This document shows positions 1-64,000 of a DNA stretch of 64,000 nt, piece by piece. The position numbers and the translations under genes were made by a program. Every line of letters begins with the position of its first letter. Within the stretch, counting starts at the first letter, position 1. Origin of the DNA: Rhodospirillaceae bacterium. Its GTDB lineage: Bacteria > Pseudomonadota > Gammaproteobacteria > Steroidobacterales > Rariloculaceae. Below the pieces are notes generated by a model. It did not search any database and was not told where the DNA came from. It was given only the letters and a program-made list of their open reading frames with translations. The DNA lies in NCBI GenBank assembly GCA_002718345.1, contig PBDA01000016.1, positions 4,072 through 68,071 on the forward strand, given 5' to 3'.

Positions 1-105
1 AAGCTTTTATTTATAGCTCTTAAGAGTACACTTAGATTAGTTTAAGACTCAATTAGGCTTTGATAATTAGAATCTTTGTAAAAATTTTAGCATTACTACT
101 ATTGT

Positions 106-1095
106 ATGGATAAAACTATGAATAAGAATCTCGTTAGTTTCACCCAGCTGATTTTATTTGTTGTGATCTCACAGGTCTTGCATGCTCAGGTGCCTGATGT
201 CGAAATGCCTAGACTCGAGCAGATTTCAGAAAGTGTGTTTCGCACAGTCCATCGGCCCGGTGCAGCAAACAGTAACGTAATTGTTACCGATGAAGGTCTT
301 ATTGTTTTTGACGGAACTTGTCGAGGAGCAGGAGATCCGACTTGGTTGAAGCAGGAGTTGGGTCGTCTCTACGACGTTCCCGTGAAATATGTCATTCTGA
401 GCCATGATCATGAGGACCACATCTGCGATCTTCATGTCTTCGATGATACTGCCGTGACAGTATCGCATGCCCTTACGAGACAGCATATTATTCGGGAAGG
501 TCGCAACACTTCTGTGCCAGATGTTGTCTTTGATGAGGAGATGGAAATTCACCTCGGTGGTAAAAAGGTTGTGTTGTACTACTTCGGTCCTACGCATACC
601 AATAACTTGATACAGGCTCATTTTCCAGAAGAAGGTGTTTTAATGGCGCCGGATATTGCGCGTGCGGAGAGATCGTTGGCATTGCCTGATTTTCGGGATG
701 CTGATATTGATAATCTTATAGAGACACTTGGTGTGCTTGGGAAGCTAGATAATGTTGAGATTGTCATTCCTGGGCACTGGGGCGTTACTAATCAGGAGAG
801 CTTTTTTCAGTACCGTGACTATGTTGTTGCTCTCAGAGATCGAGTGCTAGAAGAGATGATCGCAGGCGCTACAATTGAACAGATACTCGAGCGCGTTACG
901 ATGGACGATTTTTCTGACTATGGAAATTACGATATCTGGCTTCGACCTAACATTATCTCAATGTGGGACAAGATGTACCGGTATCGGGAACCGAATCGAG
1001 ATGGACCCGGAGGTGAAGACTCAGGTGGAGTATATCAGGACGCTTATCCGCTCGGATTTTCAGTCGGAGATAGCGGCGCAGGTGCGAACCAGTAG
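106..1095 (+). CDS. Exported MBL-fold metallo-hydrolase (cyclase-like)
   Basis: Signal peptide; HxHxDH motif SHDHEDH; downstream THT and PGHW motifs. Confidence 0.8.
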   Translation: MDKTMNKNLVSFTQLILFVVISQVLHAQVPDVEMPRLEQISESVFRTVHRPGAANSNVIVTDEGLIVFDGTCRGAGDPTWLKQELGRLYDVPVKYVILSHDHEDHICDLHVFDDTAVTVSHALTRQHIIREGRNTSVPDVVFDEEMEIHLGGKKVVLYYFGPTHTNNLIQAHFPEEGVLMAPDIARAERSLALPDFRDADIDNLIETLGVLGKLDNVEIVIPGHWGVTNQESFFQYRDYVVALRDRVLEEMIAGATIEQILERVTMDDFSDYGNYDIWLRPNIISMWDKMYRYREPNRDGPGGEDSGGVYQDAYPLGFSVGDSGAGANQ

Positions 1096-1106
1096 CAAGT
1101 TCTGTC

Positions 1107-2324
1107 CTAATAGCCTGAGCCACTGCCGGTTGTAAATGAATAAGAGTAGTCAGAATTCATCTGATTCCCGTTAATGTCTCTAACCCATTCTTTATGTATC
1201 GTAACTGTGATCGTATCGTTAGAATTTAATGTTTCTGCTGACCCTGCAAAGTTGCCAGTAAAGGATACCGATGAGTCGCCAGGGAATAAAAATATTCCAT
1301 AATTCTTTCCGCTAGACCCAGTAACTGTCATGGCCGACCCTGGAGTAGTACATGCTATACCAGAGGATGTGCTTCCATCTGCCGGGCAAATTACTTGTAT
1401 GTTTTCAGAAAAAATAATACTTCCGGACCGACTAGTAGTTGTTACCTGCTGATTTGTTGTTGGTGTATGTGATATTACAGTTGGTTTGATGTTGTCTAAG
1501 GTTGCACTAGCTACTCCTGATTTAGATGATTCTCCATTGGAGTTATAGGCTGAAACACGGTAATAAGCAGTTTGTCCTTCCGATAAACTGCTATCTATAT
1601 AAGGACTAGCGGTAACAGCCGTAACAAGTTGTGTTTCTGAGGTTTCATTGGATAATCGCCGATATATTTTGAAGCCTGTTTCATCTGTACTTTGGTCGGT
1701 CCAGCTAACATTTACTGTTGTTTGTGCATTTGTAGCTTTAGTACCTGTAGGTGCAGCAGGCACTGGTGTAGCAGAGTCACACACAATTAGATCTGGATAG
1801 TTTCCGCCATCGCTTAAAGAAGTCAGTATGAAGCGATCATCACTCATTATGTCGATCTTAAATTTAGAGACGCCCGTAGCAGAGATAACGCCTTTCATAA
1901 GCAACATATTTCTATACAGTATGTAAGTGCCAGTTGAGGAGACACTAGCGTGTGAAAATCTAATAAGCGGAGAAGGATTAGAGGTAGAAAAAGAATACGC
2001 CTGACTAAGGCTTGTTGGCTGTGATGAGGCTGTCATATTTAACTGAGCATTTGATAATGTATCAATAAAATTATTTGTTACCCAGCCATTTGTATTCATA
2101 TTATCAGTGCTGGAATGAACACTAGAGCAACTCCAGGTTCCAACCAGGTCTGCATCAACCGGAGATCGATTAAGTTTTTGCAGGGTACTAAAAATCTGAT
2201 TGAAGGTTGCTGCGGAAATAATATCGCCTTCCTGAAACTCTTCTCCCCATACATATTCTTCAGCTTGAGACACTAGGCTATATAGGCATAGATAAATGAG
2301 TAAAGACTTTGAGTATGTTCGCAT
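1107..2324 (-). CDS. Secreted protein with fibronectin type III and Ig-like domains
   Basis: Signal peptide; FN3 signature (PAAPT..VSWTDQS.DETGFKIYR..YYRVSAYN); C-terminal PTVISHTP...YSFTTG Ig-like domain. Confidence 0.75.
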   Translation of the reverse strand: MRTYSKSLLIYLCLYSLVSQAEEYVWGEEFQEGDIISAATFNQIFSTLQKLNRSPVDADLVGTWSCSSVHSSTDNMNTNGWVTNNFIDTLSNAQLNMTASSQPTSLSQAYSFSTSNPSPLIRFSHASVSSTGTYILYRNMLLMKGVISATGVSKFKIDIMSDDRFILTSLSDGGNYPDLIVCDSATPVPAAPTGTKATNAQTTVNVSWTDQSTDETGFKIYRRLSNETSETQLVTAVTASPYIDSSLSEGQTAYYRVSAYNSNGESSKSGVASATLDNIKPTVISHTPTTNQQVTTTSRSGSIIFSENIQVICPADGSTSSGIACTTPGSAMTVTGSSGKNYGIFLFPGDSSVSFTGNFAGSAETLNSNDTITVTIHKEWVRDINGNQMNSDYSYSFTTGSGSGY

Positions 2325-2332
2325 TATGATTC

Positions 2333-2581
2333 CTATTGAAATTTGCTCTCACCGAATATTGCAGTACCAAATTTCTGAAGCGCTTCTTCTTGGGCTTTAT
2401 TATTAGCATCTTGTATGGCTATAGCTTGTTCTAATGCAGCAGCATTTTCTGCTGCAACTTTAACTGCGTCACTGTTTGTTTGGCTTGTTGGTGCACTCGT
2501 TACGGTATTTTTTTCTGTAGTAGAACTACTATCACACCCAGCGAGCAGTAAAATGCCCATTATTAGTAATAATCTGAACAT
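2333..2581 (-). CDS. Small lipoprotein with C-terminal FG-repeat tail
   Basis: Lipobox LLAGC; Ser/Thr linker; helical segment; ends FGTAIFGESKFQ. Confidence 0.7.
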   Translation of the reverse strand: MFRLLLIMGILLLAGCDSSSTTEKNTVTSAPTSQTNSDAVKVAAENAAALEQAIAIQDANNKAQEEALQKFGTAIFGESKFQ

Positions 2582-2647
2582 AAATTTTCCAAATTTCTAA
2601 TTCAGGTTTGGTTTCTTTAGGTTTTTATTGTTAGTGTGAACTTGGCT

Positions 2648-3094
2648 TTATCTTTTTATTGCAATTCCTTGAACTTCAAATCTTGCATCAAACAATAAAG
2701 TTCCAGAGCCAATAAATGCGCGCGCTGGATATTCCTGAGTAAAGAACGTCCGATATACATCATTAAATGCTTGGTAATGAGATACGTCAGAACAAAATAC
2801 TTGAACGGATACAAGGTCATCCATTGTCATGCCAATTGCTTCAAGATTGAGCTTAATTGTATTTAAAGCGTTACGTGCTTCATCTGCAGGGTCCTCTGGT
2901 ATTTCTGAATTTTCATCAATACCAAGTGCTCCTGATAAATAGAGCGTATTCCCTACTAATACAGCACCACTGTATGGAGGAACATCTGTGTCAGCAGCGG
3001 TCCGTCCATTAATGTATGTCCGAGAGTCTTGTGCATGTATGTTGATTGAAATCAGCATTATTAATACAAGGACAGAAAATTTTGAGGTATTCAT
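2648..3094 (-). CDS. RidA/YjgF family protein with signal peptide
   Basis: PYSGAVLVGNTLYLSG, FNDVY..FF..YPARAF, ARFEVQGIA motifs. Confidence 0.85.
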   Translation of the reverse strand: MNTSKFSVLVLIMLISINIHAQDSRTYINGRTAADTDVPPYSGAVLVGNTLYLSGALGIDENSEIPEDPADEARNALNTIKLNLEAIGMTMDDLVSVQVFCSDVSHYQAFNDVYRTFFTQEYPARAFIGSGTLLFDARFEVQGIAIKR

Positions 3095-3255
3095 ATTAAG
3101 TTTCCCATTCGTACATTTGTTATAGGATGATTCGATAGGTTTAATCTTTCATTGTCTTGGGTGCATTTGTACAGACTATTGGTCACATATACAAAAATTT
3201 ATATATTAGGTTACTCTTGCCCCTAAATACTTTAAGTAAGTACTGATGTTTAAAC

Positions 3256-3570
3256 TTGGAAAAATTAACCATGAATCAACAAGGTTCAAAAAATACTGCG
3301 GTAGCTACGATTCAAATTGATAATTCTAGGGTCCGAGTGACTGAATATAGGTTTTCCCCTGGAGCAGAAACTGAATTTCACGTGCACGAATTCGACTATA
3401 TAGTCATCCCTCAGACAGATGGACTGCTGTTGCTAATAGGGCCGGAAGGCGTTGAAACTAAAGTAGAACTAACTAAAGGCATTGCTTATTTCAGAGAAGC
3501 AGGAGTACGTCACAATGTAATAAATGGTGGAAACGACGAGCTTATTTTTACTGAAGTAGAAATAAAATAG
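3256..3570 (+). CDS. Cupin domain protein (probable start ATG 3271)
   Basis: PGAETEFHVHEFDY and GVRHNVIN cupin motifs. Confidence 0.8.
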   Translation: MEKLTMNQQGSKNTAVATIQIDNSRVRVTEYRFSPGAETEFHVHEFDYIVIPQTDGLLLLIGPEGVETKVELTKGIAYFREAGVRHNVINGGNDELIFTEVEIK

Positions 3571-3966
3571 TTTAGGCTAATAAATTTTGAGCACTAGATT
3601 GACTGAAATACCTAAGTTTTTATTTTTATCAGGTGTTAAAAAAATAGGGGCTGTCTGACCCTAGTAGCTTATGAATAAACTTATATACATTGAGTGCTAT
3701 GCTATGTTTTTCTAGATTAAGATTATTTAGCATTCAGCCGGGATATTTGAAAAGAAAGAGGACTAAGCCATAAAAAATACAATAATATTTTTCTTGGGAT
3801 GCATGGTTATCTTTTATATATTCAGTGAAATTCCAAATTATCTTGATTCCCCAACACAATTGGTGGCAGGGGGGTTTCTTCTTGGTTGGGTTTGCTGTTG
3901 GTGGGTTAGTTACTTTAGTAACTTACAAAAGAAACTAAAAGATGAGTATTAGTTCTAATGCAAAAT

Positions 3967-4293
3967 TTAGTATTGTGCTTTATACAAGTTAACAATTGTG
4001 ACCCCGATCACAATTAGAAATAATCCGGTAATGGTTTGCCAATTCAGTGCTTGTTTATAAAAAATATAACTCAATATTGCTACTGAAAATACTCCTATAC
4101 CTGCCCAGGAAGCATACACAATAGACAGGGGTAGTTTTTGAGAAACAAGAGCAAGAAAATAAAAAGATAACCCATATGAGGCAAACAAAATAGAAGTCGG
4201 AAGTGGCTTTGTGAAATTTTGTGATGTAGGAAGTAACATTGTTCCCAACACCTCAAATGCAATTGCTGCGAAGAGTATTACATAGATATACAT
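3967..4293 (-). CDS. SMR/DMT family small multidrug transporter
   Basis: Four TM helices; conserved Glu in AIAFEV; LPLSIVYASWAGIG. Confidence 0.85.
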   Translation of the reverse strand: MYIYVILFAAIAFEVLGTMLLPTSQNFTKPLPTSILFASYGLSFYFLALVSQKLPLSIVYASWAGIGVFSVAILSYIFYKQALNWQTITGLFLIVIGVTIVNLYKAQY

Positions 4294-4478
4294 TGGGTCT
4301 TGAAATAGTTAGATAGTTTTGTCATCTGCTCTTCCAGGGGGCGCTTTTAGCTATATCCCAATTTTATTGCTGTCACCTCTAAAGTTAATCAAGTAAAAAG
4401 AATAGTGTGTATTAGCCTGATAGCCAAATTCTTTAATTCAACCTTTACTAAATAGCACTCTAATGTTTTTATACACAT

Positions 4479-5372
4479 ATGAATACGACTACAGAAAAGA
4501 TACTTGTACTTAATGCTACGGGCAAGGCTGGAGGCAATGTTTGCCGTGCATTGATTGAATCAGGGTTTGATGTATATGGCACAACCAGGGCAAATAAAAA
4601 ATCTCTGGTTGATAAGGGCATCAAACCGGTGTTGTGTAATTACACAGTAAGGTCCGATATTGAAAAAGCCCTTCAGCAGACTGGTGCTAAGAAAGTCTTT
4701 GCGATGACCGATTATTTTGGTGCGGCTAAATCAAATGCTGATGAAGAGATTCGCCAGGGACAAAATGCTATTAATGCTGCCAAGGCTGCCGGTGTGGATC
4801 ATTATATATTTATGAGTGTTGCAGATGCTGAATTTTTTAACGAGCATGTTAAACACTTAAAAGCAAAACCTATTTTAGAGCAATACCTGCATGATTCTGG
4901 TATTCCATATTCAATTCTTAGGCCCTGCGCATTTTTCGAGAATTTTGATGATCCCTCAAATTGGAATCCATTAAAAAAAGGTGTGGTTAAGTTTTTAACA
5001 GACAAAAATTGCAAATACTGCGCAACCTATGACATTGGTCGTGCTGCGTCTATTTGCTTTAAAAATCCTAGTGATTGGCTTGGTAATACTCTTGACGTAA
5101 TTGGTTGGCAAGGAAACTTGTCACAGGTGGCTGAAGCCTTGTCTAAGGTCAGTGGAATTCCTGTAAAAGCTAAATTGGTAATGCCAAAATTTTTACGTAG
5201 CTTATTTCTTAAAGATTTGCATCACATGTTTTTGTATTACGAGGTAGAAAAAGGACCGAGAGGAACTCCAGAGGATTTTAAAAAAATCTTACCAGATGCC
5301 TTATCAGCAGAAGATTGGTTTCGCTTTCATGGACAATATTCAAATGGAGAAAAGATTATTGTTGAGAGGTAG
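4479..5372 (+). CDS. NmrA-like NAD(P)-binding protein
   Basis: VLNATGKAG Rossmann start; AAKAAGVDH; SILRPCAFFEN; DIGRAA. Confidence 0.8.
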   Translation: MNTTTEKILVLNATGKAGGNVCRALIESGFDVYGTTRANKKSLVDKGIKPVLCNYTVRSDIEKALQQTGAKKVFAMTDYFGAAKSNADEEIRQGQNAINAAKAAGVDHYIFMSVADAEFFNEHVKHLKAKPILEQYLHDSGIPYSILRPCAFFENFDDPSNWNPLKKGVVKFLTDKNCKYCATYDIGRAASICFKNPSDWLGNTLDVIGWQGNLSQVAEALSKVSGIPVKAKLVMPKFLRSLFLKDLHHMFLYYEVEKGPRGTPEDFKKILPDALSAEDWFRFHGQYSNGEKIIVER

Positions 5373-5397
5373 TACATATTAAGAGGGAAGAGGATTG

Positions 5398-5636
5398 TCA
5401 TTCATTCACCCACTCTCTACAACCGCTATTGCCGTTAACGTCAACAGTTGCTGTTTGACCAGCTAATCAAATTGTTCTCCCACCCTGTGTTGAGACGGCG
5501 CGTGAAAAAGCTGGTAATTCTCCACGTTCATCGATGACATACTCCTTTTCTACAGGATCAGCAATGGCTATAACGGGAATAAATATCGCAATAAGAAGAC
5601 AAGCTAATTTTTGTAGTTTTTCTTTAAGATTTTCAT
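5398..5636 (-). pseudogene. Decayed exported RidA-family gene fragment
   Basis: Manual translation gives a signal-like segment, then AFSRAVSTQGGRTI*LAGQTATVD (TGA at 5467-5469 where Trp is expected); start is out of frame; 3' part missing. Confidence 0.65.
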
Positions 5637-5771
5637 AAGTCACTCTTGGTTTGATAGTTATGAGTTTAATTTGTTAGTGATATCCTATAAATAGTATTGA
5701 ATTAAGGTGTTTTAGTTTGAAGTTTTTCGAATATTAGTTGTTAGTCTGAGTAGTTATAGAACCAAAAAAAG

Positions 5772-5996
5772 ATGGAGAGTCTGATTTTTACTAAATTAAT
5801 GAGAATGCTAGGGATTGTTTTTTTCTTTTCTGGCGTTTTTGTTGTTATTTTTTTTCTTGCGTTATGGGTTACAGGAAATTTAGCTTATGGTCTTCTTCTT
5901 GTAGCCATTTTATGCTGGATATTCGCTTTTTTTATATTTACGGTTCTACAAACTCAAATCAAAAAAGACTGTGTAGAAATTAAAGAGAAGATGTAG
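5772..5996 (+). CDS. Small two-TM membrane protein
   Basis: 74 aa ORF with two hydrophobic helices. Confidence 0.5.
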   Translation: MESLIFTKLMRMLGIVFFFSGVFVVIFFLALWVTGNLAYGLLLVAILCWIFAFFIFTVLQTQIKKDCVEIKEKM

Positions 5997-6774
5997 ATTT
6001 TGTTTGAAGTTCCTTTATTGCATTATCAAATTGAGCAAGACGTTCGGGGCCAACTGGATGAGTATCAAAAAAAGAAGATCTTGTTCTCGCGTCTTCATTA
6101 TTTTTTGCCATATGCAATATTACTTCTCTAGCTTGAGTTAAATTAAAGTTGGCAGCTGAGAGTATGTGTATTGCAATAAGGTCTGCTTCTGATTCTTGTG
6201 CTACAGAATAGGTTTGGTTAGCAATGTAGCCACCTGCATTTGCCCCCGTATCAACATCACCAGCAATAACAGCACCTAAAACGGCACCTACCAATCGGCC
6301 TACTAAAATATTAGTGCTGCTTTCATTAATATGATTGAGTATATGATGGCTCAGTTCATGTGCCAGGACCAAAGCGACTTCATCAATATACAAAGTTTGT
6401 TCAATTATTCCTTTATAAATAACTATCTTGTCCGATCCGGTAGCATAGGCGTTAAATTCGTTATTCTCTTCAACCGTTACTTGCCAGTTTCTGCATGATG
6501 CACTACTTCTTTCCGACAGGTCATTGCACATGGATTGTGCTTTTGGTTTTAATTGTTCCATCACGCGCTCAATAATAGCTCTTGCTTCAGGCATAGATAC
6601 GCTTTTTGTTGGTCTGAGGCTCGCTGAGTTTATTTCATTAATAGCACTTGAGATGTTCTCGTTTGTAGGTGCAGGCAACCGATAAGATGGGGCGGTACAG
6701 GCAATTAAGAGCACAAATAATAGATAACAAAAAGTGTGTCTAAATTTCATTTTTGTTTGAAATAGGAATCTCAT
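5980..6774 (-). CDS. M48 family zinc metallopeptidase lipoprotein
   Basis: FNAYA, AHELSH (HExxH), YSVAQESEAD, THP motifs; lipobox LIAC. Confidence 0.88.
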   Translation of the reverse strand: MRFLFQTKMKFRHTFCYLLFVLLIACTAPSYRLPAPTNENISSAINEINSASLRPTKSVSMPEARAIIERVMEQLKPKAQSMCNDLSERSSASCRNWQVTVEENNEFNAYATGSDKIVIYKGIIEQTLYIDEVALVLAHELSHHILNHINESSTNILVGRLVGAVLGAVIAGDVDTGANAGGYIANQTYSVAQESEADLIAIHILSAANFNLTQAREVILHMAKNNEDARTRSSFFDTHPVGPERLAQFDNAIKELQTKSTSSL

Positions 6775-6816
6775 ATTATTTGTCAGATACGATTTAGCTT
6801 GAATAGCTAGTTAAAT

Positions 6817-7143
6817 TTACTGGGTAAGCAGTTCTGCAAATACCCAGTATTCAACGGCACTGACAACTAACCTATCTGGTTGTTGTTTGCATAGTCCCAG
6901 TACTGATGAGTACATCTCTTCATTAGAGAGTTCGGCCGCAATATCCCCTCTACCATATTCCCCGCTAATTCTTGTTAAAAACCCATGTATCCAACTGATA
7001 TAACTAAATCTATCCAGTTGATCTCCTGACAGATCATCTTCAATCATTTCTCCACACTGCCGGGTTCCATACCCAAATGCTGTTTGGCCTGAAGCGCTAA
7101 TTGAAAATATCAGCAGTAAGAATATAACGAGTGTTTTTATCAT
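6817..7143 (-). CDS. Small secreted helical two-Cys protein (HdeA/Rap1a-like pattern)
   Basis: Signal peptide; G..C, WIHGFL, C...P pattern. Confidence 0.5.
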   Translation of the reverse strand: MIKTLVIFLLLIFSISASGQTAFGYGTRQCGEMIEDDLSGDQLDRFSYISWIHGFLTRISGEYGRGDIAAELSNEEMYSSVLGLCKQQPDRLVVSAVEYWVFAELLTQ

Positions 7144-7173
7144 TATTATGTTTTTTCAAGAATTAACTAGATC

Positions 7174-7713
7174 TTAAGGGTTTGTTATGTGAATTAATAT
7201 TCCATTTTTGTAATGGCGTCTTTGTTGCAGAGCTCCTGTAACGGTAAATATATTTTCAAGGCCATCACGCTTACCCTCTATAAAATTTACTCTACTTAAT
7301 AGTGTGCCATTTAGATGAAATATTTCACTTAAACCATGGGCTTCTCCGCCTTGATAATCTTGTGTTGACTGGACCTGACCTCCTTCATAAAACCATTTGT
7401 GCTTACCTTCCCTTACACCATCAATGTAATGTCCTTTCGCGTACAAATAACCATTTTTATTAAATTTTTTTGAGAGTCCCTGTTTTTTTCCATTGATATA
7501 ATTTTCTTCTGATTTTAGTTGACCATTTTCGTGAAAAGACAGGAGGATGCCTGAAAGAAGTTTGGTAGATAACTGATGGTAAACGAGGCCATTCCTAGTT
7601 ATCGTTTCAATTTCAGATATAGCGTCTTGGGAGTAAATAATGTTACTCGCAAGCATCAATGAGAGAGTATGAATTAATTTAAGCATCAGCTTTATTCGAT
7701 GTGCTCTTATCAC
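7174..7713 (-). CDS. MORN-variant repeat protein (YwqK-like)
   Basis: Repeated F/Y-x-x-NG-x-L...Y..G...G units. Confidence 0.8.
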   Translation of the reverse strand: MIRAHRIKLMLKLIHTLSLMLASNIIYSQDAISEIETITRNGLVYHQLSTKLLSGILLSFHENGQLKSEENYINGKKQGLSKKFNKNGYLYAKGHYIDGVREGKHKWFYEGGQVQSTQDYQGGEAHGLSEIFHLNGTLLSRVNFIEGKRDGLENIFTVTGALQQRRHYKNGILIHITNP

Positions 7714-8139
7714 TTCTAATTCTCGATTAGTACGAATAATAATTAACTATGCTCTAGTTTTCCCTATTAATCGCCGAATATGCAAAATTATTTATATTTC
7801 CAGCTAATATTCTCTATAAATAAAGCACCCCAATATTCACATAAACTCATATCTCGAGTAAGTTTTGTGTGTTATTTAGTTTTTGAGTAAGTCTGAATTA
7901 AACTAAATCTAAAGTTAACTTTTGTTGTTAAAACCATATAAGACAATAATTTATAAAAATATCTTTATGTTAATTATAAGTTTTTAGGAGATATCTTTTC
8001 AGGTTGTTTAATTTGGTTATTTTTAATTTGAAGTGATTACCCCATCTTTAATAAACAATTTTTCCTTTGGAATGGTATTCTCGAAGATACTAGACTGAAC
8101 TAGAAAGAGTAAAAGCGGAACCTTTCAGGAGATTCATCA

Positions 8140-8610
8140 ATGGAGAAGAGCTTATTTTTAACCGGCCTTAGACCGTTCAAGTGGGGCATGGTATTCATGG
8201 GTATCATGTTGGCTGTTGGTTGCGGAGGTGGTAGTAGCGGTGGGGGAACTACTGCTTCATCAGATACAACGCCTACTGCATTTACATTTACGGACCAGAC
8301 TGGGGTTGCAAAAAGCACAGAAGTAACCTCCGCGGCAATAACAGTAGCTGGTATAGATGCTGCTGCTGCTATTTCTATTACAGGTGGAACATATCAAATA
8401 GGTAGTGGTTCTTTTACCAGTTCTGCTGGCACTGTAACCAATGGTCAAACTGTCAAAGTTAAGCATACAAGTTCTAGTAGTGGCGGCACAGCTGTTAATA
8501 CTGTGCTTACTATTGGCGGTGTTTCCGACACTTTTACTTCAACAACTGTCGCTGATCCTGTATCTGGTATAGCACTTCCAAGTGAAATAGATATTGTTGA
8601 AACAAGCTAA
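8140..8610 (+). CDS. Ser/Thr/Gly-rich surface lipoprotein with one beta-sandwich-like domain
   Basis: Lipobox AVGC followed by GGGSS; DTTPTAFTFTDQTGV...LTIGGVSDTFTSTT domain. Confidence 0.75.
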   Translation: MEKSLFLTGLRPFKWGMVFMGIMLAVGCGGGSSGGGTTASSDTTPTAFTFTDQTGVAKSTEVTSAAITVAGIDAAAAISITGGTYQIGSGSFTSSAGTVTNGQTVKVKHTSSSSGGTAVNTVLTIGGVSDTFTSTTVADPVSGIALPSEIDIVETS

Positions 8611-8622
8611 GGATTAAGTGAG

Positions 8623-11385
8623 ATGAAAATGAAAATATTTATAGGATTGATAGCTTTATTTTCGCTATCGACTGGAGTGGTTTCAGCACAGACAGCCTTT
8701 GAAACTGACGAGACAGATTTCTATGTTGATAACCAAACAAATGAATCTCTGGCTTTTGTAAACATGCTGATTTGTTACATGAAAGCAATGGCTCCTGACA
8801 AAATGGTCAATTTAGGGGCTTATATTGCTACTGTTTATATGGATGAATGCGAAAAAGAGGATACCTCTTCCTCGGATCAGGCTTCGGCTACGCCAACCTC
8901 AGCCCAATCTGCCAGTAATGCGGGCTCTGAAGCGACGTCAGGCGGTCAAGGCAATCAAGGCAAGGATGTTGATACCAACACCGTAAATGTGACAAGAGCA
9001 GATAATAGCTCTCCGATGATTGCCAAAGTTTGGGTTAACATGGATGAAGAGGAAGCGCAGCAAGAAGGAGACTCGCCTGAACCTGCGATGAATATTTTCG
9101 TAAAAGCTGAACAATCAGAGGGACCATCTGATTCGAAAAGGTTTGGTGTCTTTAAGATGGTGGGCACCTATTTGATTGGCAAGGATTTTACGCCTGGACC
9201 TGGTATGGATGCTATACCTGCTGGTACCAAGATGGGTGGTATGTACCTGGAGGCCGATGGCAATACGGTAAAGTTTCGTGAGGAGACCATGATGGGTCCA
9301 CCCGAGGCCCTCACAGCTACCTTTACAACTGACGGGGTTAGTGGCGTCTATAACCAGGAAACAGAGGTTCCTTATGGTGGTGACTACGCTCAATTACAAT
9401 TAGTCAGTAAATTTGCTATTAGCAATTCGGCAAAAGTTTACTGTTCAACGCTCCTTACCGCTAAACGAGTTGATTACGAAAATCCCGATTCCGATGGTCT
9501 GCCAGCGCTTATTGATTACACGCCGACAGGTAGTGATGGTCTGACAACTGATGAGGTTTGTTATTCAACAGCAATAGCGGATGCCAAGAGAAATGTCTGG
9601 CGATATGGTGTTTATAAACAGGATGGATCCAGATTCGAAGTAGGTCAGGGCGGTTTTCCGATGAAGGCTTCAGTGACAGTGGATGGTGCTCAGCAGACTA
9701 TTCATGCATGGGCTGACTACTGGGGTGTGCATTTCGATGAGCGATACTCAAACGAAGTTAAGTTTATTGGTGATAGTAGTCCTACGACATTTACTAAGGA
9801 ACAGTTTGCCGGAGAAACTGGGACTCCCCCGACCTATCAAATCAAGCGTGCCAATGCGAGGATTGAGAAGGTTGAGAAAAGTTATGTTGCGTTAGAGTCT
9901 TTACATAAGGCCAACGTTGTGATGTGGGTTGATAAGTGGGACACGAATTGGAATTCAAAATACGAAACATTAGGGTTTACAGGTTCTAGTGCTGAATATG
10001 CCGGTTCGTACAATAAAGATAATCAAACTTGGAGCTTTGATAAGAAAATAACCTTTGATTCTGGTTACAACGAAACAACTTTGGGTACCCCAATTACTTT
10101 TACTAATGCGCAGTGGGTGTCCACTATGGCAAGGACTTATGGTGGTGGAAGTGATACCTGGACTGAAAACAGGAGACTTTGGCTTTGGTCGCGAGATGAG
10201 CAAAAAGGTTATGAGGTAGGTAAAAAATCTCTTGAAAATCCTACAGATGGTACGTCAACAAATGGAATACCTGTAGAAACAGTGACCACACTGACGCCAG
10301 CTAATTTTCCAAGCACATTGTATTGTGTAGACCGTTGCACAACGGCTGCAAAATTAACTGCTACCGTCAATGCAGCAAAGGCTGCCAGCTCTGAAGGTTC
10401 AACAGTTGTCAGTCCATATGACGCAGATAATTGGCAGATCATTCAAAGTGGTTCAGATGCAGGTAACTGGTTCCCAGGGATTCTCGCTACTAATGTCAAA
10501 ACCTATACTATTTCTGGGGTTCAGGTTCTTGATAGCACGAACACTGAAATTATGTTTCCTGCAGATGTTACTAAACCAGAAGAACAGCTGAAGAAGTCGG
10601 TCTTTCAATGGCCATGGGGATCAACTAACGAGCTTCAGTGGGGTGTTGGCACGGGCCGACTACTTGCCTCAACGACTGATCTTGACAAGCTAGAGTGTGA
10701 AAAAGATTCTGGTGGAGATTATAGGGATACTCATCCGACGTTTTCTGCTTCAGCAAAGCGCTATTGCCCGGATAAGCTCTATGAAGATGGCAGCACAATC
10801 ACTACTTGGTATAATCTTCGTTTCGGTGCTAACCGTTGGGATCGACAAAAGTATTTGACCGACCAAAGCACTAGCCAAGATGTTGTTTTTACTCCACCAA
10901 CTACCCTTTACTATACAGTGCCTGATGAGGCTAAGTATGGTGATGATCGTGGTAAAAAAATTCGCCTCGACTATCAGGGTTTTGGCGAACTTCATGGTAT
11001 TCCTGGTGAGGTTATTAATACCCTAACCGGTGAGAGCCTTGGTCAATACTATTCAGGTGAATGGAACGATAATTTACGTTATACGCATCGATTCATCATC
11101 GAGAAGGATGCCGCGGGTAATGACCCGACTGTAACAACAGGTGGAGCTAGCCCAACAACCTATAAAGTTAAGGCTTTAGAAGGAGAGGAGTGGCTGACTC
11201 TTAAAACATCTGCTAAAGGCACTCTTACGTATACAGGTACAGCTTCAGATATGCCTGCTTCAAGTGTACTTGAAGATGTACACCCAGGTGCTACTGGTGG
11301 TGGTATAGGAGCTGAGCCAACTACAGGATTGGTTAATGATGGTAAGGCAGCTGTTATTCATGGCACAAAGGTAATTGCTGATTAA
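8623..11385 (+). CDS. Large secreted protein of unknown function (920 aa)
   Basis: Signal peptide; long beta-rich Gly/Thr/Trp-rich ORF with paired Cys; 12 nt after the lipoprotein gene. Confidence 0.8.
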   Translation: MKMKIFIGLIALFSLSTGVVSAQTAFETDETDFYVDNQTNESLAFVNMLICYMKAMAPDKMVNLGAYIATVYMDECEKEDTSSSDQASATPTSAQSASNAGSEATSGGQGNQGKDVDTNTVNVTRADNSSPMIAKVWVNMDEEEAQQEGDSPEPAMNIFVKAEQSEGPSDSKRFGVFKMVGTYLIGKDFTPGPGMDAIPAGTKMGGMYLEADGNTVKFREETMMGPPEALTATFTTDGVSGVYNQETEVPYGGDYAQLQLVSKFAISNSAKVYCSTLLTAKRVDYENPDSDGLPALIDYTPTGSDGLTTDEVCYSTAIADAKRNVWRYGVYKQDGSRFEVGQGGFPMKASVTVDGAQQTIHAWADYWGVHFDERYSNEVKFIGDSSPTTFTKEQFAGETGTPPTYQIKRANARIEKVEKSYVALESLHKANVVMWVDKWDTNWNSKYETLGFTGSSAEYAGSYNKDNQTWSFDKKITFDSGYNETTLGTPITFTNAQWVSTMARTYGGGSDTWTENRRLWLWSRDEQKGYEVGKKSLENPTDGTSTNGIPVETVTTLTPANFPSTLYCVDRCTTAAKLTATVNAAKAASSEGSTVVSPYDADNWQIIQSGSDAGNWFPGILATNVKTYTISGVQVLDSTNTEIMFPADVTKPEEQLKKSVFQWPWGSTNELQWGVGTGRLLASTTDLDKLECEKDSGGDYRDTHPTFSASAKRYCPDKLYEDGSTITTWYNLRFGANRWDRQKYLTDQSTSQDVVFTPPTTLYYTVPDEAKYGDDRGKKIRLDYQGFGELHGIPGEVINTLTGESLGQYYSGEWNDNLRYTHRFIIEKDAAGNDPTVTTGGASPTTYKVKALEGEEWLTLKTSAKGTLTYTGTASDMPASSVLEDVHPGATGGGIGAEPTTGLVNDGKAAVIHGTKVIAD

Positions 11386-11432
11386 TAGTGATAAAAAGTT
11401 GATGAATTGACTTGTAATCAGTTCTTGGTAAA

Positions 11433-11462
11433 AAATTTGGCGCCTTTTTAGGCGCCAAATTT
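11433..11462. terminator. Probable bidirectional intrinsic terminator
   Basis: Perfect 13-bp stem AAATTTGGCGCCT/AGGCGCCAAATTT with TTTT loop between convergent genes. Confidence 0.8.
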
Positions 11463-11615
11463 GTATGGAGGTTCCAAGAAAGTAAATCAGAATATATATA
11501 ATTTTTTATGTTCTCAGATTCTGAAAAACTTTTTTGAACAAATGTATGTTTAATATAAATTCGACGGTATAGGATTAAGATTTAGTACTATGTCAAATTG
11601 GGTATGGTATTGAGT

Positions 11616-12413
11616 CTAGATTATTTCTAGTTTGACTAGCGCTTCACAGCCTAAAAATACTGATCCGTCACTATCAAATATCAGTCCATCGACATAACGT
11701 TCAACTGCACCAAGGACGTTAGCAGGGGCCGTTGACTCAAGTTGTTGAAGAATAAGTTCTCCATGATTATCGATATCAAATTTTACAGTTACATCATGCT
11801 TACCTATAGATGTTATTCGTTCAAGTTCTTTTTTTAGTTGTGTTAGTTTTTCTGCTCGATTTAACGCATCTATTGGGCAATGTTCAGAAATTATAGGTGA
11901 GACTTTTGATTGCATAAGATTATCGTCATTATTAATGTTTGCATCAGTATCTGATCTAATTGCATATGCCAGTTGTGATTCAAGGTTATGTATGTCGGCT
12001 CTAAGAATCTCTAGTGGTTTGATTATTGAGTCAAGCTTACTTTCTAAAGTATTCACTTTTGTTTCTGCGGAAACTACCTGAGCGTTTGTTATTGTAGTTG
12101 AGTCAGAAAGTTCGTCTATAACAGTCCTAAATGATTCTAGCTCTGAATTTACGCTACTTATATTCAGTTGTTGTTTATTCTCAATTTCGATGAGCCTGCC
12201 TATATAAGAGTTAATTAAATTATTAGAACCGAGAATTTGGTCTTCAACACTTTTCAGTGTACTTGATGTTTCTTGAGATGCTGTATTCAAATGCGAGAAA
12301 ACCCGCTCTTGTAGCTCATTTATTGTAGTAGCTGTATTTATTTGCAATAGGTAATGCGTAACCGTATTAGTGACCAATGTTAAGGTAATTATTATTGATA
12401 CTGCTTTAAACAT
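11616..12413 (-). CDS. Membrane-anchored coiled-coil protein, C-terminus weakly TonB-C-like
   Basis: N-terminal hydrophobic helix; long heptad region; VTVKFDIDNHG; terminal Cys pair. Confidence 0.55.
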   Translation of the reverse strand: MFKAVSIIITLTLVTNTVTHYLLQINTATTINELQERVFSHLNTASQETSSTLKSVEDQILGSNNLINSYIGRLIEIENKQQLNISSVNSELESFRTVIDELSDSTTITNAQVVSAETKVNTLESKLDSIIKPLEILRADIHNLESQLAYAIRSDTDANINNDDNLMQSKVSPIISEHCPIDALNRAEKLTQLKKELERITSIGKHDVTVKFDIDNHGELILQQLESTAPANVLGAVERYVDGLIFDSDGSVFLGCEALVKLEII

Positions 12414-12438
12414 TATATTTCTCCCTTATATTTAGCAG

Positions 12439-12981
12439 CTAAAAAAGTTCGTAATAAGCGCCTGGGTATTCAGAATGTACTCTGTCTAACAGATCAAATG
12501 CGTCAGAGTTTCCGGGGCTTATAGATAGAGATTTGCCTGCCAATTTTTTTGCTTGCAAATATTCGCCAATATCGGCAAATGCAGCCGCCCTTGAATTTAA
12601 AAGTGGTACATAAGTGCTTCTTGCATACGGTTCAGTCCACTGTAATGCTTTATCTGGTTCGCCCAACTTTCGATAGAGGCAGCTAACGCGTGCAGCGACA
12701 AATATCTTTGAATCTGCTGTTTCATAGGCTTTACGTGCTAAAACTAGCGCTCTTAATAAATCTTTTCGTTTTTCTGCTAGTTTTGATGCTTCTAAAATCT
12801 CAGAAACCTCAGTGAGGTCTTCTTCCCAGGCATGGAGTTCATTTTCAACTTGGGAATTCAGTCTATCCTGAATATCCTGAGGGGCTTTTTTATAACCTAA
12901 GAACCAAATACCGTCGCGTAATTCATACTGTTTATCTTTGTAATGTATCTTCATAAGGTCCTCATTTGTTAGTCTGTTCAA
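12439..12981 (-). CDS. TPR-like protein
   Basis: Ala-rich helical repeats (LYRKLGEPDKAL, AAAFADIGEYLQA, LSISPGN). Confidence 0.65.
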   Translation of the reverse strand: MNRLTNEDLMKIHYKDKQYELRDGIWFLGYKKAPQDIQDRLNSQVENELHAWEEDLTEVSEILEASKLAEKRKDLLRALVLARKAYETADSKIFVAARVSCLYRKLGEPDKALQWTEPYARSTYVPLLNSRAAAFADIGEYLQAKKLAGKSLSISPGNSDAFDLLDRVHSEYPGAYYELF

Positions 12982-13174
12982 ATGCTAGCTCCGGTTTTTT
13001 ATGCTAAAAAATTGAAAGCCTATTTTTGTGGCGTAATTGGGCAATTGAAAGATAAAAAATGATGAAAAATGTACTCTTCAATAGAAGTGAGATAGACATT
13101 CAATAAGTTAATAATTGTGGCAAACTGATCATTAAAAATTAGTTTGAAAGCGAAAAGCTCCAGGGAATAACGTA

Positions 13175-14611
13175 ATGAACATACCGAAAAAGTGGTTTAC
13201 AGCTTTTATTTTTTCAGTGAATGGAATGGGTTTTATTGTTAATGCTAATGAGGCTCTTAATATTGAGCTTGTTGGGTACCATCATTTGCAGGGACGTCAA
13301 GCTTTGCAGGTAACTACAAAATCAGATACAACAAATGGTAATTGGGTCTACATTGGACATGTTCCGAATACACGTACTCAAGAGGCCACGATGAATCCGA
13401 TTACCGGTCAAAATGAATGGAACGGTACATCTATTCTAGATATATCAGACCCTAAAAATCCTGAGCTTGTATGGCATATACCTAATGAGAGACATGCAAA
13501 CTCACGTTTTGTTAGCGTTGTATATGACTATGAGTTTGATTCAGAGCCAGCAGGAAGGGACTACTTAATACGAAATTCAGAAATTGGCGAAGACTTAAGG
13601 TTTCAGATTTTTGATATTACCGATAGATCCTCAAATCCATCAGCTATTTCATTAGTTTCAGAAATTTCAGCAACACCTGAAAACTCCTGTGGTATTGGTT
13701 GTGGGGGCAAGCTCATTAATCGTGCTCATAAAGGTCATTGGTCGCCAGAAAGTGGTCTCTTCTACAGTGCTTCAGGTGAACCAGGATTTCGTACGACAAT
13801 TATTCATATATGGAATCTAAGAGATCCTAGCGATCCTCAGTTTGTTGGTAGGGCTTGGTTGCCTGGACAGAAAGACGAGGAGGAGGGGTTTGAGGAACAG
13901 TATGTACATCATCCCATTGTCGATGAGGAAAATAATCGAATGTATGCAGGTTTCAGAATTGGTAGTGGGCATGTTGCTTCTTGGGATATCTCAGACCCAT
14001 CTGAACCCTCCTTAGTTTGGTCCTATGATACTTCTCCACCGGGTAGAGGCCCTCACACAGTATCACCCATTCAATACAATGAAGTTCCTAATGTAACAGC
14101 TGCTGATGGCGAGTTACCAAGAACCTACGCTTTAGTGACAGATGAGTATGACGGATTAGAATGTCCACATGGCATGAAAAGCCGTGTTTATATGTTTGAT
14201 ATTACACATGAAAGCAATCCTATGCCCGTATCTACATGGCAAGTTCCTATAGGTAAGTTTTGCGAAATTGGTGGCAATTTTGGGCCTCATCAACATGCCG
14301 AAACGGTTAATGGACAGATCAACCGGTTTGAGGATAAGATCGCTTGGATCGCGTACCTCAATGCAGGCATTAGGGTTCTAGACCTCTCAGATCCACAAAA
14401 CCTTCAAGAGCTTGGTTATTACATTCCAATTACGAATGCCACACCACGTCCTTCAATGGCAAGGCCAGTACCGATTCAGCTGACCGATGTTGATATTGAT
14501 CATCGAGGCCTTGCGTATGCAACAGATCGTTCGGGGGAATCGTGTGTTGGGCAAGTGACCTCGTGTGTGGGAACGGGATTGTTTGTTTTAAAATATATAG
14601 GTAGAAATTAA
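13175..14611 (+). CDS. Exported LVIVD-repeat beta-propeller protein
   Basis: Repeated ILDISDPKNP, WDISDPSEP, VLDLSDPQN units. Confidence 0.8.
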   Translation: MNIPKKWFTAFIFSVNGMGFIVNANEALNIELVGYHHLQGRQALQVTTKSDTTNGNWVYIGHVPNTRTQEATMNPITGQNEWNGTSILDISDPKNPELVWHIPNERHANSRFVSVVYDYEFDSEPAGRDYLIRNSEIGEDLRFQIFDITDRSSNPSAISLVSEISATPENSCGIGCGGKLINRAHKGHWSPESGLFYSASGEPGFRTTIIHIWNLRDPSDPQFVGRAWLPGQKDEEEGFEEQYVHHPIVDEENNRMYAGFRIGSGHVASWDISDPSEPSLVWSYDTSPPGRGPHTVSPIQYNEVPNVTAADGELPRTYALVTDEYDGLECPHGMKSRVYMFDITHESNPMPVSTWQVPIGKFCEIGGNFGPHQHAETVNGQINRFEDKIAWIAYLNAGIRVLDLSDPQNLQELGYYIPITNATPRPSMARPVPIQLTDVDIDHRGLAYATDRSGESCVGQVTSCVGTGLFVLKYIGRN

Positions 14612-14690
14612 AAACATAATAAATACATATATATAAATATTTATTTTAATGTGAAATATTGCTATGGATGGCTTTGAAGGCTCTGGATAG

Positions 14691-15659
14691 TTGATAGTGC
14701 GAATCATTAATGTACTAGCAGTAATGATAGTGCTGGTTACTGGGAGCGCAAAAGCACAGGAGGCTGCCCCCTTTAGAACTCGTAACCTTAGTCCCTTGAT
14801 ATCAGTATTTGGGTTACCAGTATGGGAAAGTAGTTTGCCTGGTGAGGGCCCTACATTCGGTTTTGTTAGTGATATCGCAAACCACTATAGCCTCTCAAGA
14901 AAAGGTAATGAAGAATTAATTCTTGATGGTGAGACATGGAAAAATAGCGTCTTTTACCGCTATAAAATCCTTGATGAAGTAAATATTGGTATAGAGCTGC
15001 CTTTCTATGAAATTTCTGGTGGATTTCTTGATGATACCGTTGATGCATGGCACTCATTTTTTGGTATGCCTGATGGTAAACGGAATCTCAGGGAGGAAGA
15101 TGGATTACGCTACCTTTATAAGGATGTTGGTACATCTTCTTACTTTCTCGACCAACGAAGTAGCGGGATAGGTGATATACAGATCAGCTTTTCTAGGAAG
15201 TTCAATGGATTAATATTGAAGGGAACATTTAAGCTGCCTACAGGTGATAAAAATATACTTACAGGGAGTGGCAGTACAGATATTTCTATTAGTGTATTTA
15301 ATCAGAAGCAGATAATGTTTGCAGGTGACCCTGCAGGGATCTTTTGGGGCGCAGGATTGATAGTGATGAATGAGCCCAAGCTCTTTACAGATCGTGTAAA
15401 GGACTGGGCGGGTTTTGGTACTTTAGGGATGGGGTGGCGAGTATTACCGAGGGTAGGATTAAAATTGCAATTTGATTTTCATAGCCGTTTTTATGAAAGC
15501 GAACTTGATGAAATGGGAATATCCTCAATTCAAGTTAATACTGGTGGCTGGTGGGAAATAGATGAACGTCGTAGATTGAATATAGCAATAGGGGAAGATC
15601 TTATGGTCAGAACGGCTCCAGATATTACAATCCATTTTGACTTTAGCTGGGACTTTTAA
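14691..15659 (+). CDS. Outer-membrane beta-barrel protein (DUF3187-like)
   Basis: Signal peptide; RNLSPL, LDGE, DAWHSFFGMP, KLPTG motifs; ends FSWDF. Confidence 0.7.
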   Translation: MIVRIINVLAVMIVLVTGSAKAQEAAPFRTRNLSPLISVFGLPVWESSLPGEGPTFGFVSDIANHYSLSRKGNEELILDGETWKNSVFYRYKILDEVNIGIELPFYEISGGFLDDTVDAWHSFFGMPDGKRNLREEDGLRYLYKDVGTSSYFLDQRSSGIGDIQISFSRKFNGLILKGTFKLPTGDKNILTGSGSTDISISVFNQKQIMFAGDPAGIFWGAGLIVMNEPKLFTDRVKDWAGFGTLGMGWRVLPRVGLKLQFDFHSRFYESELDEMGISSIQVNTGGWWEIDERRRLNIAIGEDLMVRTAPDITIHFDFSWDF

Positions 15660-15664
15660 GAGAA

Positions 15665-16135
15665 ATGCCTGCTTTACTCAGTGTTAGGAATTTGGTTTTA
15701 CTAACAGTTTTTAGTTCGATATATGTATATCTATCTGGTTGTAATCAACAAGATGTGCCTTCATCTGTTATATCGAATCAACCTGTTGAGTCACTTGAGC
15801 AAAGATTGCTGGGTGCTGATGTAGAAAGAGGTGAGCTATTATCATTTGCCTGCAGGGCTTGCCATACCCTAGGTTTGGGTGAAGATCATATGATTGGGCC
15901 AAACCTATATGGCATTTTTCAACGAGATGTTGCTAGTAGTATTGGGTTTGAGTATTCAGGAATTTTGCTTGGAGAAGATTTTATATGGGAGCCTGAGATA
16001 TTAGACCAGTGGTTAGCTGATCCTGATGATTTTTTGGCGGGTAATAATATGCTTTTTGCTGGTTTTAGTGCTGCTGAAGATAGAGCTGATGTAATCAAGT
16101 ATCTTATGGAGATTACGTTGGATGAGTCGTTATAG
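15665..16135 (+). CDS. Cytochrome c2-type lipoprotein
   Basis: CRACH heme motif; IGPNLYGIF; distal Met in GNNMLFAG. Confidence 0.88.
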   Translation: MPALLSVRNLVLLTVFSSIYVYLSGCNQQDVPSSVISNQPVESLEQRLLGADVERGELLSFACRACHTLGLGEDHMIGPNLYGIFQRDVASSIGFEYSGILLGEDFIWEPEILDQWLADPDDFLAGNNMLFAGFSAAEDRADVIKYLMEITLDESL

Positions 16136-16202
16136 TTGAGAGACTTAGTTTAATTTGTCATGTTTATGGGGATGAAAAAATCCTGAATTTAGTGCAAAGA
16201 TT

Positions 16203-17633
16203 ATGAGTGAAAATAAATTTGATGTTGTTGTCATTGGTGCTGGCCCAGCTGGTTATCCAGCAGCGATCAGAGCTGCACAAAACGGATTATCAGTTGCTTG
16301 TGTAGATAGCTGGGAAAATCGTGATGGCACTAGAGCTTTTGGAGGCACATGTCTCAATGCTGGGTGTATTCCTTCTAAGGCTTTGTTGGAATCTACAGAG
16401 CTATTTCACAGAGCAGAAACTGAATTTAAGGAACACGGAATTAGTGTTAAGGATTTGATTTTAGATCTTGGCAAAATGCAAAACCGCAAGCAAAAAATTG
16501 TCAAGGAGTTAACCGGAGGAATTGAAGCGCTGTTTAGATCTAATGGAGTGGCTTCTTTTTTTGGTCGCGGCCGGCTTATCTCTGATAATCGCGTTGAGGT
16601 AAAAAACCCTGATGGTCAAGTTTTAAGCCTTACTGCAAATCACATAATCCTTGCAACGGGATCCATACCTATAGAGCTTTCTTCTGCACCTTTTGATCAT
16701 GAGTTTATTGTTGATTCTTGGGGGGCATTAGATTTTACGTCTGTTCCAAAAAAACTTGGAATTGTTGGTGCCGGTGTCATAGGTCTTGAGCTTGGAAGTG
16801 TCTGGCAACGTCTGGGATCAGAGGTTGTCATGATTGAAGCCTTTGAGAGCTTTTTGCCTATGGCTGATGAGCAAATAGCAAAAGAGGCACACCGTTCATT
16901 TAAACGTCAGGGATTAGATATTTGTCTAGCCTCCAAATTAACTGATGCGGTAATTAAAGATGATGGTGTTGCATTGACTTTTGAAAGTACTAACGGATTA
17001 ACAACTTTAGAAGTTGATAAAGTAATTGTTTGCGTAGGGCGCAAACCTTTTACTGATGGTTTGCTTGCCTCTGAAGTTAAAGTTTCACTTGATGCCAATG
17101 GGTTTATTGAAGTAGATGAACATTGTCGTACAAATGTGTCCGGGGTTTGGGCTGTTGGCGATGTAGTAAGAGGGCCAATGTTGGCACATAAAGGTATGGA
17201 CGAGGGTATTATGGTTGCTGATTTGATTGCAGGAAAAACTAGCGAGATGAACTACGAAGCCATTCCCTCCGTTATTTATACCTCGCCTGAGATAGCGTGG
17301 ATAGGAAAAACAGAAGCCGAAGTGAGGGGTACAGGCAGGCCTTATAAAACCGGTACTTTTAATTTTTCTGCCAATGGTAGGGCCAAGGGCATGGGTCAGA
17401 CGCAGGGCCTAGTAAAGGTGGTTACAGCGGAATCTGATGATGAATTATTGGGGGTTCATATAATGGGCCCTATGGCAGGTGAGCTGATTGCGGAAGCTGT
17501 ATTAGCAATGGAATTTTCTGGTTCTGGTGAGGACATTCAGCGTATTTGTCACGCGCATCCAACACTTTCAGAGGCTGTTCATGAGGCTGCTCTAGCAGCT
17601 GATGGACGAGCAGTTCATGCTATTAACCGTTAA
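16203..17633 (+). CDS. lpdA: Dihydrolipoamide dehydrogenase
   Basis: GAGPAG; GGTCLNAGCIPSK; HAHPTLSE. Confidence 0.95.
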   Translation: MSENKFDVVVIGAGPAGYPAAIRAAQNGLSVACVDSWENRDGTRAFGGTCLNAGCIPSKALLESTELFHRAETEFKEHGISVKDLILDLGKMQNRKQKIVKELTGGIEALFRSNGVASFFGRGRLISDNRVEVKNPDGQVLSLTANHIILATGSIPIELSSAPFDHEFIVDSWGALDFTSVPKKLGIVGAGVIGLELGSVWQRLGSEVVMIEAFESFLPMADEQIAKEAHRSFKRQGLDICLASKLTDAVIKDDGVALTFESTNGLTTLEVDKVIVCVGRKPFTDGLLASEVKVSLDANGFIEVDEHCRTNVSGVWAVGDVVRGPMLAHKGMDEGIMVADLIAGKTSEMNYEAIPSVIYTSPEIAWIGKTEAEVRGTGRPYKTGTFNFSANGRAKGMGQTQGLVKVVTAESDDELLGVHIMGPMAGELIAEAVLAMEFSGSGEDIQRICHAHPTLSEAVHEAALAADGRAVHAINR

Positions 17634-17845
17634 AACTTAATGCGCTAATTTCTCCATAGGGAAAAACTAATGCACGAAATGTATGCTCGACTCCCACGCT
17701 TGCAAAAATGTCGCTATGATAGGCACTAGCAGTGGCTTGGGGGTCACTGTTTATGTAATAACGGAGTTAAATTTCTGACTGACATAATTGCGGGATAAGT
17801 TTTGTTTCGTATAAAAAATGTCATTTCAGATGCCTATGAGGAGCA

Positions 17846-18598
17846 TTGTCTATGGCCGGACATAGCAAATGGGCAAATATTAGGTTTCGAAAAGGTGCGC
17901 AAGATGCAAAGCGCGGAAAGCTTTTTACTAAGCTAATCCGAGAGATTACAGTTGCAGCACGTGAAGCTGGGGGTGACCCTGCCTCTAATCCACGCCTGCG
18001 AACTGCTATTGAAAAAGCAAAATCGCAAAGTATGCCGAAAGATAATATCGACCGTGCTGTTAAACGCGGAACCGGTGATATGGACGGCGCTGTATACGAG
18101 GAGGTTCGCTATGAAGGCTACGGTCCGGGTGGTGCAGCTGTCATGGTTGATTGCCTTACAGATAATCGTAATCGAACTGTAGCAGAGGTGCGTCATGCAT
18201 TTACCAAGTTTGGTGGAAACTTGGGGGCAGATGGATCGGTTTCATACCTTTTTGAGAAAGTAGGGTTTATGGCATATGCAGCTGATGTAGAGGAAGAACA
18301 GCTTATGGAGGCTGCAATAGATGCAGGAGCTCAAGATGTGCTTTCACAGCGTGATGGCTCAGTAGAGGTATTATGCATTCCAGAAGAATTTGAATCAGTA
18401 AGAGATTCTATGATTGCTGTTGGTTTAATCCCCGAGCATGCTGAAGTAACAATGAAAGCTTCTACTCAGGCGCAATTGGAAGCCAAACAGGCAGAGAGTA
18501 TGCTGAAACTGTTAGATACTTTAGATGAGCTAGATGATACACAGCAAGTTTATTCTAATGCAGATTTGCCAGGTGATTTACTTGAGGATGAAAGTTGA
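17846..18598 (+). CDS. yebC: YebC/PmpR family protein (probable start ATG 17852)
   Basis: MAGHSKWANI; YEGYGPGG; TDNRNRT. Confidence 0.95.
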   Translation: MSMAGHSKWANIRFRKGAQDAKRGKLFTKLIREITVAAREAGGDPASNPRLRTAIEKAKSQSMPKDNIDRAVKRGTGDMDGAVYEEVRYEGYGPGGAAVMVDCLTDNRNRTVAEVRHAFTKFGGNLGADGSVSYLFEKVGFMAYAADVEEEQLMEAAIDAGAQDVLSQRDGSVEVLCIPEEFESVRDSMIAVGLIPEHAEVTMKASTQAQLEAKQAESMLKLLDTLDELDDTQQVYSNADLPGDLLEDES

Positions 18599-19110
18599 CT
18601 GATGTGACTAGAGTTCTAGGAATTGACCCAGGATCACAGATTACGGGTTATGGTGTCATTGATATACAGCAAAAATTGGATAAAACTGTTTTAATAAATT
18701 CGGGTGAAGTCCGAACAAAAGGGGAGCATAGAGATCGACTTCGTCAGATTTTTACCAACATAGGTGAAGTAGTTAAGCAGTTTCAGCCTGATGAGGTATC
18801 TGTTGAGCGTGTATTTGTGCATCGCAATGCTGATAGCGCACTGAAACTTGGACAAGCACGCGCAGCGGCATTATGTGCAACTTTTGAGGCAGATTTGCCA
18901 ATTTATGAGTACGCGGCACGACAAATAAAGAAGGCCATTGTTGGACGAGGTAGCGCTGATAAAACTCAGGTGCAGCATATGGTAAAACTAGTGCTAAGTA
19001 TGGAGTCTCCGCCAAACTTTGATGAGGCAGATGCGCTTGCAGCTGCTTTGTGTCATGCGCATGTCCGAGGAACAAGATCCTTACTCAAGGAGGCCATGGT
19101 TAGTTCATGA
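18595..19110 (+). CDS. ruvC: Holliday junction resolvase
   Basis: LGIDPGS; LKLGQAR; DALAAALCH. Confidence 0.95.
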   Translation: MTDVTRVLGIDPGSQITGYGVIDIQQKLDKTVLINSGEVRTKGEHRDRLRQIFTNIGEVVKQFQPDEVSVERVFVHRNADSALKLGQARAAALCATFEADLPIYEYAARQIKKAIVGRGSADKTQVQHMVKLVLSMESPPNFDEADALAAALCHAHVRGTRSLLKEAMVSS

Positions 19111-19694
19111 TAGGTTTTTTGAAAGGAAAGCTTATTTCAAAACATCCTCCAGGAATTGTTATTGATGTGGGAGGTGTTGGTTATGAATTAGAAGCGCCAA
19201 TGTCTACCTTCTATCAGCTGCCAGACACTGGTGAGCAAATTACAATTCTTACTCATTTTTTGGTTAGAGAAGATGCTCAGCTTCTATATGGTTTCTCAAC
19301 TGAGCCTGAACGTGCGCTATTTCGAAATTTACTAAAAGTTTCAGGGGTTGGTGGACGAGTCGCGCTTGGGATACTTTCTGGTATAAGCGTTGAAGGTTTT
19401 CGCCGTTGTGTTTTGGAGCAAGATCTTGTCACACTTACTCGAATTCCGGGTATAGGCCGAAAGACTGGTGAGCGTCTATTGGTGGAAATGAAAGACCGGT
19501 TAGATAAATCTGATATTCAGGGGTTTGAAATATTAGTAGGAGACAAAGGAGCGGAAGGTGAAGCCCAGGGAGCACTTATTGCTTTAGGTTACAAACCTGC
19601 TGAGGTTAGTCGTATGTTGGCAGAGATAGATACAACAGATATGGAACCGGAAGAACTCATACGTGAGGCGCTTAAAAGAGTGCATTCAGGGTAA
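19107..19694 (+). CDS. ruvA: Holliday junction branch migration protein A
   Basis: GVGYE; VREDAQLLYGF; IPGIGRKTGER. Confidence 0.95.
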   Translation: MIGFLKGKLISKHPPGIVIDVGGVGYELEAPMSTFYQLPDTGEQITILTHFLVREDAQLLYGFSTEPERALFRNLLKVSGVGGRVALGILSGISVEGFRRCVLEQDLVTLTRIPGIGRKTGERLLVEMKDRLDKSDIQGFEILVGDKGAEGEAQGALIALGYKPAEVSRMLAEIDTTDMEPEELIREALKRVHSG

Positions 19695-19697
19695 AAA

Positions 19698-20729
19698 ATG
19701 TCTGAGCAGATTTTAACTACAAGCAGCAACCAAGAAGATGAGGTCTTTGATCGTAAGGTTAGACCGCAGACCCTTGATGATAATGAGTATATTGGTCAAG
19801 AAAGCGTCAAGCGACAGATGCGTATTTTTATTGCTGCTGCTCGTAATAGGACCGAAGCACTTGATCACACGCTGATTTTTGGACCACCAGGTCTTGGTAA
19901 AACAACATTGGCCCATATCATAGCTCACGAAATTGGTGTGAATTTAAAGCAAACTTCAGGCCCCGTACTTGAAAGGCCAGGTGATTTAGCAGCACTACTT
20001 ACCAATCTTGAGCCGAGAGATGTTTTGTTTGTTGATGAAATTCATAGGCTAAGCCCAGTTGTAGAAGAGGTGTTGTATCCAGCAATGGAGGATTTCCAGC
20101 TAGATATTATGATAGGTGAGGGTCCTGGAGCTAGGTCTATAAAGTTGGATTTACCTCCTTTTACGTTGGTGGGAGCTACTACTAGAGCAGGGCTATTAAC
20201 TTCGCCTCTAAGAGACCGTTTTGGGATTGTTCAGCGATTGGAGTTCTATGACACGTTAGAGCTTTCAAAAATAGTCAGCAGAACTGCTTCAATTTTTAAA
20301 TTATCGATTAATGAAGAGGGGGCCAAAGAGATTGCGAGACGTTCTCGTGGTACGGCTAGAGTTGCAAACAGATTGCTCCGTCGGGTAAGAGATTATGCGG
20401 AGGTCGAGGCAGATGGATCTGTTAATCTGGAGGTTGCACGTGAAGCAATGAATCTTCTGGAAGTTGATCCGCATGGTCTTGATATGATGGATCGTAAGTT
20501 TATAAGGACAGTAATTGAAAAGTTTGAAGGAGGACCTGTTGGTATTGAAAGCCTAGCAGCTGCAATAGGCGAAGAACGAGGCACTCTTGAGGATGTGGTT
20601 GAGCCTTATCTAATTCAAGAAGGGTTTCTACAAAGAACTTCACGCGGAAGAGTGGCAACTCGTAATGCTTATCAGTATTTTGGTTTTAATATCGAGACTG
20701 CAGGAAAAACCCCAGAACTCTTTGATTGA
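19698..20729 (+). CDS. ruvB: Holliday junction branch migration ATPase
   Basis: [11 protein letters not shown]; FVDEIHRL; GATTRAG. Confidence 0.97.
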
Positions 20730-21169
20730 GTCAAAAAGACATGAGCATGATAAGTTTTGTTTTGCCTGTCAGAGTTTATTTGGAAGATACTGATGCCCAA
20801 GGTCGTGTCTACAATGCAAGTTACATGCGGTTTTTTGAACGCGCAAGAACGGAATGGCTCAGATCGCAGGGATTAGATCATGTCACATTGCAAGAATCAG
20901 AGAGGATTTCTCTAGTATTATCTGATATACGTATCAACTTTTTAGGCCCAGCTTGGCTAGATGATCAATTGCATGTAAGCGCAGAGTTGACCAAGGTTAG
21001 TAGCGTAAGATTCTTTTTCAATCAATCTGTTAGGCGTAAATCTATACATGGGGAGATTGTGTGCCAAGCAATTGCAAAAGTCGCTTGTGTAGATACCTTA
21101 ACAGGAAAACCCAAGCGTTTTTCGTCAGGCCTTTTTAACGATTTGAGAATAGACGAGCGACAAGTATGA
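20726..21169 (+). CDS. ybgC: Tol-Pal-associated acyl-CoA thioesterase
   Basis: [25 protein letters not shown]; synteny. Confidence 0.9.
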
Positions 21170-21864
21170 ATACAGACTTATCACTTCTGACGCTAATAAT
21201 GGATGCAAGCATTGTAGTAAAGCTTGTGATGCTCATTCTTTTGGCTGCTTCAATTGCCTCTTGGGCAGTCATAATAGAAAAAAGAAAACTATTGAAGCAC
21301 GCTACAGAGGCTGCAGATGATTTTGAAGAAGCATTTTGGTCAGGTGGAGACCTTTCCACTATGTATTTAGAGATAACTAATGATGATTCTAATCAGTTAG
21401 GAATGGCAGGTATTTTTGAGTCTGGTTTCAGGGAGTTTGGTCGACTTCAGCAAGAAACCGTGATCAGTTCCGAACAAATAGTTGAAGGTTCGCGGCGTTC
21501 TATGCGAGTTTCGCAACTAAGAGAGGTTGATCGTTTAGAGCATCATTTGGCCTTTCTCGCTACGGTAGGTTCAACAAGTCCCTACATTGGTTTGTTCGGT
21601 ACTGTATGGGGAATTATGAATTCTTTTCAATCATTGGGTAATGTACAAAGTGCTACGCTAGCTCTTGTAGCTCCAGGTATAGCCGAAGCTCTTATTGCTA
21701 CAGCAATGGGTTTATTTGCAGCTATTCCTGCAGTTATCGCATTCAACCGTTATGCGGATGAAGTTGGGCGATTAGAAGTGCGTTACGATACTTTTATGGA
21801 GGAATTCTCAGCGATACTTCAGAGACAAGCTACAAGAAGTAATAAAAAGGACTCAGAGTCATGA
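21166..21864 (+). CDS. tolQ: Tol-Pal protein TolQ
   Basis: SPYIGLFGTVWGIM; APGIAEALIATA. Confidence 0.95.
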   Translation: MNTDLSLLTLIMDASIVVKLVMLILLAASIASWAVIIEKRKLLKHATEAADDFEEAFWSGGDLSTMYLEITNDDSNQLGMAGIFESGFREFGRLQQETVISSEQIVEGSRRSMRVSQLREVDRLEHHLAFLATVGSTSPYIGLFGTVWGIMNSFQSLGNVQSATLALVAPGIAEALIATAMGLFAAIPAVIAFNRYADEVGRLEVRYDTFMEEFSAILQRQATRSNKKDSES

Positions 21865-22307
21865 GTCGAATTAGGCAACGAGGACTTATGGGGGAAATCA
21901 ATGTTGTGCCTTATATTGATGTGATGTTGGTATTGCTTATTATCTTTATGATAACAGCGCCACTATTAACTCAGGGAATTAAGGTAGATTTACCCCAGGC
22001 AGCTTCTGAACCATTACCTCCAGAACTTATGGAGGGGAATGAGCCGTTAGTGTTGAGTATTAATCAGAGCGGGGAATTATTTTTAAATATTGGGGGTGAT
22101 GAGGAGGTTCCAGTTGATGAGCAGACCGTATTGAATAGAACAGCAGCGGTACTGCGAAGAAATTCTCAAACTCCCGTTTTAGTTAAAGCTGATGAAGCAG
22201 TTCCATACGGTAGAGTAGTAACAGGGATGGTCATTCTTCAACAGGCTGGTGCTGAACAGATAGGTTTTATAACTGATCCGTTAGACTTTTCACAGGATGA
22301 ACAATAG
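21861..22307 (+). CDS. tolR: Tol-Pal protein TolR
   Basis: EINVVPYIDVMLVLL. Confidence 0.95.
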   Translation: MSRIRQRGLMGEINVVPYIDVMLVLLIIFMITAPLLTQGIKVDLPQAASEPLPPELMEGNEPLVLSINQSGELFLNIGGDEEVPVDEQTVLNRTAAVLRRNSQTPVLVKADEAVPYGRVVTGMVILQQAGAEQIGFITDPLDFSQDEQ

Positions 22308-22325
22308 AAGTTCTAGGTAAGAGAA

Positions 22326-23186
22326 TTGATGGGCTCTTTCGTTCAAAAGCATAAAATTCCGGTGCTTATTTCTACGTTGTGCCATATAGCATTGGGCGCC
22401 ATTTTAGCTATCGGTTTTGATCCATCGAGTCGTCAACGTGCTGCTATGCCCTCAAATCAAGTGGCTATTGAAGCGACAGTAGTAGATGAAGCATGGGTTC
22501 AACAAGAACTTGAGCGTCTGGAGCAACTTGAACAAGCCGAGTTATTAAGACAACAAAATGAGGAACGTCAGGCCCGAGAACAAGCAGAGCAGGCACGCCG
22601 GGAACGAGAAAATGAAGAACGTCGTCTAGAAGCAGCACGCGAAGAAGCAGCTGAGGCTGCCAGGCAAGAAGAACTACGTCTTACTAATTTGCGTCGACAG
22701 AGAGAGGAAGAGGAAGAACGATTACGGCAACAAGAAGAGGCAGAAGCTCGTCGGGAGGCCGAACGAATTGCTGAGTTAGAGCGCCAGAGGGCAGAAGAAG
22801 AGCAACGTCGACGTCAGGAGGCCGCAGCTGCGGCACAACGAGCAGAAATGGAAGCAGAACTTCAAAGAGCTCTTGCTGTCGAAGATGAACGACGTCGGGC
22901 ACAAGAAGCAGGCTTATTAGATGAGTATATTCTTTTAATTGAAAATCGTATTCAGCAAAATTGGATTCCTCCAGCTACGGCGATAGCTGGTTTGGAATGT
23001 ATTGTTAATGTTACCCAGATTCCTAGTGGAGATGTTATCGATGTTCAGGTGGGTCGCTGTACAGGTGATGCTGCTGTAGTGAGGTCAATAGAGGCTGCTG
23101 TCCTACGTTCATCACCCCTACCAAGGCCACCAATACCATCTTTATTCGAAAGAAATCTTGAAGTGGTATTTAATCCAAGCATGTAG
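22326..23186 (+). CDS. tolA: Tol-Pal protein TolA
   Basis: TM with S...H; E/R/Q/A-rich helix; C-terminal TolA domain; synteny. Confidence 0.9.
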   Translation: MMGSFVQKHKIPVLISTLCHIALGAILAIGFDPSSRQRAAMPSNQVAIEATVVDEAWVQQELERLEQLEQAELLRQQNEERQAREQAEQARRERENEERRLEAAREEAAEAARQEELRLTNLRRQREEEEERLRQQEEAEARREAERIAELERQRAEEEQRRRQEAAAAAQRAEMEAELQRALAVEDERRRAQEAGLLDEYILLIENRIQQNWIPPATAIAGLECIVNVTQIPSGDVIDVQVGRCTGDAAVVRSIEAAVLRSSPLPRPPIPSLFERNLEVVFNPSM

Positions 23187-24534
23187 TAAAGGCATACTAG
23201 TACTTGTGAGGATAAGATTTTTAAAACCAAAGATAACAGCAACAGCATTAGTGTGTTTGCTTAGTGCGTTAGTTGTTTCTAAATCTTTTGGTCAGTTAAG
23301 GGTTGAAATACGGCGTGGTGTGGAACGACCAGTGCCAATGGCCATAGTGCCCTTTTCTTGGGATGGTTTTGGTTCCGTGTCACCTTTTGATGTTTCCGGG
23401 TTGGTTACGGCTGACTTGGTTTCAAGTGGACGTTTTGTTCCAATGGAAGTGCGGGACATGGTTTCTCTGCCTTCTCTACCAGAAGATGTTCGTTTTCAGG
23501 ACTGGCGTATTTCTGAGGTAGATTACTTAGTTATAGGTCGTGTTATTGAAGATTCTTTTGATGCATATACGATTGTTTTTCAGCTCTATGATGTTTTGCG
23601 GGGCGAGCCCATTGTTGGGTATCGTTTAACAGCATCTGGTGCTGAGTTGCGAACTGCTAGTCACCGTATATCAGACATGATTTATGAGGAATTGACGGGG
23701 CTTCAGGGAGTGTTTGGTACGCAAATAGCATATGTTAGTGAACAGCAGGAAGGTGGAGAGGCTAGGTTTCGATTAATTGTTTCTGATGCTGATGGAGCTA
23801 ACCCTATTGTTGTTGCAGATTCTCCTGATCCTTTGATGTCACCAGCGTGGTCTCCTGATGGAAGGAGAATTGCTTATGTTTCCTTTGAAGGATCTCAATC
23901 TTCTGTCTATATTCAAACTTTGAGAACTGGGGTAAGGGAAAGAGTATCAGCGAGGGCTGGAATTAATGGAGCACCGGTATTTTCTCCTGATGGGAGGTAC
24001 TTAGCGCTCACGTTATCACGGGATGAAGGCAACTCTGATATATACATGTTAGAAATTGCGACGCAGGCATTGACAAGATTAACCCAACATTCTGCAATTG
24101 ATACAGAAGCAGTGTGGGCTCCTGATGGCCAGAGTATTTATTTTACATCGGGTCGCGCAGGCGGACCTCAAATCTATCAAGTTGCTGCTAGAGCTGGAGC
24201 AAGAGCGCAAAGAGTTACATTTGAAGGTAGTTATAACGCACGTCCTCGAATTTCGCCAGGTGGAGATAGATTAGCTGTTGTTCATGAAGATAGAGGAAAC
24301 TATCGCATTGCACTTGTTGATCCAGAGACTGGTTTAACGCAGGTTTTGAGTAGTGGACGTCAAGATGAGTCCCCAAGTTTTGCACCCAATGGAGCCTTAA
24401 TTATTTATGCTTCTCAGGAAGGTGGACGCGGGGTATTGGCTTCTGTGAGTACAGATGGGAGAATTCATCAGCAGATTGTTTCTGTTGCAGGTCAGGTAAG
24501 AGAGCCGGCTTGGTCTCCCTTTCCAAGAATTTAA
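23158..24534 (+). CDS. tolB: Tol-Pal beta-propeller TolB (true start probably downstream of 23186)
   Basis: PAWSPDG/PD40 repeats; synteny. Confidence 0.93.
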   Translation: MKWYLIQACSKGILVLVRIRFLKPKITATALVCLLSALVVSKSFGQLRVEIRRGVERPVPMAIVPFSWDGFGSVSPFDVSGLVTADLVSSGRFVPMEVRDMVSLPSLPEDVRFQDWRISEVDYLVIGRVIEDSFDAYTIVFQLYDVLRGEPIVGYRLTASGAELRTASHRISDMIYEELTGLQGVFGTQIAYVSEQQEGGEARFRLIVSDADGANPIVVADSPDPLMSPAWSPDGRRIAYVSFEGSQSSVYIQTLRTGVRERVSARAGINGAPVFSPDGRYLALTLSRDEGNSDIYMLEIATQALTRLTQHSAIDTEAVWAPDGQSIYFTSGRAGGPQIYQVAARAGARAQRVTFEGSYNARPRISPGGDRLAVVHEDRGNYRIALVDPETGLTQVLSSGRQDESPSFAPNGALIIYASQEGGRGVLASVSTDGRIHQQIVSVAGQVREPAWSPFPRI

Positions 24535-24603
24535 CTTAGTGTGAATTAGGTTTATATTGTTTTTTGGTTTTATTGATTTGGTTTATAGGACGAGGATTTA
24601 GCA

Positions 24604-25140
24604 ATGACCCGAACATTTGCAGTGATTGCAATATTAGTACTAGCAGGTTGCGGTGGCGACAATGCCACACTTCCAGATTCCGAAACAGGATCTCAGGCAG
24701 GTGCGGCTTCAAATACAAGTGGTTCTTCTACAGGGGCGACAACCACAGGTACAGGCGCAATGGGTGGCCCTAATGTTGTTAGAGAGATGCCAGGAGAAGG
24801 AACTGGGCCTTTATCCAGGCTTGTGATTTATTTCGACTATGATCGGAGTGAAATTCGTTCAGATTTTAATAGTATGTTGGCGGCACATGGCGAGTATTTG
24901 GCGACTAATAACGGCGCTCAAGTTAGGCTAGAAGGACATGCGGATGAGCGTGGTAGCCGCGAGTACAATATAGGTCTTGGTGAACAGCGCGCTCAGGCAG
25001 TTCGTCGGATATTACTCCTTCAAGGCGCCACGGCAAGTCAGCTAGGTACTGTTAGTTATGGCGAGGAACGTCCTGCTATGAGTGGAAGTAATGATGAAGC
25101 ATATAGTTTGAATAGGCGTGTTGAACTGGTCTATCAATAG
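24604..25140 (+). CDS. pal: Peptidoglycan-associated lipoprotein
   Basis: Lipobox LAGC; EGHADERGSREYNIGLG; NRRVE. Confidence 0.95.
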   Translation: MTRTFAVIAILVLAGCGGDNATLPDSETGSQAGAASNTSGSSTGATTTGTGAMGGPNVVREMPGEGTGPLSRLVIYFDYDRSEIRSDFNSMLAAHGEYLATNNGAQVRLEGHADERGSREYNIGLGEQRAQAVRRILLLQGATASQLGTVSYGEERPAMSGSNDEAYSLNRRVELVYQ

Positions 25141-25960
25141 CTACATGTTTTTTAATTTTAAAAGTTGTCATCTGAAATTAGCAATAAAATCGGTGTTGCT
25201 AATGTTAAATGCTATGCTGATTGCATGCACAACAGCTCCTAGTACCCAGAATCCTATCTATCTGAAAATGACTGATATGGAGGCAAGGCTTATACGTATG
25301 GAGCGTGTAATTGACAATCAAAGTCTAATTGCACTCGCTGCAAGCGTAGACCAGCTTCGTACTGAGACACAGGCATTGCGTGGAGATGTCGAGACCCTAG
25401 CATTTCAAAGCGAGGGCGCAGCTGGCCGTCAACGAGAGTTATATGTCGATATTGATACTCGTCTGCGGGCTCTAGAAGATGCTCAAAGTCAGATCCTAAG
25501 TTTGCAATCAACTATCAGTGAACTTGATCTTTCGACATCTCAGGCTGTGACTGCATCTAGCAGTACTTCAATGGAAAGTGAGCAGGATTCTTACCAGAGA
25601 GCATTTAATTTGTTAAGAGATGGCAGTTACGCTGAATCTGCAGCAGCTTTCGATGAATTTCTTGCTAGATTTTCTGAGAGTTCCTTAGCGGGTAATGCTC
25701 AATATTGGTTAGCTGAAACTTACTATGTTCAGCGCCAATTTGATGCTGCCTTACCTGTTTTCCAAGGTGTTGTCGATCGATATCCCGGGTCAGCAAAGCT
25801 GCCTGATGCTATGTTAAAAATTGGCTATTGCAATTATGAGCTTCAACAGTTTGGTGTGGCAGAGAACGTCTTGCAGCGTGTTGCCCGAGAATTTCCCGCT
25901 ACAACTGCAGCACGTTTGGCTACACAGAGACTTGAAACAATGATCCAGGAGCAGGGTTGA
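25118..25960 (+). CDS. cpoB: Tol-Pal protein YbgF/CpoB (start uncertain)
   Basis: Coiled coil plus TPR (NAQYWLAE, PDAMLKIG); synteny. Confidence 0.9.
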   Translation: MLNWSINSYMFFNFKSCHLKLAIKSVLLMLNAMLIACTTAPSTQNPIYLKMTDMEARLIRMERVIDNQSLIALAASVDQLRTETQALRGDVETLAFQSEGAAGRQRELYVDIDTRLRALEDAQSQILSLQSTISELDLSTSQAVTASSSTSMESEQDSYQRAFNLLRDGSYAESAAAFDEFLARFSESSLAGNAQYWLAETYYVQRQFDAALPVFQGVVDRYPGSAKLPDAMLKIGYCNYELQQFGVAENVLQRVAREFPATTAARLATQRLETMIQEQG

Positions 25961-26006
25961 GGAGCTTAGCTGCCAATTCTAGTTTTGACTGGCCGAAAGA
26001 TATGAA

Positions 26007-26690
26007 GTGAGCCTTGTGTCTAGGGCGATTGTACTTTTGTCAGGCGGTTTAGATTCGGCCACGCTACTTGCCATTGCAAAGAAGCAAAATTTTTCTTGTT
26101 ATACCCTTAGTTTTGATTATGGGCAAATACATAGATCAGAATTAACTGCTGCTGCCAAAATAGCGAAACAACTAAATGTTGAAGAACATAAGGTGATGAA
26201 GGTTCCTATCGGAACGCTCGGTGGCTCAGCGCTTACTGATACGGATATCCCTATTCCTAATGAATCTGTTGCGGGAATTCCCGTTACCTATGTGCCTGCA
26301 AGAAACACGATATTTTTATCTCTTGCTTTGGCCTGGGCTGAAGTTTTGGATGCTAAAGCCATATTTATTGGAGTTAATGCAATCGATTACTCAGGGTATC
26401 CAGACTGTCGTCCAGAATTTGTATCTGCATTTCAATTGCTAGTAAATATCGCTACAAAACAAGGGCTAGAGGGAGATTTTATTGAAATAAAGACCCCGCT
26501 AATAGATATGACGAAGGCAGAAATTATTTCTAAAGGCGTAAATCTGGGATTAGACTATTCAATTACTGTATCGTGTTATAAAGCTGATACTCTGGGTCGC
26601 GCATGTGGCGGGTGTGATGCATGTAGATTCAGAAAGGAAGGATTTAAAGCTGCCGGATTAGTAGATCCTACGCAATATCAACCAGTATAG
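26007..26690 (+). CDS. queC: 7-cyano-7-deazaguanine synthase
   Basis: SGGLDS; YVPARN; GYPDCR; CG.CDACRFR. Confidence 0.95.
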
Positions 26691-26704
26691 AAATTAAAAG
26701 AGGT

Positions 26705-26732
26705 TTGTCCAACTGTGGACATCCGGTATTAT
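26705..26732 (+). promoter_or_regulatory. Possible sigma70 promoter for tRNA-Lys
   Basis: TTGTCC-16 bp-TATTAT followed by GC-rich CCTGCCG. Confidence 0.3.
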
Positions 26733-26789
26733 CCTGCCGATAAATTCATGGTCACAAAACTAGTGCCAATATTTTTAAACGATTGCAAC

Positions 26790-26865
26790 GGGGGTATAGC
26801 TCAGTTGGCAGAGCATCGGCCTTTTAAGCCGCTGGTCCCAGGTTCGAGTCCTGGTGCCCCCACCA
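26790..26865 (+). tRNA. tRNA-Lys (anticodon TTT)
   Basis: 76 nt cloverleaf: GGGGGTA/TGCCCCC acceptor, CTTTTAA loop, TTCGAGT T-loop, encoded CCA. Confidence 0.95.
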
Positions 26866-26870
26866 TCCTT

Positions 26871-26894
26871 GATCCCTAGTTTTTCTAGAGGATC
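26871..26894 (+). terminator. Hairpin after tRNA-Lys
   Basis: GATCC-CTAG TTTTT CTAG-A-GGATC imperfect stem; no clear U-tract. Confidence 0.35.
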
Positions 26895-26944
26895 TGGCTC
26901 AATATATTCATAGAGTATGCTGCACTGACTTAGAGAGATAAATA

Positions 26945-27652
26945 ATGAAACTTATAGCTTCGAAATTTTTGGTTAAAGGGTTGTTTGCTGTAGCTGTTAC
27001 GTTCGTGGGTTCATCACTTGTTTTAGGTGAAACGATAGCGGTAATAGGAACGGGTAATGTAGGTGGTGCGTTGGGTCCTCGATTTGCAACGCTTGGCCAC
27101 AACATAATATATGGTTCACGTGAACCAGATCGTCAGGATGTTCAGGCGCTTGTTACAAAGACAGGACATAACGCAACGGCAATGCTTCCAGCTGCTGCAG
27201 CTGCGGAAGCCGATATTGTTGTCATGGCCACGAAGTGGGCCCAGGCGGAAGTAGCTCTTAAAAGCCTCGGTGATTTAGCCGGTAAAATTATTCTTGATCC
27301 TAATAATGCAGTACGCGTTGATAGTTCCGGTAAGCGTCATCATGACGTTGAAACCTCGGCTGGACAAATGATACAGAATTGGGTGCCGAACGCGATGGTG
27401 GTTAAAGCATTCAATACTCTTGCAGCAGGTACCATGGCTAATCCAGCTAGCGCTGGCGGTCCAGTAACAATCCCAATTGCAGGGAATAATCCAGATGCTA
27501 AGGCAACTATATCAAGTTTAATAACTGGTATAGGCTTTGAGGTTGTTGATATGGGAAATATTTCTGCATCACAAGTTCTTGAGAAAATGCTTGTTGAGCG
27601 TGGTAACGCAAACATAACTTTTAATTACTACTTCCGTCCTGTTCCTCAATAG
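26945..27652 (+). CDS. NADP oxidoreductase (F420-dependent-like family) with N-terminal signal-like peptide
   Basis: GTGNVG; GSR; LAGKIILDPNN; VVKAFNT. Confidence 0.8.
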   Translation: MKLIASKFLVKGLFAVAVTFVGSSLVLGETIAVIGTGNVGGALGPRFATLGHNIIYGSREPDRQDVQALVTKTGHNATAMLPAAAAAEADIVVMATKWAQAEVALKSLGDLAGKIILDPNNAVRVDSSGKRHHDVETSAGQMIQNWVPNAMVVKAFNTLAAGTMANPASAGGPVTIPIAGNNPDAKATISSLITGIGFEVVDMGNISASQVLEKMLVERGNANITFNYYFRPVPQ

Positions 27653-27702
27653 TACGAGTAGGTTAGTAACACTATATAAATTTTGCTAATGGAGAGAGCT
27701 TT

Positions 27703-28833
27703 ATGAAAGTTTCTGGTCATCCTTTGAATCGAAGAAGATTTTTGCAAACCATGGGTATGGCTGCAGGGACTTTAACACTTCAACCTATAGCCTGGGCGCA
27801 GGGACGTAAGGAAGTATTTATAGCGGGTAAGCGTATTAAGACGGTTGATATACATGCCCATGCCTCGATAAAGGATGTAGAGGAAGTTATCAATGGAACA
27901 GCTCTAGAGAGAAATATTGGAGGTCCAAGACTGCTTGACCCATCTCGCCTAGTCATGATGAATGAATGGGGAATAGATGTTGCTGTTATAAGTGCAAATC
28001 AGTATTGGTGGTACCGTACCGATGACCGATCACTAGCAAGTGACATTATTCGCGTACAGGATGAAGGTTTTCAAGCTTGGTGCAGTGAATACCCTGATCG
28101 ATTTGTTGCGCTTACATCCCCAACTATTCAATTTCCAGACCTAGCTGCTGAGCAGTTAGATTATGCGGTTAATGAGCTTGGTTTTAGAGGCGCCTCTATG
28201 GCTGGCCACGTTAATGGTGTGGTGCCGGCAGGCCCTGAATATGATGAGTTCTGGGCAAAAGCAGAAGAGCTGGACGTTCCTATTTTTGTTCACCCTGCTG
28301 GTTCAGATAACATAATCGAGGAGGGGGCACTGGACTATCCCGGGGACCTTGGAAATATTATAGGTAACCCATTGGAGACGACCTTCTTTTTATCAAGGCT
28401 GATACTTGACGGGACCTTTGACCGTTTCCCTGGTTTGAAAATCTGTGGAGCTCATGGCGGAGGATATTTGCCATCCTATTTTGGTCGCACGGACGTAGCT
28501 TGTGATGCTGCTGGTGGCCCATCAATTAATTCCGATGGTGAGTTTATTGGTAATGCTCCTATACAAGCTGACAATTGTCGTAACCAAAAACCACCCAGAG
28601 AGTACTTAAGAACGCAGATTTTTGCGGATTCAATGGTGTTCTCTGATGAGGGGCTTCGCCATCTTGTTGCTGAAATGGGTCCAAGTCAGGTTGTGTATGG
28701 AACTGATATGCCATTAGGTTGGCCTGACACAATGGATTTGATTATTAATTCTTCCTATCTTAATAATTCTGAAAAGGAGGCAATTCTTGGAGGGAACCTT
28801 ATAAGGATGTTGAAGATAGATAGGGCTATTTAA
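27703..28833 (+). CDS. Tat-exported amidohydrolase_2 family protein
   Basis: RRRFL Tat motif; DIHAH; FVHP; AHGGGYLP; YGTDMP. Confidence 0.85.
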   Translation: MKVSGHPLNRRRFLQTMGMAAGTLTLQPIAWAQGRKEVFIAGKRIKTVDIHAHASIKDVEEVINGTALERNIGGPRLLDPSRLVMMNEWGIDVAVISANQYWWYRTDDRSLASDIIRVQDEGFQAWCSEYPDRFVALTSPTIQFPDLAAEQLDYAVNELGFRGASMAGHVNGVVPAGPEYDEFWAKAEELDVPIFVHPAGSDNIIEEGALDYPGDLGNIIGNPLETTFFLSRLILDGTFDRFPGLKICGAHGGGYLPSYFGRTDVACDAAGGPSINSDGEFIGNAPIQADNCRNQKPPREYLRTQIFADSMVFSDEGLRHLVAEMGPSQVVYGTDMPLGWPDTMDLIINSSYLNNSEKEAILGGNLIRMLKIDRAI

Positions 28834-28881
28834 CTTTGCAAACCTATCAGGTGTTTAGCCTAGAGTTGTAATTGTTAATAT

Positions 28882-29274
28882 TTGGTTTGCGAAGGAATAA
28901 AAATGTTTAATCACGTTATGGTTGGTGCTGACGATATAGAAGCATCTAAAAAGTTCTACGATGCAGCATTAGGTGCGCTTGGATATCCTCCTGGGCATGT
29001 AGATAAAAAGGGAAGAGTTTGGTGGCGTACGGAAACAGGAGTTTTTGGTATAACAAAACCTATCGATGGTGAGCCAGCCTCTCACGGAAATGGTAGCACT
29101 ATAGCTTTCTTAGTTAATACCACTGAACTAGGAGATAACTGGCATGCAGCCGGTATAGCTAATGGAGGTTCATCTTGTGAGGATCCTCCCGGTATTAGAG
29201 AGAATGGCTATTATCTTGCTTATCTGCGTGATCCTTCCGGGAATAAAGTTTGTGCATTAAAAAAGCCTGATTGA
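28882..29274 (+). CDS. VOC/glyoxalase family protein (probable start ATG 28903)
   Basis: MFNHVMVG; FYDAAL; YLAYLRDPSGNK. Confidence 0.88.
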   Translation: MVCEGIKMFNHVMVGADDIEASKKFYDAALGALGYPPGHVDKKGRVWWRTETGVFGITKPIDGEPASHGNGSTIAFLVNTTELGDNWHAAGIANGGSSCEDPPGIRENGYYLAYLRDPSGNKVCALKKPD

Positions 29275-29299
29275 AACTACATTTGAGGGGAGAGGTGAT

Positions 29300-30565
29300 A
29301 TGAATAATGTTCTGGTTCATAACAGATTAAATAGCCTTCTAATTACGCTGGCGATATGTTTGTGTTTATTTCTTTTCTTAAGTAATGGTTTTGCACAAGC
29401 TTTACCGAAGTCATCGCCTGAATCAGTTGGATTGTCAACTCAGCGGCTCTTACGTGTTGATGCACTATTTGAAGGTTATATCGCAAATGGTTTAATGGCA
29501 GGTGCTGTTGTAGCAATAGCCCGCGATGGTCGATTAGCTCACTTTGAAGCACTTGGTGGCGTAGACATGGATCATTCAAGACCAATGACTACAGATGCTA
29601 TTTTTCGAATGGCTTCGATGACTAAACCGATAACCAGTACGGCTATTTTGATGCTCTATGAAGAAGGGCATTTTCAGCTTGAGGACCCAGTTTCTTGGTA
29701 TATACCTGAGCTTGCTGGAATGACTATTGAGTCAGATGATGGTGCTGGTCGTGAGATGAGCATTAGAGATTTGTTGATGCATACTTCCGGTTTGCCTGGA
29801 AATGGACAAGACCCCAGACATAACGAAATCTGGACTAATCTTGAAGTAACTCTTCAGGAGCAAATGGAAATATTAGGTGATCAGCCACTAGCTTATCAGC
29901 CTGGAACAGATTGGCGTTATAGCGAGGCAACCAATGTACTGGGATATCTGGTTGAGGTGCTTTCTAAGAAGCCTTTCAATGTTTTTTTAGAGGAAAGAAT
30001 ATTTAGTCCACTAGGGATGCTGGATACAGATTTTTATGTGCCAAGATTGAAGGCTCATAGACTTCCAGCGGTTTATGGTGGAACGGAAGAGGGTACTGTA
30101 GAAGAGCTTTGGGTGGAGCCCAGAGAAAGAGAGCTCCGTATGCCTAAAGCACCGCGTGGTACTGGAGGGCTTTTTTCTACTGCACATGACTATTTGCGTT
30201 TTTCTCAGATGCTGTTAAATGGTGGAGAGCTTGATGGAGTCCGACTGCTTAGTCCCAAAACAGTTGAGCTTATGGTAACCAATCATCTTCCATCACACAT
30301 TGAACTTCCTGAAAACTATAGCCCTCGTTATGGTCTGAATGGTTATGGCTGGGGTTTGGGAGTGCGTGTTAGAACTAGCTTGTCAGAGTCACAGTTATTG
30401 GGGAGTGTTGGTGAATATGGTTGGGCCGGTGCATATGGCACCTATTTCTTTGTAGACCCTCATGAAGACTTAGTTGCAATATTTTTAGTTCAACTAAGAA
30501 ACTCTAATGTTTTCCCTATACGCAGGCAGTTTAATAATATGGTTTATCAATCCATAGTGAATTAA
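29300..30565 (+). CDS. Exported serine hydrolase, beta-lactamase family
   Basis: SMTK; LLMHTSG; WRYS; YGWAGAYGT. Confidence 0.88.
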   Translation: MNNVLVHNRLNSLLITLAICLCLFLFLSNGFAQALPKSSPESVGLSTQRLLRVDALFEGYIANGLMAGAVVAIARDGRLAHFEALGGVDMDHSRPMTTDAIFRMASMTKPITSTAILMLYEEGHFQLEDPVSWYIPELAGMTIESDDGAGREMSIRDLLMHTSGLPGNGQDPRHNEIWTNLEVTLQEQMEILGDQPLAYQPGTDWRYSEATNVLGYLVEVLSKKPFNVFLEERIFSPLGMLDTDFYVPRLKAHRLPAVYGGTEEGTVEELWVEPRERELRMPKAPRGTGGLFSTAHDYLRFSQMLLNGGELDGVRLLSPKTVELMVTNHLPSHIELPENYSPRYGLNGYGWGLGVRVRTSLSESQLLGSVGEYGWAGAYGTYFFVDPHEDLVAIFLVQLRNSNVFPIRRQFNNMVYQSIVN

Positions 30566-30573
30566 TACATAGC

Positions 30574-30613
30574 GCTATAAACGTCTGCAGTAGGGTCTGC
30601 AGACGTTTATAGC
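30574..30613. terminator. Probable bidirectional terminator
   Basis: Perfect 17-bp stem GCTATAAACGTCTGCAG/CTGCAGACGTTTATAGC with 6-nt loop between convergent genes. Confidence 0.8.
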
Positions 30614-30639
30614 TAAATAGTTTACTGATAAACGTCGAG

Positions 30640-31767
30640 CTATCTTGGTTCAAATCCAGTAAATAAAAGTCTTTGATAGCCCGAACCAGTAGCAGCTATA
30701 TAAAGATTTCCGTCTGCATCAGTTCTGGTTTGATGCCCGGGTCCAATTATTCCGTCACCTTCAATAGTTGTAATAATCTCAAGAGTTTGACGGTCAACCA
30801 CCTTGTAGCCTGTACCACCACCAACGTATAAGAATTGTTGTTCAGGATCATGAGACAGGGCTAAGTTTCGTGCAAATGGGGCTTCTAACCAAACGAGTTG
30901 ATCAATAAATTCACCTTCGAGTGTAAAGACCTGAACGCGTCTGTGTTCCCGGTCTGCTACATAAACCATTCCATCGTTAGAAACACGGATAGCATGCACA
31001 ATGCTTAGTTGATCTGGCCCCGGTCCAGGTTGAACCTCAACAGGGAGGTTTGGACATTCGTCTTTATCAACTGGGATATTACCGAAGGCGCCCCACATAC
31101 GTTTGAAAGCTCCCGTGTCAGCATCAAAAACTATGACTCTATGGTTTCCATAACCATCAGCTACAAATATCTCATTAGTAGCAGCGTGTACAAATGAATC
31201 TGCAGGTTCATGTAAGTTTCTGGTGTCGGAGTTTCCACCACTCGCATTACTCTGACCAATTTGCATTACTAGTTGGCCATTAAGATTGAACTTTAATAAT
31301 TGATCATCTGCTTCGGGCTCAAGTCCAGGCAGGTTGCGAGCAGGACAATTGTTCCCGCCTAGCCAAGCATGGTCTTGATCATCAATATGTAATCCATGCT
31401 CACGTTGTGGCCAGTCATAGCCATTTCCATCGCCACCCCAAGCCCTGTAAAAACTGCCATCTGGGCTAAAACCAATAACTGGAGGTGCTGCCATATGGGC
31501 TTGTTCTGGAGGAAGTGTTCTTGGGCGGTGCAGCAGCCATGCATTCCCTTCAGAATCAATGTCTACACTTGAAACATCACCTAACATCCAACCTTCAGGT
31601 ACTTGTGGCCAGTCTGGGTCTACCCGAAATGTGGGTATTACTCCCATTGTCTCCGTCACCCCCATAGCCTCGGTTTCGCTATTGGACTGTCCACTTGGCT
31701 GACACCCAGAGATGCCCATGACGCCTAAGCCCATAAAAGCAGTAACTCTCAGACAATTGAATTTCAT
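30640..31767 (-). CDS. NHL-repeat lipoprotein (peptidyl-alpha-hydroxyglycine lyase-like)
   Basis: VADGYGNHRVIVFD; YVADREHRRVQVF; lipobox ISGC. Confidence 0.8.
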   Translation of the reverse strand: MKFNCLRVTAFMGLGVMGISGCQPSGQSNSETEAMGVTETMGVIPTFRVDPDWPQVPEGWMLGDVSSVDIDSEGNAWLLHRPRTLPPEQAHMAAPPVIGFSPDGSFYRAWGGDGNGYDWPQREHGLHIDDQDHAWLGGNNCPARNLPGLEPEADDQLLKFNLNGQLVMQIGQSNASGGNSDTRNLHEPADSFVHAATNEIFVADGYGNHRVIVFDADTGAFKRMWGAFGNIPVDKDECPNLPVEVQPGPGPDQLSIVHAIRVSNDGMVYVADREHRRVQVFTLEGEFIDQLVWLEAPFARNLALSHDPEQQFLYVGGGTGYKVVDRQTLEIITTIEGDGIIGPGHQTRTDADGNLYIAATGSGYQRLLFTGFEPR

Positions 31768-31800
31768 GATTATCTCCAGATTAATTTTGTTGAGTTCTTC

Positions 31801-32346
31801 TTATTCTAATTCGCTAGCAATTGAAGCAATGCCTAATTCAGCACAGACTGTATCCGCTTCCTGTCCAGTCCCTGCACTTTGGTAGAGCTCAGGAAAGCTA
31901 GCGCCAGCACCTGAGACCCCTACAGCCCCGACAGGTATTTCACCTGACATGATTGGTGCTCCACCTCCTAATGGTACGACATTACTCAAGGCACGTTGAC
32001 CAGAGAGGTTAGTTCCCTCAGAGGTACGGTCACGCCAATCAATGGAGTTTCTTTGAAACGTGCGTGCGGTATAAGCTTTACGATAGGCTAATTCCCAGTT
32101 ATGTGGGGAAGCTGTGTCTGCTCGAACTTGCATTACTGGTTGCCCAGATCGGTCAACTACAGCAACGGTTACAGTTACTAAGTCGCCAGGAAGGCTACAT
32201 TCAGAAATTATAGTATCAATTATTTGTCTAGCCTGAGAGACAGAGATATTTGGTTGCATAAGCAATTGAGCATGAACAGCTCTTACACTAGTAAGTAATG
32301 TAACTGTCACTATAAGAGCATAACAGAGGGTTTTTTGGGTTAACAT
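31801..32346 (-). CDS. Exported GlcG/HbpS family heme-binding protein
   Basis: VAVVDRSG; A.RKAYTA; GGG.PI..GAVGVSGA. Confidence 0.85.
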   Translation of the reverse strand: MLTQKTLCYALIVTVTLLTSVRAVHAQLLMQPNISVSQARQIIDTIISECSLPGDLVTVTVAVVDRSGQPVMQVRADTASPHNWELAYRKAYTARTFQRNSIDWRDRTSEGTNLSGQRALSNVVPLGGGAPIMSGEIPVGAVGVSGAGASFPELYQSAGTGQEADTVCAELGIASIASELE

Positions 32347-32513
32347 TATTAGCCTCTAATTTTTTATTTTATTTATTATATGTTTAATTCTACCTACACT
32401 TTTGTAGATAGATAATAATATTTTATATACTCATATAGGCGTAAGTGCTCGTGATTCTGAGCATAATACGATGATACCAATGAGGGACTAGCCGACAGAT
32501 CAAGTAACGTAAG

Positions 32514-33506
32514 TTAGCTAACGGTCCAGGTATCCGTCTTCCGGAGTATATCGGCGACACTTCTTTTGCGTTCTAGTCCTTTTCCTCTGGCAGCGTACCA
32601 GGATTGCTCAAAGCTATCAGCTGGATTCTTGTAGATGACTCCCAATGCCATCGGCGATGTTATGTCCAATAATAACTGTGCAATTACCTTGTTCGTCTCG
32701 TTGTGTACGAGAACCTGGTCCGGATACTCCGTCGCATCGATAACCTCGAGCGAGAATGTATCCGGATTGAAGCGCATACCTTTTTTATTCTCGGTGCCGA
32801 ATAGCATTGGTTCGTCATGCTTCAATTGCAACTGCTTCTCGGCAGCGGTTTTTCGATCGGTGAAACTTGCGAATACGTCCTGGTTATAGACGATGCAATT
32901 TTGGAAAATTTCCGTAAAAGCGGCACCCTCAAATTCATGTGCCTGACGCAATACGTCACCGAGCCCAACTTTGTCGGTATCAATCGCACGGGCGAAGAAT
33001 CTTCCGCCCGCACCGAGGGCAAAGTGACCGGGCGAGAGTGGTGCGTCTATAGAACCATCAGGGCTTGACGGTGATCTGGTGCCAAGCCGAGAGGTCGGTG
33101 AATACTGGCCCTTGGTCAGCCCATAGATCTCATTATTGAAAAGAAGAATGTTCAACCCAACATTGCGTCGTAATGCATGTAGGAGATGATTACCCCCAAT
33201 CGAAAGTCCGTCGCCGTCACCGGTGACGACCCAGACATCCAATTCCGGCCGCGCCAGTTTTAGGCCGGTGGCTACGGCAGGCGCACGACCATGAATCGTA
33301 TGGAAGCCGTAGGTCTCCATATAATAGGGGAAGCGTGATGCGCAACCGATGCCGGAAACGAACACGGTCTCCTCGGGCTTAACGCCGAGCTTTGCGAGCG
33401 TCTGCGTCATGGTTTTAAGAATCGCGTAGTCGCCACAGCCGGGGCACCAGCGTACTTCTTGCGATGACGTAAAGTCTTTTGCTGTAAGGTCAGGTTGGGT
33501 GCTCAC
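32514..33506 (-). CDS. korB: 2-oxoacid:ferredoxin oxidoreductase beta subunit
   Basis: WCPGCGD; SGIGC; GDGD TPP motif; YGLTKGQYSPT. Confidence 0.92.
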   Translation of the reverse strand: MSTQPDLTAKDFTSSQEVRWCPGCGDYAILKTMTQTLAKLGVKPEETVFVSGIGCASRFPYYMETYGFHTIHGRAPAVATGLKLARPELDVWVVTGDGDGLSIGGNHLLHALRRNVGLNILLFNNEIYGLTKGQYSPTSRLGTRSPSSPDGSIDAPLSPGHFALGAGGRFFARAIDTDKVGLGDVLRQAHEFEGAAFTEIFQNCIVYNQDVFASFTDRKTAAEKQLQLKHDEPMLFGTENKKGMRFNPDTFSLEVIDATEYPDQVLVHNETNKVIAQLLLDITSPMALGVIYKNPADSFEQSWYAARGKGLERKRSVADILRKTDTWTVS

Positions 33507-35395
33507 TCGCGATCTCCCTGTGTAACGGACAGAGTTGCCTTAACGTTCGGCCCCGGTAGCTGCTTGCGAATCGCGGCGATAAGCTCGTTAATAAGAAACG
33601 GTTGGCCGGTAACCTTCGGAAGCGAAATTGGTTCGATTCCAAGCTTGTCCCTGAGTACGGTCGAGAGCTGGCCCATATTCATCTCCGGCACGAGTACGTG
33701 GTCGAAGCCGGCGAGTAGCTCGCCGAGATTTTTAGGCAGCGGACTTAGGTGACGAATATGGATGTGACTGACTCTTGTGTCGCCGAGTCTACGAACGGCC
33801 TGGTATAGAGCGCCATGAGTCGATCCCCAGCCAACGACAGCTACACTGCCTTGTGCAAGACCTATCTCGGTATCCTGATCAGGAATGAAGTCGGCGACAC
33901 GAACGACTTTGTCAGCTCGAAGTTTTGTCATGAGCTGATGATTCTCGGCGTCATAGGAGATGTTTCCTGTCCGAATGTCCTTTTCGAGGCCGCCAACACG
34001 GTACATGCGCCGAGGTTCGCCGGGAGCGATCCACGGTCGACCCAAGGTCTCCGTGTTACGCTGGAACGCTACCATTCCCCCGTTCTGATCTTCTGCCGCG
34101 GAGTCGAGCTCGTTAGATTCGATCGCCTTATAGCTCGTTATCTCGGGAAGTAGCCAGGGTTCTGCAGCATTTGCCAGATAGCCGTCGGTTAGCAAAATAA
34201 CCGGCGTCATATGTCGTATGGCAATTCGTACGGCCTCAATAGCCGTATCAAAGCAGTCACTCGGAGAACTTGCCGCGATCACCGGCAGCGGTGCATCTGC
34301 ATTGCGTCCGTAGACGGCCTGGTATAAATCGGATTGCTCTGTCTTCGTCGGCAATCCGGTCGATGGACCGCCACGTTGTGAGTTAACTATGACGAGCGGC
34401 AGTTCCGCGTTAATCGCGAGACCGATGGCTTCAGTCTTGAGTGCGATACCTGGCCCAGAACTTGAGGTTACACCGATAGCACCACCGTAGGAGGCACCGA
34501 TCGCAGCGCAAACAGCTGCTATTTCGTCCTCTGCCTGCATGACACCAACGCCGAGATCTTCTAGCCGAGCGAGCCGGTGCAATAGTGGTGAAGCGGGCGT
34601 AATCGGATAGGAATAGAACATCAGCGGCCGGTCGGCGAGTTCACCGGCTGCCGCCAGGCCGAGAGCTAAAGCCTCACTGCCGCTAATGCCTCGATATTCG
34701 CCCGGCGGTAGTTCTGCCACGTTTACATTGAAGCGGGGTATCGCTTCTGAAAGCTCAGCTGTCTCGCCATAGGCATGCCCGGAATGTAAGGCTTCGAGAT
34801 TGGCGTCGCGGACAACATCAAGCTTTGCGAACTTTGTTCTAATCCATTGTTCTATCGGGGCCAGATCTCGATCGAACATCCACATCAGCATTCCGAGTGC
34901 CCAGAAGTTTTTACTGCGGCCGCCGTCGCTCTTGCTCAGCCCGAACGGCTTCACGGCTTCCAGATTCAAACGGCCGATATCTGCCGAGACCACCTGATAG
35001 CCATCGAGTTCACCAGTCTCACGTGGATCTTTCTCGTAGCCTGCCTTCGTAAGATTTCGAGCGACAAAACTGTCGCTGTTTAGAATCAACAGAGCGCCTT
35101 TATCGAGCAACGGTAGACTAACCTTTAACGCGGCAGGATTAAACGCAATCAGCACGTCAGGCGCATCACCCGCAGTTGTGATCGGATTTGCGCCTATATT
35201 CATCTGATAGGCGGAAACACCAAAAGTTGTCCCGACGGGCGCCCGAATTTCGGCTGGGTAATCGGGAAACGTCGAGAAGTCTTCTCCGCTCAATGCGGTA
35301 GAGGCTATGAACTGTGACCCCATCAACTGTACGCCATCTCCGGAATCACCGGCGAGTCGGACGACAATCGAATTCATTACTACTTCGTTGGACAT
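33503..35395 (-). CDS. korA: 2-oxoacid:ferredoxin oxidoreductase alpha subunit (fused gamma domain)
   Basis: AGDSGDG; YPITPAS; QAEDEIAA; QRGGPSTGLPTK. Confidence 0.92.
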   Translation of the reverse strand: MSNEVVMNSIVVRLAGDSGDGVQLMGSQFIASTALSGEDFSTFPDYPAEIRAPVGTTFGVSAYQMNIGANPITTAGDAPDVLIAFNPAALKVSLPLLDKGALLILNSDSFVARNLTKAGYEKDPRETGELDGYQVVSADIGRLNLEAVKPFGLSKSDGGRSKNFWALGMLMWMFDRDLAPIEQWIRTKFAKLDVVRDANLEALHSGHAYGETAELSEAIPRFNVNVAELPPGEYRGISGSEALALGLAAAGELADRPLMFYSYPITPASPLLHRLARLEDLGVGVMQAEDEIAAVCAAIGASYGGAIGVTSSSGPGIALKTEAIGLAINAELPLVIVNSQRGGPSTGLPTKTEQSDLYQAVYGRNADAPLPVIAASSPSDCFDTAIEAVRIAIRHMTPVILLTDGYLANAAEPWLLPEITSYKAIESNELDSAAEDQNGGMVAFQRNTETLGRPWIAPGEPRRMYRVGGLEKDIRTGNISYDAENHQLMTKLRADKVVRVADFIPDQDTEIGLAQGSVAVVGWGSTHGALYQAVRRLGDTRVSHIHIRHLSPLPKNLGELLAGFDHVLVPEMNMGQLSTVLRDKLGIEPISLPKVTGQPFLINELIAAIRKQLPGPNVKATLSVTQGDRE

Positions 35396-35849
35396 GTTAG
35401 GTTATTGATCTAGATTGGCGAACGAAGGAGCTCTAAATTCATCGATGAAGCTATTCTTGCCCTGGATTCGTAAATTATCCGGTCTCCAATCGGACTATCA
35501 AATTCGGAATTAGACGAACAGCCTATTGCCAGTGAAAAATCAAATTCATTTGAATCCATTTTGATAGCGTCCTTGCTTACCGGAGTGCTTTACCGTTGTA
35601 TTGTTAGAGCCTACTGATACTCTGGGGGCGCTATGGTACCAAAGATGGATATAATCATCCCTATAGACCTAAGAATTAGCTAAAGTTTAATCTGATATTA
35701 GTGCTTGCAAGGGCTAAGCGTTTAGACGTGGTCTAAGCAAATATATTATAGTTCTGATATCAAAAACGTTAGAATTGTCCGGACAAGAATGTAAGCTATC
35801 ATAGAAATGTAAGTAATCCATTACCTAAATTACTGTGTAAGAAAATTAA

Positions 35850-36656
35850 ATGTTGACAAAAGGCCGTCTAAAAATGATGACTCGTTCAGTTTTTACCTTA
35901 AGTTTGAGCCTGCTATTTGTACAGGCATGCGATGCACAAGCACCGAATATAGATGAAACTATAGAGGATGTTGCTTATGCCCTAGGTACCCTAAGAGGTG
36001 TTCAGCGCCGTATGGATTCAATGAATACTCTGCAATTTTCTGGTCATGGCACTTCAAATATCCTAGGAGATGATGGTCAGTGGACTAGTTATGAAATCAC
36101 ATCAGCAACCATCGGAATTAATTACTTTATACCTGCTGTCCGTTCGGATGTAACTCGTATAGCGGAAGATGGAAACGAGGAACGTATAATTGAGGTGGCT
36201 CGTGCAGATCGTGCCTGGAATGAGCGGTTACCTGGAGTTGATCCTACAGAAGTAAACGGCGAAGTAGCTGAAAGAACACAACAGATTTGGTTAACGCCTC
36301 ATGGGGTTATTACTGCCGCTGTTCATAATCCGAATAGCGTTACAGTTGATAATGTATCTGGTCAAACCATATTATCGGTGGAGGTAGATGGTTTGTCAGT
36401 TGTTGCTAGGTTGGATGAAAATTCTAGGCCTGCAGTAGTAGAAATGATGATTGATCATCCTGTCTTAGGGGAAACTTTACTTGAGGCTGAATATACAGGC
36501 TATATTGATTGGCCTATATTGGACGTTTATTTCCCTTCAAATATAGTGCACCGTTTAGGCGGTGAGGTAGTGCTTGAAATGACGGTTTCAGATTTTTATC
36601 AAAATCCTTATGTCATTTTCCCAACACCCGAATTATTAAGCCGGAGCTTACAATGA
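35850..36656 (+). CDS. Exported/lipoprotein of unknown function
   Basis: Hydrophobic leader with VQAC; QIWLTPHG; DHPVLGE; coupled to next gene. Confidence 0.7.
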   Translation: MLTKGRLKMMTRSVFTLSLSLLFVQACDAQAPNIDETIEDVAYALGTLRGVQRRMDSMNTLQFSGHGTSNILGDDGQWTSYEITSATIGINYFIPAVRSDVTRIAEDGNEERIIEVARADRAWNERLPGVDPTEVNGEVAERTQQIWLTPHGVITAAVHNPNSVTVDNVSGQTILSVEVDGLSVVARLDENSRPAVVEMMIDHPVLGETLLEAEYTGYIDWPILDVYFPSNIVHRLGGEVVLEMTVSDFYQNPYVIFPTPELLSRSLQ

Positions 36657-37039
36657 TGAAGTTATTGAGAATCCCTTTTACTCTAATCACCACAGTTTTT
36701 CTTTGTGGTATGTCTGCTTCTGCCCATCATGCGGTTCAAGCGCAGTTTGATGTGAATAGCATAGACACTTTTACAGGAATGATGACTAAAGTGGAATTTA
36801 TTAACCCACATCCTTATTTTTACTTAGATGTAGAAGGGGATGATGGACAGATAACTAACTGGGAAATAGAGTCTGTTGCATTGAACGCTTTGCGACGTAT
36901 GGGTCTTGTTAAAGAACTTCGTGTAGGCCTTGAATACACCGTTGAATATCACCCTGCTCGTAATGGAGAATCGCAGGGATTAATGATGGCGATTACTCTT
37001 CCAGGCGGAAATCGTCTTCTGATGCGTAATGCAGAGTGA
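36653..37039 (+). CDS. DUF6152-like exported protein with mature N-terminal His-His
   Basis: ASA|HH; FD; INPH; W..E. Confidence 0.75.
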   Translation: MMKLLRIPFTLITTVFLCGMSASAHHAVQAQFDVNSIDTFTGMMTKVEFINPHPYFYLDVEGDDGQITNWEIESVALNALRRMGLVKELRVGLEYTVEYHPARNGESQGLMMAITLPGGNRLLMRNAE

Positions 37040-37926
37040 CTGTTTTTCTTAAATCTATAGGTGATATTAAATTCCCCTTCTTGGGACTGCTATTGAGGGA
37101 GTATCGTATGAAAAGGCAGGTTTCGTTATTTAGTCGTGCAGTGGCTGCGTTACTAACATTAATTTTATATGTTGGTACGGTTGCTGCTCAGGAAACACCT
37201 AGGACTGCTGATGGGCATCCGGATTTGACAGGTTTTTGGCATGCAGGCGCAATGGGTTTTCGTGGATTTGAGAATGAGGATGGAGACATTGTGCTTAATC
37301 TGGAAGGTCGTGATAACAGTTTGACTAACTTCGAGACAGATTTTGCAGTGCTTGAGAGGTCCAAGGCCAATAAGCCAATGTATAAGCCAGAGTACTGGGA
37401 TAGGATTCAGGATTTAGATTGGAATGGTTTAGCTTTAGATCCTGTTTTTGGATGTAAACCCGCATCAATACCTCGTGTGGGGCCGCCTCATAAGATCGTA
37501 CAAACACCTACGGAAATAATATTTATGTACGATACTAGAAACATTAATGCATATCGAATTATTCCAATGGATGGGCGGGAGCATCTTGATATACAGGTCA
37601 ATGATACGACCTGGATGGGTTACTCAGTGGGTCGTTGGGAAGGTGATACGCTGGTAGTTGATTCGGTTGGTTTCAATGATGAGAGCTGGTTGGGTTGGAT
37701 GGGCTATATCCATAGTTGGGATATGACTGTTACAGAGAGAATTCGTCGTGAAGGAAATACTCTTTACTGGGAAGCTACTGTGGACGATACCATGCTTCTA
37801 GAACCATGGACTGTTGATCCAATTCAAAGACAACTAAACGAAGACCCTGACGCCTTCTTTTTTGGAGACACAGGGTGTGAGGAGCGGGACGCAGACCGTA
37901 TTGTTGATCCAACTGTTCGAGGATAA
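37036..37926 (+). CDS. Exported beta-rich partner of DUF6152-like protein
   Basis: PDLTGFW; DP..C.P...PR; MGYSVGRWEGDTLVV; terminal Cys; real start probably MKRQ. Confidence 0.75.
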   Translation: MTVFLKSIGDIKFPFLGLLLREYRMKRQVSLFSRAVAALLTLILYVGTVAAQETPRTADGHPDLTGFWHAGAMGFRGFENEDGDIVLNLEGRDNSLTNFETDFAVLERSKANKPMYKPEYWDRIQDLDWNGLALDPVFGCKPASIPRVGPPHKIVQTPTEIIFMYDTRNINAYRIIPMDGREHLDIQVNDTTWMGYSVGRWEGDTLVVDSVGFNDESWLGWMGYIHSWDMTVTERIRREGNTLYWEATVDDTMLLEPWTVDPIQRQLNEDPDAFFFGDTGCEERDADRIVDPTVRG

Positions 37927-37948
37927 TAATTAGAAGATTGTGTTGTAT

Positions 37949-38896
37949 CTAGGGGGTCTGTATAGCCCTTAATACGTTATCTTCCGCTCTCTCAAGGTAG
38001 TCAAGAAAAACACTGGGATCATCAACTAAGGGATGTGGGTCTGATGGGCCCCTGTCTAAAAATAGATTATGAAGTCCCTGAACTCCTCCTGGCGTATTTA
38101 CATGGGTAGGTAATCGAACCTGTATTGGGGGTGATTGCTGAGCTAGCAGTTCAAACCGGCGTATATTTCCCAAAACGGTTTGGTTTTTCCAGAAGTCATT
38201 CCCTTGTGCACCACCACCCCCAAAAATTACCGCACGATAGTCTTCTCCGCTGTCAGATACAGTGAACTCCATGGATAGTACTCCCTCAGTATGCCCAGGT
38301 GTGATATAGAACTTCATAACCTGATCACCTAGTTCTAGGGTGTCTCCATCCTGTATAACCATGTCCACCTCAGCAACGTCCATGATAAATTCATTTGGTA
38401 TGTCTGTTTGGGCTCTTTTCCAATCACCAGCGGTTAGGGCGACACGAGTGTCAAAGTTGTCTTGGTAATAGGCATGACCAGCCATATGATCAAAATGTCC
38501 ATGTACCCCAAGCACATACTTAATATCCATGGGGTCGAATCCGAGTGTCCTTATATGCTCAACGCCAGTTTCTATATAAGGTGGGTGAAGAGAGTCTATA
38601 AGGATTAATCCCTCATCAGTAACAATCAGATATGAGGATACCCATTCAATACCTACATAGTAGAGATTATCAAAAATTTTAAAAGGTTCTGTGCTCTTTT
38701 GTAACTCTTCATTTGCAAATATTTCACGTCTTTCTCGGGACACATAACTAAAATCAGTTAGCTCTAGTTCAGGAAAGTCTTCGACAGTGAGCTGAGCATT
38801 AGCGCTTTGCCAATTAAAGGTAAGTATTACCGATAACGATATAAGCCAGGATATCAGTGCACGTTTTAAATTTTTTAAATTATTTTTAAAAGGCAT
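37949..38896 (-). CDS. Exported MBL-fold hydrolase, subclass B3-like
   Basis: PFKIFDNLYYVG; HGHFDH; TPGHTEG. Confidence 0.85.
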   Translation of the reverse strand: MPFKNNLKNLKRALISWLISLSVILTFNWQSANAQLTVEDFPELELTDFSYVSRERREIFANEELQKSTEPFKIFDNLYYVGIEWVSSYLIVTDEGLILIDSLHPPYIETGVEHIRTLGFDPMDIKYVLGVHGHFDHMAGHAYYQDNFDTRVALTAGDWKRAQTDIPNEFIMDVAEVDMVIQDGDTLELGDQVMKFYITPGHTEGVLSMEFTVSDSGEDYRAVIFGGGGAQGNDFWKNQTVLGNIRRFELLAQQSPPIQVRLPTHVNTPGGVQGLHNLFLDRGPSDPHPLVDDPSVFLDYLERAEDNVLRAIQTP

Positions 38897-38913
38897 TTGT
38901 ATTTTCCTTTACT

Positions 38914-40905
38914 CTAATTTTCTATGTTCATTCTGTGGTCCCAATGTTTACCTGCTGACTCAAGAATCACTGAAAGGTCTTGGTTCAATAGGTATCCATC
39001 GCTGATGAGCTTCATGGTGGATTCCGCAACTAATCCTAAATACTCGGCACGACTCGAGTAGCGTTCTTCGATAGATGGACGAGGGTCTCTTTGAGCTTCA
39101 CGCTCAGTAAGTGTTCGGGCGAAAGGTATGTAAAGCCCTGCTCCTGAGACCGGGTTTGTCGGTCTCCACCCAGTATAAGTCGCAAGAGGTACAGCAATAT
39201 CTGGGGATCGCAATCCATCAATTTCATTACCGCTGGCATCCACTTGAGGAACCATAAATGGGTAGGGGTGACTTGCATTAGGGGGCTCTTGGCTAATAAT
39301 CCCGCTACTCCCTAACTCTGGTCCAAAATCAAGCGCATAGGCTGTACTAACCTCTTTTAGCACATTTAAACCCGGTATCTCGGGAAATTGAAAATCTGTC
39401 ATCTCAACCAATGTATCTTGCTCTAGGGTAGAGTAACGACTAGGGGGTGGTTGGTTGTCATTGGTTATCCATCGATCCATAGCAACTAATAAACCGCGAA
39501 GAAACCAACGGTAATCGTTAGGGTTTGGCTGAAGATCCTCATGTCCAGACATAGATAGCAAAGTTGCTGGGTAGTGCTGAGTACCTGCAAAATCGTAGGT
39601 GCGTACGTTGTCCATAAGTGGCAGGTCTTTTCTCCCATCTAAAGAGATGTGAGTTAATGCGCCAACAGACCGCCAATATTCAGTAGATGAGTTTGTATAG
39701 AAAATTTTTGGCATAGCGTTTGATGGAATGCTTGCCAAGAGACCATCAGAGTTGCCAGTAGCGGGGTCTGTTTGGGTAATATCAGCAAATGGGAAGACCC
39801 TATTAGGATATTCAAAAGCTCCTCCTGGGGCCCGAGATGCTTGTGCAAATCGTTGGTTAAAACTTCCCCGTGCTGCCCCAGCAACATGAGCAATGATTCC
39901 ATCAAAGACTTTGCGATTTTGTGTGTCTTCATTAAATCCATCATGAAGAAATGTTCTTAATAAACGTCCGCTTTGGGATGAGCCAAAAGTAATGGCACGA
40001 TTAATATCTCCACTTGATATACCTAGTTCGCTGGTTGAACCATACTTAAGTTGTGAGATGGTTTCGCGGATCGCTGAAAGACCCAGACCTGCTAGTGGAG
40101 GGTCTTCAGACACATAGATAACATCATAGATTTTACCGGGCTCAAATCCTGTTTCTAGATAGACCATGGTAGGATCTAGAATTATTTCTTCTCCTGCTTG
40201 ACGAGCGAATTGCCAATCGTTCCGGGAGATGTTTTGACGCGGCCCTGATATTCCATCACGGACTGTCATTTTATTTCGAGGGTCCAAAGGGTTACTTACT
40301 GGGTATGCAATATGATTTCGGTTTCCAAGGGAGTGCGAGTAGGTTTTTTCGGAAACAATAATATCGCTTCTTACTATGCCCTCTATTACTTTGCCATTAT
40401 CTGTAGCTATAGGTGGATAGGTACGTAATTGATTTTCTATTAGAGGCGTATCGTGTTGCCAACCTACCCACAGTAAAGTGAAACCTTCCCTCAGTAGAAA
40501 TCCATCACCCATCTCATCAGCCGTTGTTGGTTGGAGTGAACTTATAGCCCTGTTAAAACGATTTAAGGCGCCAGGCCTGCCTCTATTTGCCACTTCAAAA
40601 AAAACTGCACCATTTCCAGATTTCATGTCTTTGGGTTTTATTAGGTAGAAATCAGCCGAAAATTCCACCATCCCATCTGAGTTAGTAGCTGTTTTATCAA
40701 TATCAATAATAATTTTATTAGCAGAGATTTTTGGATCTATAGCGTAGTGAATTTTGCCGGATAGGGCCTCATAGGGACCAGCTAGCCCATACCTCGTCCC
40801 ATTTGCTATGTCATTGCTTTGGTTAATATCAATATTGACAATATTTGCTGTGGCTAAGGAGGCAGCTAGAAAAAACGGTGCAAATAGATAATGTGTAGCC
40901 TTCAT
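38914..40905 (-). CDS. Large exported alpha/beta hydrolase-domain protein
   Basis: Signal peptide; GSSQSG nucleophile elbow; AGTQH; GNEIDG. Confidence 0.75.
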   Translation of the reverse strand: MKATHYLFAPFFLAASLATANIVNIDINQSNDIANGTRYGLAGPYEALSGKIHYAIDPKISANKIIIDIDKTATNSDGMVEFSADFYLIKPKDMKSGNGAVFFEVANRGRPGALNRFNRAISSLQPTTADEMGDGFLLREGFTLLWVGWQHDTPLIENQLRTYPPIATDNGKVIEGIVRSDIIVSEKTYSHSLGNRNHIAYPVSNPLDPRNKMTVRDGISGPRQNISRNDWQFARQAGEEIILDPTMVYLETGFEPGKIYDVIYVSEDPPLAGLGLSAIRETISQLKYGSTSELGISSGDINRAITFGSSQSGRLLRTFLHDGFNEDTQNRKVFDGIIAHVAGAARGSFNQRFAQASRAPGGAFEYPNRVFPFADITQTDPATGNSDGLLASIPSNAMPKIFYTNSSTEYWRSVGALTHISLDGRKDLPLMDNVRTYDFAGTQHYPATLLSMSGHEDLQPNPNDYRWFLRGLLVAMDRWITNDNQPPPSRYSTLEQDTLVEMTDFQFPEIPGLNVLKEVSTAYALDFGPELGSSGIISQEPPNASHPYPFMVPQVDASGNEIDGLRSPDIAVPLATYTGWRPTNPVSGAGLYIPFARTLTEREAQRDPRPSIEERYSSRAEYLGLVAESTMKLISDGYLLNQDLSVILESAGKHWDHRMNIEN

Positions 40906-41094
40906 TAGGATCCTATTATTATTCGTAGGCTTAATTTAAGACTCAAGATAGGTCTTGTAGGGACTAACGTCCAGTTATTACAGTAAGAATTTGGCATTAT
41001 TAGTTATTAATCTAAATCTTGTGATTATCCGTAATTAGCCCATCTCCCTTATACTAGGGATATTAATACCGTAGAGCTAAAGGATCATCAAAAA

Positions 41095-41505
41095 GTGGTT
41101 TTTAGACATAAAAAAGAAGTTTTCAGTCAATACATGAAACTCAAAGTCTGCTTTATTCTAAGCATCTGTTTTTGCTGTATTTATTTTATCCAGATTGCTA
41201 ATGCAGCTAAAAATCCTTATTTAGAGAAGGGGGAGCCAATTCGTACACTTGCAACCATAGATGGACGTATTACAGACACGAATAATGGACGAACTGTGTA
41301 TGAGGCTACCTGTGCCTTTTGTCACGGACTGCAAGGCGAAGGAGGATTGGGTGGCGGAATCTCGCTTTTTTCCGCTACAAATATAGAGGTTGTAATGGAT
41401 CGCGTGAGGAATGGGCTTGAAATAATGCCAGGTTTTGGAGGTTCATTAACTGAGGAGGAAATCCAGGACGTTAGTGCTTATGTGGTAGAAGAGCTTCCTC
41501 ATTAA
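41095..41505 (+). CDS. Monoheme cytochrome c
   Basis: CAFCH; MPGFGGSLTEEEI..V.AYV. Confidence 0.85.
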   Translation: MVFRHKKEVFSQYMKLKVCFILSICFCCIYFIQIANAAKNPYLEKGEPIRTLATIDGRITDTNNGRTVYEATCAFCHGLQGEGGLGGGISLFSATNIEVVMDRVRNGLEIMPGFGGSLTEEEIQDVSAYVVEELPH

Positions 41506-41577
41506 TACAATAAAAACAGTAATATAAATTAATAAATTAATGTAATTTATACAAAATAAGATCTTTAATAAAAAATT

Positions 41578-41778
41578 ATGCAGCGCACAGTAATAATTAT
41601 AGGCTTAGTCGTTTTAGTGGCTGGGCTTCTTTGGCCATGGATTAGCAGGATTCCGCTTGGAAGGTTGCCTGGCGATCTAATCATGGAAAGATCTTCTTTT
41701 CGAATTTACTTTCCCCTAACTACAATGATCTTAGTCAGTGTAGTGATATCACTGATTCTGTGGTTATTACGCCGTTAA
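41578..41778 (+). CDS. DUF2905-like small membrane protein
   Basis: LGRLPGD...YFPLTTMILVS. Confidence 0.8.
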   Translation: MQRTVIIIGLVVLVAGLLWPWISRIPLGRLPGDLIMERSSFRIYFPLTTMILVSVVISLILWLLRR

Positions 41779-41843
41779 AAGCGGTTAATTAGTTTGTAAA
41801 GACCTAATTACTGATATTTAATAGGTTAGTAATTTTTTCTAAT

Positions 41844-42527
41844 ATGTCCTACTTAAATCAGCCGGTAACGCCAGCGGTTAAAATTGCAGGTAGACAGGAA
41901 AAGTTTGCGGTTCGTCGTGTCTATTGTGTTGGATGGAACTACGAAGAACATATACGTGAGATGGGGCAGGAACCTGAGAGAGAGCCCCCAGTTTTCTTTA
42001 TGAAACCTCCTGATGCTCTGGTGCCAAACGGTGGTTTAATTCCGTATCCAACGGCTACACAGAATTTACACTATGAAGTTGAGTTGGTTGTCGCGATTGG
42101 TAGGTCAGCAAAAGATATTGCTACGTCGGCAGCTAAGGAGATCATCTATGGGTATGCTGTGGGACTTGATATGACAAGGCGAGACTTGCAAGCCCATGCT
42201 AAAAAGAATGGGCAACCCTGGGCCTTAGCTAAAGGATTTGATCATTCTGCTCCAATTAGCGCTATTCATCCTGCCCGCGATATTGGGCATCCATTAAGTG
42301 GCAGTATTTGGCTTGAGGTGAATGGTAAGAGACGCCAGGACGGTGACTTATCCAGAATGATCTGGTCCGTGCCAGAAATCATTCAACACCTGTCGGGATA
42401 CTTTGAACTTTTTCCGGGAGATTTGATCTTTACAGGGACACCTGCAGGTGTAGGTGCTGTTGTCCAAGGGGATCAGTTACGGGGTGGAATAGAGATGATT
42501 GATACGCTTGAAATTACCCTAGGCTAG
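41844..42527 (+). CDS. Fumarylacetoacetate hydrolase family (acylpyruvase-like)
   Basis: RRVYCVG.NY..H; FFMKP; HYEVEL; DMTRRDLQ; TGTPAGVG. Confidence 0.9.
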   Translation: MSYLNQPVTPAVKIAGRQEKFAVRRVYCVGWNYEEHIREMGQEPEREPPVFFMKPPDALVPNGGLIPYPTATQNLHYEVELVVAIGRSAKDIATSAAKEIIYGYAVGLDMTRRDLQAHAKKNGQPWALAKGFDHSAPISAIHPARDIGHPLSGSIWLEVNGKRRQDGDLSRMIWSVPEIIQHLSGYFELFPGDLIFTGTPAGVGAVVQGDQLRGGIEMIDTLEITLG

Positions 42528-43590
42528 GATCCATTTGAGCGCCATGCCCTATGCCTGGCGCGCAGTCATATCGGCCCATTGGAAGTGATGTTCTTACTAG
42601 AATACGTGACCCATAAAGATTCTCCGTGTAGTAATCTGGATCTTCAGCCTCCCAGGTGACCTCAAGGTCACCGTTATCTTTATTGATGCGCAGACGTTCG
42701 GTTAGTTTAAAGTTTGTTGTACGCACAAAGTCAGATCGTACAACACCCTCTGAAAACATGGCTGTCTCAATAATTATTTCGTCTTCTTCATAACGACCAA
42801 TTGAATGGCCCATTTCACTAGGTGCCACGTTGGCGGGATGATTATCCAGATTCATGTGTATTACACGTTCTGTATCCATAAACTCATGATGAATAATAAT
42901 ACGATCGCCTTCCTCTCTTATTTCGGTTGGAAGTCCGGGTTGAGACCAGGCACGGATAGGACTTATTGGACTGCATCTGTAGACTGGATTTGATGTTAGA
43001 GGGTTATTTGATGCGGATGCTCTTGCGCCTAACTCTGTTAAATACTGAAATGAGTCCGGGTCGATTCCAGCTCCAGGAAATGATTTTCTATACCAAACGC
43101 CAAAAATTGTTTGAGAAGCTCCTTGATCCAGTAGGGGAGAGTGCATACTTTGACCACTGCCAGTCCTTAGACTTAATACGCTCCCATCAGCCAGGTATCC
43201 TGTGCCAAACTCACATCCGAGCGGGTCTCGGCGTGCCTGAAAGCCTTCTATTCGGATGCGGTCTCCTACCTGTAAAGAACTTTCATTAATGCCTTTGATG
43301 CGCAACTGGGAACTTGCTTGCATTTCACACCACCGGGTTTCTTGCTCTCCATCAGCATTTGTAGTTTCAACATATACAAATGAATGAGGGTTTATGTACC
43401 GGAATTCCTTAATTGTTCCCTCAATAAATACTGAGTTAGACACATCATAATGAGCATTAAAGCCGTGATGAGAAAAGGCTAACCCCAGTTGGAAATAGCC
43501 TAGTATAAAAACAATGAATATGAGGGGTTGGTTCATAGTAATGGACTGAGTTTGAAGTATGGGTTTGTTGATTTGGATCATATTAGTCAC
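42514..43590 (-). CDS. Fusion of DUF6152-like domain and partner domain
   Basis: AFS|HH..INPH N-domain; NP..RC.P..PIR and MGHSIGRYE C-domain. Confidence 0.75.
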   Translation of the reverse strand: MTNMIQINKPILQTQSITMNQPLIFIVFILGYFQLGLAFSHHGFNAHYDVSNSVFIEGTIKEFRYINPHSFVYVETTNADGEQETRWCEMQASSQLRIKGINESSLQVGDRIRIEGFQARRDPLGCEFGTGYLADGSVLSLRTGSGQSMHSPLLDQGASQTIFGVWYRKSFPGAGIDPDSFQYLTELGARASASNNPLTSNPVYRCSPISPIRAWSQPGLPTEIREEGDRIIIHHEFMDTERVIHMNLDNHPANVAPSEMGHSIGRYEEDEIIIETAMFSEGVVRSDFVRTTNFKLTERLRINKDNGDLEVTWEAEDPDYYTENLYGSRILVRTSLPMGRYDCAPGIGHGAQMDPSLG

Positions 43591-43639
43591 TACTTAACCT
43601 TTTATGTAAGGATTAACACCAATCAATTAAATGGTCACT

Positions 43640-43816
43640 TTAGTCAGAAGATTCCTTATTTGGAGAAAGAGGTATCAAAATTTGATTTGAGTAAACTCTC
43701 TTGGAAACGATTAAACAATGACCTTCACTAACGGGATATCTATCCAAAATTACAAACCCAACAGAATTCTCAAAAATGTGTTCCCTGTCATCAAAAAATG
43801 GACTGTCATTCGTCAT
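43640..43816 (-). pseudogene. Truncated HIT family protein
   Basis: DRYPVSEGHCLIVSKR N-terminal HIT motif; stops before the HxHxH triad; start overlaps the HNH gene end. Confidence 0.7.
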
Positions 43817-44764
43817 TGTTTTCAGATAACTCCTCAAACTTCTTTCTGTGTTTTTTGAGATATTTTTTCATACCTTTTGAGATCTCAATTTTTATGTGAT
43901 CATTTAATCCAAGTCTTTCTAAATTATCTTTATTTACATTTTTAGAAACTAAAATTTCTCCGGTATCCCTAAAAGATATAATGTGTCTGTCAAATAATGA
44001 ATCAAATAAAGGTGACAACAAGATACCATTTTCAACATCTAATCGTTCCTCGTCATTAGATTCTGACCAGGGAACAATATGAGATGAAATCAAAATAGAT
44101 TTAATGTTAATACCTGTTACAGGACATTTCCCTCCCCATTTCTCAATAATTTGTTGTCTGTAATATCCTTGACCAACTCTAGAGGTTACTAATCCTTTTC
44201 TTTCTGTAGTGTTTGGTTTTTTATAATTCTTTTTTCTTTTTTTAGAAATAACACCTTGGTTTGATATTTTTGATCTTGTGGTCTTTCCAATAGAAGAAGG
44301 TTTCCATAAATAAATGTCCATGAGGTCATCGTTTTCGGTGTAATCATCATAATCAACGTTCTGATATATCATATGAACAGGTCTAGAGGTCCCTATCTCA
44401 TATGACAAGTAGGTCAACCTTCCACAATATACAAAAGGTTGAGTAACGTTTTTTATTTTGGGTGAAATTCTAACGAAAAGATGTGGAATCAAATTACCGT
44501 TTACAATTTCTTTTATTTTTGGACTTTCAATATGTTGGGTTGTTTGGGAATCCCAATGAAAAAATCACCTTCAAAAAAGTCATCAAAATGAAACCGTGAC
44601 TCCTTACCTTTCTTTTCTAAATCAACAAAAAATAAAGAGGAATTAGAGTTTTTTAAATTATAAATTCCCTCTCTGACCAAAGAAATATTTGGTTGATCTA
44701 ATAAGGTTGATAGATCTTTTTTGGAATATTTATCTCCGACTTTTAATTCTTGATAGGGATCCAT
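43806..44764 (-). pseudogene. DUF3427-like + HNH endonuclease (restriction/defence type), split by a 1-nt frameshift
   Basis: RVGQG.YR, CPVTG, SHIVPW, RLDVENGILL, DSLFD; adding one T to the T6 run (44559-44564) restores FFHWDSQ and joins both ORFs. Confidence 0.8.
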
Positions 44765-44837
44765 TATTTTAATACGGGGACAAAGTAATCTTATTCAACT
44801 GTAGTGGGTTTCGTTAGATAAAGCTTAAAGGTCTGTC

Positions 44838-46118
44838 TTACTCTTTAGATAGGTAAGCAGTGGTTCCCTCTGGTGATTCATACCAGCCCGGGTCACTGTA
44901 ATCGTTATGAGATTGTTCAGCACGAACTTTAAAAACTGTAAACATGCCGCCCATTCCTATTGGCCCATAAGGCCCTTCACCTGACATCATGGGAAGGGTA
45001 TTTTCAGGGAGCTCCATGTTCATGGAAGCCATTTCAGCCATGCCCTTGTCTCCCATAACCATATACCCTGGTATAAGACCCCTGAGTTTTTTTGCAGCCT
45101 CTTCAAAGTTAACGCCAATAGAGGTTAAAACATCATGGCTCATTGCGTTCATTGTGTGATGTGTTTTATGACAGTGAAAGGCCCAGTCTCCCTCTGAATC
45201 AGCAATTAGTTCAATTACACGTACTTGTCCCACACCGATATCAATTGTGGCTTCTGGCCATCGTGCAGTTTCCGGAACCCATCCCCCATCAGTGCCCGTG
45301 ACTTCAAAAGAGTGACCATGTAGATGTATAGGGTGATTCGTCATTGTTAAATTGCCAATGCGTATTCGTACCCGGTCTCCTTGTCGTACGTTTAGCGAAG
45401 AAATGCCAGGAAATACACGGCTATTCCATGTCCATAAATTAAAATCTGTATGAGTATTTACACGCGGTGTATAGCTACCCGGCTCTATGTTGTATGCACT
45501 CATTAGGAAGGCAAAGTCTCTATCAACAGATAGAGTGTTGGGGTCTTTGGGATGGACTATGATTAGCCCCATCATGCCCATAGCCATTTGGACCATCTCA
45601 TCCGCATGAGGATGGTACATAAAGGTCCCGGCATGATTCATATCGAATTCATATATCCATGTTTCTCCAGGACGGATGGCAGGCTGCGTAAGACCTGCTA
45701 CCCCATCCATGCCATTCGGTACACGAACTCCATGCCAGTGAATTGTTGTGTACTCAGGTAGTTTGTTGGTAACAAAGATACGTACACGGTCGCCTTCTAC
45801 ACATTCAATTGTTGGCCCTGGTGATTGTCCGTTATATCCCCAAAAATGTGCTGCCATGCCTGAAGCAATTTCGCGCTCAACTGGTTCTGCTACAAGATGA
45901 AATTCTTTGATCCCATCGTTCAAGCGCCATGGTAATGACCAGCCATTTAGTGTTACTACAGGTTTGAACGGGCTACCATTTGGAGGAGAGGAGGGTGGTG
46001 CTGTTACTGGGGACGTTGAGGATGTGGGTTCTGGTATCTGACCAAGAGCCCCACGGGGTACTGCACTAGCACTTACAAGCGCAGTAGCACCGGAGAGAAA
46101 ACTCCGACGAGATATCAT
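44838..46118 (-). CDS. Tat-exported two-domain multicopper oxidase
   Basis: SRRSFL; HWHG; YHPH; HPIHLHGH; HCHKTHH; Met-rich tail. Confidence 0.9.
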   Translation of the reverse strand: MISRRSFLSGATALVSASAVPRGALGQIPEPTSSTSPVTAPPSSPPNGSPFKPVVTLNGWSLPWRLNDGIKEFHLVAEPVEREIASGMAAHFWGYNGQSPGPTIECVEGDRVRIFVTNKLPEYTTIHWHGVRVPNGMDGVAGLTQPAIRPGETWIYEFDMNHAGTFMYHPHADEMVQMAMGMMGLIIVHPKDPNTLSVDRDFAFLMSAYNIEPGSYTPRVNTHTDFNLWTWNSRVFPGISSLNVRQGDRVRIRIGNLTMTNHPIHLHGHSFEVTGTDGGWVPETARWPEATIDIGVGQVRVIELIADSEGDWAFHCHKTHHTMNAMSHDVLTSIGVNFEEAAKKLRGLIPGYMVMGDKGMAEMASMNMELPENTLPMMSGEGPYGPIGMGGMFTVFKVRAEQSHNDYSDPGWYESPEGTTAYLSKE

Positions 46119-46145
46119 TTAAAGTGCTGCCTAGATTTAATTAAT

Positions 46146-47375
46146 TTAGTGCACATGATAGGTCGCTACTGGCCGAAAACCATTCTGTTGCCCTTGTTGT
46201 ATTGAAACGGCCGATACTCCAACACCAGCCATGGCTCTTTGTAATTCTACTTCGGCAAGCCAAAAAACTTTCATTGCTTCTAGTGCAGAATTTACGGCAT
46301 CAATTCTTTCAGTAGCATCTGTTACCAAGTCAAACACCCCGACGAGCATGCCGTTATATAGTTTAAGTTGTTCTTCTGATCTACGATTAGCCAGTGGTAC
46401 TATTTCATTAATTGAAAGTGTTGCTAGATCATATGCTCCACGATAAGCCAACCAGGCAGTACGCACATCAGCGCGTGCATTTACCCCTGCTTCCCCTGAT
46501 AAACCTTCTAACCTTCCTGCATGAACATCAAAACGTTGAGAAACAGCTCGAGCCTCTAACCCTTCTGGACCTATGACGGAACGTGGAATTTCTGGAAGTC
46601 TATCGGGTAGCTTTACAGAATCAGCATCATCGCCCCAAAGACCAAGCACTTGAACAAAGCGTTCATATTCGACAGCAGCAGTGATTTCGAGAGTCACTAG
46701 AGTTGTAACAGCATCAGCATAAAGTGTTTGTGCACGAAGTAGTTCTAACTCGGTTGCATTACCAACTTGACGCATGCTCTCCATGATTTCACGACCAGCT
46801 TCCAAGGCAGTCACTACATCTTTGTAATACTGCACGGCTTGTTTGGCTGCTACAGCATTAACCCAGGATCTTTTTGCAAGAAACAGTAGTGCAACTATTT
46901 CATCTGCTGCCCGAATGCGGCCAGAACGTTCTTCTAATGTTCCAATAGGATTTAGAGCCGGCATAATTACCCATGTCATTGCGTTCACAGAGCTCATGCG
47001 CTCAATTCTTGTTTCCATGGTGCTTGGTGGCCGACCTCTGTTGAAATTTGGGTTAGTGATATGCACAAGTTGTAGACGATCAAATCCAGGCATGCCGAGG
47101 GTTTCAAGAGCACGCTCTATAAGAGGATTATGGAGTAGTGCTAGTTCTGCAGCTGACTCAGCATTTAGTTCTGAGCTAAGTATTTCTTGTTCCCTTTGTG
47201 TTCGACGAATAATCAGAGCTTCTTGTTCTGGACTAAGTTCAGGCCGCTCTTCAAATCGAATACCAGTCGGATTACTTTCAACAGACATCGGTGGAGATAC
47301 TGAGACACAACCGGAGATGAGTAAAAAACCGATTATGCTCAGATTAAAAAATGCGCGGATTTCGCGCACCTTCAT
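46146..47375 (-). CDS. TolC-family outer-membrane lipoprotein of copper operon
   Basis: Lipobox ISGC; ALLHNP; YNGMLVGVFDL. Confidence 0.75.
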   Translation of the reverse strand: MKVREIRAFFNLSIIGFLLISGCVSVSPPMSVESNPTGIRFEERPELSPEQEALIIRRTQREQEILSSELNAESAAELALLHNPLIERALETLGMPGFDRLQLVHITNPNFNRGRPPSTMETRIERMSSVNAMTWVIMPALNPIGTLEERSGRIRAADEIVALLFLAKRSWVNAVAAKQAVQYYKDVVTALEAGREIMESMRQVGNATELELLRAQTLYADAVTTLVTLEITAAVEYERFVQVLGLWGDDADSVKLPDRLPEIPRSVIGPEGLEARAVSQRFDVHAGRLEGLSGEAGVNARADVRTAWLAYRGAYDLATLSINEIVPLANRRSEEQLKLYNGMLVGVFDLVTDATERIDAVNSALEAMKVFWLAEVELQRAMAGVGVSAVSIQQGQQNGFRPVATYHVH

Positions 47376-47665
47376 TGTTCAATCTCAGTCGTATGCCCTT
47401 CGTGAGTACTCTCATGATCCATATTAGAATGGTCCGGCTGGACTTGATCAGTATCATGACTTGAAATAATAGGCCAAGAAACCGTTATATCTTCTAAGTT
47501 CTTGTAGTGACCCATCAAGCTGTCATATCTAAGTATTGCAGATGGGGTAGAGGGATCAGCAGCCTCAAAACCCTCCCAATGCGCTATGGAGGGGAAGGGT
47601 GCCAGGATACCGCCAAAGAGAATCATAATCTTAAAGCTGATATTTTTTGTTGATCTCAGTCTCAC
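47372..47665 (-). CDS. Small exported His-rich protein
   Basis: Signal peptide; AADP..P...LRYDS; tail DHSNMDHESTHEGH. Confidence 0.6.
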   Translation of the reverse strand: MRLRSTKNISFKIMILFGGILAPFPSIAHWEGFEAADPSTPSAILRYDSLMGHYKNLEDITVSWPIISSHDTDQVQPDHSNMDHESTHEGHTTEIEQ

Positions 47666-49122
47666 TAGAATTCCGCAATATCACGAGCTGAACCTGTTAA
47701 CTCAACAATATGAAGCCCCGTATTAGCTCTGTCTACTGCATAAACATAGCCTCTATCATCGACCTCTAGATTGTTTGTTTGAATAGCTCTTTTACAACGT
47801 TCAGCACCATCTACATTAATACAGCGCTGAGTGGTTCGTTCGTTGATTGCAGGAATGTAGTACCCAATTTCTTGTGGTGACCATGGATCCCTTATATCTA
47901 CTGCACGTATACCGCCATTGAAATAGGCAAGAAAGACAATTTTTCCATAATAAATTGGCGTCATATTTTCATTTGATGAATGGGTACCAAATCGACCGCC
48001 ACGCTCACAGAAATTCCCACTTTCTTCTGGAACCTGGAAATTCCCAACTGGCCATGGTTTTGTTTCATCTGTGATATCAACCATGTACATCATTTGCCGA
48101 TTTTCTAGGCATTCATTGCGTAGTGACTCACCAACGACTAAAAGCATGTCTCGAGTTCGACCTTCAGAGTTATCAGCAAATTCAGGAATATCCATACCTA
48201 AAACAGGGAATGCAGTGTGTGCGCCCAGACGAGGACCAGTGAACATAGTAGTAATTACTGGATACTCTAGGTTTTCATCTGTCGGCTCAAAAGGATTATC
48301 GATAGCCGGGTTGCCACGAAGGAGTCTCTCTCTGTCTACTATCTGGATAACCCCATCAAGAAATGTGCCATAACCAAAATAAATTCGATCATCAACCACT
48401 ATTGGACCATGAAGATCATATTTAGCCATTTCATCAAATTCTGGTGCTCCTGGTTGTTGTCCGGGGAGACCAAAATTTCTAATAAACTGTGGCTCAGCTG
48501 GATTTGATAAATCATAAACCTGAGTCATACGGCGTGTGGCCCAGGTTTCCACCCCTGAGACTAGATAGGCAATTCCGGTATTACATTCCCACCAATTTTT
48601 ATGTGTATCTATAAGACCAGTTTCTTCCATTGATGAAACAAGAGTTGGCGCCTCTGGAGCAGTGACATTCCAGACTTGGTGACCATTAGATCCAACAGCA
48701 CGCAATAAGTATGTTTCAGTGTCAATTCCATCAGGAAGATCGCTACCCAAGCATGTCCGTACCATTTGCGCTTCACTTACTTCGCCTTCAATGTTTGTTC
48801 CTGGGATATGAGCAAGATATTCGGGATTACCTGGGTCGGTAACATCAACGATAGATGTGCCATTGCCCTCTTGCCTACCTGTTATTGGGTTTTCATGATT
48901 ACCAACATGATGACCAATATAAGCGATCCAGCGATCACCCTGCTGTTGAATTATCGGTTGATAGGCGCTACGCCCTTGCAGGTCGTTATAACCAATGAGC
49001 TGCATGTTTAGAGCTTCTTCTCCCTCAGTTGGGTCCTGAGCCAGTACATAACTGCCTGTAGATACCAGTATGATTACCAAGCTGCTTAGAAATAAGCGTT
49101 CAAAACATTGTGATTGCAGCAT
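47665..49122 (-). CDS. Exported LVIVD-repeat beta-propeller protein
   Basis: IVDVTDPGNP, YDLSNPAEP, AVDIRDPWSP repeats; paralogous to 13175-14611. Confidence 0.8.
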   Translation of the reverse strand: MLQSQCFERLFLSSLVIILVSTGSYVLAQDPTEGEEALNMQLIGYNDLQGRSAYQPIIQQQGDRWIAYIGHHVGNHENPITGRQEGNGTSIVDVTDPGNPEYLAHIPGTNIEGEVSEAQMVRTCLGSDLPDGIDTETYLLRAVGSNGHQVWNVTAPEAPTLVSSMEETGLIDTHKNWWECNTGIAYLVSGVETWATRRMTQVYDLSNPAEPQFIRNFGLPGQQPGAPEFDEMAKYDLHGPIVVDDRIYFGYGTFLDGVIQIVDRERLLRGNPAIDNPFEPTDENLEYPVITTMFTGPRLGAHTAFPVLGMDIPEFADNSEGRTRDMLLVVGESLRNECLENRQMMYMVDITDETKPWPVGNFQVPEESGNFCERGGRFGTHSSNENMTPIYYGKIVFLAYFNGGIRAVDIRDPWSPQEIGYYIPAINERTTQRCINVDGAERCKRAIQTNNLEVDDRGYVYAVDRANTGLHIVELTGSARDIAEF

Positions 49123-49311
49123 TCCCCACTCCTAAATCATTAGTTTTTATGTGATACGACTTTCGAACAGTGAATCCCACATGTCAAGCCATGATGAGTT
49201 TAAATGTTATGTTTCATTGCAACATTATTTTGTCATAAGGCATAGTTTCTGTCCGGTCTTGATATAATTTAGAGTATCAATAGTCTTCCTAATACCTATA
49301 AGACACATGTT

Positions 49312-49599
49312 ATGAGTAGCGATCTAGTTGCCCGCTTACGCGAGAGTAAGTCTTCTCTATCTAATGATAGCGATTCACTTAATCAAGTTGCTGATGCAAT
49401 CCAACTTTTAGAGGCAAAAGTTGAGCGATATGAAAATGCACTTGAAATGATTCGCGATCAAACTTTCGAGCACTCCAACTCTCCCCGTCTGATTGACCAA
49501 CTTTGGCATTTTGTTCGGTGGACAAAGTCTGTGGCTCGTGATGCTTTGGAAGCGACTAATACTCGTGAGAAAAAAGGTTCAGGTAGCAATAGGAAGTGA
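49312..49599 (+). CDS. Small coiled-coil hypothetical protein
   Basis: 95 aa helical ORF with 4-nt overlap to the next gene. Confidence 0.55.
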   Translation: MSSDLVARLRESKSSLSNDSDSLNQVADAIQLLEAKVERYENALEMIRDQTFEHSNSPRLIDQLWHFVRWTKSVARDALEATNTREKKGSGSNRK

Positions 49600-49949
49600 A
49601 AGAGAGTTTTTTAATAGAAGATCGTTACCTGCGTAGTCCAAATGATGTGCTACGTATTGCACTGGCATGGCACGAGAATGGTAAAGAAATAGCCTTGGCT
49701 ACGGTAATAGGAACTTGGGGTTCCTCACCTCGTCCCATAGGTAGTAATCTTGTTATTGCAAAAAATGGTGAGTTTGAAGGTTCTGTATCTGGTGGTTGTG
49801 TTGAGGGAGCAGTGATAAGTGCTGCTAAAGAAGTTATTGAAACAGGCCAACAACAGTTATTGAAGTTTGGTGTCACTAATGATGAGGCATGGGAGGTCGG
49901 TTTAGCCTGTGGCGGAGAGATAGAGGTGTTGTTGGAAAAAGTCAGGTGA
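49596..49949 (+). CDS. XdhC/CoxI family, N-terminal domain protein
   Basis: TWGSSPRP; GSVSGGCVE; GLACGG. Confidence 0.88.
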   Translation: MKESFLIEDRYLRSPNDVLRIALAWHENGKEIALATVIGTWGSSPRPIGSNLVIAKNGEFEGSVSGGCVEGAVISAAKEVIETGQQQLLKFGVTNDEAWEVGLACGGEIEVLLEKVR

Positions 49950-50668
49950 AGAAAAATATACTTTCTGCCTTGGTTGAAGCTGGGTCTTGCTCTCGTAGTA
50001 TTGTGCTTTTGCGTGAGCTTGGAGGAGAACAGTTTTTATTTGACCATGAAGGTGCCTATACATTCGAAGATGATCACCGGATCAATCTTCATGAAACACT
50101 TCCTGAGAGCGTATCAAGTCTATGTAAAGAAGCGTTGATGCATGATGGCGCCCAGACTGCTGAAATAGAAGGCAGACGTTATTTAGTGCAAACACTTTGC
50201 CCGAAACCCAGACTTTTTATTGTGGGGGCTGTGCATATTGCTCAGACATTAGCTCCTATGGCTCATCTTGCTGGCTATGAAGTGCTTCTATTTGATCCGC
50301 GGTCAGCATTTGCTTCTGAGAGGCGATTCCCAGATGTAAAGATAATTAATGATTGGCCTCATGAGGTGATAAAAAAATTTTCTCTTGACTCTCGTAGTGC
50401 TTTAGTAACGCTTAGCCACGATGCGAAAATTGATGAGCCAGCAATTATAGAAGCCCTTAATTCTGATGCGTTTTATATTGGGGCTTTGGGTAGTAAAAAG
50501 AATCATAAGAAACGCTTAGAGCGTCTTGCCAGCGAAGGTTTTGGTGAAACTCAATTATCTAGGGTTCATGGCCCAGTCGGGCTATTTTTGGGAGGTAGAT
50601 CACCAGCGGAAATTGCAATTGCAATAATTGCACAGATAACCCAGGCTCGTTATAAAACAGATAAGTAA
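49946..50668 (+). CDS. XdhC/CoxF family, Rossmann-domain protein (GTG start inferred)
   Basis: GAVHIAQ; DPR.AFA; YIGALGS; GPVGL..SPAEIA. Confidence 0.85.
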   Translation: MKKNILSALVEAGSCSRSIVLLRELGGEQFLFDHEGAYTFEDDHRINLHETLPESVSSLCKEALMHDGAQTAEIEGRRYLVQTLCPKPRLFIVGAVHIAQTLAPMAHLAGYEVLLFDPRSAFASERRFPDVKIINDWPHEVIKKFSLDSRSALVTLSHDAKIDEPAIIEALNSDAFYIGALGSKKNHKKRLERLASEGFGETQLSRVHGPVGLFLGGRSPAEIAIAIIAQITQARYKTDK

Positions 50669-50704
50669 GCTAATAAAGCCCTTAAGAAGAGTAGATATAA
50701 ATAG

Positions 50705-50908
50705 ATGTATGGTTCAGGATTAGTACTTGTTCTAATGGTATTCAGTTTGGCGCTACCAGATATCGGTGGCTTTAGCCCTCAGATATTGATGTCCCGTTTT
50801 GACTTTCTATCAGATCAAGAGATGTCAGTCCTTTTACATACGTACGACAAACGTTTGGCGAAGATGGACCAACCATTTCAACAGATCAAGTGGCTCGTAT
50901 ACGCTTAG
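50705..50908 (+). CDS. Hypothetical small protein
   Basis: 67 aa ORF with hydrophobic N-terminus only. Confidence 0.25.
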   Translation: MYGSGLVLVLMVFSLALPDIGGFSPQILMSRFDFLSDQEMSVLLHTYDKRLAKMDQPFQQIKWLVYA

Positions 50909-50967
50909 AAATTAATGTTTTGAGTTAATTTCTAACTCAACAAAAATCGATGAAGAATGCATTGATT

Positions 50968-51933
50968 TTATGGGTCCAGCGAACCCAAATAGGCTGCAAG
51001 GGCAACTATATCTTCATCAGTTAAGTTTGCTACAGCTAAGGTCATTAATGAGGCTAGAGTTCCGGCACGTTCGCCACTTCTAAAATCATTTAATTGTCTT
51101 ACTGTATACAATGGTGAGATGCCAGCAAGTCTTGGTACATCACCAAGTCCATTTAAATCCTGACCATGACAGGTAGAACAAGCAAAAGTTGTTCCATTTG
51201 CGCCAGTGGTAGCAAGGTCTTCACCACGAGCTAGGCTGCCAGCGGGAGCGTAGACTGTAAAACCAGAGTAGGGATGTCGGGCTGTTGCAAGTTCACGGTC
51301 TTGGGGTACCTCAATAATACGTCCATTAATTGGTTCCGTCCCACCATCAGGATGTATATGACGCATCCTTCCATCACCAATATAGGTTTTAGGTACTATA
51401 TCTCCTTCAATAACTTCATCAATCCAGTCGATAACTTCTACACCCGCATACCATTCTGCGGCTTCTTGAATCTGCTCATCGGTAGGATCAAATCGGTTCA
51501 TCCAGCTACGATCTCGACGCATAGCATTTGAACCTGATGGAGACCGAGTTGCACCGCTTCTAAAATCAGCCATCTGCCTAGTGATATATCCAACCGTTAA
51601 TCCCGCTAGGTGAGCTGATTCTGGGTGACCGGCGCCCGTAAAGCCGTGGCATGCTGCACATGCTCTGACATTCTCTCCCGCGCCTCGTGCCACTACTTCG
51701 GGTACTGGGGCATGATGACTATTAGGAAACCAATCAGGTGGGTTCCAGTGATCATCAATTTCATCCTGAGAGCGTTGTAAGCTGCTGCCGGGTACCATTC
51801 TTGGTGCGTGCAAGTCGATATCAAGATCACGCTGAGGTAGCAAAGATTCGTCCATAACCTGATAGGCCCACTCTAAATCCGCTCGAGCGGCAAACGTGGT
51901 TACAAGCGTTAGCAGTACTATCAACAATCTCAC
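50968..51933 (-). CDS. Diheme cytochrome c (c4-like)
   Basis: CAACH and CSTCH; repeated LAG...Y..RQ..DFRSG. Confidence 0.88.
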   Translation of the reverse strand: MRLLIVLLTLVTTFAARADLEWAYQVMDESLLPQRDLDIDLHAPRMVPGSSLQRSQDEIDDHWNPPDWFPNSHHAPVPEVVARGAGENVRACAACHGFTGAGHPESAHLAGLTVGYITRQMADFRSGATRSPSGSNAMRRDRSWMNRFDPTDEQIQEAAEWYAGVEVIDWIDEVIEGDIVPKTYIGDGRMRHIHPDGGTEPINGRIIEVPQDRELATARHPYSGFTVYAPAGSLARGEDLATTGANGTTFACSTCHGQDLNGLGDVPRLAGISPLYTVRQLNDFRSGERAGTLASLMTLAVANLTDEDIVALAAYLGSLDP

Positions 51934-52129
51934 GATTATGTCTCCTAGGCGTTTAAAAGAACGCTATTAGTCAAGTTTTGTATAAGATACCGTATTCTAC
52001 ACATCAGTCTACTGCCAATATGTCAAAGTCCGCTATAACTTAAATAATATTTAAAGTATGTGGTTAGGCAAATCACCTTAATCACAACGTATTATGTTGT
52101 TCTCAGTCTGTAAATCACCATAAATTTAT

Positions 52130-54625
52130 ATGAAACATCGAACTCAATGGGGTCTAGCAATTCGTCTTTTTCTGCGCGATTGGAAAGGTGGGGAGACTGG
52201 CGTTCTTTTAGGTGCATTAATTGTTTCGGTGGCAGCAATGAGTGCCGTTGGGTTATTTACTGATCGCGTGATGCAGGCTGTGACACAGCAAGCAGGAGAG
52301 ATGCTAGCTGCTGACTTAAGGCTTGAGTCAAGCTACCCATTGCCTGAGCAATATGAAGATCAAGCTAATGAACTCAGCTTAAGTACTGCTGAAGTCATTC
52401 AATTTAGAAGTGTTGTATTAGCTGGAGATTTAAGTTCTCTTTCCGATATTCGTGGTGTTTCAGCTGGTTATCCATTAAGAGGGGAGGTTCGTATTGCGGA
52501 TCAATTAGCTGATGTTCCTTATGTTGCATCAGGTATTCCTCTTCCCGGTGAAGTATGGGCTGAACCGTCACTTTTAGTACGTCTCAATCTTATGGTTGGC
52601 GATACAGTGCAAGTTGGAGATCTGGCTTTGCGCGTGAGTAAAACATTAGAGTTTCGTCCAGATGAGGGCTGGAGGTTAATGGAGCTTGCGCCAACCCTTT
52701 TATTAAATATTAGTGACATTGAAAAAACCGGGCTTATTCAGCCCGGTAGTAGAGTGGAATATGAATTGCTTTTCGCTGGGAACCAAAGGGAAGTAAATTC
52801 TTTTCGTGGGGTTCTTGAAGAGTTAATGGGACCAGATGAGTCACTTGATGACATAAGTGATGGTCGACCAGAGGTTCGATCATCAATTACTCAAGCGGAA
52901 CGTTTTTTGACATTATCTGCTTTGGTCAGCGTGCTTCTTGGTGGAGTTGCGGTGGCTATGTCTGCAAGGAGATATCTGGTTCGGCATTTGGATGATGTGG
53001 CCTTGATGAAATGCTTAGGTGCTCAGCACTCAGATGTTCTCAATCTTATTCTTGCTCAATTTATGATTCTAACTATTATTGCTGCCATTCTAGGGAGCCT
53101 AGTAGGGTTCCTAGCTCAGCATGGATTAACATTTTTGCTTGATGGTTTAGTTGAAGCAGAACTTCCTAATCCTGTAATTAGTAGTTTTTTTATGGGACCA
53201 ATTACAGCATTGACTGTGGCTTTTGGGTTCGCATTACCTCCTTTACTACAACTCAAAAATGTTCCTCCAGTGCGTGTCTTACGTAATGATTTAGAAATAT
53301 CTCCAATGAGTTATATGCTGGTTTATGGAACTGCAATTGCAACCGTGGTGGTTATGCTTTGCTGGCTTTTCCGTGATATCCGGTTGATTGGTTATCTATT
53401 TCTAGGAACTCTTGGGACATTAGCTGCATTATATTTTTCTGGGTACTTGTTGGTTTCTGGAGCTCAACGTTTTCGTGGCAGTGTAGGTATTGCATGGCGT
53501 TATGGTATTGCAAATGTTGCGCGTAGAGGAAAAGAGAGCAGCATTCAAATTGTTGCTTTTGGCGTTGGCTTAACGGTATTGCTTCTTCTTACTATTGTTC
53601 GTACTGAGTTAATGACGGAATGGCAATCAACTCTTCCCGAAGCCGCTCCAAACCATTTTGCAATAAATATTCAACCGAACGAACGTGAGACCTTTGAGCG
53701 TGTGCTAATGGAGAATGGGATTGAAAGCCCTGTATTTGCTCCTTTAGTCCGGGCACGTATTAGTCATGTAAATGGAGTGCCGCTATCTCAATATGAAGCT
53801 AAAGATGAGGCAGCTGAAGAAGAGTTAAACGATGATCTCAACGTTTCTTGGTCAGCTACATTAAATCCAGATAATGAGCTTGTAGACGGAGAGTGGTGGG
53901 ATGAATCAACTAGCGAGCCACAGCTATCACTTGAATGGGAAGAGCTAGAAGACATGGGATTGTTGCTTGGTGATCGGCTTACCTTTTCAGTTGCTGGTGA
54001 AAGCGTAACGGCTCGTATTACTAGTACAAGACGTATTAATTGGGACTCCTTTAGCCCAAATTTCTTTATGGTAGTTAATCCTGGGTTGATGGAAGGATTT
54101 GCACATACATATATAACAAGCTTTTATCTCGAACCAGAAAAAAGAGCTACAGCTCTTAGCTTAGCATCGGCAATGCCTGGGGTTTCCGTAATTGATATTG
54201 ATGCTGTTCTAGATCAGGTAAAAAGAGCAATGGGTAGTGCAGCACTAGCTGTTCAGTATGTGTTTCTTTTTACACTTGCAGCTGGTGTGATGGTCTTGTT
54301 AGCAGCTATTCAGTCAACTCGTGATGAGCGAATGTATGAAAGTGCTGTGTTAAGAACATTAGGTGCTGGTAGAAAGGTAATTCTTCAGGGGGTAGCAGCT
54401 GAATTCGTTGCTCTTGGGGTAATTGCTGGAATTTTAGCCGCAACTAGTGCTGGCGCCTTGGGTATATTTCTCTCCCGAGAGTTTTTCGATCTTGTATACC
54501 TGCCAGGACCATTGCTTGGTCTGTATGGCCTTCTAATTGGAGCGGTAGTTGTAGGTGTAAGCGGCACACTAGCCACACGTTCAGTTGTTAGTGAACCGCC
54601 TGTTTCAACTCTTAGAAGTATTTGA
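52130..54625 (+). CDS. YbbP-like ABC/FtsX-type permease
   Basis: Duplicated FtsX architecture; MKCLGA; NHFAINIQP; WDSFSPNFF; LRTLGA. Confidence 0.88.
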   Translation: MKHRTQWGLAIRLFLRDWKGGETGVLLGALIVSVAAMSAVGLFTDRVMQAVTQQAGEMLAADLRLESSYPLPEQYEDQANELSLSTAEVIQFRSVVLAGDLSSLSDIRGVSAGYPLRGEVRIADQLADVPYVASGIPLPGEVWAEPSLLVRLNLMVGDTVQVGDLALRVSKTLEFRPDEGWRLMELAPTLLLNISDIEKTGLIQPGSRVEYELLFAGNQREVNSFRGVLEELMGPDESLDDISDGRPEVRSSITQAERFLTLSALVSVLLGGVAVAMSARRYLVRHLDDVALMKCLGAQHSDVLNLILAQFMILTIIAAILGSLVGFLAQHGLTFLLDGLVEAELPNPVISSFFMGPITALTVAFGFALPPLLQLKNVPPVRVLRNDLEISPMSYMLVYGTAIATVVVMLCWLFRDIRLIGYLFLGTLGTLAALYFSGYLLVSGAQRFRGSVGIAWRYGIANVARRGKESSIQIVAFGVGLTVLLLLTIVRTELMTEWQSTLPEAAPNHFAINIQPNERETFERVLMENGIESPVFAPLVRARISHVNGVPLSQYEAKDEAAEEELNDDLNVSWSATLNPDNELVDGEWWDESTSEPQLSLEWEELEDMGLLLGDRLTFSVAGESVTARITSTRRINWDSFSPNFFMVVNPGLMEGFAHTYITSFYLEPEKRATALSLASAMPGVSVIDIDAVLDQVKRAMGSAALAVQYVFLFTLAAGVMVLLAAIQSTRDERMYESAVLRTLGAGRKVILQGVAAEFVALGVIAGILAATSAGALGIFLSREFFDLVYLPGPLLGLYGLLIGAVVVGVSGTLATRSVVSEPPVSTLRSI

Positions 54626-54633
54626 TCCTAGCT

Positions 54634-54876
54634 CTAATGCCAGTGTTGATGTTCCTCTGACCATACACGACCAGCAGTAGCGGATGATGATGCGCCGGGG
54701 TCGTATTCATCAACAGAAGTAAGAAAAACGATTAGTCCGCCTGTTAGTATTGTTGCTACTACACCAACAACAATACGCATGCCAATAGACATATTGTCTC
54801 GCTTTAAAAAACAACACTTTTTATATTTTTTTTTGCTGCCGCATGGACAAGACTGATTACGTCCTATAGTCGCCAT
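54634..54876 (-). CDS. SEC-C motif single-TM protein with His-rich tail
   Basis: GRNQSCPCGSKKKYKKCC; TM; VWSEEHQHWH. Confidence 0.8.
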   Translation of the reverse strand: MATIGRNQSCPCGSKKKYKKCCFLKRDNMSIGMRIVVGVVATILTGGLIVFLTSVDEYDPGASSSATAGRVWSEEHQHWH

Positions 54877-54943
54877 AACTAGTTGCTTCCTAAACTATGA
54901 TATTTGATAGTAAACCAGTTTCTATCAGCATATGCCAGTCATA

Positions 54944-57199
54944 TCAGAATCGAAACGTATAGTTTAATTTTAAGGCTAAGTCAGCCGAAACGGAGCTATA
55001 TCTATTATCTCTGTCAAAATCTTGTAAGTTATGATTTAGCACTATGTATGCTTCTCTGCCTGCTTCAGGTATCCAGTGTAATCTTGCATTGATACCCATG
55101 GTTTCACTTATATCATCGTACTGAAGGAGGGTTACCCAAGAAAGTGTTGAGGAGAAAATTACATCGCTTCTTAGTTGTACGAGCCGAGTAGTAAAATCAC
55201 CATGAGGTAGTTTGACATCATTCAGTGTGTAATTAAGAGTTGTTCGGAATCGTATTGATGGCCGCCATCCCAAACCAATGCTGCTACGTTCGCGTTCACC
55301 ATCATAAAAATCTCCCGATTGGTAGTTGATGCTGCCCCAAAATGTTTTAGTGTGATCGCTTTGAAGTTGGAGCTCAGTTTCATTAAAAGAGTAATTGCCT
55401 GTAGGGATTACGACTGATTCAAGCCCTCTTTCCCAAATTTTATATGTCTCTGTAAGCGCTTCTTGAGTTGCATGAAAATAAAGGTACCCTCGGGTTCGGG
55501 CTGAGCTATCTATCTCAAGCGCCCTAAGAGTGACTACTTGTGTCTGTAATCCTCCAGTGATTAGCTCGATTCGCTGAGCATCTATGCCAGAGTATATTGC
55601 CGTATATCGACCTCCAGGTGGTCGTTTCGTATAGCCTAGTTTAAAAGTTTGATCTCTGACGCCTGATCGATTGACATAGCCTAATGCAGGAAAAAAATTT
55701 TCTTCAATTTCCTTGAAGCCTATTTGTCCACGAAAACCTGTTGAGTTTGGGGCTCGAAGCCGAAAACCGTACGCTCTATCCTTTTCATCAATTCCATCTG
55801 TATTTGACTGTTGATACCAAAGGTCTGCTTCTAGTGCACGTCCTCCTGCTAAGCGTGTATTGGCATAGCGAAAATCGGCGCCAATAAGGGAGTTATCTTT
55901 ATTTGAACGTGGGTCACCATCAGTGACTATCATGCCAATGGTAGATTCTTCTAGTATGTTCATAGCGGCACGGCCAACAAAAATATCTGTGGCTGTTACA
56001 TCTCCATGCTCGGCTTGCTGGATAGCTAAGGCTCCCAGGTTCCAGCCTCCGACACGTCCAGCCAGTTTTCCCCCTATGTCGAGATCAACAGGTTGACCAT
56101 TTGCACTAAGTCCAATACGTCGCGAGAAGAAGGGTTGGGCGCTCTGAAGGTCTGGGCGTGAAAAAGTGTCATTTTGCCCAGCACTATAACCATCTAGACT
56201 ACCGATTCGGCCAAATTGAAAAATATCTGAATCTCGAAGAAAAAAATCTCGTTTTTCAGGAAAGAAAAGATTGAAGCGAGTGAGCTCAACCTGTCGATCA
56301 TCTACTTCTGTCGCCGAAAAATCGGTATTAAAGGTAAGCGCTGAATTTAACGATGGCGTTATTTTGTAATAGATGTCGAGTGAGGGGGCAGTATCGTCGT
56401 TATTTGCTCCGGGGCTAGCGTGGGTTTTTTGGGTATTTAGCACCACCGACGGCACGACATCTAAACCACGCCCAAGTTGAAGATCTTCAAAACCTACGGC
56501 AATCCCTGCAATACTTGGATTGGTTGTTTGGTTTCGAGATACCCATGCAATTCCTTCTTCACCCCGACTAATATCTCGTTCAAAATTAATGCCCCAGGTA
56601 TCATTGTTAGGATCAAAGGAAAGGGTTTTGAATGGAATTAGCATTTCTGCACTCCAACCATCGTTGTTAGTAGTAGCTGCTGCTTGCCAAATCCCATTCC
56701 AATTCATGTCTGTATTAGTGGTGTTGACAAAAATTCCCTCCATTCTGAGTCCGTTAGGATTTACCTGAAATCTATACCCATTTCTTTTGTCATTGAATGT
56801 ATCAATAATCACGGCAAACAACTCATCACTCCAGAATGCTTCTCCTTGTCTTAGTACATTCGCAACCATTGCATCTGGATTAGAATCAAAAAGACGTGCG
56901 CCTATATATAAAGATTCATCATCGTAATAGACTTAAACCAAGGTTTCTTGAGTTGGTTGAATATATTCTGTTGGTTCCACTTGATGCATGTCATTTATTT
57001 GAGTGGCTTCATACCAAATAGGTTCATCTAGAATGCCATCGAGAGTCGGTGGTGTATTAAGTTTATTTATATTTAGAGATTTCATCTGTGCGCCATTGGG
57101 CACAATGTCTTGTGTATTCCCCACGTTCAATGCAAGGGTTATAAGTACACAAAAACTGGTGCGCAGTAGAGTACAGAGATTGTTAAATGTGTTTATCAA
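54944..57199 (-). pseudogene. CBM9-like/DUF5916 outer-membrane protein interrupted by in-frame TAA
   Basis: PTLDG.LDE..W...TLV*VYYDDESLYIG reads in frame into the 641-aa ORF; NTDFSATEVD, LFFPEKRDFF; ends YTFRF. Confidence 0.8.
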
Positions 57200-57394
57200 A
57201 ATGACTGCTAAATTTTCTCTTAGTTTCTATTTAATAAAAGGTACAAACGCTCACATTGTGCAACAAAGAAAAATATTTACTAATTACATTTTTGATAGTT
57301 ACTCAAATTGAAAGGGTTTGAAAAAATTTATAGTTTTTTGCTTTATTAAAAAATACAATAATGTATAAAAACATATATTGTTATATTATTCGTT

Positions 57395-57997
57395 ATGAGC
57401 TTCGAAAATCCAATAAATTACGTAGCTAAGGAACCTACAAGTAGAGTGGCTAGACGTAGGTTGAGAATGCGAGAGACATTATTAGAAGTTGGAGCAAGAC
57501 AATTCTGCGCCAGGGGTATTTCATCTGTTAGCGTGGAAGATTTGCTTATAGAAGCTGATATATCACGAGCGACATTTTATAGTATTTTCTCTAGTAAAAA
57601 CAATTTATTAGAATTTATACTTAATCCTTTGTTTGATATATTAGTGCGGAAAATTACTCCACTGGTTAATCTTCCGGCGAAAAAAGCCTTTGATTCAATT
57701 ACTGAGATTTATATTGATGTATGGCTAACCAATCGCGATGGATTGTTATTGATTTCATTAGAAGATATAGAAGCTTGTGAGCAATTCAGTAGTAAATATA
57801 CCGGTTTATATGAGGGACTATTATCAGTTCTAGTAAACGCGGAAAAAGAGAATTTGCTGCTGAATGGTAGTGCACATTACTCTATGCGGATCTTGGTGAC
57901 TACAGCAATTCAACTTTTGAAGATTTATGAGGATCATCCTGATGGTGAGACGTTGTTTCGAAATACGATGAGAAAACTAATTTTTGGTAGAGACTAG
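57395..57997 (+). CDS. TetR/AcrR family regulator
   Basis: SVEDL...ADISRATFYSIFSSK HTH. Confidence 0.88.
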   Translation: MSFENPINYVAKEPTSRVARRRLRMRETLLEVGARQFCARGISSVSVEDLLIEADISRATFYSIFSSKNNLLEFILNPLFDILVRKITPLVNLPAKKAFDSITEIYIDVWLTNRDGLLLISLEDIEACEQFSSKYTGLYEGLLSVLVNAEKENLLLNGSAHYSMRILVTTAIQLLKIYEDHPDGETLFRNTMRKLIFGRD

Positions 57998-59393
57998 ATA
58001 CGGCGTGACTTCATTTTCAAAACATTTCTATGGTGATCAGGTTGCATTGTTAACAGTCCTGTTTGCAGGGGTACTGGTGGCAGCATTAGACATTGCTATT
58101 GTAGGGCCGGCTTTACCAGCTATTCAAAATCAATTTGGAGTTAATGGAAGGGAGATTTCATGGGTATTTAGCAGTTATATACTTTCAGGATTAATAAGTG
58201 CGCCATTAATGGCAAAACTTTCTGACAGGTATGGTCGCCGAAACGTATATCTCTTTGATATTTTAATTTTTGGAGCTGGTTCTTTGTTAGTGGCAGCTTC
58301 AACTAATTTTGAATTACTTCTATTTGGTAGGGTTGTTCAAGCAATTGGAGCTGGGGGTATTCTTCCTGTCGCAAGTGCTGTAATCGGGGATACTTTTCCA
58401 GAAAAGAGCCGAGGACCAGCATTGGGTTTAATTGGAGCTGTATTCGGTATTGCATTTTTATTAGGCCCTTTGTTTGGTGGGGTATTGCTCCAGTGGAGTT
58501 GGCGTTGGTTATTTTTAATAAACCTACCCATAGTATTACTGGTCTTCTGGAAAGCAAGACTTCTACTACCCTCGGTGTCTAAAGATGAAAAGCTTCCTTT
58601 CGATTGGATTGGCACCTCATTTTTGAGCATTTCTCTTCTTTCACTGTCAATAAGTATTAGTTGGATTGATGTAGACAATATTTTATTAGGTCTTAAAAAC
58701 CCTAAAGTTTCTGTCTTACTGATTGTTACGTTAGTTAGTATTTGCTTTTTTTGGCTTGCAGAAAATCGAGCTGTGGACCCAATTTTGCCTCCAAACCTAT
58801 TTCTTAAGCGTGAACTAAGACTTTTAGGTGTGATAGCAATAGGAACAGGTCTTGTTGAGGCAGGTATGATTTTTTTGCCATCATTTGCGGTAGTTGCATT
58901 CAATGTAGAAGAAGCTACTGCTAGCTTCATGTTAGTGCCTTTAGTATTTTCAATGATTCTTGGCGCACCTCTTGCTGGGTCATTAATCCCACGCATGGGG
59001 GTCAATAGGGTTATACAAGTAGGGCTGCTATTTGTCATTTTTGGTACATTTATTTTTTCAATTAATAATTTTAATACGATCATTTTTTATCTGGCTGGAT
59101 TTTTAATAGGTGTGGGTCTATCGGGTATTTTGGGAGCACCTTTGCGTTTTATAATTATTAAAGAAGTGCCAGTTAATCAAAGTGGCGCTGGGCAGGGGTT
59201 ATTGACAACCTTTTTAAGTATTGGACGTATATTAGGCGCGGCCGGCATTGGCGGTTTAATCTCTGTCAAGGCTGACGCATTAGACGGATATAAGTCAGCT
59301 TATCTGGTAGTTGGGATGATAATGATTATGATTTTTTTCTGTAGTTTATTTTTACGGTCATACAAACATGCAAATTCTGCTCAGAAAAACTAA
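57984..59393 (+). CDS. MFS transporter (DHA2-like)
   Basis: ALDIAIVGPALP; KLSDRYGRR; WRWLFLINLP. Confidence 0.9.
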   Translation: MVETRYGVTSFSKHFYGDQVALLTVLFAGVLVAALDIAIVGPALPAIQNQFGVNGREISWVFSSYILSGLISAPLMAKLSDRYGRRNVYLFDILIFGAGSLLVAASTNFELLLFGRVVQAIGAGGILPVASAVIGDTFPEKSRGPALGLIGAVFGIAFLLGPLFGGVLLQWSWRWLFLINLPIVLLVFWKARLLLPSVSKDEKLPFDWIGTSFLSISLLSLSISISWIDVDNILLGLKNPKVSVLLIVTLVSICFFWLAENRAVDPILPPNLFLKRELRLLGVIAIGTGLVEAGMIFLPSFAVVAFNVEEATASFMLVPLVFSMILGAPLAGSLIPRMGVNRVIQVGLLFVIFGTFIFSINNFNTIIFYLAGFLIGVGLSGILGAPLRFIIIKEVPVNQSGAGQGLLTTFLSIGRILGAAGIGGLISVKADALDGYKSAYLVVGMIMIMIFFCSLFLRSYKHANSAQKN

Positions 59394-59481
59394 AAATTCA
59401 ATAAGGCTTTATAGTGCTAGCGCTTCAGCCAATCGAAGTGCAGAATAACGAGTTCACGTAATGAGTTAATAAGGTGGAATC

Positions 59482-60153
59482 ATGAGAGATGATTGGATCG
59501 CACCATCAATTTTATCTGCTGATTTTGCACGCTTGGGTGATGAGGTTGAAAGTGTATTAAAGGCTGGAGCAGATCTTGTTCACTTTGATGTGATGGATAA
59601 TCATTATGTGCCAAACCTTACCATTGGCCCTATGGTTTGCGAGGCTTTGCGTGGTCACGGTATTACGGCACCTATTGATGTACATCTTATGGTGAGCCCG
59701 GTTGATAGGCTGGTAGAAGATTTTGCAAAGGCAGGCGCGAGCTATATTAGCTTTCATCCAGAGGCTAGTGACCATCCAGACCGTACTCTTCAGCTAATTA
59801 GGGATGTTGGATGTAAAAGTGGTTTGGTCTTTAATCCTGCAACAACAACAAGTTGGTTGGACCATGTGATTGATAAGGTAGACATGGTTTTACTCATGTC
59901 GGTTAACCCAGGGTTTGGGGGTCAAGAATTTATAAATACAACTTTGGAAAAATTGGTTTCAGTGCGTCAAATAATTGATCAATCTGAATTGCCTATACGA
60001 CTGGAAGTAGATGGTGGTGTTAAAGTTGAGAATATTGCAAAAGTAGCATCAGCTGGAGCAGATACATTTGTTGCTGGGTCAGCTATATTTGGGGCGGAGG
60101 ATTATTCAAGTATTATTGCTCAAATGAAAAGTGAGATCGCTTCAGTCAGGTAA
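59482..60153 (+). CDS. rpe: Ribulose-phosphate 3-epimerase
   Basis: APSILSADF; HFDVMDNH; [10 protein letters not shown]; VDGG. Confidence 0.97.
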
Positions 60154-60407
60154 GACAAATGCTTGATGAACCAAGGAAGGTGCGATTTGATCGATAAAGA
60201 TATTCTTTAGATATCTCCCTCAATGCAGTTTTAGAATCTCTATTTTGAGATACATTAGAAAGCTAGAGGATTAGTTGCCTATTCTTGGTTTTATGTTGAT
60301 ATTCCTTCTTGAATATAGTTTTTGTAAGGGTTTGTGGCGGTCGAGTAGTGAGTTTTGTTAATTCTGTCTTGTAAAAGCAACAGTGATCAATGGAGATATA
60401 GCTAAAA

Positions 60408-62882
60408 GTGACTTGGACAGTTCATAAATTTGGTGGCACCAGTTTAGCTGATGCTAAATGCTTCCAGCAGGTAGCTAATATTGTTTTATCACAACCAGAT
60501 ACTAATCGTGCTGTTGTTGTTTCTGCGGTTGGCGGTGTAACTAATTTGCTTTTTAATCTCATTGAGACTGCATCGGCGCAGGAAACTACAAGTCAATTAA
60601 TAAATGAATTGCGAACTCGTTATGAAGTGATAGTCACAGAATTATTGACTGAGCAACAATCTATAGAATTTATGGGGCAATTTGAAAATGACTTGACTGA
60701 CATTGATAGTGTTCTAAAAGCATTATCTCTTGTAAAAGCTGCCTCCATTCGCAGCCAAGACATGGTGACTGGTTATGGAGAACTTTGGTCAGCTAGATTA
60801 CTTTCTGCTTTGTTTATGAATAGACAGGATGGTAAAAAAAATGTCCTGTTTGTTGATGCCCGAGATGTTTTAGTTGTTGAACCAGGTGAAATGGGGCCGA
60901 TAGTTTCTTGGGAGCCTACACAGAAAAATTTAGCCGAAAAAGTACCCTCTAACTTTCAAGGAACTATAGTCATTACAGGTTATATAGCCCGCAACTCAGA
61001 TGGATTGCAAACCACTCTTGGGAGAAATGGTAGTGACTATTCAGCATCAATATTTGGTGCACTTTTGGTTGCAAATGAGGTCAATATTTGGACTGATGTT
61101 GATGGAGTGATGAGTGGTGACCCGAGGAGGGTGCCAGAAGCTCAGGTTATTGATGAAATTTCATACAATGAAGCGATGGAATTGGCATATTTTGGAGCCA
61201 AAGTAATACATCCTCAGACAATGGCACCTGCAGTCAAACATGGCATTCCAATTCGTATAAGAAGTACTTTTAATCCGGATCATCCTGGAACTCAGATAAT
61301 CAAGGAAGTGAGCCAGCGAAAAAATCTTATCAAGGGCGTGAGCGGGATCGATAGTGTTGCACTAGTGAATCTAGAAGGCGCAGGCATGATCGGTGTGCGT
61401 GGAACAGCTGATAGACTTTTTGGTGCATTGCGTGCATCAAATGTTTCGGTGATGCTGATTTCTCAGGGTAGTTCAGAGCATTCAATTTGTTTTGCAGTTC
61501 CAAATAATTCTGCTGACCTTGTGAAAGCAATCGTTGAACAGGCTTTTTCTGTTGAACTTGCACAGGGCCAAATACAGAATGTAGAGGTTACAAATGAGTG
61601 TGGAGTTTTGGCAGTAGTAGGCGATGGGATGGCCGGCATTCCTGGAGTAGCTGGCAGATTCTTTCGTACACTTGGTAGCGCAGGAATAAATGTTAGAGCC
61701 ATTGCTCAGGGCGCTTCAGAACGTAATATTTCTGCTGTTATATCGGCTAAAGACATGACACGTGCGCTTAGAACTGTGCATGCTAGTTTTTATCTTTCTA
61801 CTAAGACTTTATCTATTGGGTTAATTGGTCCAGGTGCAGTAGGTAGTGCTCTATTGGATCAAATTAGCGGAGAAGTAAGTCGTCTTCGTAAGGTTTTTAA
61901 TTTGGACCTTAGGCTTCGAGCAATTGGAGGCTCTAAGAAAATGCTGCTTGATGAACAGTCAATAAATATTCAAAACTGGAAAGATAATCTAAGTTTAGGT
62001 GAAAAAATGAATATTGATCAGTTTGTTGAGCATGTTCAGGCTGATCATTTGCCACATGCTGTATTAATTGATTGTACTGCTGAATCATCAATTGCAGAAC
62101 AATATGCTAATTGGTTGCATCGCGGAATACATGTAATAACTCCTAATAAAAAGGCACATAGTGGGCTAAGTGATTATTACTCTTCTTTACAAAATATCAC
62201 AAAGACTGCAAACACTCATTTTCTATATGAGGCAACTGTAGGTGCTGGGTTGCCAGTCATTCAAACACTTAAGGATCTTGTTGAAACAGGCGATGAGATA
62301 TACAGCATTACGGGTATTTTTTCTGGAACTCTTTCATATCTATTTAATGTGTTTGATGGGAGTCGTCCGTTTTCAGAAATAGTTCGGGATGCTCGGGCGC
62401 ATGGCTACACGGAGCCAGATCCGAGAGATGATTTATCGGGTTTAGATGTTGCAAGGAAGGCTGTCATATTAGCACGTGAAGCAGGTCTTCAGATTGAACT
62501 TGATGATGTTCAAGTTGAGAGTTTAGTGCCAAATAAATTAATTGAATCTGATGTAAATGAATTTTTAGAAAAATTGTCAAATTTTGACGATGCATTGGGG
62601 AATCGTTATTTGAAAGCACATGAAGATGAACATGTATTACGTTATGTGGCTGATTTAGATTTGAAATCTAGGAAAATTTCAGTACGTTTGGAAGAATTTC
62701 CAATGAATCACCCTTTTGCGAGTATCAGCTCAACGGACAATATAGTTCAGTTTGTGACTAGGCGATATTGTGAAAACCCCTTGATAATTCGTGGTCCAGG
62801 AGCAGGCCCAGATGTAACAGCAGCAGGCATCTTTGCCGATCTTTTGCGCTTGTGCAGCATGTTAAGTGCTACAAACGATTAA
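60408..62882 (+). CDS. thrA: Bifunctional aspartokinase/homoserine dehydrogenase
   Basis: KFGGTS; TLGRNGSDYS; ACT domains; YEATVGAGLP; GPGAGPDVTA. Confidence 0.95.
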   Translation: MTWTVHKFGGTSLADAKCFQQVANIVLSQPDTNRAVVVSAVGGVTNLLFNLIETASAQETTSQLINELRTRYEVIVTELLTEQQSIEFMGQFENDLTDIDSVLKALSLVKAASIRSQDMVTGYGELWSARLLSALFMNRQDGKKNVLFVDARDVLVVEPGEMGPIVSWEPTQKNLAEKVPSNFQGTIVITGYIARNSDGLQTTLGRNGSDYSASIFGALLVANEVNIWTDVDGVMSGDPRRVPEAQVIDEISYNEAMELAYFGAKVIHPQTMAPAVKHGIPIRIRSTFNPDHPGTQIIKEVSQRKNLIKGVSGIDSVALVNLEGAGMIGVRGTADRLFGALRASNVSVMLISQGSSEHSICFAVPNNSADLVKAIVEQAFSVELAQGQIQNVEVTNECGVLAVVGDGMAGIPGVAGRFFRTLGSAGINVRAIAQGASERNISAVISAKDMTRALRTVHASFYLSTKTLSIGLIGPGAVGSALLDQISGEVSRLRKVFNLDLRLRAIGGSKKMLLDEQSINIQNWKDNLSLGEKMNIDQFVEHVQADHLPHAVLIDCTAESSIAEQYANWLHRGIHVITPNKKAHSGLSDYYSSLQNITKTANTHFLYEATVGAGLPVIQTLKDLVETGDEIYSITGIFSGTLSYLFNVFDGSRPFSEIVRDARAHGYTEPDPRDDLSGLDVARKAVILAREAGLQIELDDVQVESLVPNKLIESDVNEFLEKLSNFDDALGNRYLKAHEDEHVLRYVADLDLKSRKISVRLEEFPMNHPFASISSTDNIVQFVTRRYCENPLIIRGPGAGPDVTAAGIFADLLRLCSMLSATND

Positions 62883-62890
62883 TTTGTCAA

Positions 62891-64000
62891 ATGCAATATA
62901 TAAGCACTAATGGCATACATCAGACTGATCTAGTTAATGCAATTAACCAAGGTATTGCTCCAGATGGAAGACTTTATGTCCCAGAGGTACTACCAAGGTT
63001 TAGTCCAAGTAAACTACAAGGCGAATCTTTAACAGAAATAGCTGTTGAGATACTAAAGCCTTTTTTTGCTGGATCTTTTCTTGAGGATAGTTTGATAACT
63101 CTTTGCGAAGATGCATTTAATTTTTCAATTCCTCTTGAAGAGTTAGAGCGCGGAAAGTTATCCGTTTTAGAATTATTTCATGGTCCAACTGCTGCATTTA
63201 AGGATGTTGGAGCTAGATTTCTTGCGGCAGTTATGGAACGTTCTTTTGAAAAAACTGGCTTCAATGACAAAAGACCCTTAACAATTCTTGTAGCTACTTC
63301 TGGGGACACTGGAGGTGCTGTTGCATCAGCATTTCATGGACGAAGTGGTATTAGAGTGGCTATTTTATTTCCTAGAGGGCAGGTCTCGCCAAGACAAAAG
63401 CATCAACTTACATGTTGGGACGGTAATATTACTGCTTATGAAGTAAATGGAACCTTTGATCAATGCCAAGCTTTAGTTAAAAGTGCCTTTTCAGATGAAT
63501 GTATTCTTAAAGAGCATCGGTTGAGTGCTGCAAATAGCATTAACTTAGGACGTCTTCTTCCGCAAACGGTGTACCATGCTGCAGCTTCTATGTGGCATTG
63601 GCGCAAACATGGGTCTCCTGCAAGTTTTATTGTTCCTACAGGCAATCTAGGTAATGCGCTCGCCTGTATTTGGGCCCGTGCAATGGGATTGCCTATAGGT
63701 GAGATTGTTTTATCTACAAACTCGAATCAAGTTATTCCAGATTTTTTATCAACAGGACAATGGCAGCCACGTCATAGCATACAAACACTAGCTTCGGCTA
63801 TGGATGTTGGTGATCCAAGTAATATGGAACGTTTATTTAACCTTATTCCTGATTTTTCTGAGTTAAGGGGTTCTATAGAAGCTTATCCAATTGATGATGC
63901 AGCAATTAGAAAGCAGATTGCTGATGATTTTGTGAATAGGGGTAAAATTTGGTGTCCCCATACAGCTACAGGTTTTCGAGCTTATGATCAACTTCCCTTA
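62891..64000 (+). CDS. thrC: Threonine synthase (runs off the window end)
   Basis: Manual translation MQYISTNG...APDG.LY.P; ELFHGPTAAFKDVGARF; ATSGDTG; VPTGNLGN. Confidence 0.93.
   Translation, partial: MQYISTNGIHQTDLVNAINQGIAPDGRLYVPEVLPRFSPSKLQGESLTEIAVEILKPFFAGSFLEDSLITLCEDAFNFSIPLEELERGKLSVLELFHGPTAAFKDVGARFLAAVMERSFEKTGFNDKRPLTILVATSGDTGGAVASAFHGRSGIRVAILFPRGQVSPRQKHQLTCWDGNITAYEVNGTFDQCQALVKSAFSDECILKEHRLSAANSINLGRLLPQTVYHAAASMWHWRKHGSPASFIVPTGNLGNALACIWARAMGLPIGEIVLSTNSNQVIPDFLSTGQWQPRHSIQTLASAMDVGDPSNMERLFNLIPDFSELRGSIEAYPIDDAAIRKQIADDFVNRGKIWCPHTATGFRAYDQLPL

What the first reader, a model, noticed from the sequence alone, without database searches (positions are those of the whole stretch)
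43500..44822. A 1.3 kb GpC-free island encoding alanine-free defence-type proteins
Seen: no GC dinucleotide occurs between 43498-43499 and 44823-44824 (1323 nt; GpC is self-complementary, so both strands). I count about 16 CpG in the same stretch, and GpC is common in the flanking genes. At roughly 30% G+C, about 30 GpC would be expected. The reconstructed ~319-aa nuclease and the 58-aa HIT fragment contain no alanine. Positions that I recall as Ala in this HNH family (CAVTG, LIASH, DALFD) read CPVTG, LISSH, DSLFD. AGC, TGC, GGC, CGC, G|C codon junctions and non-coding GC are also missing, so the constraint is on the nucleic acid rather than on Ala alone. Inference: these genes come from a gene pool purged of GpC. 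Possible drivers are immunity to a GC-cutting RNase (precedent: the GCU-specific MqsR spares GCU-free ghoT mRNA), immunity to a GpC-targeting DNase or modifier of host or phage origin, or long-term mutational loss at modified GpC. This is the best candidate here for an undescribed system.
Basis: partly seen in the sequence, partly recalled or inferred. Interest (0 to 1): 0.92.

Follow-up and report, generated by a model that had tools for sequence, protein, structure and literature searches.

The report
GpC-free mobile restriction-nuclease cassette
A small mobile cassette encoding a nuclease that senses modified DNA is inserted here, and it belongs to a widespread pool of marine bacterial mobile DNA that has removed every GC dinucleotide, and with it the amino acid alanine, probably to stay untouchable in a conflict fought over modified GC sites.

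Summary
Window 43499-44823 has no GpC (0 against 31.9 expected). No other run in the 2.29-Mb assembly exceeds 303 nt. The run matches a discrete 1,265-nt insertion (43544-44808), because a relative has the empty site.

The insert is a decayed copy of a two-gene cassette. It encodes a DUF3427 (SRA-like 5mC reader) + HNH nuclease, predicted to be a Type IV modification-dependent restriction enzyme, and a HIT hydrolase. The copy has a 1-nt frameshift and a 262-nt deletion.

About 40% of homologous genes also have 0-1 GpC and no Ala, and GpC-free runs reach at least 8.8 kb. The state is held by selection:
- 126 G|C co-occurrences are expected among diverged GpC-free genes and 0 are observed.
- Ala is replaced by Ser(TCN) or Pro(CCN), not by Val or Thr.

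A second nuclease-like family (PDC-S18), a tyrosine integrase family and MORN cassettes share the trait. The cassettes accrete in arrays at the glmS 3' end.

Best reading (about 45%): DNA without GpC cannot be marked by GpC-specific cytosine modification, which is known from phage C5-MT/TET systems, so it is immune to nucleases that read that mark. An RNA-level cause is not excluded. I found no prior description.

The parts
43499..44823 (.). GpC-free run (last GpC at 43498-43499, next at 44823-44824)
43544..44808 (-). The inserted cassette (1,265 nt, 31% G+C). It sits in the spacer of about 20 nt between the start codon of the DUF6152 gene and the stop codon of the multicopper oxidase gene. 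Relative G007 has the two flanks about 3 nt apart (empty site).
43806..44764 (-). DUF3427 (SRA-like reader) + HNH_2 nuclease gene, about 319 aa and 0 Ala, broken by a 1-nt deletion. Predicted Type IV modification-dependent restriction endonuclease, here a pseudogene (or an assembly slip).
44558..44563 (-). T6 homopolymer where the intact copies L055, L054 and L081 have T7. This frameshift falls between reader-pocket residues D62 and W71.
43640..43816 (-). HIT-family hydrolase, N-terminal 58 aa only. The start overlaps the end of the nuclease gene, and the region carrying the histidine triad is deleted.
43685..43686 (-). Junction of a 262-nt deletion relative to L055, bounded by a 5-nt microhomology, that removed the C-terminal half of HIT
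43544..43684 (-). 3' tail of the cassette, 99.3% identical to L055 4066-4211. It ends at the crossover with the host pseudo-attachment site.
44791..44808 (-). 5' terminal relic of a glmS 3' end (reads ...TTVE-stop). This is the repeated boundary motif of the cassette arrays.
42514..43536 (-). Host flank: DUF6152 gene (likely ATG at 43536), normal GpC
44838..46118 (-). Host flank: multicopper oxidase gene, normal GpC

Best explanation
SHOWN. The island is a 1,265-nt mobile cassette inserted between two host genes. It encodes a nuclease with an N-terminal DUF3427 domain and a C-terminal HNH_2 domain, followed by a HIT nucleotide hydrolase. DUF3427 is homologous to the SRA-fold 5mC/5hmC-flipping specificity domain of SauUSI. 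The copy in this window is decaying: it has a frameshift and a 262-nt deletion.

The cassette belongs to a large pool of cassettes and integrative islands of mostly marine bacteria. This pool spans many phyla. Cassettes accrete in tandem at the 3' end of glmS, and integrase-bearing islands sit at tRNA-Phe. Purifying selection keeps their DNA entirely free of 5'-GC-3', and as a by-product their proteins contain no alanine.

INFERRED (most likely mechanism). GpC is a target of DNA-level conflict. One clade of phage C5-methyltransferases, coupled to TET-like oxidases and glycosyltransferases, modifies cytosine post-replicatively and specifically at GpC. The cassette's nuclease, and a sister alanine-free nuclease with a McrB-N-type domain, read modified cytosine, probably in the G-mC context, and cut such DNA.

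DNA with no GpC can never acquire that mark, whichever methyltransferase is active in the donor, the recipient or an infecting phage. The cassette is therefore unconditionally immune to its own nuclease and to related resident nucleases. That would apply while the cassette moves between cells, while it establishes itself, and when the rest of the cell's DNA has become modified. The HIT or NUDIX partner is inferred to hydrolyse modified (deoxy)nucleotides or a related nucleotide. Once a copy becomes a fixed resident, the constraint relaxes and GpC, then Ala, return.
For: Discrete insertion equal to the GpC-free run.

Decay relative to a 98.6% identical intact copy.

Family-wide trait:
- 48 of 120 listed homologues have 0 Ala (45 of 117 without the three rows that are the window's own product).
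- 10 of 23 genome loci with matches of 880 nt or more have 0-1 GpC in the gene.
- 35 of 80 metagenome loci have 0-1 GpC in the gene.
- GpC-free runs reach at least 8,826 nt (L014), 6,300 nt (L104) and 4,290 nt (L055).

Specific to GpC: in 87,025 nt of pooled GpC-free zones, the other 4-mer palindromes have obs/exp 0.54-1.03 and GAC/GTC are at expectation.

Active selection:
- In 24 non-redundant GpC-free genes (median 69% nt identity), 187 adjacent column pairs carry G then C in different sequences. 126.4 co-occurrences are expected and 0 are observed. Other dinucleotides give 0.84-1.09 and the GpC-normal genes give 0.98.
- Ala sites are replaced by Ser(TCN) or Pro(CCN), not by Val or Thr.
- The free state spans deep branches, with at least 5 to 10 nested relaxations.
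- In relaxed lineages GpC returns first at codon junctions, and Ala returns first at the family's preferred Ala columns.

Unit is the cassette: 18 of 43 inter-relic segments have 0 GpC, next to neighbours with normal GpC in the same array.

Reader identity:
- Pfam DUF3427 4.6e-16 and HNH_2 4.1e-12 on the intact homologue.
- The HNH half matches 6yex at E 1e-33.
- The N-terminal profile hits the SauUSI chain 7clg at residues 801-922, E 1.2e-3. The pocket residues named in PMC7913695 (Y831, F841, I842, W868, D858) align to Y35, F46, V47, W71 and D62, of which F46, D62 and W71 are invariant.
- DUF3427 proteins bind 5mC/5hmC and restrict T4gt (PMC6765204, passages read).
- A second alanine-free nuclease joins a McrB-N-like domain to the same HNH.

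Real source of modified GpC: phage C5-MT/TET clusters are specific for GpC (PMC8256090, passages read). It is unknown whether they also modify host DNA (bioRxiv 10.1101/2023.12.21.572611, passages read).

Partner: HIT or NUDIX lies downstream in 22 of 41 free, 7 of 20 intermediate and 7 of 27 normal genes. The NUDIX matches PADLOC PDC-S07, and its best NCBIfam hit (below cut-off) is a pyrimidine dNTP diphosphatase.

C5-methyltransferase (PF00145): found in 0 of 5 genomes with an intact GpC-free nuclease, in 2 of 5 with GpC-normal homologues, and in the window's genome, which has the broken copy. This is only anecdotal.
Against: No result here shows the sequence context that the nuclease reads. 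'G-mC' is inferred from the avoidance itself and from SauUSI's S5mCNGS site.

The host chromosome is full of GpC. Self-immunity of the cassette alone therefore only pays under extra assumptions: transfer from phage-modified donors, entry into cells with resident nucleases of the same kind, or survival of the element when the cell is lost.

GpC-free cassettes exist that encode no recognisable nuclease (MORN in L055, c3 in L011).

One genome (G131, completeness not given) has a GpC-free PDC-S18-like cassette but no DUF3427-HNH detectable with the A1 profile.

Homologues with normal GpC exist and keep the same partner genes, so GpC-freeness is not required for the protein to be retained.

The viral-contig scan found only one weak partial relative, so no link to particular phages was found.

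GpC is self-complementary, so these data cannot separate a DNA-level constraint from an RNA-level one.

The methyltransferase counts (0/5 against 2/5) are far too small to test anything.

The structure could not be predicted because the tool was off.
Confidence: 0.45

Rival explanations
1. Protection from a nuclease that attacks UNmodified GpC. Phages that mark their own GpC sites (or other invaders) may degrade or nick host DNA at unmodified GpC. Cassettes without GpC would stay intact and transcribable when the chromosome is destroyed, so defence genes would still be made late in infection, or the element could escape the dying cell.
For: It fits the absolute zero tolerance and the match between GpC-free zones and cassette limits, including non-coding parts. 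Several unrelated defence-type families share the trait: PDC-S18-like 72 of 120 with 0 Ala, NUDIX/PDC-S07 and PD-(D/E)XK. So do genes without a nuclease and a genome without the DUF3427-HNH gene. The bioRxiv paper read raises a possible 'GpC-specific endonuclease activity' and reports restriction nucleases in the phage modification clusters. The analogy to chlorovirus and T4 host-DNA degradation comes from my recall.
Against: No GpC-specific nuclease is known or was found here. A fragment released by flanking cuts would be linear and short-lived. It is unclear why an integrase, a resolvase and MORN proteins would need to be expressed in a doomed cell. The link to 5mC-reader nucleases would then be indirect.
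Confidence: 0.2
2. RNA-level immunity. The transcripts of these cassettes lack GC so that they survive an endoribonuclease that cuts at GC (a toxin of the host or element, or a phage shut-off RNase).
For: GpC is its own complement, so genes on either strand would be covered. All codon phases and the untranslated parts inside cassettes are free of GC. Small unknown ORFs (c3, c12, c20) travel with the cassettes and match no family in Pfam, NCBIfam, PADLOC or PHROGs, so an unrecognised RNase is possible.
Against: No RNase or toxin-antitoxin family was detected in any annotated cassette. The minimal GpC-free cassettes hold only the nuclease and HIT. The GpC-free zone runs from the first to the last base of the insert, including the recombination relics at both ends. 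The signature cargo reads modified DNA, not RNA.
Confidence: 0.15
3. General evasion of restriction during promiscuous transfer. Removing GpC deletes, or prevents methylation of, many common recognition sites (GGCC, GCGC, AGCT, GCNGC and others), independently of the cassette's own nuclease.
For: The elements are spread over many phyla at 60-90% protein identity. All GC-containing palindromes are necessarily absent.
Against: Other frequent 4-mer palindromes (GATC, CATG, CCGG, CTAG, GTAC, TCGA) are only mildly reduced, with obs/exp 0.54-0.88. This does not explain paying the cost of losing alanine altogether. Neighbouring cassettes in the same arrays do without the trait.
Confidence: 0.1
4. Mutational decay: deamination of methylated or targeted cytosine at GpC (GC to GT/AC), without selection for the absence of GpC.
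For: The islands are A+T-rich (27-32% G+C) and CpG is also reduced (obs/exp 0.5).
Against: At ancestral Ala sites the replacements are Ser(TCN) and Pro(CCN), which are first-base transversions, and not Val or Thr. The count is exactly zero over as much as 8.8 kb while the ORFs stay intact. There are 0 of 126 expected G|C co-occurrences among genes that have diverged to 60-70% identity. The host DNA immediately adjacent is normal.
Confidence: 0.03

Closest known systems
SauUSI and the McaZI/BwiMMI/EfaL9I group (DUF3427-containing Type IV modification-dependent restriction enzymes; PMC3141236 seen in a search listing only, PMC6765204 and PMC7913695 passages read)
   Same: The same reader domain (Pfam DUF3427, SRA fold), with the 5mC-pocket residues of SauUSI aligned and conserved. 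No cognate methyltransferase was seen in the cassettes annotated. Predicted restriction of DNA carrying 5mC or 5hmC.
   Different: The nuclease is HNH_2, not PLD + helicase (SauUSI) or PD-(D/E)XK (McaZI group). In the passages I read, the 2019 screen reports activity data only for DUF3427-PD-(D/E)XK fusions. There is a conserved HIT/NUDIX partner. The gene and its whole cassette lack GpC and Ala, which is not reported for those enzymes.
EVE-HNH / SRA-HNH enzymes (TspA15I-VcaM4I group, TagI, ScoA3IV). PDB 6yex is titled 'HNH endonuclease'; that it is VcaM4I is my recollection.
   Same: Architecture of an N-terminal modified-base reader plus a C-terminal HNH. The HNH halves are homologous (E 1e-33), including the ...LI(A/S)SHI.PW... 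and ...NG.LL.P..D.LFD... blocks.
   Different: A different reader family. In 6yex the block reads LIASH with Ala, while all 41 GpC-free genes have Ser there.
Restriction-site or cleavage-site avoidance as immunity (palindrome avoidance in phages and plasmids; ghoT mRNA lacking GCU under MqsR; ACA-less mRNAs under MazF), all from recall
   Same: Immunity through absence of the target sequence in one's own nucleic acid.
   Different: Here the avoided word is only 2 nt long, the avoidance is absolute over kilobases and across whole mobile elements, and it removes one amino acid from the encoded proteins. The agent is not identified.
Phage C5-methyltransferase / TET-like dioxygenase / glycosyltransferase clusters specific for GpC (PMC8256090; bioRxiv 10.1101/2023.12.21.572611; passages read)
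   Same: The only described prokaryotic-virus systems centred on the same dinucleotide. They create 5mC, 5hmC or glycosyl-5hmC at GpC, the kind of mark a DUF3427/SRA reader binds.
   Different: They are the proposed opponent, not a relative. No such genes were seen in the islands annotated here, and no link between particular phages and these hosts was established.
Integron cassette arrays and integrative elements that target the 3' end of a gene; Tn7 at attTn7 downstream of glmS (recall)
   Same: Small, mostly single- or two-gene cassettes stacked in tandem at one chromosomal site and delimited by a repeated short site. The site is at glmS.
   Different: The repeated site is a copy of the last roughly 18 nt of glmS (...xTVE-stop), not an attC. 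No IntI or Tns genes were seen in the loci annotated. The recombinase for the glmS arrays is unknown.

Membership tests
Type IV modification-dependent restriction endonuclease (reader + HNH class) | A modified-base reader domain | tested here: met
   Pfam DUF3427 at E 4.6e-16 (59 bits, cut-off 27.7) on the 98.6%-identical intact homologue L055. The window's own 83-aa piece scores only 22 bits, below the cut-off. PF11907 is precomputed for nearly all full-length homologues.
Type IV modification-dependent restriction endonuclease (reader + HNH class) | A conserved 5mC-binding pocket as in SauUSI's SRA-fold TRD | tested here: met
   The profile of the N-terminal domain hits 7clg_A residues 801-922 at E 1.2e-3. 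Y831, F841, I842, W868 and D858 (PMC7913695) align with Y35, F46, V47, W71 and D62, of which F46, D62 and W71 are invariant in A2. This rests on a sequence alignment only, with no structural model.
Type IV modification-dependent restriction endonuclease (reader + HNH class) | An HNH catalytic domain | tested here: met
   HNH_2 at E 1.8e-11 on the window ORF. The profile hits the solved entry 6yex at E 1e-33.
Type IV modification-dependent restriction endonuclease (reader + HNH class) | No cognate protective methyltransferase beside the gene | tested here: met
   No methyltransferase was found in the window insert or in the cassettes annotated. A ParB-N6/N4 methyltransferase occurs in one integrase island that lacks the nuclease.
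Type IV modification-dependent restriction endonuclease (reader + HNH class) | Cleavage that depends on modified cytosine, and its sequence context | not testable with these tools
   Needs enzyme assays.
Type IV modification-dependent restriction endonuclease (reader + HNH class) | An intact reading frame in this window | tested here: not met
   T6 instead of T7 at 44558-44563 splits the gene.
HIT-family nucleotide hydrolase | A complete HIT domain with the histidine triad | tested here: not met
   The window fragment covers profile positions 8-38 of 98 only, at E 0.036. A 262-nt deletion removed the rest. Intact cassettes have a full HIT domain at E 3.8e-19.
Integron gene cassette | An attC site and an IntI integrase | tested here: not met
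   The boundaries are relic copies of the glmS terminus, not attC-like imperfect palindromes. No IntI was seen in the annotated loci. I did not run a dedicated attC or IntI search.
Tn7-like element at attTn7 | Tns transposition genes and insertion downstream of glmS without duplicating the end of glmS | tested here: not met
   The glmS end is repeated at each cassette border. No transposase family appeared in the Pfam scans of island ORFs. Only a part of all ORFs was scanned.
Nuclease-resistant transcripts of toxin-antitoxin systems (MqsR/GhoT type) | A cognate sequence-specific endoribonuclease | tested here: inconclusive
   No RNase or toxin family was detected among cassette ORFs, but several small ORFs have no family at all.

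The most novel reading that the evidence does not exclude
Marine bacteria harbour a previously unrecognised class of 'unmarkable' mobile DNA. These are cassettes stacked at the glmS terminus and integrase islands at tRNA-Phe. They have eliminated the dinucleotide GpC completely, and therefore alanine from their proteomes, over evolutionary depths reaching about 30% protein identity. The reason would be that GpC is the battlefield of a widespread epigenetic war. Phages write 5mC, 5hmC or glycosyl marks at GpC. The cassettes carry nucleases that read those marks (DUF3427-HNH, McrB-N-HNH, perhaps PDC-S18). Being free of GpC is their form of self-immunity. This would replace a methyltransferase, the usual immunity partner of a restriction enzyme, with the absence of a sequence.
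Probability: 0.4. Interest if true: 0.95.

Novelty: new variant of a known kind. Interest (0 to 1): 0.9.

Why it matters
A ban on one dinucleotide that is absolute over kilobases would be an unusually clean natural example of selection on nucleic-acid sequence overriding protein composition. It is kept while genes diverge to 60% identity, it is shared by unrelated gene families on the same mobile elements, and it is strong enough to remove alanine from proteins of 300-940 residues.

It gives a simple sequence signature (GpC-free runs, alanine-free ORFs) for finding a whole mobilome and its defence cargo in ocean metagenomes.

It predicts the specificity (G-mC) of an uncharacterised but very common nuclease family. 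About 1,400 near relatives were found in one search, and 13,809 profile hits at 50% clustering.

It also suggests that GpC-specific phage DNA modification, whose purpose the literature I read calls unclear, is a major selective force. Alanine-free, GpC-free genes could also serve as tools, for example as templates that GpC methyltransferases cannot mark.

Tried and rejected
Chance or composition: rejected. 31.9 GpC are expected and the run is unique in the genome.

A second GpC-poor region at C51:700-1600: checked, and it is only A+T-rich (3-8 GpC per 250 nt).

General palindrome avoidance: rejected.

Deamination: disfavoured.

Phage origin of the cassette: the viral-contig scan gave 1 weak partial hit from 47 pattern matches.

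Paralogues in the genome: none, only the window's copy.

A promoter guessed at the cassette's 5' end: not supported by the consensus scan, which gave 1 promoter-like site on the other strand and 0 terminators. I dropped it.

Gene G+C against flank G+C as a sign of amelioration: the correlations were unhelpful (r = 0.69 free, 0.34 normal) and I did not use them.

Terminal repeat motif as a transposon end: replaced by the glmS-relic reading.

Unknown companions c3, c12, c20, c19 and others: no family in Pfam, PADLOC, NCBIfam or PHROGs.

Sequencing runs: 20 rows hold part of the stretch, from 12 studies. The 14 DNA holders hold 43-84% of the sampled words and are labelled marine or seawater metagenome, apart from one coded organism. 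None was laid, so I draw no conclusion on habitat, expression or the frameshift from them.

Literature: searches for DUF3427, GpC/phage/TET (38), 'GC dinucleotide'/avoidance (50, uninformative), GpC-free/alanine-free wording (51; 40 papers, 25 listed), GpC/mobile element/type IV (89; 10 papers, 9 listed) and glmS cassettes (95; 55 papers, 12 listed). None of the listed papers describes GpC-free or alanine-free mobile genes, or cassette arrays at the glmS terminus. Subscription journals are not covered. The supplementary tables of PMC6765204 (lists of DUF3427 fusions) and of PMC8256090 (origins of the phage contigs, motif figures) may bear on whether DUF3427-HNH proteins were listed, and on which hosts the GpC-modifying phages infect.


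Full report
**Observation.** The window has 3,250 GpC, but none between 43498 and 44823. That gap is 1,325 nt and the next longest is 290 nt. The stretch 43500-44822 is 31.1% G+C. From its base composition 31.9 GpC are expected and 0 are seen (Poisson P about 1.4e-14). CpG occurs 16 times. In the whole assembly (2.29 Mb, 64 contigs, a MAG with completeness 86%) GpC is over-represented (obs/exp 1.20). The next longest GpC-free run is 303 nt, and no other dinucleotide has a free run above 556 nt. A scan of 800-nt windows singles out only this locus. None of 1,520 ORFs of 200 aa or more in the genome lacks alanine, while all three coding pieces of the island do.

**What the stretch is.** A relative of the same genus (G007) has the two flanks about 3 nt apart. 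The island is therefore a discrete 1,265-nt insertion (43544-44808). It lies in the short spacer between the start of a DUF6152 gene and the stop of a multicopper oxidase gene. Every base of the insert lies in the GpC-free run. The run extends only 45 and 15 nt further, into host DNA that happens to lack GpC there.

On the minus strand the insert carries two genes:
- One gene reads as a protein of about 319 aa across a 1-nt slip.
- The second is the first 58 codons of a HIT-family gene.

A metagenome contig (L055) holds a copy that is 98.6% identical, with 18 mismatches in 1,265 aligned positions. Against it and two other intact copies, the window has T6 instead of T7 at 44558-44563. It also has a 262-nt deletion, bounded by a 5-nt microhomology, that removes the C-terminal half of HIT. 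The copy here is therefore decaying, unless the T6 tract is an assembly error.

**The trait belongs to a gene pool.** A protein search found 1,401 relatives. Of the 120 listed (63-100% identity, mostly 310-320 aa with DUF3427 + HNH_2), 48 have no Ala and 80 have three or fewer. Three of the 120 rows are the window's own product.

At the DNA level:
- 10 of 23 genome loci with matches of 880 nt or more have 0-1 GpC in the gene against 17-28 expected.
- 35 of 80 metagenome loci have 0-1 GpC in the gene (31 with zero). The remaining 45 have 5 or more, and range from partly depleted to normal.
- The GpC-free run usually extends beyond the gene: at least 8,826 nt in L014 (to the contig end), 6,300 nt in L104, 4,290 nt in L055, 3,958 nt in L105 and 3,780 nt in L097.

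The hosts named in the records span Methylophilaceae, marine Alphaproteobacteria, Flavobacteriaceae and other Bacteroidota, Rhodothermales, Dehalococcoidia, Verrucomicrobiota, Marinimicrobia and Prochlorococcus. There is also a fragment in an archaeal MAG.

In 87,025 nt of pooled GpC-free zones only GpC is missing. CpG has obs/exp 0.52, the other palindromic 4-mers 0.54-1.03, and GAC and GTC are at expectation.

**Selection, not mutation or history.** I took 24 non-redundant genes with zero GpC (pairwise nt identity 60-94%, median 69%). Among them, 187 adjacent alignment columns have G in the first and C in the second in different sequences. Independence predicts 126.4 co-occurrences, and none is observed. 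Eleven other dinucleotides give ratios of 0.84-1.09, and GpC in the GpC-normal genes gives 0.98.

Where GpC-normal homologues mostly have Ala, all 41 GpC-free genes have Ser encoded by TCN (three columns) or Pro encoded by CCN. These are first-base transversions to the most similar GpC-free codon, not the Val or Thr expected from cytosine deamination.

On a tree of 88 full-length genes, the free state (41 genes) covers deep and diverse branches. Normal (27) and intermediate (20) genes are nested in it, with at least 5 changes forced by well-supported branches and 10 by parsimony. The deepest branches are normal.

At 50% clustering, only the representative of this subfamily is Ala-free among 12 full-length DUF3427-HNH representatives. 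The trait is therefore derived.

In the intermediate genes GpC has come back mainly at codon junctions (94), then as NGC codons (42), then as Ala codons (26). The Ala gains are most frequent at the two columns where normal genes prefer Ala. This is the pattern expected when a constraint that was costly for the protein is lifted.

**Breadth.** Inside GpC-free zones the recurrent order is [small unknown c3] - nuclease - [HIT, NUDIX or small unknown c12]. The extras are MORN-repeat proteins (one of 941 aa with no Ala), PD-(D/E)XK nucleases, a serine recombinase, a tyrosine integrase and several unknowns. All 58 ORFs of 200 aa or more inside the zones lack Ala. In the flanking DNA, 12 of 438 such ORFs lack Ala, and all 12 are the nuclease itself or island cargo.

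Two further families show the same trait:
- The c14 gene matches PADLOC PDC-S18 at E 5e-92, and some sources name it a RecB/NucS-type endonuclease. 72 of its 120 listed homologues have no Ala.
- Among relatives of the 526-aa integrase of the L014 island, 45 of 101 have no Ala and 63 of 101 have two or fewer, down to about 30% identity.

In Flavobacteriaceae genomes these integrase islands sit next to tRNA-Phe, downstream of coaX. They are mosaics of GpC-free or nearly free modules and normal cargo. In G181 the integrase has 1 GpC against 27 expected, a ParB-N6/N4 methyltransferase has 5 against 39, and PadR plus one ORF have 0.

One genome (G131) has a c14 gene alone in a 1,344-nt GpC-free run. 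No DUF3427-HNH gene was found there with the family profile.

**How the small cassettes move.** The motif of about 18 nt at cassette borders always reads ...(S/F/T)(V/I/T)TVE-stop, which is the C-terminus of GlmS (L011...NLAKSVTVE-stop). In 26 of 117 loci glmS abuts the island, and the GpC-free run begins within its last 20 nt or so. Inside islands, relic copies of this terminus separate the cassettes: three in L055 and four each in L048, L051 and L052.

Of 43 inter-relic segments, 18 have 0 GpC (12-65 expected) and 5 have 1-2. About as many are normal, sometimes as direct neighbours in the same array. In L048 the counts are 0 against 33 expected, next to 20 against 24 and 60 against 58. The cassette is therefore the unit that carries the trait.

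The window's cassette keeps such a relic at its 5' end (44791-44808). At its 3' end it is joined to the host at a short sequence that resembles the relic. This looks like an off-target integration away from glmS. The recombinase responsible is unknown.

**What the nuclease is.**
- Pfam finds DUF3427 (E 4.6e-16) and HNH_2 (E 4.1e-12) in the intact homologue.
- The HNH half is homologous to the solved 'HNH endonuclease' 6yex at E 1e-33. My recollection is that 6yex is the EVE-HNH enzyme VcaM4I.
- A profile of the N-terminal domain alone has one meaningful PDB hit: residues 801-922 of 7clg, E 1.2e-3. That is SauUSI.

In the paper (PMC7913695, passages read), the TRD of SauUSI (residues 806-953) has an SRA fold. 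It is modelled to flip 5mC into a pocket made of Y831, F841, I842 and W868, with D858 bonding the base. These residues align with Y35, F46, V47, W71 and D62 of our family.

PMC6765204 (passages read) reports that DUF3427 is the specificity domain of SauUSI (site S5mCNGS). It also reports that DUF3427-PD-(D/E)XK proteins bind 5mC/5hmC DNA and restrict T4gt.

The gene is therefore best read as a Type IV modification-dependent restriction endonuclease of a not yet characterised architecture.

Among HNH-only relatives that lack Ala, one (P0406, 303 aa) carries a McrB-like N-terminal domain. From recall, that domain is the 5mC reader of McrBC.

The downstream partner is a nucleotide hydrolase, either HIT or NUDIX. 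It is present in 22 of 41 free, 7 of 20 intermediate and 7 of 27 normal loci. The NUDIX matches PADLOC PDC-S07 (E 5e-28). Its best NCBIfam hits, both below cut-off, are a pyrimidine (d)NTP diphosphatase and MutT. Its role, sanitising modified dNTPs or degrading a nucleotide signal, is inferred and not shown.

**Why GpC.** The literature offers one natural source of marks at exactly this dinucleotide. Phage clusters of a C5-methyltransferase, a TET-like dioxygenase and glycosyltransferases act post-replicatively at GpC. Most prefer GpC[C/T], and one subclade accepts any GpC (PMC8256090, passages read). A follow-up preprint states that the purpose of GpC-restricted modification is unclear. It also states that it is not known whether phage DNA, host DNA or both are modified.

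Putting this together, my preferred reading is that the cassette nucleases read modified cytosine in the G-mC context. On this reading, the cassettes have given up GpC so that no methyltransferase can ever make them a substrate. This would be self-immunity through absence of the site instead of through a protective methylase.

This reading explains four things:
- the absolute zero;
- the match with cassette limits;
- the association with two unrelated domains linked to 5mC reading;
- the relaxation in copies that look like settled residents.

It does not by itself explain three others:
- why a cassette gains from immunity when the chromosome around it is full of GpC;
- why cassettes without a nuclease share the trait;
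- why G131 has a GpC-free cassette without this nuclease.

A close variant, protection from a nuclease that attacks unmodified GpC, handles those points better. It lacks any known agent, however. An RNA-level cause (a GC-specific RNase) cannot be excluded from sequence alone, because GpC is its own complement.

The host of the window has one C5-methyltransferase gene, split over two contig ends, and a broken nuclease. Five genomes with intact GpC-free nucleases have none, and two of five genomes with GpC-normal homologues have one.

**Novelty.** The gene is a new member of a known class. The phenomenon is complete exclusion of one dinucleotide from whole mobile cassettes and islands, with loss of alanine from their proteins. 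It is held by selection across phyla and across unrelated gene families. I found no description of it in six literature searches. I file it as a new and extreme variant of immunity by target-site avoidance, with the agent still to be identified.

**Limits.**
- There is no structure model (tool off).
- There is no read-level check.
- Earlier scan notes were not available.
- Contexts were sampled through homologues of the nuclease, c14 and the integrase, so the true extent of the GpC-free pool is unknown.
- Ala-free counts stand in for GpC-free DNA wherever only proteins were available.

Noticed in passing
L011 7584-10806; L048 94-4150; L051 19-3364; L052 1666-5645; L055 983-4245; window 44791-44808: Tandem arrays of small gene cassettes directly downstream of glmS. 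Each cassette ends with a relic copy of the last roughly 18 nt of glmS (...xTVE-stop). 26 of 117 fetched loci have glmS abutting the island. The responsible recombinase was not identified, and I found no description in one literature search.
   Followed up: partly
L014 6203-15051; L159 (G181:C1:858001-873000) 1681-12900: Integrative islands next to tRNA-Phe, downstream of coaX, in Flavobacteriaceae. Their large tyrosine integrase family is largely alanine-free (45 of 101 relatives with 0 Ala, down to about 30% identity). The islands are mosaics of GpC-free modules and cargo with normal GpC.
   Followed up: partly
L067 1187-2149 (-); L129 1324-2668: A second nuclease-like family of about 320 aa (PADLOC PDC-S18, E 5e-92; labelled RecB/NucS-type by some sources) has 72 of 120 listed homologues without alanine. 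It can form a solitary GpC-free cassette in a genome where the DUF3427-HNH gene was not found.
   Followed up: partly
P0406 (protein only), also P0363, P0400, P0404: Alanine-free proteins with the same HNH_2 domain but other N-termini. One has a McrB-like N-terminal domain (PF12102, E 4.6e-8). The other three have N-terminal regions with no Pfam family.
   Followed up: partly
G000:C63:47385-47750 and G000:C51:13-444; C51:451-1029 (-): The host's only detected cytosine-5 DNA methyltransferase gene is split over two contig ends. It lies beside a 192-aa Cys/His-rich ORF with an HNH or endonuclease-VII-like motif (my reading of the sequence, no family search), possibly a restriction-modification pair. 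The longest CpG-free run of the genome (556 nt, C63:46995) lies at its 5' side.
   Followed up: partly
L104 3240-6065; L055 1369-2661: MORN-repeat proteins of 430-941 aa without a single alanine, forming GpC-free cassettes of their own. Their function is unknown, with a weak NCBIfam similarity to a Leptospira adhesin family (below cut-off).
   Followed up: no
window 5603-5807, 7825-8115, 11454-11639: Three of the next-longest GpC gaps of the window (204, 290 and 185 nt) cluster in an A+T-rich region (about 25% G+C) near the start of the window. They are compatible with low G+C alone (expected 2.4-4.5 GpC each). I did not examine them further.
   Followed up: no
L159 3468-4832: A ParB_N-fused N6/N4 DNA methyltransferase (454 aa) beside the alanine-free integrase is itself strongly GpC-depleted (5 against 39 expected). 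Its specificity is unknown.
   Followed up: no
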